Under the pieces are notes generated by a model. That model was not told the origin of the DNA, did no database searches, and was given only the letters and a program-made list of their open reading frames with translations. A stretch of DNA of 61,616 bases, counting the filler. It is 15 parts of 15 records of this genome, joined end to end, with 100 filler letters (N's around TTAATTAATTAA, not from the genome) between each part and the next. Parts side by side here need not be neighbours in the genome. Positions count along the whole stretch, not along the records: positions 33,565 to 36,786 come from SRR15195285_16671; 14 more parts are not named here. One strand, given 5' to 3'. This document shows, in pieces, positions 1 to 61,616 of this stretch (within the stretch, counting starts at the first letter, position 1; each line of letters begins with the position of its first letter). A program made the position numbers and the translations under genes.

Positions 1-153
1 GTTTGCAGTATCTTTTCAGTACCCAGATTGTCGAGCCCGGCCCGCGCCCCGCCAGCCGCATGCCGGCGGCCGGCGCGCCGCCACCGCGTACCCGCGGGTT
101 CCGGCGTCGCGTTTGGAAAGTTGCGCCAATTTGGCGGCTTCCGCCTGCGCTCG

Positions 154-1748
154 ATGGCTGATGGTACTGGGAGTACGTCTGCCGCTCAGCTCGAGGGCGG
201 GGCGCGTGGGAACACCGCAGGACCAGTGCTCAGTCTCCGCCCCTTCATGTTCGCTGAGGCGCTGAGCCCAGTTGTGTCAGGCCTGTCAGACGAGGATCGC
301 TGTGCGTCGTGCTATCCAGTATCCTCCACCAGCAGCGTCTCAGAAATCTCGAGTCTGACCGGCTTCATACTGCTTTATTCTTGCTGGCAGATCTCTTCGA
401 TCTGAACGGTTTCCTGCACTTCGAGAACGCTCTGAGTCCCGATGAGCTTGCCAATGCCCAGGCAGCCGTGGCCGAAGCGATGGCCGCTGGAAAACGCGGA
501 GAGGCATGGTGCTGGAACAAAGCTATGGAGGTCAGTGTGCACCCTCACGTTGTTGAAGCTAAGTTTCTAAAAGTATGTCGACCATCCTATGTAGGGCTTG
601 GTGTTCCATCGAAAGCTCTGGCCGGCCGTAATGGAACTTACGAACGGCAAGCCGAAGCTTAAGGGTGGACAAATGATTGTAGATGACCCAAAGCTTGGTA
701 TCGGTAATGTCCAGGGAAGTGGAGGGCATCTGCACTGTGCGCGTGAAGACTGGGGGCCTGAGAGCGCCTCGTTTGAGGTGGTACAAGGGCAGATTCGAGC
801 GAACGATTTTATCGTGTTCATTTGTGCGCTCTCTATCATGCCATCTCGAGCTGTTGCACAGTCCGTCCCTATGCTGCGTTCTGTGTATGTTGAAACGACG
901 TGTAATACTTTTCTGAACGTGTTCCCGTGGTCCAGATCTCACTGACGTTAACGATGACGATGGGGGACTTGCTGTGAGGCGCACTACGCATACATCCTTG
1001 CGTTGCTGAACTGCTCAGAGTAGATAGGCTTGTCATTCAGGTACTTCCTGGTTCACATAAGAGTTCGTTCCCACGTCCACACGGTCTGTTTGGTACTTAT
1101 GGATTCGCGGCACGCAAGGCGTTCCGAGAAAACGGCAATACCAATGTCAAGGCGTCTGAAATGCCACTTCCAGAGTCGTACAAAAAGCTAGGGATGAAGC
1201 CAATCTGTCCAAATGCTGGTGACATGATGGTTATGCCTGAAGTACGCATTCTTTCAATGATTAACGCATCTGTGCCCTGCAGGGCTACCTTCTCAATTCA
1301 GTTGCCTCAAGCAGTCATTTGAAAACCAGACTGATTAATATGTGTACGCGCGTACTGCACGGTTCAGGCAATGACCCATGCGGTTATGCCTTGGATGCCC
1401 ACCGACCGAGCACGTCACGTCCTTGGACTTCGGTCCGTCAGCGCTCTATCATTATTTTCATTCCGTGTTGAAAGATTGTAACAAACAGCAGCAGCTCTTC
1501 GTGCGTTTTCGTGCTGACTTGGGGCCGTGGTTGTCATACGCAGGTACCAGTCGCAGCACTTGGGCGGCGAACAGATGTGGGATGAGAAGATTCTGCATCG
1601 ACTCTCTCCGAACACGCTCGAACTATTGCAGCATGCCCACTACACCTACACCAAAGGAATCGCCACCACATATTTGCCAACACTCGATAGTGACCTGACC
1701 AGGGACACATCAGCCCGCAATTTCCCGACGGCTGCGCCAAAACTGTAG
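154..1748 (+). CDS. Phytanoyl-CoA dioxygenase (PhyH)-family Fe(II)/2OG oxygenase, multi-exon
   Basis: Spliced reading gives YLFDLNGFLHFENALSPDEL ... GHLHCARED ... LTDVNDDDGGLAVLPGSHK ... AGDMMVMPEAMTHAVMPW; GT-AG introns join the ORF pieces; stop at 1748. Confidence 0.8.
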
Positions 1749-1832
1749 CACGAGTCATGAAAATTCACGAGCTCGGGAGATACGAATAGAGTCCCTCACT
1801 CATGATACACGTATTGATTCATTGAGCACCAA

Positions 1833-3942
1833 TCATTTGGCACCACATGCTGTCGAGCCAAACACCGCAAAGGATCTTAAGACAGCACGTCCGTCACCCA
1901 GCACCTTGGTAATGTTCAGCCGAATTGCTGCCGCGTTCAGCACTGGTGCAGCTTCTTCGGTCGTCTCGTTGGAACACAGCTTGATCACACGCTTTCGCCC
2001 AACAGCAGTACCATTGAAAGCAGCCACTTGGCGCACAACTGGCAGCCAAGGAGCGTCCCCACCACCTTGGGGGCCGCCGCCGCCTCCGCCACAGACACCG
2101 ACATTGGAGCACGGGAACAGCCACGGCTGCGGAGCGCTCCAGTCACCTCCAACAGCCTATGTCACACATAACACTCGATTCAAGACCATTTAAATCGCAG
2201 TTGATCCGCCCTCGTGCCGCCAGTGTGAAACCAGTCGCTTGGTTGCAAGGTTCCGCGCGACTGACTGAGCAAGCAAAATCATTGAGTTCCTTCCGCACCT
2301 GTTGGATCTCCAGCGTGAACGCAGCAATTTTTTGGCCTTGGCTTATGTCCTCCATAATCCATAGTCTATCAAAACTAGAAGCTAATGGTAGCGGCAGTAC
2401 GATGCTCACACTTTTGGCTCGCGACGGCTGCACTTTCACACCTTTTTTCTCTGCTAGTATGTTGTGCTGTCCGTAGCACCCGCGTATCCAGTCGCCAAAC
2501 TCTGTATATCGTGCGACATGGGCAGCGGGCAGGCTTCCGGTGAAGTCCGGCGTGACGCCGAGAAGCAGATTGGCGTTGTGCCCGACCGAGTTATCGTACT
2601 CAATCTGCAACTCGCGCAAGGACTTGAAGGTCTGGGCTGGTGACCACCACCAGATTGACTGGCCCTAATTGGCAGGAACATCAGCACACGCACTCAGCCG
2701 TGACTACTGAAGAAATGCAACGGTAGACCAATCGATTACTACAGTCTGCCATAGCACGATGCCCTAAATCGCGACCAGAAATGGCGTCTCTGGCAGGTGC
2801 TCTGCACTGTTTACAAGCCTTGTTGTTTCAACTTACCGTCGCGAACGGTGTATCCACCTCTGCCTGGTCGGTGCGCGAGATCCTGAGGTCAGAGCAGTAA
2901 ACGAGAAAGCGCGCGACAGCCAGAGCTACGGGTGCGGATGTAGACACATTGGTGCGCACCGGTGCAACGACGCTTCCATTTGCATGGCCTGGCCCGTTGG
3001 CCATCGAGTTATGTGATGCGATCCAGTTTGGCTCTGCAGCATGGCCGTTCTCGTTCCCGATCCAACGTACCGCTTCGTCCTTTGTCGGACCTTGAAATGC
3101 GACGGCGTTTGGCTGCAACGTTTGCATTAATGCTCCAACGGCAGCAACAGCTGATGCTGACCAACCGACCAGACCTCCATCGAACCACAGCTCGGTCTGC
3201 ATAAAAGCAGCAGTGAGAACCCAGTACGAGTACATGTAGCATGTTCCAAAGCACGCGCAGATCACACTCCTGCATTAGTAGGATAGTGACCTACATGATT
3301 TCCGTACCGGCTTGGATCCCACACTTCCGCCAGCATCTGCGTTGTGACGTTGAAATACTGTTCAGCACTCAGTTTCGGGGCGCCAGGGCCATTGGGGCTC
3401 ATCTTTCCGTGCAAGAAGCCTCCCCAGTAGTCGTACTCGAGCTGAAAATACACGCCTGTGCCGATGTTTGCGGTGGTCATCGCATCCACGTACGCTCGCA
3501 TGACGTCTGGCACGCCGAGCAGTGGTGACTGTGCGGTGCTATAGTTATACGACGTTCCATCTGGAAACTTAGCTTGCGAAGGCCACAGAGCATATCCGCA
3601 ACCCCCGCTGGCGGCAATAACGCTGTATCTTGCCCCCAGCGCCTGGAATGCACGTGTCCACTGCGGTAGGTCGGGTGTGGAGTTGAAGAGTGCGGCTGGC
3701 GGTGCAGTGAAGTTCCCAAAGCAGGTGGTGTTGGGCGGAGCCCAAGGTGCGTTTGGCATTCCGATCCCGTAGTTGATCATCGCGCCTAGCTCCAGCTCCA
3801 TCCATCTGAGCTGAGCAGCACTGGGCTTCGCAGTCGATGGTGGCACATGTGGTATGCGGCGGGTGGTGAAAAGGCCTTGCGCAGTCCCGGCGCTGAGGAC
3901 GAGGAGCACTACATTTAGCACTGGCAGTAGCTGGTCCAGCAT
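1833..3942 (-). CDS. Secreted alpha-L-fucosidase (GH29), multi-exon
   Basis: Signal peptide; QLRWMELELGAMINYG, ELWFDGG, QPNAVAFQGP, VRWIGNENGHA, YDNSVGHNANLLL, MEDISQGQKI are GH29 hallmarks. Confidence 0.88.
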
Positions 3943-4268
3943 CGCGATCGTGCACGCGCGCCCGTATTAGCTAGCTAGCGCGAGATTCTAAGATGTTGTC
4001 CTGCGATCGCACGCACGGAGACCACGAGTGACCGCCCCCACGCGTACGCGCGAGAATGTATTCATACGTAACTCACTATATAATAGTATATGAAACCAGA
4101 TTGTGCGCCAACTTTTCTGCTCAACTGGTGCGGCCACTGTCTGCACGAACATAAAACTCGTAGGGATTGGGATGCAGTATAGCGTTGAAGTGATCAAAAT
4201 CCCTGTGTGTACAGTATGAACAAGTCAGACAAGAGACATACTAGAGTCATTTGCGTATGGCTGTCGAC

Positions 4269-4368
4269 NNNNNNNNNNNNNNNNNNNNNNNNNNNNNNNN
4301 NNNNNNNNNNNNTTAATTAATTAANNNNNNNNNNNNNNNNNNNNNNNNNNNNNNNNNNNNNNNNNNNN
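4269..4368. other. Artificial contig-joining spacer (first of 14; others start at about 8142, 11353, 15464, 18839, 23074, 27567, 33465, 36787, 41355, 45316, 48749, 52813, 56858)
   Basis: Identical N44-TTAATTAATTAA-N44 blocks with stops in all six frames. Confidence 0.99.
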
Positions 4369-6550
4369 AGGGTTAGGCGGTGGCACGAAAGAACAGCTGG
4401 AAGCTGCAAGGAAATGGAAACAGCAGGCTGTAGAAAAACGCCGTGGCAAGCCGACGAATTCGTTTTTTGGGAACCAAGTCGGCAGCTTTCAGACGACTCA
4501 GCCTCCGAGCCCGGACTCTCCAGCAATCATTTTGAATAAGTGGGCACAAAAAGCCGCTGAGGAGCGTCGGGCAGCTGCCGCGGCTGCAAAAGAGCAGGCT
4601 ACAGTTGATGCCTGGGGTGGCACACCTCCGCGTGTGGATGAGCTGAGTGCGGTGGCTCAGCTTCGAAAGGACAAGTCCAACCGGCAGAAGAAGCGTGGGA
4701 AAGGAGTGAAGGGATCTGGTGCACCGAATGGAGGTATGTTCATGGCCGAGAGCGGAATCAAGACCACAACTGGTCCCCATGATCCTAGTGATACGGAGGG
4801 TGGTGCAACAGGCCTTGGATGGCTTTACAAAGGTGATGTAATTGTGGTCATGAAGATGGAAGGGCTCACGTCTGGTGCAGTGGTTGGGAAAATAGAGGGC
4901 GTGAATCGTGGCTGGGTAGTGATGCTTGACCAGTACGGCAATACGAAGCTTACCCGTATTCCTAGGCCAACTGCTTTAGAGCGAGCGCAGTTTGAGCTCG
5001 AGAAGGACGAGTTGATTGAAATGCAGGCGCGCCTTGCCAAGAGCGATGCTGGCGCTGGCGCTGTCCGTCTGCAGGCCATCGCTGACGCAGGGGTCAAATC
5101 GGGCACGTTGAGAGAGCGCATTGCTGAGTTAGAGACCAAAATCCAGGCATCATCTGCGCTTGGAAGGAGGCGCACGCGGTACAAACGTGAGCTGAGGGAG
5201 CTTGACCACGAACTTGCACGCATCGAGAGTGACAAGAAGTCAATGGAAAATGGTGGGACGACGCGACGGATGCTAGTCGAAGAAATCTCCTGCCAGGTAC
5301 GTGTTACAGTGCATTATGAGATCACCGTTTCACCCTATCACGGCATGATATCATGAATATAGCGCTACTATAGTATGTCTAAGCAGTCATTACATTTTTT
5401 CTGCTTGGCCCGGAAATACGCAAATGGAATCTTGTCCTGATTAACTGTTGTAAACGGGGTAGGAGGAGGTTGTGAATAGCCTGCGCGTTCGTGTTGAGGC
5501 TGAAGACAAGCTGATCGAGCTAGAGGCTCTTGCAAAAGCTGATCGAAAAAGAGCCCGAAAAGAGGAAAAAATGCGTGAGGCAGAGGAGGCCCGACAGCGC
5601 GAGCACGCAGAGTTGAACCTCGTCAGACGGCGGCGGGCTCACAACCAGCTGGCAAGCCTCGGCATCAACGTTACCTCTCCAAACGGTACGCAGCGAGCTG
5701 AAGCAATTCGATTTCTCAATTTGAGGATCGCTAACAGGTGGTGGTGGTGTCTGTGCCAGGTTCACCACGCTCAGACGCTTTGGACGGCATGCCCCACAAA
5801 CGCCGTGGTGCCGTCGTGGGCTCAGACGCCTTCGCGTCCACGGAGGATGCCCATTCACCACCAGGTCCGAATCTCCGGCGCCGAGGTGCGGTTACTGGGC
5901 TGCTTCCGCTAATGATTCCATCAAGTGCCGGATCTCCAGTTGGAACGTCTCTCGCAAGCGCACACAGCTCCGCTTTCAGCCAACTTGAACTCGATGGCGC
6001 TGCGCTCAGTGCTGATGGTATGGAGGCGGCACTGCGTGTTGCACGCTCATATGCGCCAGACCGTTTTGATGAAATTTTGATTCGAGAGCTCGGTAAGCGC
6101 TCACAGAAAGTAGCGGAAGACGCTGCCCGGGCGGAGAACGATGCTCAGATGGATCGCTTTCGCATGCAAAACCGGCTGACGCACGAGCTTGCACATGAAG
6201 GCCTGCCGAGAGATGTGCGGAGATGGGACACAGCAGCGTCACTCCAATGGCTCGCAGCAATCGGAGTGCGGGGTGCGCAGGCCTCTGCAGTCGTGCAAAT
6301 GCATGGCCTTGACGGTGAAGGTCTGCTGTTCAGCGATCCAGCAGTGCTCGGGCGTCTCTTTCGACCGGCATGGGTTTCGGCAGGTGTACCAGAGCTGCAG
6401 ACTGACACACGCATCAAGGCCCTGTGCAATGCTCTTGACTACTTGCGCACCGAGGTGGCTGGGCTGCCTCCCTGGACCGCAAAGGTTGAGCTTGCGCCAA
6501 ACGAGTTGGACGAATGGGGTCGTGTGAAAAAAAGTGAAGCCGCGGTATGA
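4369..6550 (+). CDS. Hypothetical coiled-coil protein with possible SH3-like segment and C-terminal SAM-like domain; multi-exon, 5' partial
   Basis: ORFs 4532-5356, 5472-5912 and 5738-6550 separated by GT-AG introns; heptad-rich segments; VRRWDTAASLQWLAAIG...HGLDGEGLL resembles SAM. Confidence 0.55.
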
Positions 6551-6839
6551 AACGTGCGGCTAGTTGTCTGGTGCGGCTAGTTGTCGCGGCTAGAAAGTAT
6601 AAGCAGCGTTGACTAGTTAACACGTTTTTATGTGCCCTTCAGCATCGCTCTGACGGTTCAGCAAGAATTGTCCAAAGCAAACAGCTGTGGCTGAGCGCCA
6701 CCATGGTAATCAGGCTAGTCTACTGCCCACGATGCGTCCCTAAAGCGATATTTAGCCCGGTGAATGGTGGGATTGGATTGATATTGACCCACTTCCCTGC
6801 CAGCAACATCATGTATCATATTGGCATTTGCAAGGTCGC

Positions 6840-8141
6840 CTAGAGGTGGGACGGGCGGAGGAGGGTGTCTTGGAGCGCACCCATCCTCGCCTCGTTAACA
6901 CCCAGGACGCGTAGCTTATCTTCAGACCGCTTCCGTGCAACGCAATCGTGGATACAGCTTTGCGTGGTGAGAATTTCAAGCACCTGGCTCGCCTCGACGT
7001 CTATCCGACCTGCCCAAGATTCGGTGCTCGCAAGGCCGACATCCACGCGCCACGCGAGCCCATTGCAGATAGAGCTTACACCCTCTGGTCGCACAGTATG
7101 GCCCACAACCTGTGACCATCATAACCCGCACAAGCAAGGCTCCATCACCACATATCGACACATCCTCCTCAACACACATCAACCACAGTATGCCCATCTT
7201 GTTGCAAGGCAAGAACTGTTCCAGAAAAGATGCACCAACTGCTGCATATGCCAGCGAGGGGGCTGACAACTGAGGCCTGAACGCAAGTCAATGCGCACCG
7301 TTCGCGCGACATCAGCCTCGTCAAGTACCCACTTGAGCTCATGGCAGTATTTTCCGAGCGCTGGCGACTCCGAGTACCGCCGTGACCATATGGGTGAGCT
7401 CTGTCCTTCAAACCACTCTGGTGCTTGCCGCAACTCCGCAGCAGCAGTGGGGTCGGCTTTCACTGCAAGATGCTGGGCAATGGCGGCGTTCATCGCATCA
7501 ATTCCACCTACCATACCACCAACATCTGTTAGAAATATCGAATCTCTACACTGCCACCAACCTCCACCAAATGTCGTTGACAAGAACTGACCGCCGTCTA
7601 TCAGCGCCTTGTTTATGAGTCCGCCGTGGACGAATAGAGTGCCCTCGACCACCTGATTGCAAAACATAAGCAGCAGAATGATATCCACCAGTTCCTGATC
7701 GCACAATTCCAATTGTGCATTGTGGTGTATTACACACGGATGGCGCACCAGCATCAACGAGAACCACTCTGGTGGAACAAATGGTTTCGGCATAAGTTTG
7801 GGTACATTTTCCAGATCATGATCGCCCCAGACTGCGCGAAAGCAACCGCCAGCCTCCCTGGCTTGTTCGTGAACGCCTTGTGCATAGGACAACACGGCAC
7901 GATCGGACTCCTCCGCATTGTTCAACAGGTCACCGATTTGGATGACAGCGGTGGTGCCACCGATCCATGCATCTGCCTTATCGACCACCTCAGCGACCAG
8001 TAATGCGCGCTTTAATGCTGCCAGATCGCCGTGAATGTCGCCGAGTGCGACGATGCGCTGAAGAGCAGCAGCAGGAGGAGAAGGTGGCGGTGATGGTGGC
8101 GGCGGCGGGGAAGGAGGAGGAGGAGGAGGAGGAAGAGGAGG
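6840..8141 (-). CDS. Calcineurin-like metallophosphoesterase, Shewanella-like phosphatase (SLP) type; 5' partial after a poly-Pro stretch
   Basis: RIVALGDIHGD, VIQIGDLL, GDHD, LFVHGG, SPIWSRRYS, VVGHT, RVDVGL motifs across exons. Confidence 0.8.
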
Positions 8142-9147
8142 NNNNNNNNNNNNNNNNNNNNNNNNNNNNNNNNNNNNNNNNNNNNTTAATTAATTAANNN
8201 NNNNNNNNNNNNNNNNNNNNNNNNNNNNNNNNNNNNNNNNNGTTCCTTGCCTCTTGGCTTTCAATACATCCAGGCGCTTGATTGTACATGTACTGTACTG
8301 TTAGACGTGAGTGACTATGAATAATACACATGAAACTACTGTGTACACTACTATTCATAGTATACTGTTAGATCTAGTGTCGAAAAGGCATCCTTCACGC
8401 AACATTTGCAGCGGACTTATCGTATCACCGCACTGCCGTCTCGAAACATTGAATGCTTTACAATAACATTCATTTTTGTGTCGCTTGTACTATCAATAGT
8501 ACGATTTTACTCCTGCACTATCTACTAGTACTACCAGTACCGTACTAATTCCTACTATGAATAGTACTACAGTACCTGCCGGTACTACCTAGGTAGATCT
8601 AGATCTAGCTAGTAGCTATTTACTACAGTACGACTCGGTATATAATGGTATTCTGAGTACTATTCGAATGCCAGCGGACGGACGGCCAGTTTGCATGGGC
8701 AAGAGCGAAGACGCATGCACACGAGCTTGCGAACAAGCACGACAATCGGCACTCGCCAATGGCAATGCGGATATCCGCACGGAATACGTCAATCCTGTAT
8801 AACTATGAATAGAGCTACAAGCGTATATTCTGAGCTACTGTACCTGTGAGCACTCGTTCCATCTGAACACAAGGATCACAAGCATCATGCAACAGCAAAC
8901 ACTGTGACGATGGGGAGGGCGCGTGACGCGGTACCTTGACCAATCGATGGTCGGCCATGGAGTCGGCCAAGGATATACAGTAGGACCTAGAATTAATGAA
9001 CGAACCTGGACGCCATTCAGGTCTCACCCGCGATCACCGATCAGCCGCGCCTGCAGCCAACTTCGAGGCTTGCCTTGGCTCGCTTTAGCAAGGGTCTGAG
9101 GCTCGACAGGGCCAAGGCTCCCGAGTCACTGCAGTACTGCACTAGTG

Positions 9148-11352
9148 ATGGGCAAGAAGAAGCAAGGGAAGAAGAACGGGAAGCAAGGGAAGAAGAACGG
9201 GAAGCGGCAGGAGAAGCGCGGTGACGTCGATGGGTTCGAGAATCCCGTCGCTCAGAGTACATTTGAGGACGAAGCTGACGCAGCGGAAGCGAACGCCGTG
9301 ACCACATTCGAAGACGACTCGAGGCCCACGCATTTGGCGAGAGCCGATGTAATTGCCGATGCAGGCACCTCCATTCTCACCGACACTGAGCCGGTCAAAA
9401 AAGGCTGTTGCTTGCGGCTGCTCGTTCCCACGCTTGCTACGAAGGGTGGCGGCTCCTCCAGCGCATCATCAATCGTCCAGTTCGACGCTATGCAGCTCAT
9501 GGACAAAGAGTCACTCGATCCTCAGCTGCACGACCACGCCGGGGAACTGGTGAGTTTTGCGCAACCCAAACTGAAAGTCAGCAAAAAGAACTTAGTGAAA
9601 CTGCAGTCTATTGATGGCGATGGCGAAGACGACGAGCAGGGCGCAATTGGGCAGCTAGAGGGCGAGCTGGCAGATCTTCAGAAGGAGATCAAGAAACGAC
9701 ACCAGTGGGAAGAAGGCCGACCGGTGAGCATAAAGCGCAAGGAAGAAAACCGCCTGCTGATGGAGCAAGTGAAGCAAGCAGAGGCGAGCTTGAAGAAAGA
9801 AAAGGCTCGTGCCCATGAGGCAAACGAGGTCGCACTGGCCGCTGCAGACTTAGTCGCCGAGTCAAAAGCAGTACAGAGGCTCCACAGTGTTGGGACAAAG
9901 GTGATGTCACAAGGGCGAGGTGTGGCGGCAATGGGCAAGCAGGCCAACGTCTTTACATTCAATGAACACGGACCACTGGGAATTGACTGGAATTATCAAG
10001 ACGGACATCCCGTCATTGCCGGGATTCGGGATGGTGGGTGTGCAGAAAATGTCCATGGGCTGCGCATTGGCATGGTGTTGTCGCAGTACCAGCAGCCTCG
10101 TCTCGGTCAGAAAACGAGCGTGGGTTACGATCAGATCAAAAAGGCGGCTGAAAAGCGGACAGCCCGACGCGACGGCGAAGAGATCACTCCAGGCGAAGTA
10201 GTTGAGTATCTAAAGGTGTGCCTCGAGTTGGTTGGGAGACCCCTGCAGCTCGTGTTTAAGAAACCTGGTACGAAACTGCAGCACAGCTCACTTGCTACCG
10301 CAAGCGACATGTAGTGATATGTGTTGTCGCTTCACTTGCAGATGTCGCTAAGGCGGCGGAAGGCGATGCGTTGCAGCGTCATCTCGAGGAGCGCAGTATC
10401 GGTTGCAAAATCGTGGACCTGCAGTACGTAGTCCCGCACAATGGGCTAGCACTTGGTGGTGTCTTCTTCAAAAGTAAAGAAGGGACAGTGTTATGTGATA
10501 TCACTGCGGACAGCGTGCTTGCAACTGTGAGTCCGCTATCTAGCCCGTTGATGCGGCGTTGCCGCACAGAATGTTTACTGTACTGCAATGGTGCGTGTGA
10601 ACTACAGGAAGACTTCCTCAAGCAAGGCATGCGTCCTGGACTCCTGTTGAAAGAGATCAAGACAGCAGATGGATTCGTTCGGTCGATGAGGCGCGATGAT
10701 TACAGCTACTTGCAAGCAATGAAGCAGCTGACGGTAGCGAAGCGGCCTTTCATCTGCACGTTCGAGCCGAGGGCTGTTCCGATGGCGTTTACGTTGGATG
10801 ATTCGTCTGCTGACAAGACAGTACCCTCGCTTACCTCTGACGCTGACTCACAATACACCAGGTACGGTGCCACATCAGACTGCCTGAAACACTTCTGCTG
10901 TTTCGTACGCTCCCGCTTACTTGAACGGCGCGCTGCACAGGCATTGCCGCGGCTTGACTTACAACATATTCCGACACTTGGGCCTTAGCTTGCGGGAGGA
11001 GATCATTGTCGTTGCTGGATCGAATGGTGGTTCCGGTTCTCTGAGTAGTACAGGCGGTTCTAATGCACGAACCAATGTTCACTGGCGCTGTCGCGTATCT
11101 GGCATCATACCTGGCGGCATGGTGAGCTTACAGTATTGTTTTCTCAGCATTCATCTTAGTCGAAAATGTCCTTCTTACCGATGAACACTGGACACGTGGA
11201 TATGATTTGCAGATTGACCGGTTTAATCGCCATCACATGCGCGGGTGGATCACTCCGGGAATGACAGTGACGACCATACAGAGCCCGTTCCTGAAACAAA
11301 CTAATGTAGACGGTATGAAATTGAGCCAGGTGGTGAAGCTATTCCATCGTGC
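9148..11352 (+). CDS. Protein with coiled coil and repeated PDZ-like domains; multi-exon, 3' partial
   Basis: FTFNEHGPLGIDW...IAGIRDGGCAE..GLRIGMVL...GRPLQLVF; second unit GMRPGLLLKEI...KRPFICTF; third unit ITPGMTVTTI. Confidence 0.6.
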
Positions 11353-11452
11353 NNNNNNNNNNNNNNNNNNNNNNNNNNNNNNNNNNNNNNNNNNNNTTAA
11401 TTAATTAANNNNNNNNNNNNNNNNNNNNNNNNNNNNNNNNNNNNNNNNNNNN

Positions 11453-11480
11453 CGGGCATTAGGCCTAATGCCTGGTGTCA
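11453..11480. repeat. Palindromic dispersed repeat, copy 1 (at contig edge)
   Basis: CGGGCATTAGGCCTAATGCCTGGTGTCA; reverse complement matches the copies at 36760 and 56830. Confidence 0.85.
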
Positions 11481-11706
11481 GTACACCTTGATGCTGTAAC
11501 TAGTAGCAGTAGCTGTAGCAGTTTGTGCTCTAAGCTGCGCCATAAATCAGATGTACCTGGTAGCAAAAAGCCAGTGTCTAGCTAGAGTCGGCTAACATCT
11601 CCGACACCCCGTTCCGGTTCTACAGATTCGATGTAACTAGCCAAGCAGCTTGCTGAGAAGCGATCCACTATCTGGTTGCGCTCCCCAGTGCGGCCGGATC
11701 GTCTTT

Positions 11707-14700
11707 TTACTCCGCTTGCACCTGGGCACAGAGTATGTCAGAAGCATACGTGTACAGTACGCAGTAACAAGATGGATAGAGTTCCATCACGCAGAAGAAC
11801 TCGTACCAAGCTTCGCCACCGTGCGTGCGGCAGCTCGCATACCAATTCCAAGGGAACTTCTTTCCGACTAGCCCTTCGCCCCAAGGCTGGACCATCACCT
11901 CATGATAAGCTTCCAAAACGTCGTCCATGAAATTGCTTGGCATCGCATTGTTTTCGGCCCATGCTGCGCCCTAAATGCAATGAGAAGCATTCGAGTGGCG
12001 TCGTCATCCACAAGGTATGGAAAGCACTGTGAAACTGCAAGTCAGGGAACGCGTACCTCAGCTGTCTTCTGGGCAAGAGCATCCACGTTGCCAAGCCACT
12101 GCTCGACTGTCGTTTGCAGCACCGCTGCCGATGCTTCCTGCGAGACCTCCACAGAAAATCTCCTGAACTCTCTCACGCGATCGTAAGGCATGTCAGAGAT
12201 CACCAACGCCTTTGCGAGCAGCGCATCGACCCAGCCTTCTGGAGTGTACCTTGCCGTGCCAGACTCCGTCAGCACAACCTTAGCTCGCTTAAGCTTATCA
12301 GCAACGTCAGCGTCCGCAGCAGGAGCGTGTGGCACAGCCACAGTCTCCACAGTCTTGCCAGCTGCCTGCAGTGCAGTGATGACCGTTTTCCACTTTGTCA
12401 GCATCGGGAACATCGCCAGGTCCGGATAGGCACTTGGCTTATCGAGTAAGAGCACATCGATGTTCTTCGTGGCATCCCCTGCATTTGCAGTAGCGTCGAC
12501 GCATTTGCAAACAGACGGGCACCAACCAATTGCACAACCGGAGCAACGTCAACGGGAAAGCTCAGGTCTATCCCACGCAACGCACAGCATCCGTACCTTT
12601 CAAGGAAGATGACGGTGAACCGGGCAGCACCTGATGGACCATCAGGGATTGCGTGCTGAGCGTCTCCAGCTCGCTGTTATACATGAGTTCGAAGGGGTTT
12701 GCTAGTTGCACAATAGATGGCCTAGGCATCAAAGCACATTACTCAGTTAAGATTCGTTGCTGACAGGTCCGCATTCGCCAGTTTCCATTGGCAACTGAAC
12801 TGAGCAGTTGCAATATCCAGGCTGCAGTTCCATACAGAATACTGGCGAACCACACAAGCAATGGCGATAGCTATAAGCCTTACCGGTGGGCGGACAGCGC
12901 ATCGCCGCATTTTTCGCCTTTCCGGCACGCCAACGACTTGACGACGACAACGGTTCTTTTGTCTTTGAACGCAGCTGTGTCCGCGGGCAATGTACCGACC
13001 TCTGTAAGGATTACATCAAAGAAATTTTCATCTCCAAACTTGGCGGCGATGTTGACACTAAGAGTGGCAGCGTTGTCGTAACCCTCCCACCCTGGACCCC
13101 AGTGTTCGAGGCTTTTCGTGTACACGTAGGAGTCTTTCTGCGTCATCAGACGGCGGAATGTCGGGTCGGTTGTAGCATCAGCGCTCAGTTTCGACTGTAG
13201 GAGCAGGACCCGCAGTGGCTGCCAGCGGGACTGGTACGACGGCGGTGCGATGCTGTACGGGCAACCGGCGGGGGGCGCTGTGACAATAGGCACTGGCCCA
13301 GCAAACCGTGGATGCTTCGGGAGCTGTGCCGTGTGGTAGTGCGGCAATTTGCCTTTCTGCTCCTTTTTGCACCATTTGTCTCCCCCCGCACCGCGGCAGC
13401 GGATGTAGAAAGGCTCTGGAAATGCACGTCCGACCATTCCCTTTCCACCCTGTGACTGCGCGACCATTTCAAAATACCTGCCCAAATGTTCGCGGCATAG
13501 TGTTCAGACTTTGACGGATAAAGCTGCGCAGTGTGAAGCGCGGAGACGTACAGCTCTGTGACTTGCTCATAAAAATGGTCGGTGAGGACATTGTGGAGTG
13601 CCCACTGTTGCCCTACAGACGCTTTGTCGGTGAGCTCCTTCGGGTGCTCCAACCACCACTGGACAGTGTTGCTCAGCTGATTGACGTCTGTACACACACA
13701 GGCGATATTGCTGAGACTGAAGCGTCTAGAAATGCCGCAAAGGCAGAGGCGCTCAGCGTACCCATTTGAGAAGAGACCTCGACGCCGATGTTGCGAAACT
13801 CGCGCATCCGGTCGTGCGGAATATCAGCCATGAGCAGCGTGCCTGCCGTTGGTGCCTCCGAGTACTTCTGCACCGAGTAGAATACCCATGCGGCGTCTGT
13901 TAAAAGCATTTTTGCGCCTTGCACTCGGTTTTTGTACTCGTTCCATACATCTGACCATGACTTTTTCGAATTCCAGTACCCTGGGTGTCCGTGCTTTTTG
14001 AGCTGCTGGCCTTTGATCCCGTTCTTCACCAGCTTGTCCCACTTTTTTCGGAGCGGGTATGCATCGGAGATTGCCCCGATCAGCGCGGCACCCATGGACC
14101 TCTGGTCGGCTGCTGGCTTGTACATCAGTGACTTGAGGGCAGGGGAAAACACGTGCGCGAAGAGCATCGACTCTGTGAGTTTGTTCAGCTCTGTATTCAT
14201 CGCAACTTCGAATGGGTTGACGTTCACGGAGAGATCTGCCTTCGTGCTCGCAAGGATTCCTGGGCAGTTCTCCTTCGGCCGGCATTCGTGCTTGCGGGTG
14301 CTTGTCATTACCCGTGTGTTTGCGAACGTAGCAGTCTCCTTCTTGATGATGTTTTTGCGATCACCACAAAAGAAGATGACGTCGAAGTATTCCTGCTCGC
14401 GAATACGCATCCTCAATGGGATGCAGTGACATCATGATCGGGGCCCAGTGGGTCCGACCCACTTACAATGCTGACTAGGACGCTGGCTCGACTTACCTCG
14501 TCTCCGTACTTGGCCTTTATATTTGCCTTGAGGCTCTTGGAGTCGACGTAGCCCGCCATGCCGGGTCCCCAGTACACGGACTCCGGAGCCACGTGCGGGC
14601 TAGTCTTCGCGCCCGTGTAGAGGACGTGGAAGAACGGATCCATCCGTTCCTTCGCGTCGTCTTTTGTCTGCAGGAAGAGCCATCGCAGTGGCTTCCAGGA

Positions 14701-15194
14701 GCGCGTCTCCGGTGGCACTTTCACGTTGCAGCCACGGTCCGGGACGGGTATCACGGCAGGGGTAGTCGGGAGGGGCATGGGCGCAGGCGGCGGAGCGCCA
14801 CCTCCACCACCACCACCACCACCACCACCGATAGGCACTGGGGCAGGCGGTGGCGCTGAAGATTTGGGCGTGCTCGCTGGCGGTGGCGGAGGCACGGGAG
14901 CAGGTTCTAGGACCTTCGCAATTGTGGCAGCTGGCTGAGCCAGCGCTAGCTGCTCCACTGGCATCGGCATTGGCGCTGGCGCCGGTGGCAGTGCCGGCAC
15001 CAGCGAGGGCGCCCCTGTCGAATCGCCGCCGCCCATACCCCAGGAGGTCAACATCAGCACGCCTGAGACGACGAACACCTACGCCGACCAACCATCAGAG
15101 TACCTCAGCAGCGGTCACAATTGAGGGTACAGTTGCTAGGACAAGGTTGATCACGGTCCCGCACCGCCAGCACCGCAAACTTCTGCAGGTTCAT
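11707..15194 (-). CDS. Type II membrane glycosyltransferase-like protein with Pro-rich stem and two tandem catalytic-like modules; multi-exon, 3' end approximate
   Basis: Spliced N-terminus MNLQKFAVLA|VFVVSGVLML (signal anchor); internal duplication WGPG..GY...NI.AK.GDE..FDVI and D.P.DR.REFR...VEVS; QKYSEAPTAGTLLMAD resembles a GT-B (CgeB/Glyco_trans_1_2-like) C-terminal motif. Confidence 0.6.
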
Positions 15195-15836
15195 CTCGCC
15201 TGCACTTCCTCGAACGGCCTCACAGCATGCCCGACCGCCTCAGCTGTACGCCCACCAGCCGCTGCCGCCCACCATCAATCACGGCGTAGGAGCCGGCCGC
15301 CAGTTCGATCACTCTAGCGCTGCTGCTGCAATCACCTCGCCCCGGCGCTTCTCCCTACCCCACTGCGCCCACAGCCGATCCAACCGCCCGGTGACCCACA
15401 GCGCCACCCACCCACCCACCCACCAACCAACCACCAGCTGCTCCAGCTGCTCCAGCTGCTCCANNNNNNNNNNNNNNNNNNNNNNNNNNNNNNNNNNNNN
15501 NNNNNNNTTAATTAATTAANNNNNNNNNNNNNNNNNNNNNNNNNNNNNNNNNNNNNNNNNNNNAAATGAACGAGCCGAGAGGCATTAAAAGCATCCTACC
15601 GTACCTGAGGTATTCGAATACTCGATCATAGTACGGTACGAGAAGATAACGAATGCGCGCGCCCGCCGGCGCCGGCCGCGGCCGCGCGGGACCATGCACG
15701 CGCACTTGGATGCGTGCACCCAGCATATCAGATATATATGTGTACGCGCCGGCGGCAATTAGAATCCGTCGATTGCGTACGGTCTGCTGGCGGGCAGAGT
15801 GGCAGTGGGCCCAGCTCTCGACGCGAGGCGACAGAT

Positions 15837-16933
15837 ATGCCAGCGAATCTCCTTCGGTTTTTGTACACGGGTGGGACGTGGATAGTCTCTGGAGAGGGTG
15901 AAGGCGGCGGTGGCGGGCCACGCACCAATCCTGACCTCGCCTTTGTCGTCATCGACGTCCTCCTGTAAGCCCGAAGACGAGAGCCTTGCTGCATTTGTTA
16001 TATGGAATCATCCATACATAGAGCCTGCCAGACGACAATTTGACTGCTGTAGCGCTTGGAGGGTAGTTGCAGCAGTCTGTTGGGTACTGGCACGTCATCG
16101 ACCTGGAGTTACGCAGGCCCTGCGCTCTGTTGATTCAAGCCTCGGCGGGTTGCTGGCGCAGGCTATTCGTCATCAATTTTTGGCAGCAGATGATGGTCGG
16201 CAAGGCTCGGAAAAAATTCGGTGTTGACTACCCGAACATGTATGCAGTCGTGAGTTCTATGAGGGTTGTGCGCGTCTCTAGACATCGGAGTGCAATCGGA
16301 TCATCAATGCAACTGACTGCCGCAGGCTGGCGAAGGCCACAAGTACAAGCACGCCAAGGGCAGCGAACAGGAAAGTCTAACGAACTTCATGGGTCAAGAC
16401 GCCGCTGATGACTACAACAGTGTGCAACGTGCCCATCAGAATACGGTTGAGAACCATGCTCTGTGAGTTTCTCGGGTTGCTTTCGAGCACGAGACTTTGC
16501 ATCACCGGCGTCGCTGGCAGCACTGCATGCCCTTGTCTGATTGATGATCCGCCGTCCTTGTATCCACTCCCAGGTTCCTTTCGCTGCTACTTTTCGGTTC
16601 GATGGGCTTCCCGGCCATCGCCGCGGCGATTGGCATGCTTTGGCTATTGTCACGCATCGCATACACTGCCGGCTATTGTGAGTCCACAGATTTCATAGCG
16701 GCACAACAAGATAGTATGCTCATTAATTTCCCCACTCTGGCAACTGGCATGCAAGCTTGCACGCGACGCGTGCTGATAGACTTGACTGCACATGTACTCC
16801 CATTGCAGACAAAGCGCCAGCCTCTCGCGTTGTCGGGGCTATTGTCGGCTTCTTGTCGATGTTTGCTTTGTTTTTTTTGAACGTCGCCTTCGTGGTCTAT
16901 CTGTTAATTGAGAAGGACGCCATCGAATTTTAA
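15837..16933 (+). CDS. MAPEG-family membrane protein (microsomal glutathione S-transferase 3-like), multi-exon
   Basis: MMVGKARKKFGVDYPNMYA, YNSVQRAHQNTVEN, SRIAYTAGY plus hydrophobic helices. Confidence 0.85.
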
Positions 16934-17061
16934 CGATGGCAACGAAAAACATATTGACGACTTGAGACTGAGTCTCAACGCTACACAGAACCCCTGCCAT
17001 CATCAATGCCATTCATTACATAGAACATCTACATCTACTATATCATCTTCTTCTTGAGAAT

Positions 17062-18838
17062 CTAGTGAACTTCCATTTGCTGGCTAGCCCCAAGGTCTTC
17101 TGCATCTAGGTCGTCAAAATCATCGAACCCGTAGTCATCGTTGTCAAAGCCAAAACCACCCGCTGGTGGAGTCACAACCTTGGGTGGCGTCACAATTTTC
17201 TTCGCCGCCGGTGGAGACGCTGCTGCTGCTGGAGCAGGGGTGCTACTCCACGAGGGCACAGGCGCTGGAGTCGGAGCAGGGGCCCACAAAGACGCGCTGG
17301 AGCTCGGCGCCGGCGCCGCAGCCGGAGCTGGAGCACCAGGAGCTTTGGAGCCAAACATATTCTCGGCGGCGGTGTCATCGTCTTCAAACCCATCGTCATC
17401 GTAACCATCATTGTCGAGGGCAGCTGCCAACGGATCACCGTAGCTAAAACCGGACTTCTTTTCTGGGGCGGGAGCAGGAGCCGGGGCGTCAAAAATTGAA
17501 GCTGCTGGAGCGGCACCGCCGCCACCACCACGGCGCCCTGCTCGTCGCCCAGTGCTCGGTGCGTAGCCACCCACACCGCCGCCGACGTCGCCACTATCAC
17601 CGGAGTTGCTGTCAAAGATCGACGAGGGTGGCGGTGCTGGCGCTGGGGCATCAAAAAGCGACGGTGCCGCTGGAGCTGGCGCGGGCGCGGGCGCGTCAAA
17701 GATTGACGAAGCCGCTGCAGACGGCCCACCGCGTCGGCCTGCTCTAGGTGCTGCGCTCGCGAAAGGATCCGCTACCGGCTCAGGCTCGTCGAAAATCGAC
17801 CCGCCACCACCGAAGACGCCACCTCCGCCACCCATGCCCCCGGCACGTCTGCCCGCTCGCGGCCCAGCGGCAAGGGCCTCGTTCTCCTGCGCTGCTGCCA
17901 CCTCCAACCGTTTCAGCTCCGCAGCGCGCTCTTCTTCCTGCTTGCGCTTACGTTCCCGCTCCTCTTCCTCTGCCTTGACCCTGGCTGCTGCTGCAGCCTC
18001 CTCTTCCTTCCTCGCCCGCTCCGCCTGCTCCTCCGCATCTCGCTTCCGTGCGGCTTCCGCAGCTTCTTCTTCTTCTTGCCTGCGCGCCTCCTCCTCGCGC
18101 TGACGCTCCTTCGCCTGCTCAGCCTCTCTCCGTCGCAGCTCTTCCATTTCTACTGCTTGCTTGGCCTCCCGATCCTTTCGCTCTTCCTCGACCTTTCTCC
18201 TGGCGTCCTCAGCTTCCTGCTCAAGCTGCTGAGCTGCCGTGAGACCACTGCCACTGCCTGATGACGGAGTCGCACCCACATCGTTGGTATCGCTCGAGCC
18301 ATAACTGAAGCCACTGCTCGCTGGCTTCTTCTTTTCCCATGGCTTTGGTGCCTTCTTCTTCTTCTCCCAGGGTGCCGGCTTGGAACTTGACGCTGCGGGA
18401 GCCGGAGCGGGGGCGGGGGCTGGCGCCGGAGCTGGCGAGTCGAAGGTGTACTGCTCATCGTCGCTATCTACGGCCGCAGCGAACGGCGCAGGTGAGGGTG
18501 CATGCACGTACTCTTCCTCTGCATCATCATCATCATCGAACGTGTACTGCTCGTCATCGTCAGGAGAGGGCGCCGCTGCGGGTTCAGGTGCTTGAACTGG
18601 TTCAGGCGGCGGAGCGGGAGTCGGTTCTGGTGCATTATCGTTGCCGTAGCTGAAACCACTCGATGGCTTATTAGCCTTCTTCTCCCATGGCTTCGGCTTC
18701 TTCTTTCTTTCCCAGGGCGCTGCCTTCGTCTGGTCAGGCTGCACAGGAGATGCTGCAGGAATCGACGCTGCAGCCTCGGCCGCAACTCGGGCGGCTTCTG
18801 CCTCCTTTGCGAGCTCCGCGTCCACAGCGGCTTTATCC
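17062..18838 (-). CDS. Low-complexity Pro/Ala/acidic protein with charged helix and repeated short motifs; 5' partial
   Basis: 587-aa open frame; repeats PWEKK, SGFSYG, DDEQYTFD, S(I/L)FD(A/E)P, RAGRR. Confidence 0.7.
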
Positions 18839-19150
18839 NNNNNNNNNNNNNNNNNNNNNNNNNNNNNNNNNNNNNNNNNNNNTTAATTAATTAANNNNNN
18901 NNNNNNNNNNNNNNNNNNNNNNNNNNNNNNNNNNNNNNGGAGGAGGAGGAGGAGGCGGAGGCGGAGGCCCTCGTATAGTAGTCGAGAGGGCTCTGCGGCA
19001 GCTGCCCGTCAACACCCGAGGGAGATGAGCTGAGGGGCGTGGGAGTGTGTGCGGCAGGAGGGGAGCTCGCTGGCCAGTGGGACGGAGTGGACGTCGGTTG
19101 ACGAAACTGACCGGCGGCGGCGTGCTTGCGGTGGGGTCGCTGCTGCAGCC

Positions 19151-22100
19151 ATGGCGGAGGAGGCGTTCGGTGGGTTCAGCCCGGTCCAGCAAGTGACGGA
19201 TGAGTCCACCATCGATGTGCTGGAGTCGATTCCACTGTTCGCCACCCTGCTGCGAGCCCAGCTGGTTCAGCTCGCTGGCGCGCTCAAGCGGCGCGAGGTA
19301 GCGCAAGGAGAGAGCGTCGTTGCAGAAGGCGAGACGGGTGACGTTATGTACATCGTAGAAAGCGGAGCGCTGCAGGCATCCGTTGCTAGTGTCGGTGTCG
19401 TGATGACGTACGGAGCAGGTGCTTTCTTTGGCGAGCTGGCGCTCGTCAACGATGAGCCTCGTAAGGCAACGATCACGGCAACCGATGCCAGCGTGTTGCT
19501 CGAGCTAAGCCGCAGCGACGTGTCTCCAGTGGCATCCAGCGCGCAGCTTAAGGAAGGGCTGGAGGACATCGAGAAGTCATACGCGGCAGCAGTCAGGACC
19601 CAGATCGAGTCGATATTCAGACAGATGGATTTGAATGCTGATGGTAGCTTGGACCCCATGGAGCTAAACAAGCGCCTTTCCGGGCTGGACATTGAAGAAC
19701 AGTACATCGAGAACGTGTTCTACAGCATGGACACGTGCGTGCCGCATCAACGCAGCCTGACTGCGCTGCCCCAGTCAGTCTTGCAGACTTGCGCCAACTG
19801 CACCTGTCAACCTGAAACTTGTGCTTTTTTGACTTCTGCTGTGCTCTGGCGCGATTGCGTTCGTTCAGGAACCACAATGGTATGATCGACCTCGACGAGT
19901 TTGTGGCGGGGTATGACAAATACATGGCGCTTGTGCGCACTGGTAAGTTTCTCGGTTCACAGCGCAAACTGAAGGCGGAGCACTTTCTTAAAACAAACGA
20001 TGAAATCCCGGCTGATGCGCGGGTCGTGTCAAAGTGGTGTGGTGGTACAATCAAGTTGCACAAATCCACCTACGAAGCAAACGACCCATCCGAGGACAGG
20101 TCAACGCTCGCAGTTGGAGATGATTTTGTGTTCTGCGGAGTGTGGGACGGCCATGGCGGAACGGCGTGTTCTTCATTCTCTGAAACGCAGATTTTCGAAA
20201 ACTTCCAGAAGGCTTTAGGAGATCCGCGCTGTGCTGGCGTACAAGACGCATTTGCCTACAGCTACATTCAAACCGACGGTGAATATCTCGACTACGCTGG
20301 CTCAAATCCGTCCTCGCTGTTCGCCGGGACGTGTGCAGTTGGGGCATACATCGATCTTACCACCAAGTCGGTGAGTGTGTCCAATTTGGGCGACAGTCGA
20401 GCGGTGCTCGGGCTGTTCAAGGGCAACGAGCTAGTTTGCGTGCCAATGTCCGACGACCACACAGCTGCGGACGAGGCCGAGAATGCTCGGTACGCATCAA
20501 GCATTACTCGCTTAACGCGCTGCTCTCTACCTTACAATTACGCCGCACGCGACCGCTGCAGGGTGAGGGCGTTGCACCCAAACGATCCAGGATGTGTGGT
20601 ACAGATGTCTGAGGAGGATGATGATTGGTAAGCTGCCTTGCCAACAGCTAGATGCATGAATCATTTTCACTCAGTTTCTTGCACGGTGTTGCGTAGGCGT
20701 GTCAAGCAAATATGCGCGTTCACACGAAGCATTGGCGACTGTCAAATGAAGGACAAAGGCGCAGCAACTGTGTACAACACCTACACAACCCGGAAAGTAA
20801 TGCCTCGTCCAGGAGTTCGTGCAAAGGGCGAGGCGGCCAAAACTCTGCCGTATATTGTCAACGTGCCAGACTACACAGAGCATAAAGACATGGGTGACGG
20901 CTTCCTGATCGTTGCTTGTGACGGAGTGTGGGACGAGATGAGTAGCGAAGAAGCAGTCAACATTGTGGCTCGACTAATCCTAGAGAATGCATCTAATGAC
21001 AATGATGTGCGGATAGCGCTGTCACCCACACCACGCCAACTCACCGTAATGGCCAACAGTGGTACTACTGACTCAGCGTCTGCGCGTCTGCTTTCTACAT
21101 ACTGCTTAGGTCGCGGAGCTTTTCATCGAGGAAGTACTGAAACACGCTGTGACCCGGTACATTAAGTAGACACCGAATGCCCACTAGCATGAACGTCAGT
21201 AACGTCACCAAGTCAAATTTTGTTGAGATTGCGATCGTTTATGTGCAGATGCCGTGAGAGTTACGACGAGGAGGAAGATCTGACTCTCGCTGAGCTGAAG
21301 AGTCGCCCCCCAGGGAAGGCAGAGTGGAGTAGCAGGTCACACCTGCACGATGATATCACAGTGGTCATACTTCACTTTGTTGCAGAATCGTCTAGCGCTG
21401 AGGGTCTGAAAGAGAAATATACGACGGTGGTTGAAGAAGCAATTGTACGTAACCACCAGTTTATGTGCACGGATGCTACCGTGGAAATTTGCGGCTTCTG
21501 CGTTCCTTGCACATTGACATTCGGTTGTGGTGGAATGTTGTCGCTGCGTATCTGGCACACAGCGAGCATCAGAGAGCCAGTTGCTTCGCATGGCGCGTGA
21601 GATTTTCGACAAGATCGACGTGGATGGATCAGGATCGATCACGGCTGATGAACTGGCCTTGCTTGCACGACGGTACGTCGGCCCCTTCGTCTGGCCGCCG
21701 ATGTAGTTGCACCTACAGGAAGTTGGTCTGCGTTTGAATTTACACGGTGTGATTGTTTCATGTTTGGTATGATGCAGGGCCGGTAGGCCAATTGAGGGGG
21801 CTGCGCTGGTGAAGGCCATGCAGGAGCTTGACACGGACGGGAGCGGTGAAGTTGACTTCGAAGAGTTCTCTGTGTGGTGGCCGAAGTACTGCGCCCGACT
21901 GACGAGCACACGGAATAGGAGTGGCTTTGATGGCGTGCTTGGTTCGGCAGTGGATGAGGTGGCGAGCCAGCAGTCTGAAGAGCGCGTGCAGTTTGACGCA
22001 CAGCTGCTGCAGGTAGTCAAGTTCATGGAAGGCAAGGACGCGTCGGAGCTCAAGGTAGAATTTGAGGGATTGGTGCGTCGACACCAGACATGTTGCGAAA

Positions 22101-22514
22101 ATCATCTCAAGCAACTTTACTCGTGCCGGCGTGCGCTTCCGGCTCAAACAGCTGAGCGTGAACAACCTGTCACTGCTTTGCGCTGCTGCAACTGCTGCAT
22201 GCAATCACAGGATGCCGATAATAGTGGTGAACTGGATCTTAGCGAGGTTCTGGCGCTCGTGCAGAAGGTTTTCGGTGCGCTGCGCACGTGGACTCACCAT
22301 GGTTGGATTGCATCGATGCATTTGTTTCCTTGCTAGCGCACCTTATTGTTGAGACTCATCTCGCAAAACAACGCGCGCCTGTGTGCTCGCGTGCGTAGGA
22401 GAGGATGTGGATCCAAAAGTTGTGAACGCATGCTTCGGCCAGATGGACGAGGACGGTTCAAAAGCTGTCGATTTTGACGAATTCTGCAGTTTCTTTGGAG
22501 TGAAACAGTTATGA
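19151..22514 (+). CDS. cNMP-binding + EF-hand + PP2C (PPM) phosphatase + EF-hand multidomain protein, multi-exon
   Basis: FFGELALVNDEPRKAT (cNMP); GVWDGHGG, NLGDSRAVL, TRSIGD, IVACDGVWD, HDDITV (PP2C); six DxDxxG-type EF loops; GT-AG introns link the ORFs. Confidence 0.88.
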
Positions 22515-23173
22515 TATCTTGATGTCTGCACCCCGTGCCACACCTGTGCTACACTCGTGCAGCCCAGCGCGTTGCCCCAGCGCACGTAGCCAACCCAGCC
22601 ACTGTTTCTCTTGCCCGATTCGAGTCGTTTGTGGCGGTGGCTAGAGTCAAACAATCGACAACGGTCCACCGAAGAGCCACCGAAACAAAACCCTTTTGTG
22701 GGCGCGCTTCCCTCGCCAATGGTCTGGCGCTCAGTGTCAGTTTTCGAAGGTAGCCGGACTAACTTTGGGTTTAGCTCAGCAAGACTCCATGTTTCAAGAA
22801 TCGTCGGTAGAAAATGACGCCACGAGGCAGTCGCATCCTCTGCAGCCACACACTAGCCCAATCGACCAGTCTCACTCATCCGCACAGGACAACCGACATT
22901 CCATGAACCCCACCACCACCCCAACGCCAGCGCTGACCAAGGACGCAACGGAACTCTATCGAGCGTTGCGCCTTTTTAAAATCGCGAATGGGCTGTGGCT
23001 GACACGTGTCCTCAGCATAGGCTATGTTAATACAGCCGTTTCTAGGCGTCTTCACTGGACTCCTGGCGTTTGTNNNNNNNNNNNNNNNNNNNNNNNNNNN
23101 NNNNNNNNNNNNNNNNNTTAATTAATTAANNNNNNNNNNNNNNNNNNNNNNNNNNNNNNNNNNNNNNNNNNNN

Positions 23174-23971
23174 CCAGCCCTCGGTGTGGCGTTTATGACC
23201 TCTGATGAGCAGCTGCATCGAAATTCCTGGGCTACCCCTCCTGGCTCACCTAACCCGGCGGGATCGCCAGTCGGCGGCCGCGCGAGCACTGGATCCATGA
23301 GCCTCTCGATGTCACCAGCCAGTGCTCTCTTGTGAGCTCTCAACTCTGCCATGTGCTCTACCGTTACTATATGGCAGCCTGAGTTCCCTGCTAGCAGCTC
23401 GCGCTCTCTGCTGCCCCACCTGAATACTCGCTCTGACTCGGTTATCTCGCTCGTGTCTAGGGACGATAATGCATTCGCTGGTCAGACGTCACTACATCAT
23501 GCCTGCAAGGTCGCCGAGACAAGCAAGCTCTCGAAGCTTCTGCGAGCACTGAAGGCAGTCGGTGCGGACCTGCGGGCTATGGACACAGTTGATGGCCGTG
23601 GGTTTACACCATTTCACATCGCGTGTGCGGGTGGCCACGCACAGGTACGCGTCACTGGGGCCGTCATCCCACCCACAGTAGTTTACGCATGCCTTTGGAA
23701 TGCTGACTCCTGCGGTCTTTTCTCACAGGTGGTAGAAGCGCTATGCCACGCGGGCTGTGATCCTTCGTTGCGCAACGCAGATGGGTACACGGGGTGGCAG
23801 CTGGCGGAGTCGCTTGACAGAGCAGAAGTCTTGGCTCTAAACAGAGAGGAACTGATTGCCACAGCACAGGGGGCAAGGGCGCGACGACACCGAGAGGTCG
23901 CAGGACAAAAAAGCCCCGTGGTGACTCTGAAAACCTCGGGCTCGGGTCTGTTGCAGCACGAGTCATACTAG
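23174..23971 (+). CDS. Ankyrin-repeat protein, 5' partial, multi-exon
   Basis: GQTSLHHAC, GFTPFHIACAGGH, GCDPSLRNADGYT. Confidence 0.75.
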
Positions 23972-24146
23972 TGCTAGGTGTTGCATAGCGGCCTGATATT
24001 TCGAGAGATGATGTGCAAATGTAGTCGATGATGGCCTGTTGAGTCTTGAAGGTTGCAAGACACGCGTGATGCAGCCACACAGCGAAGCAAACGCGTTTAT
24101 TTGAGTCACACACAGTGCCACCCGTTGCAAGTGTTGAAACTATCTA

Positions 24147-27100
24147 TCACCGCGCACTGTTGCCTAGGTCGACAAACGGCCCATAATGGCCATCGTAGCG
24201 CGTTCGATCACACGCCGCTGCCATAGGCCCCCCGCGATCCGGAACCCAGGCTGTCGCCTCGACCGCTTCGAGGCGTCTTCGAAGCTGGGTCACAATGCTT
24301 GGGTGTTGTGCGCTAATATCGGAATGCTCCGTCTCATCCGACATGACCTCGAACAGGCATCCGAGCGAACAATTTATGTGAAAGCTACGTTGGTCTGTGA
24401 TGAACAAAACGTGGGTGTCAGTCAGGTACGTCCTATGAGCACGATCTTTCTCTGGCAAGATTAGCTGACTGTTTGCCTGGAGCTCGGACCAATTTCGCCT
24501 GAGGAAGCATTCGGATAGCGTGGCCCACACCATGACGCAAACGGTACAGATCCTAGCAGTAGCTTGTACAGCTTTGGACCTGCTGTACCGGTGTCGTCTC
24601 CAGCCATGCTAGAGATAATCGCGCGAGGATTGGCGTCGCCATCCTTGGCTAACACGCCTCCGAGGATGATATCTGCCCGGGCACTTGTCGATGTCGTTCC
24701 AAGCAAGACCTTCGACTGGTCCACGGAGTCTATTGGAGGCAGACCGTACGCGGCCGCGCGACCGTCCGACGGGTCCACACCGGCAAGCGCGGCAAACGTC
24801 CCGTACCAGTCTGCTGTGGCAATGAGCGCGTGGCTGACCGTGCCGCGGACTCGCGCTGGTAACCATCCACCGGACACAAAGCTAGCAACACGAACACCAC
24901 CTGGAGCAAGAAGCATTATTTTGAGCAAGAAGCATTTAAAACAGAACTGCGAGCAGAAGTCCGGACCACGATCAAACAATATATTGACTCCGCAACGATG
25001 CACATGATCAATTTGGTACCGCAATAGGTTGATTACCGTGGTAAGACCAAACACAGACAAGTCGTTCTATTCAGCTTACCTTCTAGATTCGAGAACTTGC
25101 CTCCACGCCTAAACAGTTGAGTCAACACAAATGAACGATTAGGGTCGATCAGAGTTTGGTTTGGCTCCTCCCACAATACAACGTATGACATCACGACACA
25201 GGCCGTACAGTGGATAGTTCGAGGCAGCTCCACCAAAGTCCAGGCAAGTAGAGCGGTAGGGCTCGCGACCATTAGGTCCTGTCATCCCAGGCCGGACAGC
25301 CGAGGGGCATTGTGGGGCAGTGAGGTTGTGCCAGTTTTCTGCAGTATTGTCGTCTGTGCCAGCAGGTTGTCAGAATTCGAGGTCACAAATGAAAAGAAAT
25401 CGCGGATTTTTCGCACAGATCGGGCCACCATTATCGCTTTGTAAAACCTATGTGTCCCCACGCAACAGGGCCGATGGAATGAGAGTCGGTTCACAACACG
25501 TGAGTTGTAGATGGTGCAGCGCTACAACTGTCGCGGGGGCAGAAAGCGAGATGTGATCTCACCAGCAGGGTGTTATCCCACAGCAGGGTTGTTCTGAGAG
25601 TCGCTGTTAGATTAGCCACTACCTCGTCGAGCACTGATACCATCGCGGCGTACCCTTGCCCTGTAAGACTCAGGTCCGTCACACCTGTCCATAGCACCGC
25701 AGCACACGACAGTAGACTGAGATGTCGCCCAGCGACTTGGTATCGCCATTCAACTTTGAGCACGCCACCCTAATGTCTTATCGTCGGTCGCATCAGTGGC
25801 AAATTATTGCAGCGAGCAAAACTGGCTTACCCAAGAACCGATCAAGATTCGCTTGTGGAACCTCCATCGGCGTATGCACGGTATGGCTTGCATCTATCAC
25901 CAGCAAACAACGCGCCGTTAGGCCCTAGACTATCTCAACTGGTCGACTGACATATCTGTTTTGCAACGATATCCGTACAGTACAGGAACAGCGGACCGGC
26001 GACCCGGGCTGTCGCGTTGCTAGCATAGCTGCGCATAATACTCTGGGCCTTCTCGACAAACATCTGCTCCTGGTAGACGCCCGGCTGATGAGGCGGAGCA
26101 GGTCCCTCGTTGTTCCAGAGATCAATCATTGCGCCGTCGGGAGAGCACCGCGGATCCGTCTTTGATCCGACAGTCGAAGTCCAGTCTGAAACCAGTTGCA
26201 GCAGGCGATCCGCCTCAGAAACCATCTGCAATGAGTGTGAACCAGACTGGCGCGCCTCGTACAAGAGTTGCAATGATGGAAGTAGATCAGGGCTTGTTGA
26301 AATCCTGAACAGAGACCACCATCAAAACGTGAAGTGCAGTTAGAGAATCCAAAGTACTCAAGCAAACCTTGCCGCTGCCTTGCGGCTGCCTTCCCTCCCA
26401 AGTCGGAATTGGGAGCAGTCGCGGTTGCAGCGCCGCTCACCTCGACCGCTCGGAGTATGCCGAGGAGTTGCCATTCCAACTGTAGCGAATCATAACATTG
26501 TGTGATAGTGGCGGACTACGTCGGCAAGTTGGGGGACGCAAGAGGGACAGATGAGTGGTACCGTCCCACTTGCCAACGACCGCCGTGGTGTAGTTTCCTC
26601 TGGCCAGGACTTCACCAATGCCAGTCATGTTAGTCGCTATCCCCGCTCCTTCGCCAGTGCTGGGGTTGAATGAGGCCGGATCAGTGTTGAGAATGTTTAC
26701 GTGAATGGGCAGCCTGCCAGAGATGAAGGAACTTCTAGTTGGGCTGCAGCAGGCGTAGGAGTACACGCGCTCAAGAGCAACGCCTGCCGCCACTAAGCTG
26801 TCCATCGCTGGGGTTTGCACCTCGGGCACAGCCTGTGCGCCCTTGCGATGCCAACCGACGTTGCCATGTCCCAAATCATCCTGCAGGCCGGCAAATACGG
26901 ACGACGCGCACATGCCGTGACGTGTGCGGTGACCGACAGTGTCTCACTGACCGTGTAATCAGTCTTGAGTGCAGACCTGTGGCTAATAGTGGCTTGCATC
27001 ACACACGCATACTAGTACAGCCGGATCGATGGCGACAGGCGCGAGCGCTAGTGTGGCCAGCGACAACCTCGACGATCTGTCAATGCTGCTCGAGCTAGTG

Positions 27101-27266
27101 ACAGATGATGCGTGGTTCAACTGACCGCCATGACGAAGACGATGTTGGGACGACTCTTTGATGCTGGTGCCACGTCAGCAGCCGCCAGCAGGCACGACTG
27201 TGATACGGAAAGGGCCATGCATACGACCACTACAGCAGATCGCCGACGGCTGGCGACACTGACCAT
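24147..27266 (-). CDS. Secreted arylsulfatase (S1 family, ARSB-like), multi-exon
   Basis: Signal peptide; RPNIVFVMA|DDLG, CSPTRSSFISGR (CxPxR), VGKWD, YAAMVSVLDEVV, GGK..NLEGGVRV, DWYGTFAALAG. Confidence 0.92.
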
Positions 27267-27666
27267 CTCCACCACGCGCGCCCGGCGCGCGGCACGCACG
27301 CGCAGTGCAAATATTCAGAATATTCTGTATTAGTGTGGACGACATTAACATGCATTCATGCATTCATGCATGCCATCTCATGCGTACTAGATCTAGCTAG
27401 TATGCATGCGCGCGCTCGGCGCCCGACCCGCCGCGCTTGTGCGAGCGCGAGGACGCGCGCGTGCGCGCGCGAAAGCCCGAAAGGGCCGCGGACGCATTTC
27501 TCAAGGTCGTCGAGGACGCGCGAAGTCGTGTCAGAATGCATTCTGGGCAGTTCAGAATGCAGAATTNNNNNNNNNNNNNNNNNNNNNNNNNNNNNNNNNN
27601 NNNNNNNNNNTTAATTAATTAANNNNNNNNNNNNNNNNNNNNNNNNNNNNNNNNNNNNNNNNNNNN

Positions 27667-30600
27667 TATGCATCCCTCTCTTCCTGCCTCATCAACACTT
27701 GCTTTAGCAATGCAGAGCCGATTAGTATCTTTGGTAAGCTTGGATCGTTCTTGCGATTGGCATCGATCGCCTTCTGCCATCTTTTGATCAGCCACTCGTA
27801 CTTTCTTTCGTGCAGATCATGCAACAGGTCAACGGATGTAGGCACTATACATAAGCTCATCACATCTCCGGCTTTTGACATCGTGCAGACATCCGATCTG
27901 CTCTTACCATGCGCAGACAATCGGATATGAAACCTTGACGGCGATCCGTATTCTATGCTACCTTCACTGTGTCGCACCTCTTGTATCGTCTTCATACCCA
28001 CACTTTTATCTGGTAGATCGTCACATGCTGCCTGACTGGAGAAATCGTCAATGGCACTCTGTGCAGAATCGTGATCAGGGTCCAAGGCTAGGTTTTCGAC
28101 CCACTCAAGTTGCTGAATTTCCACCACTCCTTCGACGCTGACTGCAGGGCCGTCTAGCACACAGTTGTTGTCCCAGCAAAACCGCCAAGACGCATCCAAA
28201 TCGTTTAAACCGACGCTATCTGTTGGTCGGGTGGATGACCACGAAACTACTTCATTCTGGACTCGCGAGTGGCTGTGGAGATATGACAAAGTTGCGCTAG
28301 AGCGAGCGATGAGACGTCGCAAGTATTGTTCATACCGCTGCTTGGCGTTGCCACTGTTGGCCCCGTCTAAACTTGAGGGTGGGGCCATGTGACTCATACT
28401 GCGTCTCCGAAGCCAGGTTCGAAGAGGCCCTTGCTCATCAAATGCATTGCCGTGTGCCCAGAGAGATTCTTTGATGTTGTTTTTGCGTGCCCGTTCGCGC
28501 AGGCCAGCTAAATCTTCGTGCTCTAGCCACCGTTGCACACTTGCTCGCTGTTTTTCTTCAGCTGCCATTTGAGTATGGCGATGATGTGCCAACATGTGGA
28601 CCGATGTTCGAGGGTCATCCACCAAGCCATCAACTAGTCTTCCCATTTCTCTGAAGCCCAATGAAAGCATCGTCTGGCCCTGTTGCTGCTCGGTCTCAAT
28701 TCTTGAGTGCAACTCTCGCTTGTGTTTCTCCTCGACGCCAATGACGCGGACAACCCACTCCACTGCCTCTGCCACGCTCCATTCAAGCATCGCGTGGGCG
28801 GAGTCAGCACCAAAGGCCATAGCACCTTGCGCGCTCGCATCTTGTTTTGGCATTTCTGAAACCAGCGATGTGTAATGCTGTTCTTCGGCAAGCAGCTCAA
28901 TGATTCTTTCCTTTTCTATGTCGTCATCAGTCGCTGGTTCTGTTGAGATGCTAGCTAACATGACCTGTGAGCCTGTGTGCAGTTCTGCATGGCCACCGTT
29001 GATCAGGTCAGATGAGAAGTCTTCGGGTTCAACCTCCATGCTTATTCTGTACAATTCGTCACAGTATATCTCAATTGCAGGCTTGCTAAGCAGATCAGCC
29101 CATTCAGACAGGACATTCCAGCTATATCCCAAGACACTGAGCAGTCTGTTGTCGCTGCTAGCATCGATGTCACCAGGCTCTTCCGATCCTAGCTGCTCGT
29201 CCAGCTCTTCTGCCGCTTTTACACCAAAGACCTGTCTCTCAAGCATTCTGTGAAAGTGATATCTGATCACCTCCCTGTTTGACCCGTGCTGGCCTAGGAA
29301 CTCCAGCTTCTCAAGCCATTCCATCACCGACAACTCCGGAGCCTTCCACTCGCACCGCCATAGACTCTGGTCTAGCATTTCTTGGTCTTGCTTCAACGAT
29401 ACGGTAAGGTAGTTGCGCGATTGATCCTTGTGTATTACTTTCTGGCTGTCGTCCGTACCGACTGCACCATATGCTGCCGTGTGCTCACGCTTAGCTTCAT
29501 ACTTCTGATGTGCGTCCTGCGGATCCCCACGCAAATAGGTTCCTGTCGTGATATTTTTGATGAACACATCGACCGATCTCCATCCTTTGTCAAGGAAGAC
29601 CGTCGGCGAACTGCCGTCCAGACTTTCCTCGGCGACCCCGCAGCGCCGAGCGCGCTGCCTCAGCTCGTGTAAACTCAGCACGCGTAGTTCTTTTTCCAGT
29701 CTTGCGTTTTCTTCGTCCGTGTCCGCACCGAGTGTGATTAGAATCAACTCGGAGACTCTATCGCGTAGGTATTCGTCGACCACGTGAATCCTGTCAATGA
29801 TTTCCCAGTCAGGCGACATATTTCGTTTTCCGAAGAAGATCCCGCTTGCATCCAAGTGCATGTAAGCGCCTCGCTGATTGATGCCTACGGCGGTCCCAGA
29901 TGTTTGAATTGCGCGCCCGTACATGTGCACACGCAGACCACGTCCGTTCTGCTGAGAGATATTGGGCAGGAACCCTCTTGTGCAAACGAAATGCGAATGG
30001 TTGTTCAGGTATGCCTCGATCACGCTTGGCGTCACGGGCATGCTGCGAGGCGGCCCGTGCGAGGAGCCATACTTTTCCAATAACTTTCGCTCAGCGTCAT
30101 AACTGCGCTCGACTGCGTCAATGTCCATTGCAAAATTTGGCCCATCGTGCTCCGTGGTTCGAGATGATGACACCATCTTTCGCTCTTCCAAGTCCAAGCC
30201 GCTCACCAGTTCGACGGTCCGGAAGAGGCCCGTGTTTCGCGCGCCTGGCATGGGCACTTCGTGACGGATTGCGGCCAGCAATTTGCGTTTCAGCAAGTCT
30301 TCCTCATATAATTGTCTCTGTTCTGGTGCGTCTTCTGGTGCGTCTTCCTTTGACTGCAATCCGACGGCCTTAGCGAACCTGCGAAGACCAGGTATGTCTA
30401 GAGTCTTCTGCAATCGACTGAGCTCTTGCATGGTCACCACCGTGTCTCGCGCGCTCGTCGCGGCGCGAATTTTGTCTAACAGTTCAGCGTGCCGCTGGTC
30501 CCGCAAACGGTGCGATTCGGCATCTGCCTGCGATGACGCCAATTTCTGCTGCTCCATCAGCCATCGGAACTCCTCGTCCGCAGTCTCGACCGCCGACAGC

Positions 30601-31175
30601 TGATAGCTGGCCAGCATGTCCTCCCCGACCTCTCTGTCTCCTCCCCAGGCAGCCGCCAGGGCCCTGGTCTCAACTACAGACTGCTGCAAGAGCACTTGGC
30701 TGCTGAGAACCATGTTTGCCAGCTCGCTCTTGATCGCGTTGATGTGTTCCAGGCTGCTGCGCGACCCGTCGGGCTCGGAGTCGACGACATCGGCCACCAC
30801 GCGCCGCTCCGCCCCGGTCGAAACCGCCAGCTCTTGCAGGTCAGCCAGCTCGAAGTCCTCCCAGTCGCCGGAATCCGCGCAGCGCTGCAGCCGCTGCTCA
30901 AGGTATGGCTCAAGCGACAGATCTCGCCGGTTGCTAGGTTGCGGCGGCACGATGCTGAGCACTTTCCACTCCTCCGAGTCGGCCAGGCTTTCGGCCGCCT
31001 TGACGTACTCGCTGTGCAGCTGCTCGAGCAGCAAGGAGAGCAGCCTCTCGTACGGCGACTCCGGGTCATTGAGCGCGCCCCGTATCTTCGCGACCGGGAT
31101 GCCTGAGGCGACCGCCCTGTTCTGCAGCTCCGTCAGCGTTACCCTCTGAGGGGTCTCCCCTGGCGCAGCTTCCAT
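27667..31175 (-). CDS. Large hypothetical protein with repeated helical (HeH/SAP-like) motifs and a SAM-like segment; 3' partial
   Basis: About 1170 codons open without introns; recurring L..L..RA...G(I/V); MLEWSVAEAVEWV. Confidence 0.75.
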
Positions 31176-32350
31176 GCCCGCCGCACCTTGGGAGCCACCT
31201 GTCTGACCACTCTAAATGAGCTCTGTCTGAGCTACAGCCCTCGCTGCCGTTGCCGTTCGTCCCATACACAGCCTCTACAGGCTATCCACAGGAGCTCTCC
31301 GCCTGCTGCATACCAGCTACATACAGCTGCTGTCGAGAGAGAAGGGGATCGGGCGGGTGTCACAATTCGCTGCCCCGCGAAAACTTGTACAGCTGTACAC
31401 CCGCCCACGCGCCGGCGCGCGCGGCGTCCCGGCGGCGCCAATGGAGGCGTGAAGACGTCGTGAGCGTCGTCGTGATGTCTCCCTTATGTGTTGCTGTAGT
31501 ATGACAAGTCATGTGTACACATGTATCCTACGGGGGATCCTCCCTCTCTCTAGAGGTCTCTCTAGGTCTCTCCCAGCCCAGCCCCCCAGCCCAGCCCCCA
31601 GCCCCAGCTGCTCCTACGGCTCGCTGCCCTACACCGCGTACCGTGTGTACATGTAGGATTCCTACCAGGTACGGTACAGTACAGTACCGGAACTCGCAGA
31701 AACTACACTCCGGGATCCGGGTAAGCAGACTTGCACAATTCATATTGTAGATCGTGCACAGAATTCAGAATCGAAGGAGTATTGTGATTCCGCGGTACTT
31801 GAGTACGAGCGTGTACATGTAATAGTCTCCCTCTGCGGGCTCAGTTCTTGAGCTTCTTGAATTCGCCTGCGTCGCCGACGCCACGATGACGCATCGCACG
31901 CTTCGCCGCGGCGGGCTTCGCGCCGCACGGCCGTCTGCAGCTGCTGGTACAGCGTACACCCACGGGGAGACTCAGTCTCCCCGTGGCATTAATACACCCA
32001 ACACCGAGTATCTCATTGTGTACTATCATACATTACCAGAGCGTGAATCAACACGATCATCCCCGCGTTGGTTGGAAATTCAAAAACCCTCAAATTGGCG
32101 ACGACCCGCCGGCGCGGGCCATGCAGCATGCACCGGCTGTGCGACGTCACGGTGACGCCGCACTGTTCGTTCCCCTGACCCCCGCCGTCCGCGCCGTCGG
32201 TCTCGCATTAGAGCATATCCTCAGAGATACGTGTACGCTGTACGTGCTATACGCCGCACGTACGGCGTGTACACGCTCTCGGTTGCTAGTGGCTCGGTCC
32301 TGCTGTGGTTAGAAACGAATTGCTGACGGGCGAGTACGGTACTGTGTGAA

Positions 32351-33328
32351 ATGATGGGCCACACCCACTTCACAGCAGCACTGGTTGTTTGCGCAGCGGT
32401 TGGTGGTGAAAGCTCGCCGCCACAGCAAGGGTTGTTTGAGCCCAGATGCACAAGTGCCGACCAGCACGGCTGGCCACGCTTCGAGAACAGGACTTCTGTG
32501 GAACGCTCCAAGTGGGGGCGATATTTCACAGCGGTCTACGGGTCTCTGCCTACGTCCTACCCGGTCTGTGTCTACGACTTGTGGTCTATTGACCCAAGGG
32601 CCTACGATGCAGCTGGCCTTGCCGGTAGCCGCAAGATCAAGAAAGGCAGTGAGCTGAAACAGCTCGAAGAGGGTGATATGTACGTTGGGGCCGAAGGGTA
32701 CTCGATCTATCACAGCCAGTGGAAGCCGGTCCCGAACAACACATGGGTCGAGGTCGCACACGCCATATTCCCCACAGAAATCACCGGCGCGTGGGTATGG
32801 ACCCTGCGTGGCACGGGCATTTGGTACAATGTCGGGAAGACCATCGTGTTTCCCACCCCGGCGAATCCTGGTCAGGTTCACGAGGCGGCGATCGCATGGC
32901 TGAAGCAAGGGTGCTCGGTTGAAATCTCGAGTGAGTGGCCGCTGATGGAGAGCCAAATCTTCGGCAACTGTGCGCGTCAGAAGGGCTACAACTCCATTCA
33001 ATTCTCACCAGCGGTTGGGGAGCACCCAATGGGTACTTTCGGAATGACAGGGATGACTGAGATGGTGCTGGTCGACGTCGACGGCGACAAGGGCTGTGGC
33101 GTTCCGGACGCTGCCGCGACACCCCTTCGGACTGGCTGGGCCGCGAGCGAGCGCTGTAGTTGCAGCAATGATGATGAGATTGCGCCAGGCTGTGGCTTGA
33201 TGCCAAAACCGCCATTCCCTTACAGCATCATAGGGGAGAAGCCACCTCTGTGCGCATTGCGCGCTCATAACCGCAGCGCGAGCTGTGACCCACTAGCATG
33301 TGCGGGCTGGACGTGCAAGCGCGAGTGA
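32351..33328 (+). CDS. Secreted Cys-rich hypothetical protein (ART-like motif arrangement, tentative)
   Basis: 325-aa intronless ORF, N-terminal signal peptide, Cys-rich tail. Confidence 0.75.
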   Translation: MMGHTHFTAALVVCAAVGGESSPPQQGLFEPRCTSADQHGWPRFENRTSVERSKWGRYFTAVYGSLPTSYPVCVYDLWSIDPRAYDAAGLAGSRKIKKGSELKQLEEGDMYVGAEGYSIYHSQWKPVPNNTWVEVAHAIFPTEITGAWVWTLRGTGIWYNVGKTIVFPTPANPGQVHEAAIAWLKQGCSVEISSEWPLMESQIFGNCARQKGYNSIQFSPAVGEHPMGTFGMTGMTEMVLVDVDGDKGCGVPDAAATPLRTGWAASERCSCSNDDEIAPGCGLMPKPPFPYSIIGEKPPLCALRAHNRSASCDPLACAGWTCKRE

Positions 33329-34154
33329 GTCGATAGATTGGAGGCAGCCTAGCAACATGTATGGTTTCTGGCCCGGCACTTGCGGTAGTAAACTAGTGTG
33401 CGCAGTACTTCATTTGCGTGGTGAGGACTATCGTCTGCAATCGACTGCACCAGACAGGCGATTGNNNNNNNNNNNNNNNNNNNNNNNNNNNNNNNNNNNN
33501 NNNNNNNNTTAATTAATTAANNNNNNNNNNNNNNNNNNNNNNNNNNNNNNNNNNNNNNNNNNNNTCTCTCAGGAACCGTTTACGGCTTGCGCATAAAGTA
33601 TGTCCCGAGCCTTGGCCACCTCGTCGGCCAGTACAATATGCGTATGCGGGGTATGCGGAGAGTTCAGGAGCTTTACAAACATATTCACAAGACAATTGCG
33701 TTAAATTCACCAATCAACTAAAGGCCAATCGCGCAAGCAGATATTCAATGCGAGACTTATCAGCTGCTTTGACAATGCCACTCCTCGAGTTGGGCGCTAT
33801 CTCAGCCATCGCCGCCTAGCCCACGCGGCCTGCGCCCCCCCTACACCCGTATAGGGCGCCACAACTGCACGTACAGCGCCATCGCCAGCGAGCTACGAGC
33901 TGCAGACTGCGAGGTGCAATCGCGGTCGTTGGTGCGAGGCAGTGCGAGGACATTTCAGGTGATTTCGACTCTACCATACCGAGTACGGCTCTGCTAGCGG
34001 CCTAGCGCGCATGGTCGCCGGTGGACAGCTGGACACGCCGCCGGCGGCCGCGCGCGCGCGCGGCCGCTAGCGGGCCGCCGGCCCACGCATCGGCGCACGG
34101 CGGCCCGCGGGACGCGCCACCCCAACGGGACGAACGAACGTAAGGAATCTGTCC

Positions 34155-36678
34155 ATGCTGCTGGTCGCTGCGCTTATCTTGCTCGCTATGTTGCATACCT
34201 GCAGCGCTGCAGCACCATTGGTGGTGGCTGTGCTGCGGGACCACGCGATCCCGGAGCGTTTCGACGTGGGCGCACTCATCCATTCGCTGTCACTCGAGGC
34301 CGATCTGAACATCAGCGTCATTAGCACTGTGCAGCTGGCAGATGCAGCCGTGCTGTCGCCGACTCGAGTGCGCGTACTCGTAGTTCCGAATGCCCCCGCC
34401 CTCCCCGCGTCCGGGCTGGCAAATTACCAGGCGTTTGCGATGGGCGGTGGGTCGCTTGTGCTCCTGGGTGGTAAGCCAACAATAGTGCCGGTGCGGTGGG
34501 GAGACCCTGCGGCACACATCAATGTAATGGAGGACTACGACGCGCTGAAAATGGACAGCGTTCAATCGGTACACGCCACTCCGAACACGGTTATCCCGGT
34601 CTTTAATGCTAGCGGTGCTTGGGCAGGGCTATCTGCTGTCGGATGGGCTGTACCGCACAAAGCTGTGGTCACGCCTGTACTCCGTGCCACCACCACCTAT
34701 GGGCGGGATGCTGGGTGGGCAGCTTCGCTGGTGGGGAATTTCGGCGGGTGGGGGGCACAGTGCCAGCCTGAGCACCCTGCACCAGCGCGTGGATGCTTCG
34801 TGGGGTCAGCCTTTCTCGTCTTCGGAATCACTACACCCAGTTTCTACTCGCAACCACAATTCACGGCGGTGATGGGTCCTGCTGTCCGCCGGCTTGCGAC
34901 CTACTCACCGCGCGAGCCGGCTGCAGCGCCGCCTACCCCGCCATTTCCATCGAACCGACAGCCTATGCGACCGTTGGCCGTTGGGTGGAATAAGCGTGCC
35001 TTGGTGGTGGACGGCACCGGCGAAGCTTTCCATGTTATTGGAGTGAATTTTCCGCAGCAAAGTTGGGCGAACCCTCAGGTTGAGAACACTGTCACGCAAG
35101 CCTCGGTGCGAGCAGATGTTGACAAAGTTGTGCAGCTCGGCTTCAATACTGTGCGTCTGGCGTGCTGCTGGGGACCACATGGGTTTGTACCCCAGAGTGT
35201 TGAGCTGACCAACATAGTGATGGATGCTCTCGCGATCGAGCGCATGCGCGTTTTGTACACGCTTCCGGTGAGTTTCGTATGACCACTACTTGTTCGCTCC
35301 TTTGCACCGACTCAGAAACGATGTGTCGCTCTCTACTATGTAGCCATGCACATCGGAAATACAGTGTGGGAACTACTCGGCCGGCACACTGCGGGCCCTT
35401 CTGCCTCGCCATCGCGACGCGGTCTTTGCAATCGATGTGCGCAATGAGGTGGTCACCGAGAATTTGGCAGATTTTCGCTGCAAGAATGGCTCGACACTTG
35501 GCACAGCAGTCGGAGGGTGGGATCCATCGCTGTGGCAACGGTTTCGGGCTTGGGCAAACGTGTCGCGAGACTTTGACAACTTTCGGTACGTGAAGCACAG
35601 GTTAGACAAAGATCTTCCGTCGGAATACCGCAAGATCTGGACTGCGACAAATCGAATGTACGCGACGTTTCTGTCCTGGCTGATTCCGGTCGTGCGACGG
35701 GAGCTGCCTGGGGCGCTCGTCTGCTGTGGTACATTTGATGAGCTTGAGCTGCTACCTGCTGCATCTATGGCTGACTTTGCGTGCCATCACTCTTACCCCA
35801 CCGTTGCCGGCGTTGCTGGCCAATGCGACTGCGCACACGACGGCGGGGCCTGCCTGACAAGTCCATGCGGCGAACTGGAAACTGTACCGTTGTCTGAAAT
35901 TGCTTCGCTGCCTGGTTCGCTTGCCATCATCGACTCTGTATTTGCTGAAAATGATGCAGTGCGGCCGATCATCCACGCGGAAACTGGGATCAGCAATGGT
36001 CTCATGTTGAACGCTCACGAATTTGTAGATCTTCACACTAGCAGTGTTTGGGAGGCGATGCTGTACCTATCACCCATTGCTCGAGGGTTTGCAGGCACCA
36101 TCCGCTGGACCGTCAACGACTTCGAAGCATACTCATCTACAGCTAGTGCAATCATCCCCCCACCGGCGTGTATTACAGAGACACGTGACCAACGACTTGG
36201 GCTGTTTGGCTACGATGGAACTGCCTCTGGGTTTCGGAAACCTGTAGCACATGCGCTGAGCTTCATTGCAAGATGGCTTCAGGGTGTTGGCACTAATATC
36301 TTTGGCCCTTTCGGGTCGCTTGAGATTCGAAACGGGTCGACGCCAATTCATGCGGGTTACACATTTACTGCCGGAGGTGTCCTTTTTGTCGGGGACAGGC
36401 AATTTAGCTCGTCACAGTTGTCGTTCTCAGCGAATGCAGCGGCAACCAATGTGTTCATTTTGCACAACGCAAGCACCGTGCGCGCAATGGCATCCGCGGA
36501 CACACGTGCGCAGCTGCGAGTCATGATGCTGGCTACAAAACTTAATCCAGCCACGGCTCTTATTACTGGTCGCTCGGGTGGATGGAGTTGGGAGAAACTT
36601 ACGGGCGAGTGCGTCTTGCAGGTGCTTCTACTCGAAGGCGAAGAGTTCCTTGTCACAACGCCAGACGGAGAAGAGTAG
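34155..36678 (+). CDS. Secreted clan GH-A glycoside hydrolase (GH5/GH42-like TIM barrel) with N-terminal GATase1-like domain; intron 35268-35343
   Basis: Signal peptide; FHVIGVNF, DVDKVVQLGFNTVRL, AIDVRNE (acid/base), PIIHAETG (nucleophile); GTGAGT...TAG intron joins both ORFs in frame. Confidence 0.75.
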
Positions 36679-36759
36679 CACAAAATAATGTACTGCCATA
36701 AGTATGTTGGTGAGATGCCACCACTGCGCTTCCAGTACACGCCCTTCATGGTGCGACTG

Positions 36760-36786
36760 TGACACCGGGCATAAGGCCCTTATGCC
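36760..36786. repeat. Palindromic dispersed repeat, copy 2 (at contig edge)
   Basis: TGACACCGGGCATAAGGCCCTTATGCC. Confidence 0.85.
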
Positions 36787-37747
36787 NNNNNNNNNNNNNN
36801 NNNNNNNNNNNNNNNNNNNNNNNNNNNNNNTTAATTAATTAANNNNNNNNNNNNNNNNNNNNNNNNNNNNNNNNNNNNNNNNNNNNCAGGGAAGGGTGAA
36901 TTCTCGTGCCTCTTCCGGAGGACACCAAAAAGTTCCTGATAAAAACAGTTCCTCATCGAAGATGGCATCGAATCAGGTGATATCAGCATCTCGATTTGAT
37001 GAACTTTGTACTGCTTGAAGTCCCAAAAAGCCCTGACATCGCAAGTGCTGACGTAAACCTTAAGGATCCTGAGACAGGAATTCCCCTTCTGAGGGCGGCA
37101 GAACCAATGCCTGAAGGGTTGATTGTCCGCAAACTGCGTCTTCGCGACCGTGATGATCTCACAGACCCATTCTCACAGGCAATCGGTCGAATACTTGTGG
37201 GACGGCGCGGGACGGGAACGGTGCAGCAGAGATACACTACCAGTACAGTATGGTAGTAGAGTGACTCTTTTACTATGAGTGTACAGTGTACACACACGAT
37301 ACGATACATTCCAGTCAGTACTATTTATATGAACGGCGAAAAAATTGTATTGGAGACTGGTCAGTGGTCAGTAGTCGAATTGATAGTACTGGATCTGGTA
37401 GGTATTTGGCAGCGAGCGTCAGCCATGGCGTCAGTCATGCAGTCAGTCTACCGGGTCAGCAGGCAGGGGTCGCATCGGTCACATTCATACGTGACGCAAT
37501 GACGGAGCCGCCGCCTACTACTACCTTCCACAGCTGCCGAGGTGGGCCCCCTGCGTCTTTCGTCGGGCCCCCTGTTGTGGCGCGGCAAGGAACGGAGGTG
37601 TCGGACCGCTCCGGGGGGGTGCTTGAGGAGAGGGAGTGCTGGAGGGCTGGAGTGGGCGGGGAGTGGAGCACGTGAGGGGTTGACGCAGAACAGCTGTGGG
37701 AGGTTCCGGAGTGAGGAGCCGAGATGGGGAGAGGGGGTCTCAACACG

Positions 37748-38886
37748 ATGGCGACCATGGACACGTTCAGCCTCGATGGCGACACCGGCGAATCGAAAGC
37801 CCTGCTGGACGAGACCGACGATTGGAACGATGCGTACGGCGTTGAGGAAATGTCGGAACTTATAGATGACGATTGGAACGGCCTGCTCATGGGAATGGAA
37901 GAGGCGAATGACATACTGGCGCGTCCTCTAGAAGGTCCAGATGACGCAGCCTCTGACTCGATGCCAGGCTTCAGCCGCAGCGCCTCCGCGCCTAACCTGT
38001 TGGGCATGCCAGGTGCGCCCGGCCGCATCTCTGCCCGCCCGTTGACCTCTCAAACACCGAGCCAACGGCCATACTGAGCGACACTCCTGTGCGTGACGTA
38101 GGTGTGGCAGTGCCAGGGTGGCCCCAGGCTCATGAGGACTCCTGTGCGCCACTGTCGGCGCCTCACAAGGCAAAGGCTAAGCAGAAGAGTGCGCTGGAGC
38201 GGAGCGTATCCACGCCACGTCTTGTCGGTCTCCGGCCCCCCGCCGGCAGGAAATCCGCATCCATGGCAAGAAGTTCCTCGACATCTACCTTGGTCGGGAT
38301 GGAGACCCAAAGAACGCGCGGAGCTGCAGTGCGCCCTAAGGTACACCCCAAGCAAGGACCCAGGCAAGCACCCAGGCAAGCACCCAGGCAAGCACCACCC
38401 AGGCAAGCACCCAAGGTGTCGCCCAAATCGAAACCCGACCCAGACGACGAGCCTTGGTCTGTGTCGTCCGACGAGAGTTGCTCAAATGTTTCGCCCAGAT
38501 CCAAGACAACAAAACGTAGGGTGTCCCGCACTCCTGAAGAGCGGAAGCAAAGACGCCTGGAAACCAACCGCGCTGCGGCAAAGCGTGCGTATTATCGGCG
38601 CCAGGGAAAGATGAACGCCACCAAGCACGAAAACGACTGTCTCCGTAAGCTGACCGAATTGCAAGCCGATCGGATCAAGGTATACGAAGCGGTGCTACGA
38701 GAGGCGGGCTATGATCCGGAAACTGTGGCGAGCCAATCTCCCGCAGTCGCAGCGCGGGCACCGAGCAACAGCACAGGAGACAGCATGCAGGACAAGGAGA
38801 CAGTCAGGGATGATGATTCTGCGCTCCCGACTGCGAACATGACTCGTACGCGGCGTGGGCGCGCTGTGCGACCTGCGAAACGCTAG
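37748..38886 (+). CDS. bZIP-like transcription factor with acidic N-terminus; intron about 38013-38101
   Basis: ERKQRRLETNRAAAKRAYYRR followed by heptads; acidic first exon; in-frame GT-AG splice. Confidence 0.75.
38359..38412 (+). repeat. 12-bp coding tandem repeat CCCAGGCAAGCA x4 (PRQA)
   Basis: Visible directly, with one 3-bp insertion. Confidence 0.9.
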
Positions 38887-39082
38887 GTAGCGGGCTGTGA
38901 CACGGCCGGTGATCCGTGTGATCCCTCTTTCATCGCGAAAGGGAGGTGTGAAATGAGATTCATTAAATAAAGCATCAATGTGGTAAAGCACACTTTCATC
39001 ATGCACTCCCGCATCGCGCCGAGTGATCGATGCAGCACAATTGACCCATCTTCGGCGTGGAGGAGACCGATGACTGACACCA

Positions 39083-41311
39083 CTAGTTGGTGCCGTGCAG
39101 CCTCTGGCCGTTGTATGCCGTCGCAACCCTCTGTGTCACCAAATGTATAACCCATTGCAGCCTGTGGTGTAATGCTCGCCAGCCGGGACTGCAAACAACG
39201 CGTGCCACCAGCCTCGTACCAGGCCCAGCATTAGTGGACTCCACTACACCGCCACTGCGTTCTTTCCGGACACTATTTGCGGCCATCGGCGGATGCTGCT
39301 GGCAGTCAGCGCCAGCCGGCGGTGGGTGTGCATCCGCCCATACAGCGGACGCCGCAATCAATGCATCCTCACCAAATGGCCTCCCGATAAGCATCAACGC
39401 AAACTCTTGCCCTGCGCCCTGGGAGTGGGTGGAATCGTCCTCTTCTCCGCCTTCTTTTCCCTTTCCTTCTTGTGCTTTCGCAGCTTGCTTGGCCGACAGC
39501 CTTTGTTCACCAGTACCATACAGCGGCAGTGTAACTGCAGGACAACACATCATGCGAGCCACGGCTGGGACTGTCAGTTCAATTGTGTCCACATTGCTGT
39601 GGCCAACCGTTGGCCGCAATTGGTGTTTCTCCTCTGTCGGGATCACTGTGCACAGGAGATCGTATTTCGCAAAGAATTCGCCGACTTCCATGTGCAACTG
39701 TCGGTGCTGGTGGCGTTCTTCACGGTTGTAGGCAGGGCGTAATTCGTCTGCGTACTGGGCGTCTACATCCAGTCCGGCTAGCCAGAGTGGTGGGACAACA
39801 CCGATAGCGTAGTGCACTGCCAGGAGACAACAGCCAACCAGCCCAAGAAGCACTGTCACGAATTGCCCTTTAAACACGACCCCGTGCCCTAAGTTCGTGA
39901 GCTGGAGCCAGAAGGACAGCGGCGAGGGCACTGCCTCCACCATCGAATAGTCGGTCTTGTCGATCGGGGCAAAGGTCAGCGCCGCAGTGAGAGCAAGTAT
40001 CGCCATCGCGGACGGATACAGAAGCTGGCGGTGTGCTGTCGCAGCTCTCAGCATCCTGCCACTGTTGTACGTGCGCGCGCACCACGCGTGCACGCAACGA
40101 TTGTTGGTCAGGAGAAGCAAGTTTGATCGATTCACGCGGGAACTGAAGGAGCCGCAGCCGCAGACGAGGCAGGCAACCACGAAGGCAGGCAGGCTTGCAC
40201 GCAGCCACGTACGCACGCTCACTAGCAGGCTGTTGCAAAAGACGCACCTGGCACGTCTGCACTCGGTACCATGGCATCGTTGCAAAAGTGTTGATGGGTT
40301 GCTCAATGCCGGAGTGGCCTTGTCAACCCTGGCCCCGACACCTTCGAACCACTCTGCAGCAGCCTGGCATACTGTTGCGAGCCTCTCATGGCCAGGTGAC
40401 AGCTCCACCGACCAAGCGACCCGTGCTGGCAACGCCTGCGCTTGCCGAGCAACCGCCGTTTTTGGCACAGCCGTACGGTTGAAACCACGGGGCGGCGATA
40501 CTCCTCCACCCTCTGCCGCGGCGCGTCCTTGCGATACCGCACTGCGAGCGCCAGGCAGCCCGGTTGGCTTGGGTGCAGAGCCACCGGCGAGCGACAGCCG
40601 CGGCGGTGGACAAACGCCGGCGTTGCCCCAGCCTTCTGCAGCGTAGAGGCCGTCGTAGAGCAACGCAATGTCGTCAACCCCATGACCCAGCAGAGTAGCA
40701 TGCCAGTGCAACGCAGCGAAGTGCTCGCCATCCGGGTCGATCGTATGTGGTATTGTCGCCGGCGTGGGATGAAGGGCAACAATCCCGGCAGCTGCTGCGG
40801 TGCCGAGCACGGCACCGCAAGTAGTGTCAACGACGATCCCAACCGGTGCGTTGCCGCAGGCCACCGCCGCAACGGCGCCGCTGCCCACACCGGGGCCCGC
40901 GTTGCTCACTCCGACTAGAACAGCTCCTCTGAGCGCGAGACACTCCGTCACTGGGTGAGTCACGACCTCACCCGGTCTGATCGACTCACTGAGCCCGGAC
41001 GCGACCCCCCATCGGCGCCAGCACGCGGAACAGAGTGACCCATCCACCAAGATCGGCACTCCGTACAGAACATCTTGGCTCCGTGCGTCTGCGTCCGCTT
41101 GCAGCCGCGCCGCATCGTCTCGCGCAATATCGCCGCAGCTGACAAAACCAGGCAGCTCCGTAGCTCGAGCGCGTGCCAGAGCGTCCTCCACCCACGCCAC
41201 AGGCGACGGCCGCTCGGCGCTTGCGAGCACGGCCGTCGCAGAGCGCCTCCACAGCGCCTCCTCAGGCCGCTCGCCGCAGCTCTCGTCCACCTCGGCCGCC
41301 ATAATCGCCAT
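39083..41311 (-). CDS. Degenerate amidase-signature-family protein with inserted transmembrane segments (probable in-frame intron near 40060-40270)
   Basis: LYGVPILV, LRGAVLVGVSN, GAVAAVA, GIVALHPT, FFAKYDLL, PAVTLP, LMLIGRPFGEDALI follow the amidase fold order. Confidence 0.7.
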   Translation of the reverse strand: MAIMAAEVDESCGERPEEALWRRSATAVLASAERPSPVAWVEDALARARATELPGFVSCGDIARDDAARLQADADARSQDVLYGVPILVDGSLCSACWRRWGVASGLSESIRPGEVVTHPVTECLALRGAVLVGVSNAGPGVGSGAVAAVACGNAPVGIVVDTTCGAVLGTAAAAGIVALHPTPATIPHTIDPDGEHFAALHWHATLLGHGVDDIALLYDGLYAAEGWGNAGVCPPPRLSLAGGSAPKPTGLPGARSAVSQGRAAAEGGGVSPPRGFNRTAVPKTAVARQAQALPARVAWSVELSPGHERLATVCQAAAEWFEGVGARVDKATPALSNPSTLLQRCHGTECRRARCVFCNSLLVSVRTWLRASLPAFVVACLVCGCGSFSSRVNRSNLLLLTNNRCVHAWCARTYNSGRMLRAATAHRQLLYPSAMAILALTAALTFAPIDKTDYSMVEAVPSPLSFWLQLTNLGHGVVFKGQFVTVLLGLVGCCLLAVHYAIGVVPPLWLAGLDVDAQYADELRPAYNREERHQHRQLHMEVGEFFAKYDLLCTVIPTEEKHQLRPTVGHSNVDTIELTVPAVARMMCCPAVTLPLYGTGEQRLSAKQAAKAQEGKGKEGGEEDDSTHSQGAGQEFALMLIGRPFGEDALIAASAVWADAHPPPAGADCQQHPPMAANSVRKERSGGVVESTNAGPGTRLVARVVCSPGWRALHHRLQWVIHLVTQRVATAYNGQRLHGTN

Positions 41312-41547
41312 CCGGGACCCAGTCCCCAGTGATTTCTCGGTGAGCCTCTCGAGANNNNNNNNNNNNNNNNNNNNNNNNNNNNNNNNNNNNNNNNNNNNTT
41401 AATTAATTAANNNNNNNNNNNNNNNNNNNNNNNNNNNNNNNNNNNNNNNNNNNNGCCTGTCTACTCTACAGTACCCTCCTGCGGTATCTCCACTCCCCTA
41501 TGGCATTCCTCTCGTGTGGTATTGCTGTGGCACTGCCTGCGTCTCAC

Positions 41548-41673
41548 ATCGCCCGGTTCGCCCAGCTCCAGGTCATCCCTCCACTCCGGCGGCGTTGGCC
41601 TAGCCACAGCCGAGCCACCACCGCCGCCGCCACCCGCATCCGCTCTACCCGCAGAGCTCTGCTCGGCGCCCAT
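41548..41673 (-). CDS. First exon of an unknown gene with a likely N-myristoylation signal; truncated by contig end
   Basis: MGAEQSS start followed by a GTGAG donor. Confidence 0.5.
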
Positions 41674-42419
41674 CCGCCCTTAAGCGTTATAATGCGCCAT
41701 CAGCCGTTCTCGCCGGGCGTTATTGGCGGGCGTGACGTCCAGGCGCCATCGGCCGTTCTCGCCAGCCGTTATGCGTTATTGGAGGCGGTGCCGAAGAACA
41801 GGCCGCCGTTTTTGATTGAGAGAGAATACAGAATTCCTGTCTTTTGTTTTTTTGGTTTTTTTCAAGTGGTACGGAGGACTCATTCAGACTCTCGCGGATA
41901 CGTGGAGAGAACAGCGATGCCCTCCTCGAAAATACCCGCTTGCGATACGGAAATCACTATGAGAACAGCGGGTCTGAAATGATCACAGAGTCGTTTCTGA
42001 CGCGTTTGTTTCGGCGCGTTCCGCTACTGAAAGTAGGGGTGTTTTGACTCCGCTGACCGGGGATGGAATCGGATCACAGCGACAGTTTCTGAGTTTCTGC
42101 AACCTGGTCAGTCATTCTAGTCAACTTCTCGAACTTCAGGGCATCAGGAGGGAGGGGAAAACAGCAGGTGAGTACAGTACAATTCGAATATGAATAGTAT
42201 CTCGAATTCATCCAATGGACAGGCCACCCACGCTACTAGTGCGCTGCACCAAAACGCCAGCGAGGCGCTTACAAGCGCCCCCACCGGCGCGCAATCCAGG
42301 CCCTGGGCCGCGATGCCAAAGTGCACTGCCGCGCCAGTCAAGCGCAGCCGAACGCATACTAGTAGTAGAGCTCTCGTCAGCAACAACGAGCGCCACGCGC
42401 CATAATTATTCGCGCCACA

Positions 42420-45005
42420 CTAGTCGTCGCTACCAACGTGCTTGTCGATGCGCACAAAGCGGGCCGACTCAGAGCCCATGGGTAAATATCCAACTGGAAC
42501 GCGGCAGAACAGGCGAACCTGTTGTGTGAGCTTCGCGTGCTTCAGCCGCACCTCCTCCCCTAGGTCTCGGCTCGCACGGTCATCCGAGACCACCACACCA
42601 GCAGTGGCATCCACGGTCTCCGTCACCACTGCGTCACCGTCTCCCGTGGCTGACGAGGGCCGCTGCTGCAGCTTTAGCACCAACCATTCTCTTGCCGTGT
42701 ACAGCCGGTCCATTAGCTGCACGATCGGAGCTGTCGCAAGCTGAAGCCCGTAGTTATCGTCCGCGTTCGTCGCAGACAGAAACTCGTAGATACTCAAGGC
42801 CAAGTAAGCTTGTTCATGATCGTCGGACGCAATGGACAGAAGAGCAATCTTTCCCAGTGCCTCAACGCATGTGACGCGCACCTGCCACGCCGAAAATGTC
42901 GCAGCATGCTGGAGCCGCAGCAGCAAATCAAGCTCTGGCTCCGACTTTGGCCCGGTACCGAGCCGCATAGCTGCACACAGCGTCGGCGCATGTTCCCCAA
43001 GGAACCACAACACTGCCTGCTGCAACCGCACTGACACCATTTGCATCTCCACCACTCGTCGTGCTCCTGGCACTCCTTCACCCGCCTCGACGGCTCCCAC
43101 AGCCAAACCAGTCGCACGGTCGGCGATGCGAACCAGCGAACGAAATAGGCATGCCTGGCACCCCCGCACCCCACTGGTGCCGCCAGCCTCGCTACCTCCG
43201 TCACCCCTGACGGCGTCGCCGAAGCTTGCCCGGGACGTGGAGACCTCCTGTGCTGCATCTGCAGGTGATGAGCCGGGGTCCGTCATGACTGCACCACCCG
43301 CTACGTTTGTATGACTACCGCTCTCTTCGGTGGCCATGTGGACAACCCTCTCCCAGGCCGCGACAAGAATATCCGTGTCTATTAGCTCTCCCGCTTCCAG
43401 GCACCAGCGTGCTAGCAAGTTCAGTACCCACTCGATAACAGCCGCCGCCGTCGCACTCACGTCTGCTCCAAGCGCGCCACTATCAAGTTGTGTAGTCGCC
43501 GCTCCCAGTCGATCGCACAGGCACCCGAGCAAATGATGCGCGAGACTATCCGGTATCGTCACAGGCCCCAGCTGAGTTGATCTTGATGAACGGTCTGTTG
43601 CCTGTTCACGCAGCCCGCTGATGATCAGCTGTGACGTCTCGCTTAGCTCCGTCGCCGTGATGAGCCAAATCAGCGCCTTGATTACCTCACCTCTGACGTA
43701 GCTGCAGTCGACCACGGTTGCAAGGAAACGCAGTCGATGGCTTAGGCTTGTTTGAAGCATCTGCTGAAACTCCATTTGTCGATCGCGACCAGAAGGGATC
43801 GTTGAGAGCGTTCTTGCCACCAAGGAGATCGTTCTGCAAGTCGCATGTAGCATTGGTCGGTTGAGCCTGCCATCCTGAGCCTGGGCAATGAGAGCTTCCA
43901 ACCTACTTGCAATCGCCTGCTGCTGTGGCGCGTGGAGCGACGGCCAGTGGTTCTGCAGTAGCCACTGCGTTGACTGCAAAAATTCTCGGTCTGGCGTTTG
44001 TGGTGAGGTCATGCTCATTAGCTTCTGCAAGAAATGTTCTCGCTGCTCGGGCAGCAAGCTGCTGTTTGTGGCCAACCCATCACACAGCCGGATGTAATAG
44101 ACTTTTGCCAAAGGGTCGGTCAGCCGCGAATGAAAATGATCGTCGCATTCACGTACGAATTCGGCAATCCGTATGGGGTCGTCTTCAGCTGCTTTTAACA
44201 TCAGCGCGACGCCGTGGCGTGCACCAACGGGATCGCGCGCAGTGGCGGCAGCACGTAGGATGCCAGTGAGCACTATGGAGTCGAGCTGCGAGGCCTGCCC
44301 AGCACTTTGGGCGCTGGCACGCTGGAATCCATGATCAAGTAGCAGCTGCGAAGGCCGCTGACGGATCGCTGCCATACACGCATATTGCATGCACGCGTTG
44401 GTGACGGCGTCGTTGCGGCTCTGAGCCCCTGCTGTTGCCTGAGATTCCACATCGTTGAGTACTGATTGAATGTGCTTCTGCAGGTCCGTGCGCACATCCG
44501 AGTCTGATGCAGCCACGGACAGCGTTCGCAGCGCGATGAGCCGTCGATTCACCTGCTTGTGCACCACCTGCTTCGCGAGCAGCGCTTTCATCTGCATGTT
44601 CGCCAGTTTCGTCTGTGGCGGTAAGTTCGAGGCGAAATAATGCGCGAGCCGCAGCACCAGGCGACCATCTTTGTCGCTCGATTGGATATTGCCGTGCATG
44701 ATTAGGTTGACCATGGTCTGAAGCAGCGCCGGATCAGCGTCAAAGAAGCACAGGTGCTGGATGGCCTCGCTCAGCTGCTTAGATGACTTTAGCACGGCGC
44801 CTTTTTCTTGCAGATCCTGCAGCAGAGCCTCGAAAGTCTTGCCGCACACAAGCATAGCCTTTCTCTGCATGTTGGCTGACGCATGCCCAGCCAAGCCCCC
44901 CTCGAGCCGCGAATCGCATAGGAAGGCCACGGGCCTATCCGAAGCGATGGGCACCAGCGCCGCTTGCAGCGTAGTCGATGCCTCCGTGTCCATGCCGCTC
45001 TCCAT
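42420..45005 (-). CDS. TSET/TPLATE complex large subunit, TSAUCER/TASH3-like alpha-solenoid
   Basis: Intronless ~860 aa; DPVGARH, DPLAKVYYIRLC, VRGEVIKALIW, WFLGEHA, LQHAATFSAWQVRV..VEALGKIA...LSIYEFL resemble plant TASH3 as I recall it. Confidence 0.65.
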   Translation of the reverse strand: MESGMDTEASTTLQAALVPIASDRPVAFLCDSRLEGGLAGHASANMQRKAMLVCGKTFEALLQDLQEKGAVLKSSKQLSEAIQHLCFFDADPALLQTMVNLIMHGNIQSSDKDGRLVLRLAHYFASNLPPQTKLANMQMKALLAKQVVHKQVNRRLIALRTLSVAASDSDVRTDLQKHIQSVLNDVESQATAGAQSRNDAVTNACMQYACMAAIRQRPSQLLLDHGFQRASAQSAGQASQLDSIVLTGILRAAATARDPVGARHGVALMLKAAEDDPIRIAEFVRECDDHFHSRLTDPLAKVYYIRLCDGLATNSSLLPEQREHFLQKLMSMTSPQTPDREFLQSTQWLLQNHWPSLHAPQQQAIASRLEALIAQAQDGRLNRPMLHATCRTISLVARTLSTIPSGRDRQMEFQQMLQTSLSHRLRFLATVVDCSYVRGEVIKALIWLITATELSETSQLIISGLREQATDRSSRSTQLGPVTIPDSLAHHLLGCLCDRLGAATTQLDSGALGADVSATAAAVIEWVLNLLARWCLEAGELIDTDILVAAWERVVHMATEESGSHTNVAGGAVMTDPGSSPADAAQEVSTSRASFGDAVRGDGGSEAGGTSGVRGCQACLFRSLVRIADRATGLAVGAVEAGEGVPGARRVVEMQMVSVRLQQAVLWFLGEHAPTLCAAMRLGTGPKSEPELDLLLRLQHAATFSAWQVRVTCVEALGKIALLSIASDDHEQAYLALSIYEFLSATNADDNYGLQLATAPIVQLMDRLYTAREWLVLKLQQRPSSATGDGDAVVTETVDATAGVVVSDDRASRDLGEEVRLKHAKLTQQVRLFCRVPVGYLPMGSESARFVRIDKHVGSDD

Positions 45006-45415
45006 GCCGCTGCGGCTCAAAGCGCCCAGCGTTTCCGCCGGCCCCTCCCACCTTTTCCGTTCCTCTCTCCTCTTCCCCCACGGCAGGCAGCAGGTCGTAC
45101 GTGTTCTGCTACTCCTCTCTGAGCCGCCTCCCGCTCATTTGTCCCGGACTCGCCACCGTCCACCCAACCAAGGAATGTGCAATGTTACCTGGGTACTATA
45201 CTCGAGTTACTTGTTAGTCATGTTCGTGAACAATCTGATTACACGGTACTGGACTGGAACCGAGTCTGACCAAGTTTGCTCATGAAGCGGCGCAGAGAAT
45301 CCTAACCCGGCTAGCNNNNNNNNNNNNNNNNNNNNNNNNNNNNNNNNNNNNNNNNNNNNTTAATTAATTAANNNNNNNNNNNNNNNNNNNNNNNNNNNNN
45401 NNNNNNNNNNNNNNN

Positions 45416-45711
45416 TGCTACGCTTTCGTTCATCAAGCATGGTGCAGTCATTTACGGCCGCAGACCCAACCACCGTTTCCATGGACATGTTTGGTGCCAA
45501 GGTGACAGTCTTTGCCAACACGGGAGCATCAGGAAGTACTATGGCAATGGCCGAGTTCATGTATACACGACTTGGTGAGGCTGGAAAGTTGACAAATTAC
45601 CAGGAGGTTCAGCGAGGAATGGGTCTTGCTGTCGCTGTCACGGCGACCGGCCTGACAGTCACGACGACAACAGACGCGTACATTACGGTAGTGTCGATGC
45701 TCATGTTCTAA
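45416..45711 (+). CDS. 3' end of an unknown gene
   Basis: Open frame from the contig edge to TAA at 45711, convergent with the next gene. Confidence 0.4.
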
Positions 45712-45812
45712 AGAGCAAAAACTCTTTCCTGTTTACCACAATAACATGACTTGCTGGCATTTGAGGTCTGCTACTAGTGCAACGGTGACGCTTTACACAG
45801 TGGCTGTTCATT

Positions 45813-48748
45813 TTACACCACATAAGAAACTGTTTTAGCTTCGCTACGCCGGCGGTTGCTTAGGCTGCTCCTGCCTGGACTGCTGAGTCGATCATACAAG
45901 CCTCCACCGCCCGCTTGCTTTTTCTGCCTGCGCTGCGACCCCGCGCGAGGTGTGCCGGATCTTGGCGTTGAACGGCCACGCTTGGATCCTGCGGGAGAGG
46001 ACGCACGGATACTTGCTGTAGACACTCTCTTCGCCCCCGACGTGCGCTCGTTCACAACGTTGTTCCCACGGTCTCGCGCCTCCTGTTCCTGTTGCTGTGC
46101 CGGCACCAACGACTTGGGTTGCTGGCGATGATCCGTTGTCGTTGTTCTCGACGTCGAAGTGTAAGATCGTGTTGCCTGCTGAACAACCCTGGCGTCTGGT
46201 GCAGCATGTACAGCACTGGTATCCGCTGCGGGCTCCGCAGTGAGACCCGCTGTTACCTCAGCTGCAGCCTGCTCCTCAACTCGTTTCTTGGCATTTAAAA
46301 AAGCAATCGGTGCTCCTTTGGAGAAAGAGTCTCTGTCCATCGTATTTCGTCGAGCTCGACGGAGCCTCTGGATGTGCGCTGATTCGCCCATCCGACCGCT
46401 AGGCCTTCGACTCGCGCCCTTGGGAGTCGGGGCCCCATTCGTGATTGTTGTTTCGTTTTCGGCTGCATTCGCCAACGTGCGAGAGTGCTGCAGCTGGTCA
46501 GCAGCCCTACAAGGCGTGCCACTCGCTGATTCGCTTAGTCCTGAGCTAGGTGCCGCCACCGCTACCGCTACTGTAGCGTGAGCATTCGCTTGCGTACGCA
46601 GTTGTGCGATTTTCGTGTCCTTGTCGACACTGGCCTGTCGCAGTTGCTGAACTTCTGCCTTTGACACAAGAAGCTGCTGCTTCAGCTGTGCAATCGTGCA
46701 ATTCGCAGCTTCCCTCTCCGATGTGTCTGACAAGCGACTTTGATATGCGTCGCGCTCATCTGCCGTTGTGACCAATTCCTCTTCAAGCTCCTCAATCGTT
46801 TGACGCAGCTCTTTCACTTGCTCATCTGACGTCTGCTTGTGACTCTCAAGCATCTTGCGCACCTCAGTCGCAACCTCGCGCTGACCTTGAGCAAGTGCCT
46901 CAGCACCTGCCAGCTGTGCCTGCACTTGGTCTTTCTCCTCAGCAAGCGCTTGCAATTTGTGCTTCAATTCTCTGATCTCAGTCTGATCCCGCCTGCCGCT
47001 GTCATTTCGCAATGCAGCCTCGGCTTCCGAGGTCGCTCGGGCAGTGCGCAAATCTGACTCCAGCTGTTCGCAACGTTGTGTCAGCTCGCGTTCGCGCTGC
47101 TTTGCGCCATCTACTCCATCCGCGGCAGATTGCTGGGCAGCAGCAATCTGGCCCGTCAATTCTTGTATCGCGTGTGTTTTCTCTTCAATATCTGCAGCAT
47201 GCTGGTCTGATTGCAGCGCCATTTCCTCCAGCTTGCTCTCCAACTCGACCACACGAGACTCTGCCTGCAGACGTTCCTGGTCAATACACCGTCGCAGCGT
47301 GTCCACAAATGCACGACGGCACTCCACCAGTGTCTGCCGAGACTTGAATCGAGTCCAGCCTGAAGATATGGTATACGCAGCGGTGTGCTGGGGCAAAGAC
47401 TGAGAGATCTTTCGTTCAGCTTCTAGTTTAGAGGCAGTCTCGCGAAGCTGACCTTCGGTTAGACGCTCGTTACGCTGCAGCTCTTCGAATTCATTCTGCA
47501 GTTGACCATACGCTGCAGCTCGTTCTGCGTCCTTGGACAGCAACTTCTTTTCCCGTACCCCAGCCGCTTCCAAGTCTGCTTCGGAGTCCTGTAGACGCTT
47601 TCGCAGGTCGTTTGCTTCTTCCGTCAGGTTGCCGTTTGTCTTGCTTTCCTGCTCCAGGCGACTTTCAATCTCAAGCAGCCTATGTGTTGCGCTGGCTTGC
47701 TCGGAAGATAACTTGTCGGCAGCAGCAAGCCGGTCGCTAGCTAACGCTAGCGAGGCCTGTGCATCGGCTAGATCTTCAGATGTCGCGGCGTGCTGCTCTT
47801 GTTCTGCCTCTAAAGACGCCTGGGCGATATCAGCGTCGACGCGCAACTCAGTTTGCTTGGTTCTAGCTTCGTCGCGCTCACGTTCCAACTCCGCCAACTT
47901 TCGCTGCTGCGCCTGCAGCCGCAGGTACACTGTCCCATCGATCGGTGCATCCGCTGAATAAACACCAGATGCCACCGTCCGCTCCTGCTCGCGCATAGCC
48001 TTCTCCTGAAGTTTCAGCTGTCTGTTCAGCTCTACTTTCTGTTGTACAACGTTCTTCGTCTTGTTCTCTGAAGCTCGCAAAGCGGAGCTGAGGCGCTTGA
48101 CATGTTTCTCCATGCTCTCCACCTCAGCCCGAAAGGCTTCTTTCTCGGTGGACCACGTCCGAGCCTGTGACCTGAGCTGCTCCACCTCTGCGCGCAGCTT
48201 GGTAGCAGTCGGCGGGACGGCGCCGAGGCTAGAGCGACGTGTAATGGCGCTCTTCTTCCGCCCCTCGCCGCTCAGTTTGCGACGTTCACTATCCACCTCA
48301 GCGCGCATCTTCTTTTGCAGGCGTGCCAAGTCCTTGGCGGCGCGCTTGCTTGCTGCAGCCGCCTGCTGGCTGCTCGTTTTTACGTGCTGCTCAAGCTCGT
48401 AATTTTGTGGCGAATAGAGCACGGCGTCGAGCAGCCCGACAGCGTTTGGACCATTGGCCTCAGGCGAAACGGCGCCCGCGGCAGGAGCGTCGCCGCTTGC
48501 TTGCTGCGTCTCCACGCACAGCTCTACCGTCGCGTCGTCGCCACCGTCGGCCCCAGTCACCAACTTCTCCGTGCTCTCCTGCTTGTGGGCCGCAATGCTC
48601 GCGGTACTGTCACCGTTCTCGCCTTTACTCTCAATGGAAACCTGCTTCTCCATCTCCGCAAAGTCCATGAGGGCCTCAGCATCGACGTCGTCCCGCTGCT
48701 GCTTCGCGGGAGACGCTGCTGGATCCGCGGGAGACGCTGTTGTATCCG
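45813..48748 (-). CDS. Long coiled-coil protein with basic disordered C-terminus; possibly 5' partial
   Basis: 951+ aa intronless ORF with continuous E/Q/A/L heptads. Confidence 0.8.
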
Positions 48749-48848
48749 NNNNNNNNNNNNNNNNNNNNNNNNNNNNNNNNNNNNNNNNNNNNTTAATTAA
48801 TTAANNNNNNNNNNNNNNNNNNNNNNNNNNNNNNNNNNNNNNNNNNNN

Positions 48849-51340
48849 CCGCCGCCGCCGCCGCCGCCGCCGCCACCGTGGTGGCGGCAGCGCCAGGCAG
48901 TGCACAGGCCGAGGGGCCTGCGGAGGAGGGAGATGCCGAGGGCGGCATGATCGAGGACGAGCAGCCGGGAAGCTCGGGGAGCGAGCACGAAGACGGCGAG
49001 GACGACTACGAGGCGGTCAGGCGCCGGAACATCGAGCGGAACAACGAGAAGCTGCGCGAGCTGCAGCTCTTTGGGCTGTCTTCCATGGCGCCGAAGGGCA
49101 TCACCCCACGCCGCAAGCGGGCCACGGCGGCCCCGCCGGTCGCACCAACCCGCGTCAGTGGCCGCGAACGCAAGCGGTCCCAAGCCGCGGTCCGCGCCGA
49201 GGAATCGGAGAAGGCCCACATGGAGTGGCTGAACGAGGAGAGGGAGAGCAAGAATGCGCGGCGTGCGGCCAGGAAAAACCGAGGCCGATCGAGGGAAATT
49301 TGCGAAGACTGCGAGGTAAAGACCCCGTCGTTCGGGTTGGCTTCCGATCGCAAGCGGCGCTGGTGCCACCCGTGCGCCCAGCACCACAGAGGGGCAGTGC
49401 TGCTGAAAACTCGCACCCTGTGCGAGGACTGCAATCTGGTAGACCCGTCGTTCGGGAAGGAAGGCGAGAGGAAACGCCGCTGGTGCCACGGGTGCGCCGT
49501 GCAGCACGCAGACGCGGTCTGCCTAAAGAGCTCGCACGGTAGGTCGGTCGGCTGGTCCCCGGCAGCCAGGGCGAACATGAAGGCCGCTGTGTATTTGCCG
49601 CGTGGCTGGAGCGCGCACTACCCTCAGCGCACAGCCTGGAACAACGGACCATCAAGGTTGAACGAAAGCCGCGGTCGACAGGGAAGGGGCCCGAAGCAGC
49701 CGATGCTGCCTCCTCCGCCGGTCGTGCAGGGCTACAAGCCTGGTGGGTTCAGCATGCACTACCCTGAGACGGTACGCGCTCCGGTCCGTCCTGGGAGCGC
49801 TCCGGCCGGCCGTGGTGGTAGAAGATCTGCAGGGAGGGCACCTCGTCCGCCGTGCGAAGATTGCTTTTCTAAAGATCCTTCGTTTGGAAGTCGCGAGGAC
49901 CGCAAGCGCCGCTGGTGTCAGAGTTGTGCTGAGAACCATCCCGGGGCCATTCTGCTGAAGAAGCGCACCCCATGCGAGGATTGCCTGGAAAAGGACCCGT
50001 CATTTGGGCTCGTGATTGACCGCAGGCGTCGATGGTGCTACGGCTGTGCGATCCACCACGCCGGTGCAGTCTGCCTCAAGAGTTCAGGACACAATAAAAA
50101 CCCACTCGGCCGGGCCGTCGGCCCGCCGCTTCCAGGGACGCTTCCAGGGACGACATTTCCTCCAGGGACGCTACCGCCACTTCCAGGGAAGCTTCCGCCG
50201 TCAGACGGTCCGCCACCGTCTCAGGGACCAGAGCCGCAATCGCAGCAGCAGTCAGAGGCAGCACGGGCACTGCCCACAAAGGCACAAGCAGAAGCGGTGC
50301 TGCAACCGCCGGACAAGGCTCCAGGGCTGACAGGAACAGAAATAGACGACGATGTGTGCATGGTGTGCAATATTGATGGCCACCATGACAAGTTGCTGCT
50401 CTGCGACAGCTGTCCTGGGGCCTACCATACCTTCTGCATGGTCCCGGCACTGAGCGCGATACCAGATGGTGCGTGGTTTTGTGATACATGCAAGAAGTCT
50501 GGGGTCGAGGAGTGCAAGCCGCTCACCGCTGCAGATGCTTTAGAAGCCGCCCGCAACTGGTACGACAACAAGAGTTTTTTCGGGGTGACAGCAGGTCTTC
50601 GGATGCAGCCGATCAAGGCCTACCGCAATTCTGACGTGGCGTGGTCGATCTCATACACAACCAACCCGCCAACGGAGGGCTCGCCGTATTTCGTGCGGGC
50701 GGAGTTTGTCCGAATGCGGCAGGACGACAACAGCTTCGTTTGGACGCCAGAAATCTTTGACGAGGAGGGCGCCTCGCGTCATCGCGACGGTCACAAGCTG
50801 GAGTCCGCTGCAGTGGCGGGCGGTGCAGCAGCTGCCGCAGCAAACGATGAGGCCAGGAAGGCGCCGGCACAAATGAAGAAGAGACGTGTCGGTGAACGCG
50901 TGATGGCAATGTTTCACGACGCTCACACCTATTTCGCGACAATCGTAGCCGTGCACAAGGTTGAGAAAGCCGACGATGGGAAACCGCCTAGCTACACGTA
51001 CACCATCGATTGGGATGATGGTGACCCAACTTGCCGCCAACGATCTGAGCAGCAGGTGTTTACTCCCGGAGAGCATCCAGACAAAGACGAAGACGACCAG
51101 TATGAGCAGCTCAACGCGAAGATTGAGCCCGCAGTTGCTCCGGTCGCACCGGCTGCTAAGATTGAGCCCGCAGTTGCACCGGCCGCACCGGAAACTGCGG
51201 CAACCACTCAGCCCAGTAACTCTGCTGAAGTTGACTCCTCACAATCTCGCACCGGTCGCGTTAGAAAACGGAAGAAGACATTCGACCCAGAAGTCGAGAA
51301 TGGTAAGCCGCAGTGGGCCCCAAAAGTCAGCAAGAGTTGA
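48849..51340 (+). CDS. Nuclear protein with 4 Cys-rich Zn repeats (EsV-1-7-like), PHD finger and Tudor-like domain; 5' partial
   Basis: CEDC...PSFG....KRRWC..CA x4; CMVC...LLLCDSCPGAYHTFC...IPDGAWFCDTC; VGERVMAMF...YTIDWDDGD. Confidence 0.85.
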
Positions 51341-51562
51341 AGGAGGCGACTACAATTCGGGGCGTGAACTGGCGTAGATGCAACGGCATGTTGGCGAACA
51401 ACGAGTGTGCATCATTTAGTGTGTTGTTCTGTTTTACTCAGCTCATTGTTTTTGGCGGCGCTCCTACTATTGCCTGCCGATCTACTATCCACCTAGCCAC
51501 CTGAAGACCCCACAGCGCTGCGCGGAGCATCCCACAACGATGGAACTACGGCTACGCCATGT

Positions 51563-52543
51563 TCAGTGCCAGATGCCGTGGTGACCGGGCCTGTACTTTG
51601 CATCCATCACAGTGCCGGCAGGGACGAAGTTCTCGAAAGCCCGCTTCGACTCCGTGCTGTTGAGCCTATCCCTCGTCACCTGGGACGGGGATTGTGTCCA
51701 GCGAGCGATGTGCTGAGACAGTGCGTCAGGGTCGCTCGTGAGCTTGGACTGCTTCAGTGCAAATGGCGGGGTCTGCGCGGTTGGCGCGGTGTACGACAGG
51801 CGCGCCGTTGTCGTATACTCTCTGCGGCCACACGAAGCGATCAGCCCCGGTGCTGAGCAGCGCGAGAAAACTCGGCAGGCCAAGGATCAGGACGGAGAAA
51901 TGACCGCGACAAACTTACACGTTGTAAGGCGTGGTGGCGTCGTCTCCGAGCAGGTAGTTGCAGCGTGAAACGGAAGCTGGCGCGACAAGCGGCTTGAGGT
52001 AAGGCAAGTTGAGCGGCTTCTTCACTTCCTTCGGCGCAGTGCGGTCCGCGCCGTGGGTGGACGCATACATGCTCTTCCACCCAGAGACCTGGCCACACAG
52101 CCATGCGTGTTATCTGGCCGCACCACACACAGCCGCGGGTGTGGGTGGCGGGAGCTGTGGAGCAAAGTATAGCTTCACGCACCCCAGCGGACGACCTCCG
52201 CATCTTCGTCTCACGATCGGCGTACTCGCGGTCCGCGCGGTCTTCCACCCAGTTCCTGTATCGCGCAGCAGAGCAGGAGCGTTCAGTCATATCATCGCGC
52301 GAGCCCAGCCCTGCTGCAGACCCATCGCACAGTGGAAAGCACAAGCACACGCAGACACGCCCGCGGCGGCCGCCTTGGGCAGCAGCCGGCACGTGACCAG
52401 CCCGCGCTGCCGCTGCTCAGTCCCACGGCGGCTACAGTACAACTGTGGCGCGCCAGAGTGCACACTCACCCCACCAGCGAGGTCGCCGGGTACGTCCTCG
52501 CGCCGCCACGGATGTGGTTGACATTGATCCCGTTGAACGACAT
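51563..52543 (-). CDS. Probable ciliary microtubule inner protein with NWE motif (CFAP68/CFAP107-like), multi-exon
   Basis: Spliced MSFNGINVNHIRGGARTYPATSLVG|NWVEDR; later EYTTTARLSY. Confidence 0.6.
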
Positions 52544-53073
52544 CGTCAGGCTGCTCAGGACAGACAGCGACACCACCACAGGGATGGACGCGTTCGGAAC
52601 TGCCCGGCAGTTGGCACGGGAGCTTTACAAACTCGTATATAATTATCGATGAATCACTGTAATGATCCTAAGCTAGTACGAAGTTGTTCCGGTTCTAAGT
52701 GAGATGACGGGTTCAACTGTTTTTTTCCTGCGCGGCGTTCCTTTTTGCTCACAAGGGTGGGTTGGATATGGGTTGGATTCTTGTGGAGTATGTAAAACGC
52801 ACTGATAAATACNNNNNNNNNNNNNNNNNNNNNNNNNNNNNNNNNNNNNNNNNNNNTTAATTAATTAANNNNNNNNNNNNNNNNNNNNNNNNNNNNNNNN
52901 NNNNNNNNNNNNGCTGGATGCGCCTGCTACCGGGGGTGCTGGGGAAGCCGCTCGCGGGTGCTGTGGGGCGGTCTCTGGCTGGTGGAAAGGCGTTTTTCGT
53001 TTTTATTTGAGTTTGACCTTGAGGTTCGAATAAATCCGAAATCGCCTCTTTTCGTCGCGATCGCCTCTCTACC

Positions 53074-53518
53074 TCAACGATGGCGCGTCATCCTTGGCGC
53101 GGGCGCGTAGACTACGTTTCCCGAGGGCGGGGCGTCCCACTGCACCTGGTGGGTGTTCTTGTTGATGTAGTAGGGCGTGCTGCTTGAGTAGTGTATCTTA
53201 ATCCAATCTGCGATTCGAACGCAGTAATCCCTTGTGATTGGATTTGTGACAGAGAGTCAGAGAGGCGCAGGCGAAGGGAGGCAGAGCGTTGATCGCACTC
53301 TCTGGTTGATTAGCCGCCACTGCAGTGGGTTGTGGAGTCGGCTCCGGGCTGGTCTGTGTTTCTCCGAGGGGGGAGAAGGGAACAGTCAGGTCAATCGCGG
53401 CGTCTCTGGTGGTGGCGTGCTTGATGGTGGTCTCCTTGGCAGATGCAATCGGCACGTCGTGAGAATCATGTACGCGCTGCATGAGCCGCCGCCACGCAAC
53501 CGAGCACCTGCTGTCCAC
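53074..53518 (-). CDS. WW-domain-containing 3' gene part (upstream exons unresolved)
   Basis: Exon starting 53207 reads WIKIHYSSSTPYYINKNTHQVQWDAP; GTGCG...CAG intron upstream. Confidence 0.5.
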
Positions 53519-54728
53519 TCAGGGGTCGACCAGAGCGTGGGGGAGAGTGCAGCTAAGGCCACAGGACTCGCAAGGTCGGCAGGTACACGTGTTGTGCTGG
53601 GCGACCTGACTGCTGGCTGGCAGCGTTGCAGGCATGGTGCCGGAGATCCGGCTGAAGCCGATGAGCATGGCCAGCTGCTCGTATCAGTGGCCGGGACGCC
53701 GCTGGACGCCTGGCTGGTGGTGGCCGTGAGCCTACGGAGACGGTGGAGCGCACAGGTCAGTCACGGCAGCCGGCAGTGGCAGCAGACAGCAGACAGTCAG
53801 TGGCAGCAGCAGCAGCAGCGGTGGTGGAGCAGGTAGCCACCAGCAGCAGCAGGCGAGGCTGGTGATGCCACGAGCCAGCCTGTTCGAGCCTGCGCACGCA
53901 GCCAGATGGCTCCGGGTGCCGACCGCGGTTGTCCGGGGCCGGCGCGGTGCGCGCGGAGCAGCCGAGCGCGGCCACAGCGCGGCCGTGTGCCGAGGGCACG
54001 AGCGTGGTCACGAGCGCGCGAGCGCCAAGGTCAAATTCGCCGGTGGTGGAGGTCAAATTCGCGGCGGGTGGCGGGCCGGCAGCGGCGGCTTGCAGGCGGC
54101 CCCGGCGGCGACCCGCACATCGCCGGATACCTTGGCTCCTGGCCCGAGGGCTGGCAGCAGCGGCGCGGGTCACAGAGCCAGCCGTGGCTCCGTCGTCCAC
54201 CGTCGCTCCGGAATTTCGGATGAACTGCCCCCGAATTTGACCTCCCGAGCGGATTAATCGGAATTGCATGAGTACTGTACGCAGCAGTACGCCGTACCGT
54301 ACACGGTCATCGACGGCCACGCAGTTCTGATGCAATCACAGTGCCCAGATCTAGTACCATGTTGTTGGGTCAAGCAGCTGAAACAAGGTTATCAAGTTAC
54401 ATTTGTGTTTTGCCGCCGCAGTGCAGCCGCAATGCGTCGTTGGGCACTGCCCACCCAGATCCAGTGCTGCACCCCGAGACCTGAGTTGGCCCCATGCCCC
54501 AGCCGGCTGGTCATGGGGATGATGTTGTTGAAATTGAAACCAACTGGCGGTGCCGTAGTGTACGTAGGTGGCACCAGGTTGCTGCTGCTACTGCTGCCGC
54601 TGTTCTTTTCTGTTGTTGCTGCTACATTGCCAGTGTGTATGCAGTACCGTACGCACCGCAAGCTTCGCAATGCTTCGCAGCAGCTCGTCTGCATGTCCAT
54701 CGCACCCCCACAGCACCCAGCCAGTCAC

Positions 54729-54815
54729 ACGCCACTCGCCCTCGTACCACACGCCGTCGGGCCAGGTAAATGTGCCAATACCGTGCCACTCGCCCTCGCG
54801 CCACTCGCCCTCGTG
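54729..54815 (-). pseudogene. Isolated MORN-repeat fragment (mini-exon or relic)
   Basis: HEGEWREGEWHGIGTFTWPDGVWYEGEWR with an in-frame stop shortly upstream. Confidence 0.5.
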
Positions 54816-55311
54816 CCGGGTCAGCTCGAGGCGCTGTTCGACATGTGCACCAGGCCGTTACCGGATTTCCCTATGATTCTGGGGGGTGGGGTGGGTGGGT
54901 CAGGAATTCTGTTCATTGGGTGGGTGGGGTCTTCGGGATGGTGTCGCAGTAAGGTGGGGACCCCGGCAAAAGAACATAACCCAGCCGCATGCAGCCCCCG
55001 CCCGCGGAGCCGCGCGCGCGCGTGGGCGTGCGCGCGCGTGGGCGTGCCGGCGACCCGCAACTGCGACTGCGGCGTGCTTGCTGTCGGTGCTGTCGGGGGC
55101 GGAGCCGACACTGCATGGCGGAAGCGGCGAGGTGAGGAGCAGCAGCGAGTGGACGCCGAGTGCATTTGGCTGTCGCTGTGCTTTGCATGCCTGCTGGCTA
55201 ACAGCTGATCCATCTACCACTGCGGTGGCGGTGCCGGCGAAGCTGCTCCACAGCCTGTACGCGCAGTCGCAATCTCGCAAGCACTCAGGGGTTTATCTAG
55301 CGTGGCTGCTA

Positions 55312-56736
55312 ATGCCGTTCAAGCCAGCAACAGCGGAACAGCAGCTGGTGGCCATCGGTCTCGGTGCCGACAAGAACCCCCGGGACGGCTGTTACAAGGT
55401 AGACCAGTCGTCTATGACGCACTACCCGCGCAAATGTATCACGGACTCGACCTTTCGTTCCGAGCTCAAGGCTGCTCTTCAGCCAACCCCGGCTTGCTTC
55501 TGCTGTTTAGGCAAGGCCAAGCCCGGCGAGTGGTTGGACTGGGCGATGGAGCCCGGACAGAGCTTTGACCAGTACGCGAGCAGTGGTCCGCCGCGCCCAT
55601 CACGGGAGCGCGACACTATCTATTTGTTGCCGCTGACATTAGCCGCAGAGCAGCGGACGAGATCGGGTGATCTAGAGCCGGAGCCCGAGTCGCAAGCGGA
55701 TGAGCAAATGATGGGTGGCACGCTGCCCCCGCTGGAGCCGTTGGTGAAACTCGTGCAGGCCTACTACCAGCTCGAGGTTCGAGTGCTGCCGCCACTGCTT
55801 CTCTCCAAGTTGCGCCCAGCTCACCGAGGCAGCGGAACATCAACGCAGTACGACGCTACGTCGATCCTCGTGGGCCTAAAGAAGATTTTACCGCCAGATG
55901 CGCACACATTGTGTGCTGTAACTATGGCAGATATATGGCACGGTGACCTACTCTTCGTGTTTGGATGTGCAAACCTCGAGTCGCGCTGTGGCGTATTCTC
56001 GTTCTGCCGTCAAGACCCTACGTATTATGAGAGTGTCCCGAGGAAACGTACTGTGGCGGAGCAGCAGCTACTCTATCAACGCGCGAGCAAGACTGTATGC
56101 CACGAGATTGGACACACCTTCGGTATGCAACACTGCACGTTTTATCAATGTCTTATGCAGGGTAGCAATGGATTGGACGAGACAGACGGTCGCCCTATGC
56201 CACTTTGTCCTGTTTGCTTGCGGAAGCTTCTTTGGAATCTCAACACTCCGGCTGAAACTGCTCGAAATTCGCGGGAAGCCCGCGAAGCTCGGAAAAAGGT
56301 GGCAATCTCAGCTGTGAATCGTTACGAAGCGTTGCTGGCGTGCTATACCGAGCAAATGGAGTCGGTCTGCCCAGCGTTCCACGTCGAGGCTGAGTGGATC
56401 TCGAAGCGCTTGGAAATCATCCGTGCAGGAGGAGCCCAGGCCGCCTCCAGCGGCGTCCGCGCGCCTGGTTTGAGCATGCTGAGCGAAAGCCCGACTGTGT
56501 TTAAGAGTGTCAGTACCAAACCACTCGCGCTGCGCTCGGCAATGGACAAATCCTCGGCCCGTCTGGGCGCCCTAGCACCTGGCCAGCGTACGATGGCACT
56601 AGAGTTGGCACGCACTACATCAGGCACAACACGCGTAAAGACTGACGATGGATGGGCAACAGCGGTCACCAACACTGGAAAAGTGCTAATGCGAACGTGC
56701 AGCGGTGGTGGCGCTCCTATGACCAATGGCTCCTAG
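55312..56736 (+). CDS. Archaemetzincin (peptidase M54)
   Basis: EPGQSFDQY, FVFG, GVFSF, HEIGHTFGMQHC...CLMQGSNGLDETDGRPMPLCPVCLRKL. Confidence 0.92.
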   Translation: MPFKPATAEQQLVAIGLGADKNPRDGCYKVDQSSMTHYPRKCITDSTFRSELKAALQPTPACFCCLGKAKPGEWLDWAMEPGQSFDQYASSGPPRPSRERDTIYLLPLTLAAEQRTRSGDLEPEPESQADEQMMGGTLPPLEPLVKLVQAYYQLEVRVLPPLLLSKLRPAHRGSGTSTQYDATSILVGLKKILPPDAHTLCAVTMADIWHGDLLFVFGCANLESRCGVFSFCRQDPTYYESVPRKRTVAEQQLLYQRASKTVCHEIGHTFGMQHCTFYQCLMQGSNGLDETDGRPMPLCPVCLRKLLWNLNTPAETARNSREAREARKKVAISAVNRYEALLACYTEQMESVCPAFHVEAEWISKRLEIIRAGGAQAASSGVRAPGLSMLSESPTVFKSVSTKPLALRSAMDKSSARLGALAPGQRTMALELARTTSGTTRVKTDDGWATAVTNTGKVLMRTCSGGGAPMTNGS

Positions 56737-56829
56737 GGATATGGCATGCTAGCGACAGCACAACTGCTATTATGCCCAGTGCCAATCTAAAATTATAGCC
56801 CCTCTCAAAATTAAAGATGTATCTAGGTC

Positions 56830-56857
56830 TGACACCGGGCATAAGGCCTTATGCCCG
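56830..56857. repeat. Palindromic dispersed repeat, copy 3 (at contig edge)
   Basis: TGACACCGGGCATAAGGCCTTATGCCCG. Confidence 0.85.
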
Positions 56858-57003
56858 NNNNNNNNNNNNNNNNNNNNNNNNNNNNNNNNNNNNNNNNNNN
56901 NTTAATTAATTAANNNNNNNNNNNNNNNNNNNNNNNNNNNNNNNNNNNNNNNNNNNNGTGTGTGTGTGTGTGTGCGTGCGTGCGTGGGTGTGGGTGGGTG
57001 TAG

Positions 57004-57643
57004 GATTTCTTCAAGGTGGCAGTGTCGTTCTGTGGGAACCATGACAACCGTGGCTACAACGCTGGGTGGGGCGAGACGTACCACGGAAAGCTTGTTGCCA
57101 ATGAGGACAGCGAAGCGGAGGTGCACGACAACTACGAGACTGCTTCGAATCAGTACTATGCGAAGAATCTTGTCGGCAAGCTGCTGCTAATTCACGGTAC
57201 GGCGGTTAAGCATTCTGTTGTGGACATGGCGTACTCTACGCTGCTCCATTCAGGCTTGCGCTAATGATTGATTTGACTGCAGGCGAGATGGACGAAAACG
57301 TGCATTTCTCACTGAGCATGAAGGTTGCGAATGAGCTGATCAAGGAAAATAAGGACTTTGATATGCTCATCGTGCCGAATACTGACCACTCCGGTGCGTG
57401 CATTCTATTCACTCCAGCGATGCCTTCCTCCTCCTGTTGTCGTGTTCCTGCCAGAACGTTGGCTCGGGCAGACCACATCTGCTCACGAACACCTCCTGCT
57501 CCTTTGTTCTGCGTGCGTTAGGCGTGCGTGGCCCGTACGCGGTCCGTCGCATGTGGGATTACTTCGTGACACATCTACAAGGAGAGACACCACCGAAGGA
57601 GTACGAGATAAGCGGAGGGGGCGAGCGGGTTGTGACCCATTAA
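57004..57643 (+). CDS. C-terminal exons of an S9 (DPP-IV-like) serine peptidase; 5' partial
   Basis: AVSFCGNHD, NLVGKLLLIH|GEMDENVH (catalytic Asp), DFDMLIVPNTDH (catalytic His), RRMWDYFVTHL. Confidence 0.88.
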
Positions 57644-57861
57644 GTAACGAACCTGGACGAACCTGCGAGAAAGCTTCTGACAGTCGTTGGTCGTGATCTC
57701 ATTTCATTGGCATAGTGAGTAATAGTATAACAAGACACAAATTATACATTACTATCAGAAACACAGCGCTGTCCAGCTGGCTGCACGAGTTCGTCCATTT
57801 TCGAGCAGTCAACTACAATCGAAACGTAGAACGACCCATTTAGCGTTTTGTGGTTGCTGCA

Positions 57862-60352
57862 CTATATCTCGACGACACTCTCCGCCGCCGCTCCGCCCGC
57901 AGCTCTCGGCTCGTCTGGTGCTAGCGGGTTATCCATACTCGAATCGCTGCGACCACTCCCAGGGCCAGATTCTTCCACGTCAAATGTCGGCATGGCCTGT
58001 GACGGTGCACCTGGCATGCGTCTGCGAGGTCCGCCGGTAGCACGCTCCCTAAACTCTTCTGGCTCTTTGTCGGTGTGCCGGAGTGTGATCTGAAAGTTGC
58101 GATCAAACTTGGCGTGCTTCTTCATGTCTTGGTGGCATTTGTCGATCTCAGGTTTGCTGAGCACCGTGATGCCACCCTCCAAGAATGATGTGTTCAGCCA
58201 GAATGAACACATGGTCTTATCCTTCGATCCGAAACCCTTCGTCTTCAACTACAAGGATGGCAAAGAAAGATGGGGACGGGAAGGGGTGAGAATAAGTATA
58301 CAATCGAACAAGTCGGGCGGGATGGAGACTCTCCGTACGGATCGAGGATCACACAAAGGGTTGGGGTAGAAAGCAGCTTACCTGGAAGAAGATATCACCC
58401 TTCAGCTCGACATTCAATCGCAGATCGTCGCTGTGCGGGAACTCGAAGTCATTCTCACGCCTATAGTGCTTGACTGCCAGCACTTGCTTTGAGTCAAATA
58501 GCACCTCGGTTCCATACTCCTCAGTACCGTCAATCTTGCCTGTCCCGTTGCCCCACGTGGCCCTGCTGATTACAATGTAGGGCTGGCACCCTCCGTCCGG
58601 GTCGAACTGAGGGACCGAGGTAATATGGATGTGCGTCAGATACACTGTTTGTGGCTGGCGTAGAGATCCCTCGTGCATGCACTGAGCAAAGTAGTGAATG
58701 TACCGCTGCTGCGAAGGTATCGTAACCCCCTTCCCATTTGATGTGCGGCAGCGTCCGTAGTACTCGAGCGCGTCCTTAGTGGTATCAAATTGCGAAGCGT
58801 AGGCAAAGTACGCGCATATGACCGTGCCCGTACGCCCCTTCCCAGCCTTGCAGTGTATCGCGCACACATTGCGCTCGTCTTTCAGCAACCATGCATCCAT
58901 ATCCTGGCAGCACGCTAGCAGCAACGGTAGCGGCGGTGCGTTGTGGTCCTTGAACCCAAACAGCGCCACTTCGTCCTGAAATTTGCTTGAATCGTACTGG
59001 CGGTCTTTCTCGCAGCACAGGTTGAACACACGGTAGTGTTGTCTGTGCTTCAGCTCCAGGAAGCGCTGCACCTCCGCCATCGGGTTCCTGAACGCGGCCT
59101 CCTTGCCCTCCGTGGGGAACCCCATGGCAAGGATGCGATCCGTAATATACGTCAAGTCAAGATCAAACCCTTCCTTCTGGTAACGTCGCTTCTTCTTCGA
59201 GACAGCGCCACGAATGGTATTCCCTGACTTGGCCTTCTGCTTCTTCTCCCACGCACCCAACACCCAGCTCATCTCCTCAGACAGCTGCTTGTCGCGCATA
59301 TCCTTGGGCAAGATCATCGGAGCATCTTGATCCAGACCGTCGTCAACCTCCCCGTCCTCATCGTTGTCGTCGTCGTCGTCGTCGCCGGGCAGCGTCAACG
59401 GCTTAGGCTTGGCGAGCGGCAGCACAGCGAAGATAATCACGTTCAGCACCATTATCTGTAGCCCACCCACTCGGATGTACGCCAGTGACTCGTACTCGTC
59501 TGAATTGACCCGGATGAGGATCGCCAAAATGATGGTCAGAGCGAAGGCGACGGCGCAGTGCACATTCAGCTGCTTCGCCATGTCGCCGATGGCGTTGTCC
59601 ACCTCTTCGTTCTTCTTGACCACCCGCGCCGTGCGCTTCGCTACCTTCGCTGCGTAGAGCAGGGCCACCGCACCCAGTACGAATTCAACGGCCCAAAACC
59701 ATTGGCTGCCTGGCGACCAGCACGCCCAGTGGGCCTGTGTCCGGCGAAGCTTCTGCGGATAGTCATCGTGGTCCAAGATAGGCATTGACGACGCCCCGTA
59801 GATGATGAGGATCACCAGCTGCACGCCGATCAGCGGGGCGAGGCCCATCAGGATCAGCACGCGCGCCGACGAGAGCCGCGAGAAGGTGGCACCCTTGCAT
59901 TGCGAGTTGGCGAGCGCCTCTGTCCGCAGCAGCCGCATCACGATTGCGCCCCACAGCACTGTCATGGACAGCACAGTCAGCGCGTCTCGTGCCCAGCAGG
60001 AGCTGCACTCGCTGCGCGAAATTCCTTTCTGCTCGTTCACCACACAGCCAGACCCAACGTCCAGCATCTCGCTGGCGGTGATGTCGTCGTTGGCCCAGAA
60101 CCACGAGACGCCGAGGGTCGCCGCGCAGCTCGCCAGCACGAGCATCGTGAGCGCTGGGCTCGCCTTCCTGCACAGCGCATCGCTCTGCCGCTTGCTCCAG
60201 GTGATCAGGAACAGCACGGCCACCACCAGCTCCAGCCCCCCCGCCGCCCAACCGAGCACCGTCGGCGCCTCGCCAAGGTCCGCTCGCGTCGCCCCAGCGA
60301 ACTCCCCGGTGTCCACCGCCACGCATGTGCTGCAGTTGCACACACCAGACAT
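57862..60352 (-). CDS. Class C-like 7TM receptor fused to PTEN-type phosphoinositide phosphatase and C2 domain; intron 58249-58381
   Basis: Seven hydrophobic helices, then VSKKKRRYQKEGFDLDLTYIT, FKDHNAP, HCKAGKGRTG, GVTIPSQQRY; C2 LKGDIFFQ|LK...MCSFWLNTSF...KPEIDK. Confidence 0.9.

Positions 60353-61616: not shown

Follow-up and report, generated by a model that had tools for sequence, protein, structure and literature searches.

Cyclic nucleotides and Ca2+ are usually read by kinases, channels and exchange factors, and the common view of phosphatases is that their control is indirect. A marine protist gene that joins a cyclic-nucleotide-binding (CNB) domain, EF-hands and a PP2C domain raises the question of whether two second messengers may directly control one phosphatase. 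The gene lies in a stretch of DNA of 61,616 nucleotides (the window), which consists of about 15 short contigs chained via N44-TTAATTAATTAA-N44 spacers; the contig truly holding it occupies positions 18939-23073 (4.1 kb), within a fragmentary assembly. Our reading, to which we assign a probability of roughly 0.6, is that it encodes a single-chain phosphatase of the PPM/PP2C class whose predicted activity would be a joint function of cyclic nucleotide (cNMP) and Ca2+.

Positions 19151-22514 on the plus strand form a single eukaryotic gene of 10 exons and 9 introns (all GT..AG) with 802 codons, which encode, in order, a CNB domain, two EF-hands, a PP2C domain resembling pyruvate dehydrogenase phosphatase (PDP) and a calmodulin-like module of four EF-hands. 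The ATG at 19151 is the first one downstream of an in-frame TGA at 19031, and the TGA stop ends at 22514; both ends coincide exactly with those of the first-pass annotation of this DNA. The nine introns, and the interruption of the EF-hand 2 loop by intron 1, were absent from that annotation. The features are as follows, with splice joints taken from RNA contigs of marine metatranscriptome runs X2-X4:

19151..19734, plus strand: exon 1, one open frame from the ATG through the entire CNB domain, a long connecting helix and EF-hand 1 to residue 2 of the EF-hand 2 loop
19427..19480, plus strand: phosphate-binding cassette, residues 93-110; Gly-Glu and Arg are intact, and Arg is followed by Lys
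19628..19663, plus strand: EF-hand 1 calcium loop, residues 160-171, with canonical D, N, D, G, D, E at positions 1, 3, 5, 6, 9, 12
19735..19868, plus strand: intron 1, 134 nt, GT..AG, which interrupts the EF-hand 2 loop and is missing from the cDNA-like contig L001
19869..20489, plus strand: exon 2, with the remainder of EF-hand 2 (loop 19730-19734 + 19869-19899), a conserved connector and the PP2C N-terminal half (Pfam PP2C, 49.1 bits)
20562..20627, plus strand: exon 3, PP2C, an acidic stretch with Trp at its end; joint 20626/20696 in X2 and X3, and a loose end at 20490 that fits the exon 2/3 joint
20697..21006, plus strand: exon 4, PP2C core, C-terminal half (motifs RSIGD and CDGVWD; Pfam PP2C, 50.5 bits); RNA-contig joints
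21110..21156, plus strand: exon 5, PP2C helix; joints 21006/21110 and 21155/21248 in X2
21249..21444, plus strand: exon 6, last part of PP2C with the metal motif HDDITV, then a variable linker; RNA-contig joints
21563..21672, plus strand: exon 7, EF-hand 3 (loop 21617-21652; Pfam EF-hand_6, 29.7 bits); joint 21444/21563 in X2, X3 and X4
21778..22072, plus strand: exon 8, EF-hand 4 (loop 21830-21865), a spacer and the entering helix of EF-hand 5 (Pfam EF-hand_1, 28.4 bits); joints 21671/21777 and 22071/22210 in X2, X3 and X4
22211..22274, plus strand: exon 9, EF-hand 5 (loop 22211-22246); RNA-contig joints and Pfam
22399..22514, plus strand: exon 10, EF-hand 6 (loop 22446-22481; Pfam EF-hand_7) and the TGA stop; joint 22273/22398 in X2, X3 and X4

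Alternative boundaries at 21575 (exon 7 start), 22054 (exon 8 end) and 22277 (exon 9 end) were ruled out by the RNA-contig joints and the homolog P0007. The open reading frames at 21340-22053 (minus strand, antisense to the gene) and, downstream, at 22346-22849 (minus) and 22696-23073 (plus) match no Pfam family at E <= 0.01 and were taken as non-coding.

The metatranscriptome contigs contain GT..AG joints for introns 3 to 9 (7/9), and a loose contig end speaks for intron 2. No joint for intron 1 is present among the X2-X4 contigs, which leave 19456-20100 uncovered (a gap that is no evidence of absence), and the bridge from exon 1 to exon 2 comes from L001, P0231 and homology, not from RNA contigs of the window's own sequence. 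At this joint, the spliced model aligns without gaps to the relatives P0001 and P0231. L001 is a cDNA-like contig of a close relative that aligns in nine blocks to the window's exons at 87-95% nucleotide identity; it lacks eight of the nine introns (1, 2 and 4-9) and retains intron 3. Its first open reading frame (384 aa, 5'-open) runs uninterrupted through cNMP_binding (9e-17), an EF-hand pair (3.4e-10) and PP2C (1.6e-16), and its second contains the remaining PP2C and four EF-hands, which places all six EF-hands on one contig (Pfam PP2C 61.2 and 52.8 bits on the two frames; EF-hand_7 pairs 40.6 and 86.5 bits, cut-off 30). P0231 (440 aa), a 52%-identical relative that belongs to the 16-member P0095 cluster, likewise has the CNB domain, both N-terminal EF-hands and the PP2C N-terminal half in one open reading frame. 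Run X1, which is labelled RNA, is unbroken over introns 2-5 (20274-21260) and was left out of the splicing and expression evidence.

The chance that two adjoining genes or a chimeric contig have been misread as one protein is minimal: the short contig, the fragmentary assembly and the intron 1 gap in the RNA contigs of the window's own allele would allow it, but the CNB domain and EF-hand 1 share one exon with no stop between them, and the same junction recurs in P0079, P0082 and P0095/P0231 as well as in L001, all from other assemblies. The first three of these relatives, P0079, P0082 and P0095, each span exon 1 in one stretch. Splicing of L001 across introns 1 and 2 into one RNA already contradicts such an artefact, and it answers the transcript check for separate genes that the first-pass annotation had proposed in favour of its single-gene view. 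The gene is real and expressed, and its product is a single chain. Two assemblies are interrupted at 19271/19272, within the CNB exon, so an isoform with only part of the CNB domain could exist.

At the N-terminus, the exon 1 translation matches Pfam cNMP_binding (PF00027) at residues 48-125 with 63.7 bits (E 1.5e-17, cut-off 27.5) and an EF-hand at residues 152-174. Exon 1 also has 120 matches among PDB sequences at E <= 0.001, the best being the CNB domains of apicomplexan PKG and yeast PKA-R. The cassette proposed earlier as intact is indeed present at residues 93-110 (FGELALVNDEPRKATITA), and its residues F93 to L98, P103, R104, A106 and T107 are invariant in an alignment of four sequences (A2). 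Gly-Glu and Arg of the cassette contact the ribose-phosphate, according to work on PKA, PKG and Epac. In the AlphaFold2 (AF2) model of P0236, a 53%-identical ortholog, the domain forms a beta-barrel with strands over residues 27-101 (mean pLDDT per 10-residue block 76-90 at 1-70, 63-70 at 71-90 and 92 at 91-100), followed by a helix at 113-140 that reaches the EF-hand 1 loop with moderate confidence (pLDDT 60-70, mean 64).

The cassette Arg is followed by Lys, so the Thr typical of cGMP sites is lacking, as had been observed. This does not establish the preference for cAMP that had been read from it: across the 283 proteins compared, 32 of 465 cassette-like matches have Lys here, some of them in kinase-linked proteins, and it predicts neither nucleotide. 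To our knowledge, Lys at this position has no predictive value for nucleotide preference. The residue is Lys in the window, P0079, P0082 and P0093 and Phe in the P0095 cluster.

CNB-homology domains in some channels are non-signalling modules, and the EF-hands might likewise regulate a Ca2+-only phosphatase in which the CNB domain serves for dimerisation, docking or structure outside cyclic-nucleotide signalling. The Lys/Phe variation among orthologs would fit this, as would the sister form P0001, which has the same core and no CNB domain. We nonetheless consider it unlikely, given the invariant Gly-Glu and Arg, the Pfam score far above its cut-off and a dN/dS of 0.119 for the CNB domain, about that of the catalytic domain (0.14). 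These ratios compare the window with L001 (696 of 762 residues identical) and are 0.053 for EF-hands 3-6, 0.051 for the connector at residues 216-262 and 0.22 for the linker between PP2C and EF-hand 3. Every part of the protein is under purifying selection, that on the CNB domain being much like that on the catalytic part, and seven of the eight exonic variants in the RNA contigs are synonymous.

The six 12-residue EF loops begin at residues 160, 194, 627, 663, 744 and 781, and the loop strings quoted in the first-pass annotation, two before PP2C and four after it, all recur in the spliced model. Each loop is canonical: oxygen ligands stand at positions 1, 3, 5 and 9 (the last being -X), position 12 is a bidentate Glu and position 8 is hydrophobic; position 6 is usually Gly but Lys in loop 6, and position 7 is a ligand through its backbone oxygen. 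EF-hand families of Pfam match on five exon pieces, some single pieces scoring below cut-off.

Between the two sets of EF-hands, the PP2C domain is complete, as had been claimed, with SEDR at 269, DGHGG at 288, CDGVWD at 498 and HDDITV at 576. ED, DGHGG, DG and DD/DN are the acidic metal-binding motifs of PPM/PP2C enzymes, with roles known from work on PPM1A, and their residues H154, G155, G156, D371, G372, D450 and D451 are invariant in a 20-sequence alignment (A4). Pfam PP2C (PF00481) matches the two exon pieces at scores well above the cut-off of 20.3 bits, and exon 2 matches only generic PP2C clusters among protein clusters (score 0.80). The catalytic domain is predicted to be a Ser/Thr phosphatase of the PPM/PP2C class. 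Pfam finds a kinase domain on none of the exons, in agreement with the kinase-free chain described earlier.

For P0001, a 65%-identical homolog, the AF2 model has block-mean pLDDT values mostly of 86-98 in the PP2C core and below 50 in the N-terminal EF pair, too low to place that pair against PP2C. Foldseek retrieves 366 PDB chains for this model at E <= 0.001, all chains listed being PP2C-fold proteins, and the three best matches are PDP1 (6v0t at E 1.8e-15, 3mq3 and 2pnq_A; ~20% identity). By this model, the PP2C domain appears nearest the PDP type. PDP1 is also among the five PDB sequence matches of exon 2, and one could imagine that the protein is the organism's pyruvate dehydrogenase phosphatase, with a Ca2+ dependence like that of mammalian PDP1 built in as EF-hands. 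This is very unlikely: the likeness is low (~20% identity; E 4e-6 over 55 residues), the sequence score of PPM1K is just as good, and the acidic N-terminus (MAEEAF...) leads straight into the CNB domain, apparently unlike a mitochondrial presequence. Paralogous forms, moreover, carry GST or SAM N-termini, so a general signalling PP2C subfamily is favoured.

How unusual is this architecture? The first-pass annotation found the domain order unfamiliar, which is true of the rare CNB addition but not of the EF-PP2C-EF core, a widespread and unnamed family. Of the 44 matches listed in the protein search, 22 show this core (two EF-hands, then PP2C, then four EF-hands), and the core family is apparently uncharacterised. 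Its marine protist members include P0001, P0011, P0012, P0022 and P0040 (the last two being Amphora coffeiformis entries that bear the UniRef name 'Calmodulin') and the EukProt COSAG01 fragment P0043. They align to the window protein without gaps from EF-hand 1 to the C-terminus (P0001 with 65% identity across 100% of exon 2) and have the same PP2C motifs and four C-terminal EF loops. None of the 44 matches listed has a cNMP_binding domain, and a full-length CNB-EF-PP2C-EF record was not found among the protein matches listed. P0001, the closest complete relative (677 aa, on a transcript-sized contig), begins 16 residues before EF-hand 1, whereas the window protein adds about 145 residues, the CNB domain and its connecting helix, in front. 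The CNB input is probably an add-on, dispensable to the core family, because P0001 does without it. A quick tree of 47 rows puts the window in an 11-row clade (SH-aLRT 100). The N-terminal CNB is restricted to a small sub-lineage of a clade including Picozoa, and the N-terminal modules of the family are swapped among EF-hand, GST, SAM and CNB types.

How might the sensors act on the phosphatase? Cyclic nucleotide at the cassette would move the CNB C-helix, which is predicted from the ortholog model to be continuous with the entering helix of EF-hand 1, and the leaving helix of EF-hand 2 would lead through a short, highly conserved connector to the first PP2C strand. Because the helix runs into EF-hand 1 and the short connector joins PP2C, the N-terminal module could relay the binding of cNMP and Ca2+ to the catalytic domain. 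A second Ca2+ input may come from the C-terminal four-EF module, whose tether is more variable. An alternative is that the sensors set location or partner choice rather than rate, with the loaded EF module and the CNB domain recruiting a constitutively active PP2C to targets or membranes. A flexible tether is consistent with this, since the PP2C-EF3 linker varies in length and sequence among homologs and has the higher dN/dS; however, conservation in the protein is highest in the short connectors on its N-terminal side, which suits allosteric coupling better, and reading the sequence by eye revealed neither a targeting motif nor a membrane segment. We regard recruitment at a constant rate as improbable.

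Under the preferred reading of joint control by cNMP and Ca2+, targets would be dephosphorylated according to both messengers, and we infer that the predicted sensors could perform coincidence (AND-gate) detection. A bolder version is doubtful, if somewhat less so than the alternatives above: that this is a eukaryotic protein phosphatase under direct gating by cyclic nucleotide, the first of its kind, and an AND gate whose PP2C domain switches on (or off) only when cNMP fills the CNB domain and Ca2+ the EF-hands, with the signal running along a rigid helix common to the CNB lid and EF-hand 1, and that the CNB domain was added to an older Ca2+-sensing PP2C in a picozoan-related lineage. A PP2C bearing both sensors would mean that the 'off' arm of phosphorylation can be wired straight to second messengers. 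The protein would offer a compact natural scaffold for how movements of CNB domain and EF-hands reach the PPM catalytic core, and the CNB-less sister form of the P0001 type a natural control. The analysis also brings to light a sizeable marine-protist PP2C family with two EF-hands before and four after; our literature search, which covered few subscription journals, returned no description of a cNMP-EF-PP2C or EF-PP2C-EF protein.

Several known systems resemble the predicted phosphatase in part. In CDPK, the catalytic domain is under a cis calmodulin-like EF-hand module and, in PKG, under CNB domains. The window protein follows the same cis-control logic as CDPK and PKG/PKA and would be their phosphatase counterpart; in contrast to these kinases with one messenger each, it is a phosphatase with two kinds of sensor, and no CDPK-like autoinhibitory junction was identified in it. 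PDP1, a Ca2+-stimulated mitochondrial PP2C whose Ca2+ dependence acts via the E2 lipoyl domain, is the nearest solved fold to the catalytic domain and, unlike the window protein, has neither EF-hands nor a CNB domain. PPEF/RdgC, PP7 and calcineurin are Ser/Thr phosphatases regulated through EF-hand Ca2+ binding, but their fold is PPP rather than PPM, and they lack a cyclic-nucleotide sensor. A PP7-type EF-hand phosphatase is mentioned in PMC2559854.

Among the matches listed and in the literature searched, the only other forms that combine PP2C and cNMP domains are the plant and oomycete PP2C-cNMP-kinases and the myxobacterial PP2C-cNMP proteins. The latter include Mxan4398, sce2855 and sce6950 (PMC2887360). 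With the bacterial cNMP-SpoIIE protein P0074, they share a PPM fold and one CNB domain with the window protein, and cyclic-nucleotide regulation has been proposed for them; unlike it, they are prokaryotic and have no EF-hands, the CNB domain of the myxobacterial type is C-terminal and SpoIIE is a different PPM subfamily. The plant and oomycete PP2C-cNMP-(pseudo)kinases, such as PITG_08304 and PITG_09375, also have PP2C and cNMP domains in one chain and an uncharacterised function (PMC3019232). In P0272 and P0274, which are of this type, the CNB domain is 28-30% identical to that of the window protein. The order in this type is PP2C, cNMP and inactive kinase, without EF-hands (PMC3019232), whereas the window protein bears its CNB domain at the N-terminus and has no kinase, which upholds the earlier view that it departs from the plant fusions.

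The window DNA is eukaryotic and comprises about 15 contigs of 3-6 kb, with 14 spacers of the form N44-TTAATTAATTAA-N44 in between (at 4313, 8186, 11397, 15508, 18883, 23118, 27611, 33509, 36831, 41399, 45360, 48793, 52857 and 56902). The phosphatase gene stands alone on the contig 18939-23073; genes past those limits are therefore not its neighbours, and no gene neighbourhood extends across the spacers. A different contig carries, at 17062-18825 (-), a 587-residue low-complexity open frame that is rich in Ala, Pro and Glu and contains repeated PAPAP and KKKxPKPWEKK units. In a six-frame reading of 19151-22600, the frame of the phosphatase coding sequence switches at GT..AG boundaries. Reading frames, alignment to the homologous proteins P0001 and P0007, and RNA contigs together define ten exons:

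19151-19734 (+), exon 1
19869-20489 (+), exon 2
20562-20627 (+), exon 3
20697-21006 (+), exon 4
21110-21156 (+), exon 5
21249-21444 (+), exon 6
21563-21672 (+), exon 7
21778-22072 (+), exon 8
22211-22274 (+), exon 9
22399-22514 (+), exon 10

The spliced coding sequence spans 2409 nt (802 codons), and its nine introns of 69-138 nt are all bounded by GT..AG. The start ATG at 19151 is the first past an in-frame TGA at 19031, and a Met occurs within about 10 residues of this position in all four relatives covering that end. The start, the end and all strings quoted in the first-pass annotation agree with this model. Pfam searches with the exon translations detected cNMP_binding at residues 48-125 (E 1.5e-17), an EF-hand at residues 152-174, PP2C in two pieces (E 7.9e-13 and 3e-13) and, on four of the later exons, EF-hand families. 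Gly-Glu and Arg are retained in the phosphate-binding cassette (residues 93-110), each of the six EF loops shows the canonical ligand positions, and the PP2C metal motifs are intact in the spliced model; the cassette, six EF loops and complete PP2C proposed from the initial reading are thus all present.

The cyclic-nucleotide-binding (CNB) domain and EF-hand 1 both lie in exon 1, with no stop separating them, and EF-hand 1 aligns to the extreme N-terminus of P0001, a member of the EF-PP2C-EF family. Marine metatranscriptomes of three studies (X2-X4) contain contigs in which introns 3 to 9 appear as joints, and a loose end of these contigs fits intron 2; the contigs also cover 19084-19386 within the CNB exon, and none of them bridges exons 1 and 2. 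A scan of the metagenome collection yielded L001, a 2417-nt contig from a close relative, with 87-95% nucleotide identity to the window exons in nine blocks. L001 is devoid of introns 1, 2 and 4-9 and therefore derives from processed RNA; it keeps intron 3 (69 nt, at 1152-1220), which gives a stop after a Trp codon. Its 5'-open ORF of 384 residues encodes cNMP_binding (9e-17), the EF-hand pair and PP2C (1.6e-16) in a single frame, and a second ORF encodes the remaining PP2C and four EF-hands. P0231, from a more distant relative (52-53% identical, in the 16-member cluster of P0095), carries CNB, EF1, EF2 and the N-terminal half of PP2C in one ORF of a 2880-nt contig. Because of the shared exon 1, the RNA joints, L001 and P0231, the CNB-EF-PP2C fusion is genuine and has been kept in two or more lineages, and the single gene and transcript that had been postulated are upheld. 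A 987-nt contig from X1, also filed as RNA, is unspliced across introns 2-5 (20274-21260) and is either DNA carry-over or pre-mRNA.

The CNB exon is broken between 19271 and 19272 in two independent assemblies (L001 and X4). The first base of L001 is the equivalent of 19271, and in one X4 RNA contig 19272 is preceded by 120 unrelated letters, which are in frame from an ATG. An AG lies at 19269-70; X2 and X3 contigs pass through the break uninterrupted. The break may reflect an alternative first exon, whose product would lack residues 1-40. X4 has further loose ends at 19129 and 19427.

In protein database searches, exon 2 matched 44 proteins at E <= 0.001 (877 candidates), with EF-hand plus PP2C listed in 22, SAM plus PP2C in eight, GST plus PP2C in three and cNMP_binding in none. 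None of the 30 exon 1 matches at the same threshold (7605 candidates) contained PF00481, and one of them, P0074, is a bacterial-type cNMP-SpoIIE protein. A profile of the four-sequence alignment A2 matched 36 proteins at E <= 1e-10 (8000 scored candidates); two combine cNMP and PP2C, P0272 (Phytophthora) and P0274 (MMETSP), and both have kinase domains. An exhaustive HMMER search returned 31004 proteins at E <= 0.001, and within the top 150, a single stretch from CNB into EF-hand 1 is matched by six short ORFs: P0079 (80%), P0082 (71%), P0093 (70%), P0095 (52%), P0172 and P0184. A full-length CNB-EF-PP2C record was not found in these searches because such relatives are exon-sized pieces of fragmentary assemblies.

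A rapidly built tree covered the model, P0001-P0044, P0231 and P0242 (47 rows; 588 of 1768 columns kept). In it, the window and P0231 fall in an 11-row clade (SH-aLRT 100), together with the P0001 group, which lacks a cNMP domain, and the P0007 group, which is N-terminally truncated; branching within the clade does not resolve, and the order of CNB gain or loss therefore cannot be set. One clade member, P0043, bears the EukProt name COSAG01, and COSAG names denote co-assembled single-cell genomes of Picozoa (PMC8599508). The N-terminal modules of this one PP2C subfamily differ (EF-hand pair; GST in P0004, P0005 and P0008; SAM in eight proteins), each type occupying one side of a branch, which suggests that the sensor or adaptor module has been swapped repeatedly. 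P0050 (857 aa; ELMO, cNMP and PH listed) has a CNB 59% identical to that of the window, with an identical cassette string including its Lys, and hints at a shuffling of this CNB type between signalling proteins within the same organisms.

The window and L001 proteins are identical at 696 of 762 residues, and seven of eight exonic variants in the RNA contigs are synonymous. Judged from the ratios below, constraint on the CNB domain equals that on the catalytic domain.

dN/dS between the window gene and L001, by region
All (residues 41-802): 0.118
CNB: 0.119
Helix plus EF1-2: 0.225
Connector 216-262: 0.051
PP2C: 0.14
Linker 587-614: 0.224
EF3-6: 0.053

An AF2 model of CNB, EF1 and EF2 from the relative P0236 (mean pLDDT 64.0, pTM 0.51) predicts the beta-barrel with confidence and places a helix at 113-140 (pLDDT 60-70), whose end coincides exactly with residue 1 of the EF1 loop. 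In PKA, PKG and Epac, the C-helix of CNB domains acts as a lid; in the model, it and the entering helix of EF-hand 1 appear to be one helix. Tyr144 on this helix is invariant in A2 and lies 40 residues past the cassette Arg, which we take to be roughly the place of the capping aromatic residues in PKA and PKG; by this analogy, a capping role for Tyr144 is a lead only, not a result. In the AF2 model of P0001 (mean pLDDT 75.2, pTM 0.66), confidence is high for the PP2C core, moderate for the C-terminal EF-hands and poor for the N-terminal EF pair. Foldseek ranked the PDP1 catalytic subunit (6v0t, 3mq3, 2pnq_A) highest for this model, ahead of other PP2Cs, and by sequence exon 2 matched only PPM1K and PDP1 among solved structures (E 2e-6 to 3e-5).

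Most likely, the protein would be a phosphatase under cis control of both messengers, cyclic nucleotide and Ca2+. The N-terminal route would lead from CNB via the shared helix and the EF pair into a connector, short and conserved, and on to the initial strand of PP2C, an arrangement seemingly suited to allosteric transmission, and the C-terminal calmodulin-like module would sit on a variable tether. The cassette Arg is followed by Lys, in keeping with the earlier remark that Thr is absent. Lys is a minority state (32 of 465 cassette-like matches in 283 collected proteins, with Ala in 195, Thr in 86 and Ser in 55), the P0095 lineage has Phe, and this residue predicts neither cAMP nor cGMP as the bound nucleotide.

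Related architectures have been described: PP2C-cNMP-(inactive) kinase proteins of plants and oomycetes, whose function is unknown (PMC3019232), and three myxobacterial PP2Cs with a C-terminal cNMP domain (PMC2887360). Published EF-hand phosphatases, for example those of the PP7 type, have the PPP fold (PMC2559854). In the literature searched, we found no description of an EF-PP2C-EF or cNMP-EF-PP2C protein, and the host PP2C subfamily is likewise undescribed there; what is new is the combination and order of well-known modules.

Follow-up and report, generated by a model that had tools for sequence, protein, structure and literature searches.

Why should several contigs of one assembly end inside the same short palindrome? 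The question is raised by the window, the whole stretch of DNA that was analysed, which comprises 61,616 bases in 15 contigs, each 3.1-5.8 kb long, with N44-TTAATTAATTAA-N44 spacers between them. As the original prediction had it, three of the 15 contigs stop 27-28 nt into one and the same palindrome:

36760-36786, right end of its contig: 27 nt of a 35-nt variant with a central C, cut by the contig end
56830-56857, at a right-hand contig end that truncates it: 28 nt of the canonical 34-mer
11453-11480, at a left-hand contig end: 28 nt, TTAGG/CCTAA subfamily, truncated by the contig start

The terminal letters of contig 33565-36786 are TGACACCGGGCATAAGGCCCTTATGCC and those of contig 52913-56857 are TGACACCGGGCATAAGGCCTTATGCCCG; contig 11453-15463 opens with CGGGCATTAGGCCTAATGCCTGGTGTCA. 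A profile built from the palindrome and its motif arm (described below) scores 28.9 and 23.2 bits at 36760-36786 and 30.3 bits at 56830-56857 in nhmmer. The arm 13-mer of the palindrome matches the window with zero mismatches at two places alone, 36760 and 56830, and has a one-mismatch match at 11468; neither this 13-mer search nor the nhmmer profile found an internal copy anywhere in the 61.6 kb. The copy at 11453 had been described as carrying a paired, symmetric change. The mirrored TTAGG/CCTAA in place of TAAGG/CCTTA is indeed present, but the description passed over an extra one-sided change, in which CCTGG faces CGGG on the opposite arm, so that the arms of this copy are not perfectly symmetric.

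Palindrome copies in other assemblies and the breaking of contigs

A single scan of a metagenome contig collection, with a pattern open to the three variants present in the window, found 34 contigs in 22 independent marine assemblies, each contig containing a complete 34- or 35-nt palindrome with unrelated sequence on either side; L008, L017 and L034 are the same locus, as are L022 and L024, which leaves 31 independent loci. There are 11 distinct palindrome strings among the 34 copies. Seventeen copies are identical to the canonical 34-mer, so the consensus originally reconstructed from the truncated window copies was exact, and the extra central C at 36760 belongs to a natural variant class, an extra base being present in 13 of the 34. 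The outermost TGA/TCA edges recur in 32 of 34 copies, though they were absent from the search pattern; in L007 the edges are mirrored as TGT...ACA. The total of 37 copies was for the most part ascertained with a symmetric pattern, and all contigs are short. Parts of contig 33565-36786 are contained in 19 runs from 16 studies, and the viral contig collection gave no match to the palindrome pattern.

These copies bear directly on whether the palindrome is a technical artefact, that is, an adaptor, a primer or an amplification fold-back, as the original prediction had itself allowed. Such an origin would account for the confinement of the palindrome to contig ends in the window, and a fold-back would automatically mirror any change in an inner arm. 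However, complete copies with two different flanks occur in all 34 contigs from the 22 assemblies, and 12 of them lie deep within their contigs, at least 200 nt from both ends. The 11 variants are not one fixed synthetic sequence, the arms are asymmetric in the window copy at 11453 and in L033, and several studies contribute runs with the palindrome, one of RNA and the others of DNA. The internal copies in independent assemblies refute the artefact reading, which we dismiss with near certainty. The palindrome is, with high confidence, a real dispersed repeat family that breaks assemblies.

Logan contigs of four public runs (X1-X4, of which X2 is RNA) were aligned to contig 33565-36786, with the following results:

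Run X1: summed depth ~3.6 over the unique gene and 5,520 in bin 36697-36786; 77 of 107 contigs run over the end
Run X2 (RNA): summed depth ~3 over the unique gene and 309 in bin 36697-36786; 15 of 25 contigs run over the end
Run X3: summed depth ~18 over the unique gene and 13,971 in bin 36697-36786; 282 of 482 contigs run over the end
Run X4: 2 of 18 contigs run over the end

Across runs X1-X3 the summed contig depth is ~90 to 1,500 times as high in the palindrome bin as over the adjoining unique gene, a ratio that also counts relatives in the same sample and is not equal to copy number. The loose left ends of the contigs that run over the end at 36786 are mutually different, which indicates many different flanks. 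Each genome certainly has copies in the hundreds, plausibly about a thousand; the density in the window is 3 copies in ~60 kb.

Three of the 30 contig ends in the window fall in the palindrome, and 17 of the 34 metagenome copies lie at most 100 nt from a contig end, against 5.1 expected (p = 1.6e-6). The proposal of a high-copy hairpin that breaks the assembly is thus borne out by the depth, by the fold energy given below and by the position of all three window copies and 17 of 34 metagenome copies at or near contig ends. Mechanistically, a repeat shared by hundreds of loci would make a de Bruijn graph branch once a k-mer lies wholly inside it, and the contig would stop there; we take this occurrence at hundreds of loci to be why the window contigs stop. 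All three end 28 nt into shared sequence when, for the copy at 36760, the G before TGA is counted, a G that is common to 14 of 27 copies. From this we infer that the stops fit k-1 = 28, as for a de Bruijn unitig at k = 29, which is a step in the default list of a common metagenome assembler. Palindromy alone does not stop the assembler, since it passes three near-perfect, unrelated single-copy palindromes with 11-13-bp stems inside contigs (31959-31987, 40796-40819 and 47124-47152).

Other contig ends of the window are repetitive as well. The 14-mer CCCAGTGATTTCTC occurs at 41325-41338 and 61587-61600, 16 nt from the contig ends at 41354 and 61616, after which the sequences diverge; its two exact matches compare with 0.33 expected, two being reached in 5 of 100 shuffles, and it may be a second short assembly-breaking repeat. 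Simple repeats stand at further ends, namely (GGA)n at 8141 and 18939, CAGCTGCTC at 15463, (CCG)n at 48849 and (GT)n at 56958. In this assembly it is common for contigs to break off at repeats, and these are of several kinds.

Anatomy, edges and symmetry of the repeat

The module consists of TGACACCGGGCATAAGG, 0-1 nt and CCTTATGCCCGGTGTCA, which gives 34 or 35 bp and a single-strand hairpin of 15-17 bp; folded as single-stranded DNA it reaches -16 to -20 kcal/mol (z -5.5 to -7.6). Among the 34 metagenome copies the extra central base is missing in 21, G in 9, C in 3 and A in 1, and its orientation relative to the arm side is mixed (1 G, 2 C). The palindrome appears in two forms, either alone between unrelated flanks or as the outermost part of a one-sided arm. 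Alignment, a motif map and a profile search together identified the arm at 14 ends in 12 independent loci, about one third of all loci. It is built of the palindrome, then ~10-15 nt usually starting with CGCC, then 2-4 direct CCGGGCATA(C/A) motifs ~25-30 nt apart that are oriented as the proximal arm of the palindrome. Arm similarity between loci stops after ~60-130 nt and unrelated sequence lies beyond, while the side of the palindrome opposite the arm is always unique. One doubtful stretch in the window was considered as a possible weak remnant of such an arm:

56768-56829, - strand: on the gene side of the copy at 56830, with one TATGCCCAG motif at 56771

The nhmmer alignment extends through it to profile position 84, with a gain of only ~4 bits (34.3 against 30.3), and this gain was not counted as evidence for an arm beside the window copies.

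A single clean two-ended unit is known, 503 bp long, at L019 298-800; the remaining arm-bearing contigs, L020 aside, are too short for a second end. Its two inverted ends belong to the same subfamily, have the palindromes outermost and enclose ~360 bp; the inverted repeat measures 57 nt and the interior contains a (CGCCG)n-like run. L020 also has two ends, of different subfamilies. Its right end, a member of the L019 subfamily where the left end is not, halts exactly at the palindrome centre (...CATAAGG|) and is followed by unrelated DNA, and L020 was accordingly rejected as a second complete unit. Subfamilies are apparent elsewhere: L032 carries the palindrome TGATATAGGGCATAAGGCCTTATGCCCTATATCA, in which each arm has three mirrored changes and which is followed by a motif arm of the usual kind, and the TTAGG/CCTAA subfamily is found at three loci (window 11453, L012 and L022/L024). 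Degenerate extra copies cluster 0-400 nt from an intact one (L018 30-50, L019 829-868, L005 138-178 and L026 670-704); in the copy at L019 829-868 a 14-nt insert replaces the centre. A 139-bp repeat, 95% identical between L023 285-423 and L004 148-286, abuts the palindrome edge in L023 only, there being no palindrome beside it in L004; it may be a diverged arm or a separate mobile piece.

The edges of the palindrome were analysed in the 27 copies with 20 nt on both sides. Exact direct repeats that could represent a target-site duplication were found in 0 of 27 for k = 2, 3 and 5-10 and in 1 of 27 for k = 4, and flank identity between the two sides equals that of the mismatched-pair control. 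The L019 unit, flanked by cgttg and aatga, likewise lacks a duplication. The inverted identity of the flanks is 0.19-0.22, so the palindrome ends at its edges. Position -1 is G in 14 of 27 copies and T in 2, and position +1 is A or C in 21 and T in 3. Nothing is conserved outside the palindrome on the outer side in the 34 copies, and the outer 32-nt flanks are not enriched in hairpins (mean -2.74 against -2.74 kcal/mol in controls, p = 0.49). A contig of run X3 that is ~96% identical to the host gene matches it as far as the last base ahead of the palindrome (36759) and then continues as a 465-nt unlike stretch; it is possibly an empty allele, a hint of presence/absence polymorphism.

Symmetry is kept along with the sharp edges. 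An alignment of 32 copies (12 distinct) has 98.9% of its cells paired, and in 6 of the 15 stem pairs both sides have changed; none of 500 shuffles matches this, and slid controls pair at 28-39%. Mirrored changes include A/T in L016, TGT/ACA in L007 and the three per arm in L032, and there are four one-sided changes, one in L033, one in the window copy at 11453 and two in L019 298-331. Because the search pattern left few positions free and demanded both arms, copies that are decayed or asymmetric are under-represented, and the figures for conservation and symmetry are too high; most of the mirrored changes come from positions or copies that were left unconstrained. A dimeric protein that reads both half-sites gives mirrored changes equally well, and a hairpin intermediate is therefore not proven.

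These features can be set against an ordinary DDE-type foldback or MITE family, in which palindrome and arm would form a long TIR and the solo copies would result from recombination of terminal palindromes, like solo LTRs. The L019 unit, with its two inverted ends, outermost palindromes and repeat-rich interior, has the form expected of such a family, and the direct motifs recall Ac, En/Spm and P elements, in which subterminal direct motifs are transposase-binding arrays. To our knowledge, however, DDE cut-and-paste enzymes always duplicate their target and a recombination-derived solo would retain the duplication of its parent, whereas no target-site duplication is present at the solos or at L019 (0/27 for most k). 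Moreover, the interiors beyond ~120 nt are unrelated between copies, and only one clean two-ended copy exists. A DDE-type family is thus unlikely, and from the missing duplication we infer that the movement is probably non-DDE. For the same reason the repeat falls outside the strict definition of a MITE, one of the three options originally named, and the bare 34-bp palindrome, which makes up most copies, is shorter than any MITE known to us. Like MITEs and Galileo/FB-type foldback transposons, the repeat is small, non-coding, high-copy and near genes and has, at L019, long inverted ends built of sub-repeats, but the target-site duplication that defines them is absent here; elements of this kind are treated in PMC4168063 and PMC5172404.

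Host genes, gene context and transcription

The palindromes of the window stand near three open frames, for which the original prediction had given distances of ~80-230 bp past a stop codon:

35437-36678, + strand: ORF upstream of the copy at 36760; stop codon 36676-36678, 81 nt before the palindrome
54886-56736, + strand: archaemetzincin-like ORF (Peptidase_M54, E = 8e-12); stop codon 56734-56736, 93 nt before the palindrome
11707-11970, - strand: 87-aa open frame, unsupported as an exon, whose stop codon would lie 226 nt from the copy at 11453

The first two distances agree with this range. For the copy at 11453 the 226 nt hold only through the unsupported 87-aa frame, and the distance is otherwise 561 nt. 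The gene labels fared similarly: archaemetzincin is confirmed by the Peptidase_M54 match, and relatives carry PF07998, but the labels GT-like and GH-A are not, the corresponding ORFs, 35437-36678 included, having no Pfam match.

The ORFs of the window are of eukaryotic type (cNMP-binding with EF-hand, PP2C, ankyrin, PHD, class-3 GPCR with dual-specificity phosphatase), and the GC content of its contigs is 0.52-0.61. The host genome is probably the nuclear genome of an uncultured marine protist lineage; a protein search yielded no close relative with a name. Several of its frames deserve mention in their own right. The 708-aa frame at 58352-60475 (-) joins a 7tm_3 domain (class-3 GPCR seven-helix) to a DSPc / Tc-R-P phosphatase domain, an unusual pairing; two overlapping frames at 19034-20628 (+), cNMP-binding with EF-hand and then PP2C, are likely parts of one gene, interrupted by an intron or a frame change, for a phosphatase that senses cyclic nucleotides and calcium; and the 829-aa frame at 48851-51337 (+) has a PHD finger and an EsV-1-7 cysteine-rich motif, whose name was first given in a brown-algal virus.

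Nuclear-type flanking genes also set the repeat apart from organelle palindromes. Short palindromic repeat families occur in organelles, among them the yeast mitochondrial GC clusters, the palindromes of Volvox organelles and the family of Lobosphaera mitochondria (PMC4524435). The likeness lies in short GC-rich hairpin repeats spread through intergenic DNA; the flanking genes here, however, are nuclear-type (cNMP-binding with EF-hand, PP2C, PHD, class-3 GPCR), with a GC content of 52-61%.

The nearest gene end, judged from Pfam-supported or long ORFs, could be evaluated in 15 cases:

3' side, Pfam-supported: L009 131 nt; L011 94 nt; L021 181 nt; L024 279 nt; window 56830 93 nt
3' side, long ORF without Pfam match: L001 225 nt; L028 122 nt; L031 225 nt; L008 group ~310 nt; window 36760 81 nt
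3' side, doubtful: window 11453 226 nt
5' side: L002, L029, L013 and, less surely, L019

All lie in intergenic or untranslated sequence, on the 3' side of genes in 11 cases and on the 5' side in 4 (p = 0.06). Solo copies are mostly 3' (5:1) and arm-bearing copies mostly 5' (1:3), a difference that is not significant (one-sided p ~0.12, hand calculation). The presence of copies on both sides means that the palindrome is no dedicated 3' signal and has no tie to gene ends, so the 3' processing signal that had been offered as another of the three options is not supported in view of the 5' copies at L002, L029, L013 and possibly L019, the 3' bias (11/15) being weak.

RNA contigs contain the palindrome in run X2 (15 of 25), which fits transcription of copies in untranslated regions; DNA in the RNA library would also account for it. 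RNA contigs of the same run cover parts of the ORF 35437-36678, up to 36443. The RNA-to-DNA depth ratio is 6-17 times lower for the palindrome bin than for the gene. Run X3 holds a skip joint 34064-36760 with a short side of 24 nt, and parts of the gene are without RNA contig cover in run X2.

A host cis-element under selection, either a transcript-ending or processing hairpin behind genes or the palindromic binding site of a dimeric regulator, would explain the maintained symmetry, the RNA contigs of X2 and the 11 of 15 cases in which the nearest ORF end is a 3' end, at 81-310 nt. We nonetheless consider it very improbable. The 3' bias is not significant and four copies lie on the 5' side; a hairpin signal needs neither identity of letters over 34 nt nor razor-sharp edges; the one-sided arm, the clustered degenerate copies (L005, L018, L019, L026) and the subfamilies resemble a repeat family; the RNA-to-DNA depth ratio is lower at the palindrome than at the gene; and no Rfam family reached the gathering score for the window plus 14 of the 34 loci. 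Under the mimivirus 'hairpin rule' a hairpin stands directly behind most genes, with its structure conserved and its sequence not. Here, by contrast, there are only 3 copies per ~60 kb with many genes, the sequence is near-identical between loci, and 4 of 15 copies are 5'.

Mobility and comparison with known systems

It is likely that the palindrome repeat is a mobile element. Our fuller reading, held with moderate confidence, is of an interspersed repeat, very abundant, whose constant module is the palindrome; it is or was mobile, is free of duplications and is probably moved by a non-DDE enzyme that reads the hairpin or palindrome. The lack of duplication together with the kept symmetry points to an enzyme that probably reads a hairpin or palindrome, and not to a DDE cut-and-paste transposase; that a hairpin-reading non-DDE enzyme is what moves the repeat is a more tentative suggestion. 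Candidate enzymes would be an HUH-type single-strand nuclease, as in the Helitron/Helentron Rep or the RAYT acting on REPs, or a site-specific recombinase. The direct CCGGGCATA motifs may serve as extra binding sites for the moving protein, and the palindrome centre, i.e. the hairpin tip, may be a reactive or fragile point of cutting, joining or breakage. The 0-1-nt variation at the centre, the cut at the centre in L020 and the replaced centre in L019 are the grounds on which the hairpin tip is proposed as the cutting place. The solo copies need not move by themselves and could have arisen from longer units by deletion.

No Rep/helicase, HUH, recombinase or DDE protein lies next to the element in the contigs in hand, all shorter than 4.3 kb; Pfam detected no transposase in the 89 ORFs of the loci on these contigs, and no Rep/helicase was found in the ORFs of the window or of the loci. 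One large frame does adjoin a palindrome, the 678-aa ORF at L013 337-2373 (-), 31 nt away on the outer side, with a YLDD motif and no Pfam match. It resembles reverse-transcriptase clusters, by language-model features only. As it lies on the outer side of the element, it was rejected as the partner enzyme and is treated as a neighbouring retroelement, probably a 5'-truncated non-LTR retroelement adjoining the hairpin according to this model-based resemblance.

The best reading of the repeat places it closest in form to Helentron/HINE and bacterial REP elements, the former being its nearest match in described structure and the latter in size and behaviour. According to passages of PMC4067079, Helentrons and HINEs (mite and Culex families) have short palindromic inverted repeats near both ends and insert without target-site modification, and HINE/DINE-1 elements are high-copy non-coding Helentron derivatives that are often mistaken for MITEs and have central microsatellite or tandem repeats. 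As far as those passages go, the likeness extends to the palindromic inverted ends of L019, the absence of target modification and the central repeats, the interior of L019 being (CGCCG)n-like. The same passages of PMC4067079 also mark differences: their palindromic repeats are 12-15 bp and subterminal, whereas those here are 34 bp and terminal; they insert in TT with T runs at the edges, whereas T occurs here in 2 of 27 copies at -1 and 3 of 27 at +1; and their separate stem-loop, 8-35 bp from the 3' terminus, was not found here. A Rep/helicase partner is likewise missing from the window and the loci.

A REP-like element is the nearest in form of the three options originally named, in that the repeat is a 20-40-nt extragenic palindrome of high copy number and kept symmetry, but the comparison breaks down over the GTAG/CGTC tag, which is absent, and the eukaryotic host. 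In the portions of PMC3116915 and PMC3733652 that describe them, REPs and REPINs are 20-40-bp palindromes that occur in the hundreds in extragenic DNA as singlets or inverted pairs and are moved by RAYT (HUH Y1); shared with the repeat here are the kept stem symmetry, the lack of target duplication and the frequent position just behind genes. On the same partial descriptions, REPs bear a GTAG or CGTC head tag where the element here starts with TGAC, and they are prokaryotic, whereas this repeat is eukaryotic nuclear and its pattern had 0 matches in 185,579 prokaryotic species genomes. The palindrome here is perfect, with a 0-1-nt loop and a one-sided motif arm. REP doublets are tight, as far as described, whereas the inverted pair here is ~430 nt apart; and the RAYT gene is flanked by REPs, whereas no RAYT-like gene is known for the present host.

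The likeness can be taken further, to a bare 34-bp hairpin that is itself the minimal mobile unit, a counterpart of REP/REPIN in eukaryotic nuclei that would move as single-stranded DNA, without duplication, by an HUH-type or structure-specific enzyme. The hairpin tip would then be the site of cutting and joining, the enzyme would land on the CCGGGCATA arm, and the TTAGG/CCTAA solos at three unrelated loci would reflect the spread of solos, not decay. We think this further step rather doubtful.

Descriptions of such a repeat in protist nuclei were absent from the literature searched, and no paper in the full-text literature contains a 20-mer of the palindrome. The main text of PMC8599508, on Picozoa single-cell genomes, does not contain 'palindrom', and that of 10.64898/2026.04.17.719054, a 2026 preprint on marine protist single-cell genomes, contains neither 'palindrom' nor 'transpos', supplements aside in both cases. 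For this uncultured lineage, the palindrome repeat accounts for a share of assembly fragmentation, and contigs that end in it should not be taken as chromosome ends or gene-end signals. RNA stability or silencing in this organism could also be influenced by perfect hairpins transcribed in their hundreds within untranslated regions. A perfect 34-bp palindrome in perhaps a thousand copies, duplication-free and with mirrored changes, is an unusual nuclear repeat, and if it is true that the moving enzyme is hairpin-specific, REP-like biology would be extended to eukaryotic nuclei.
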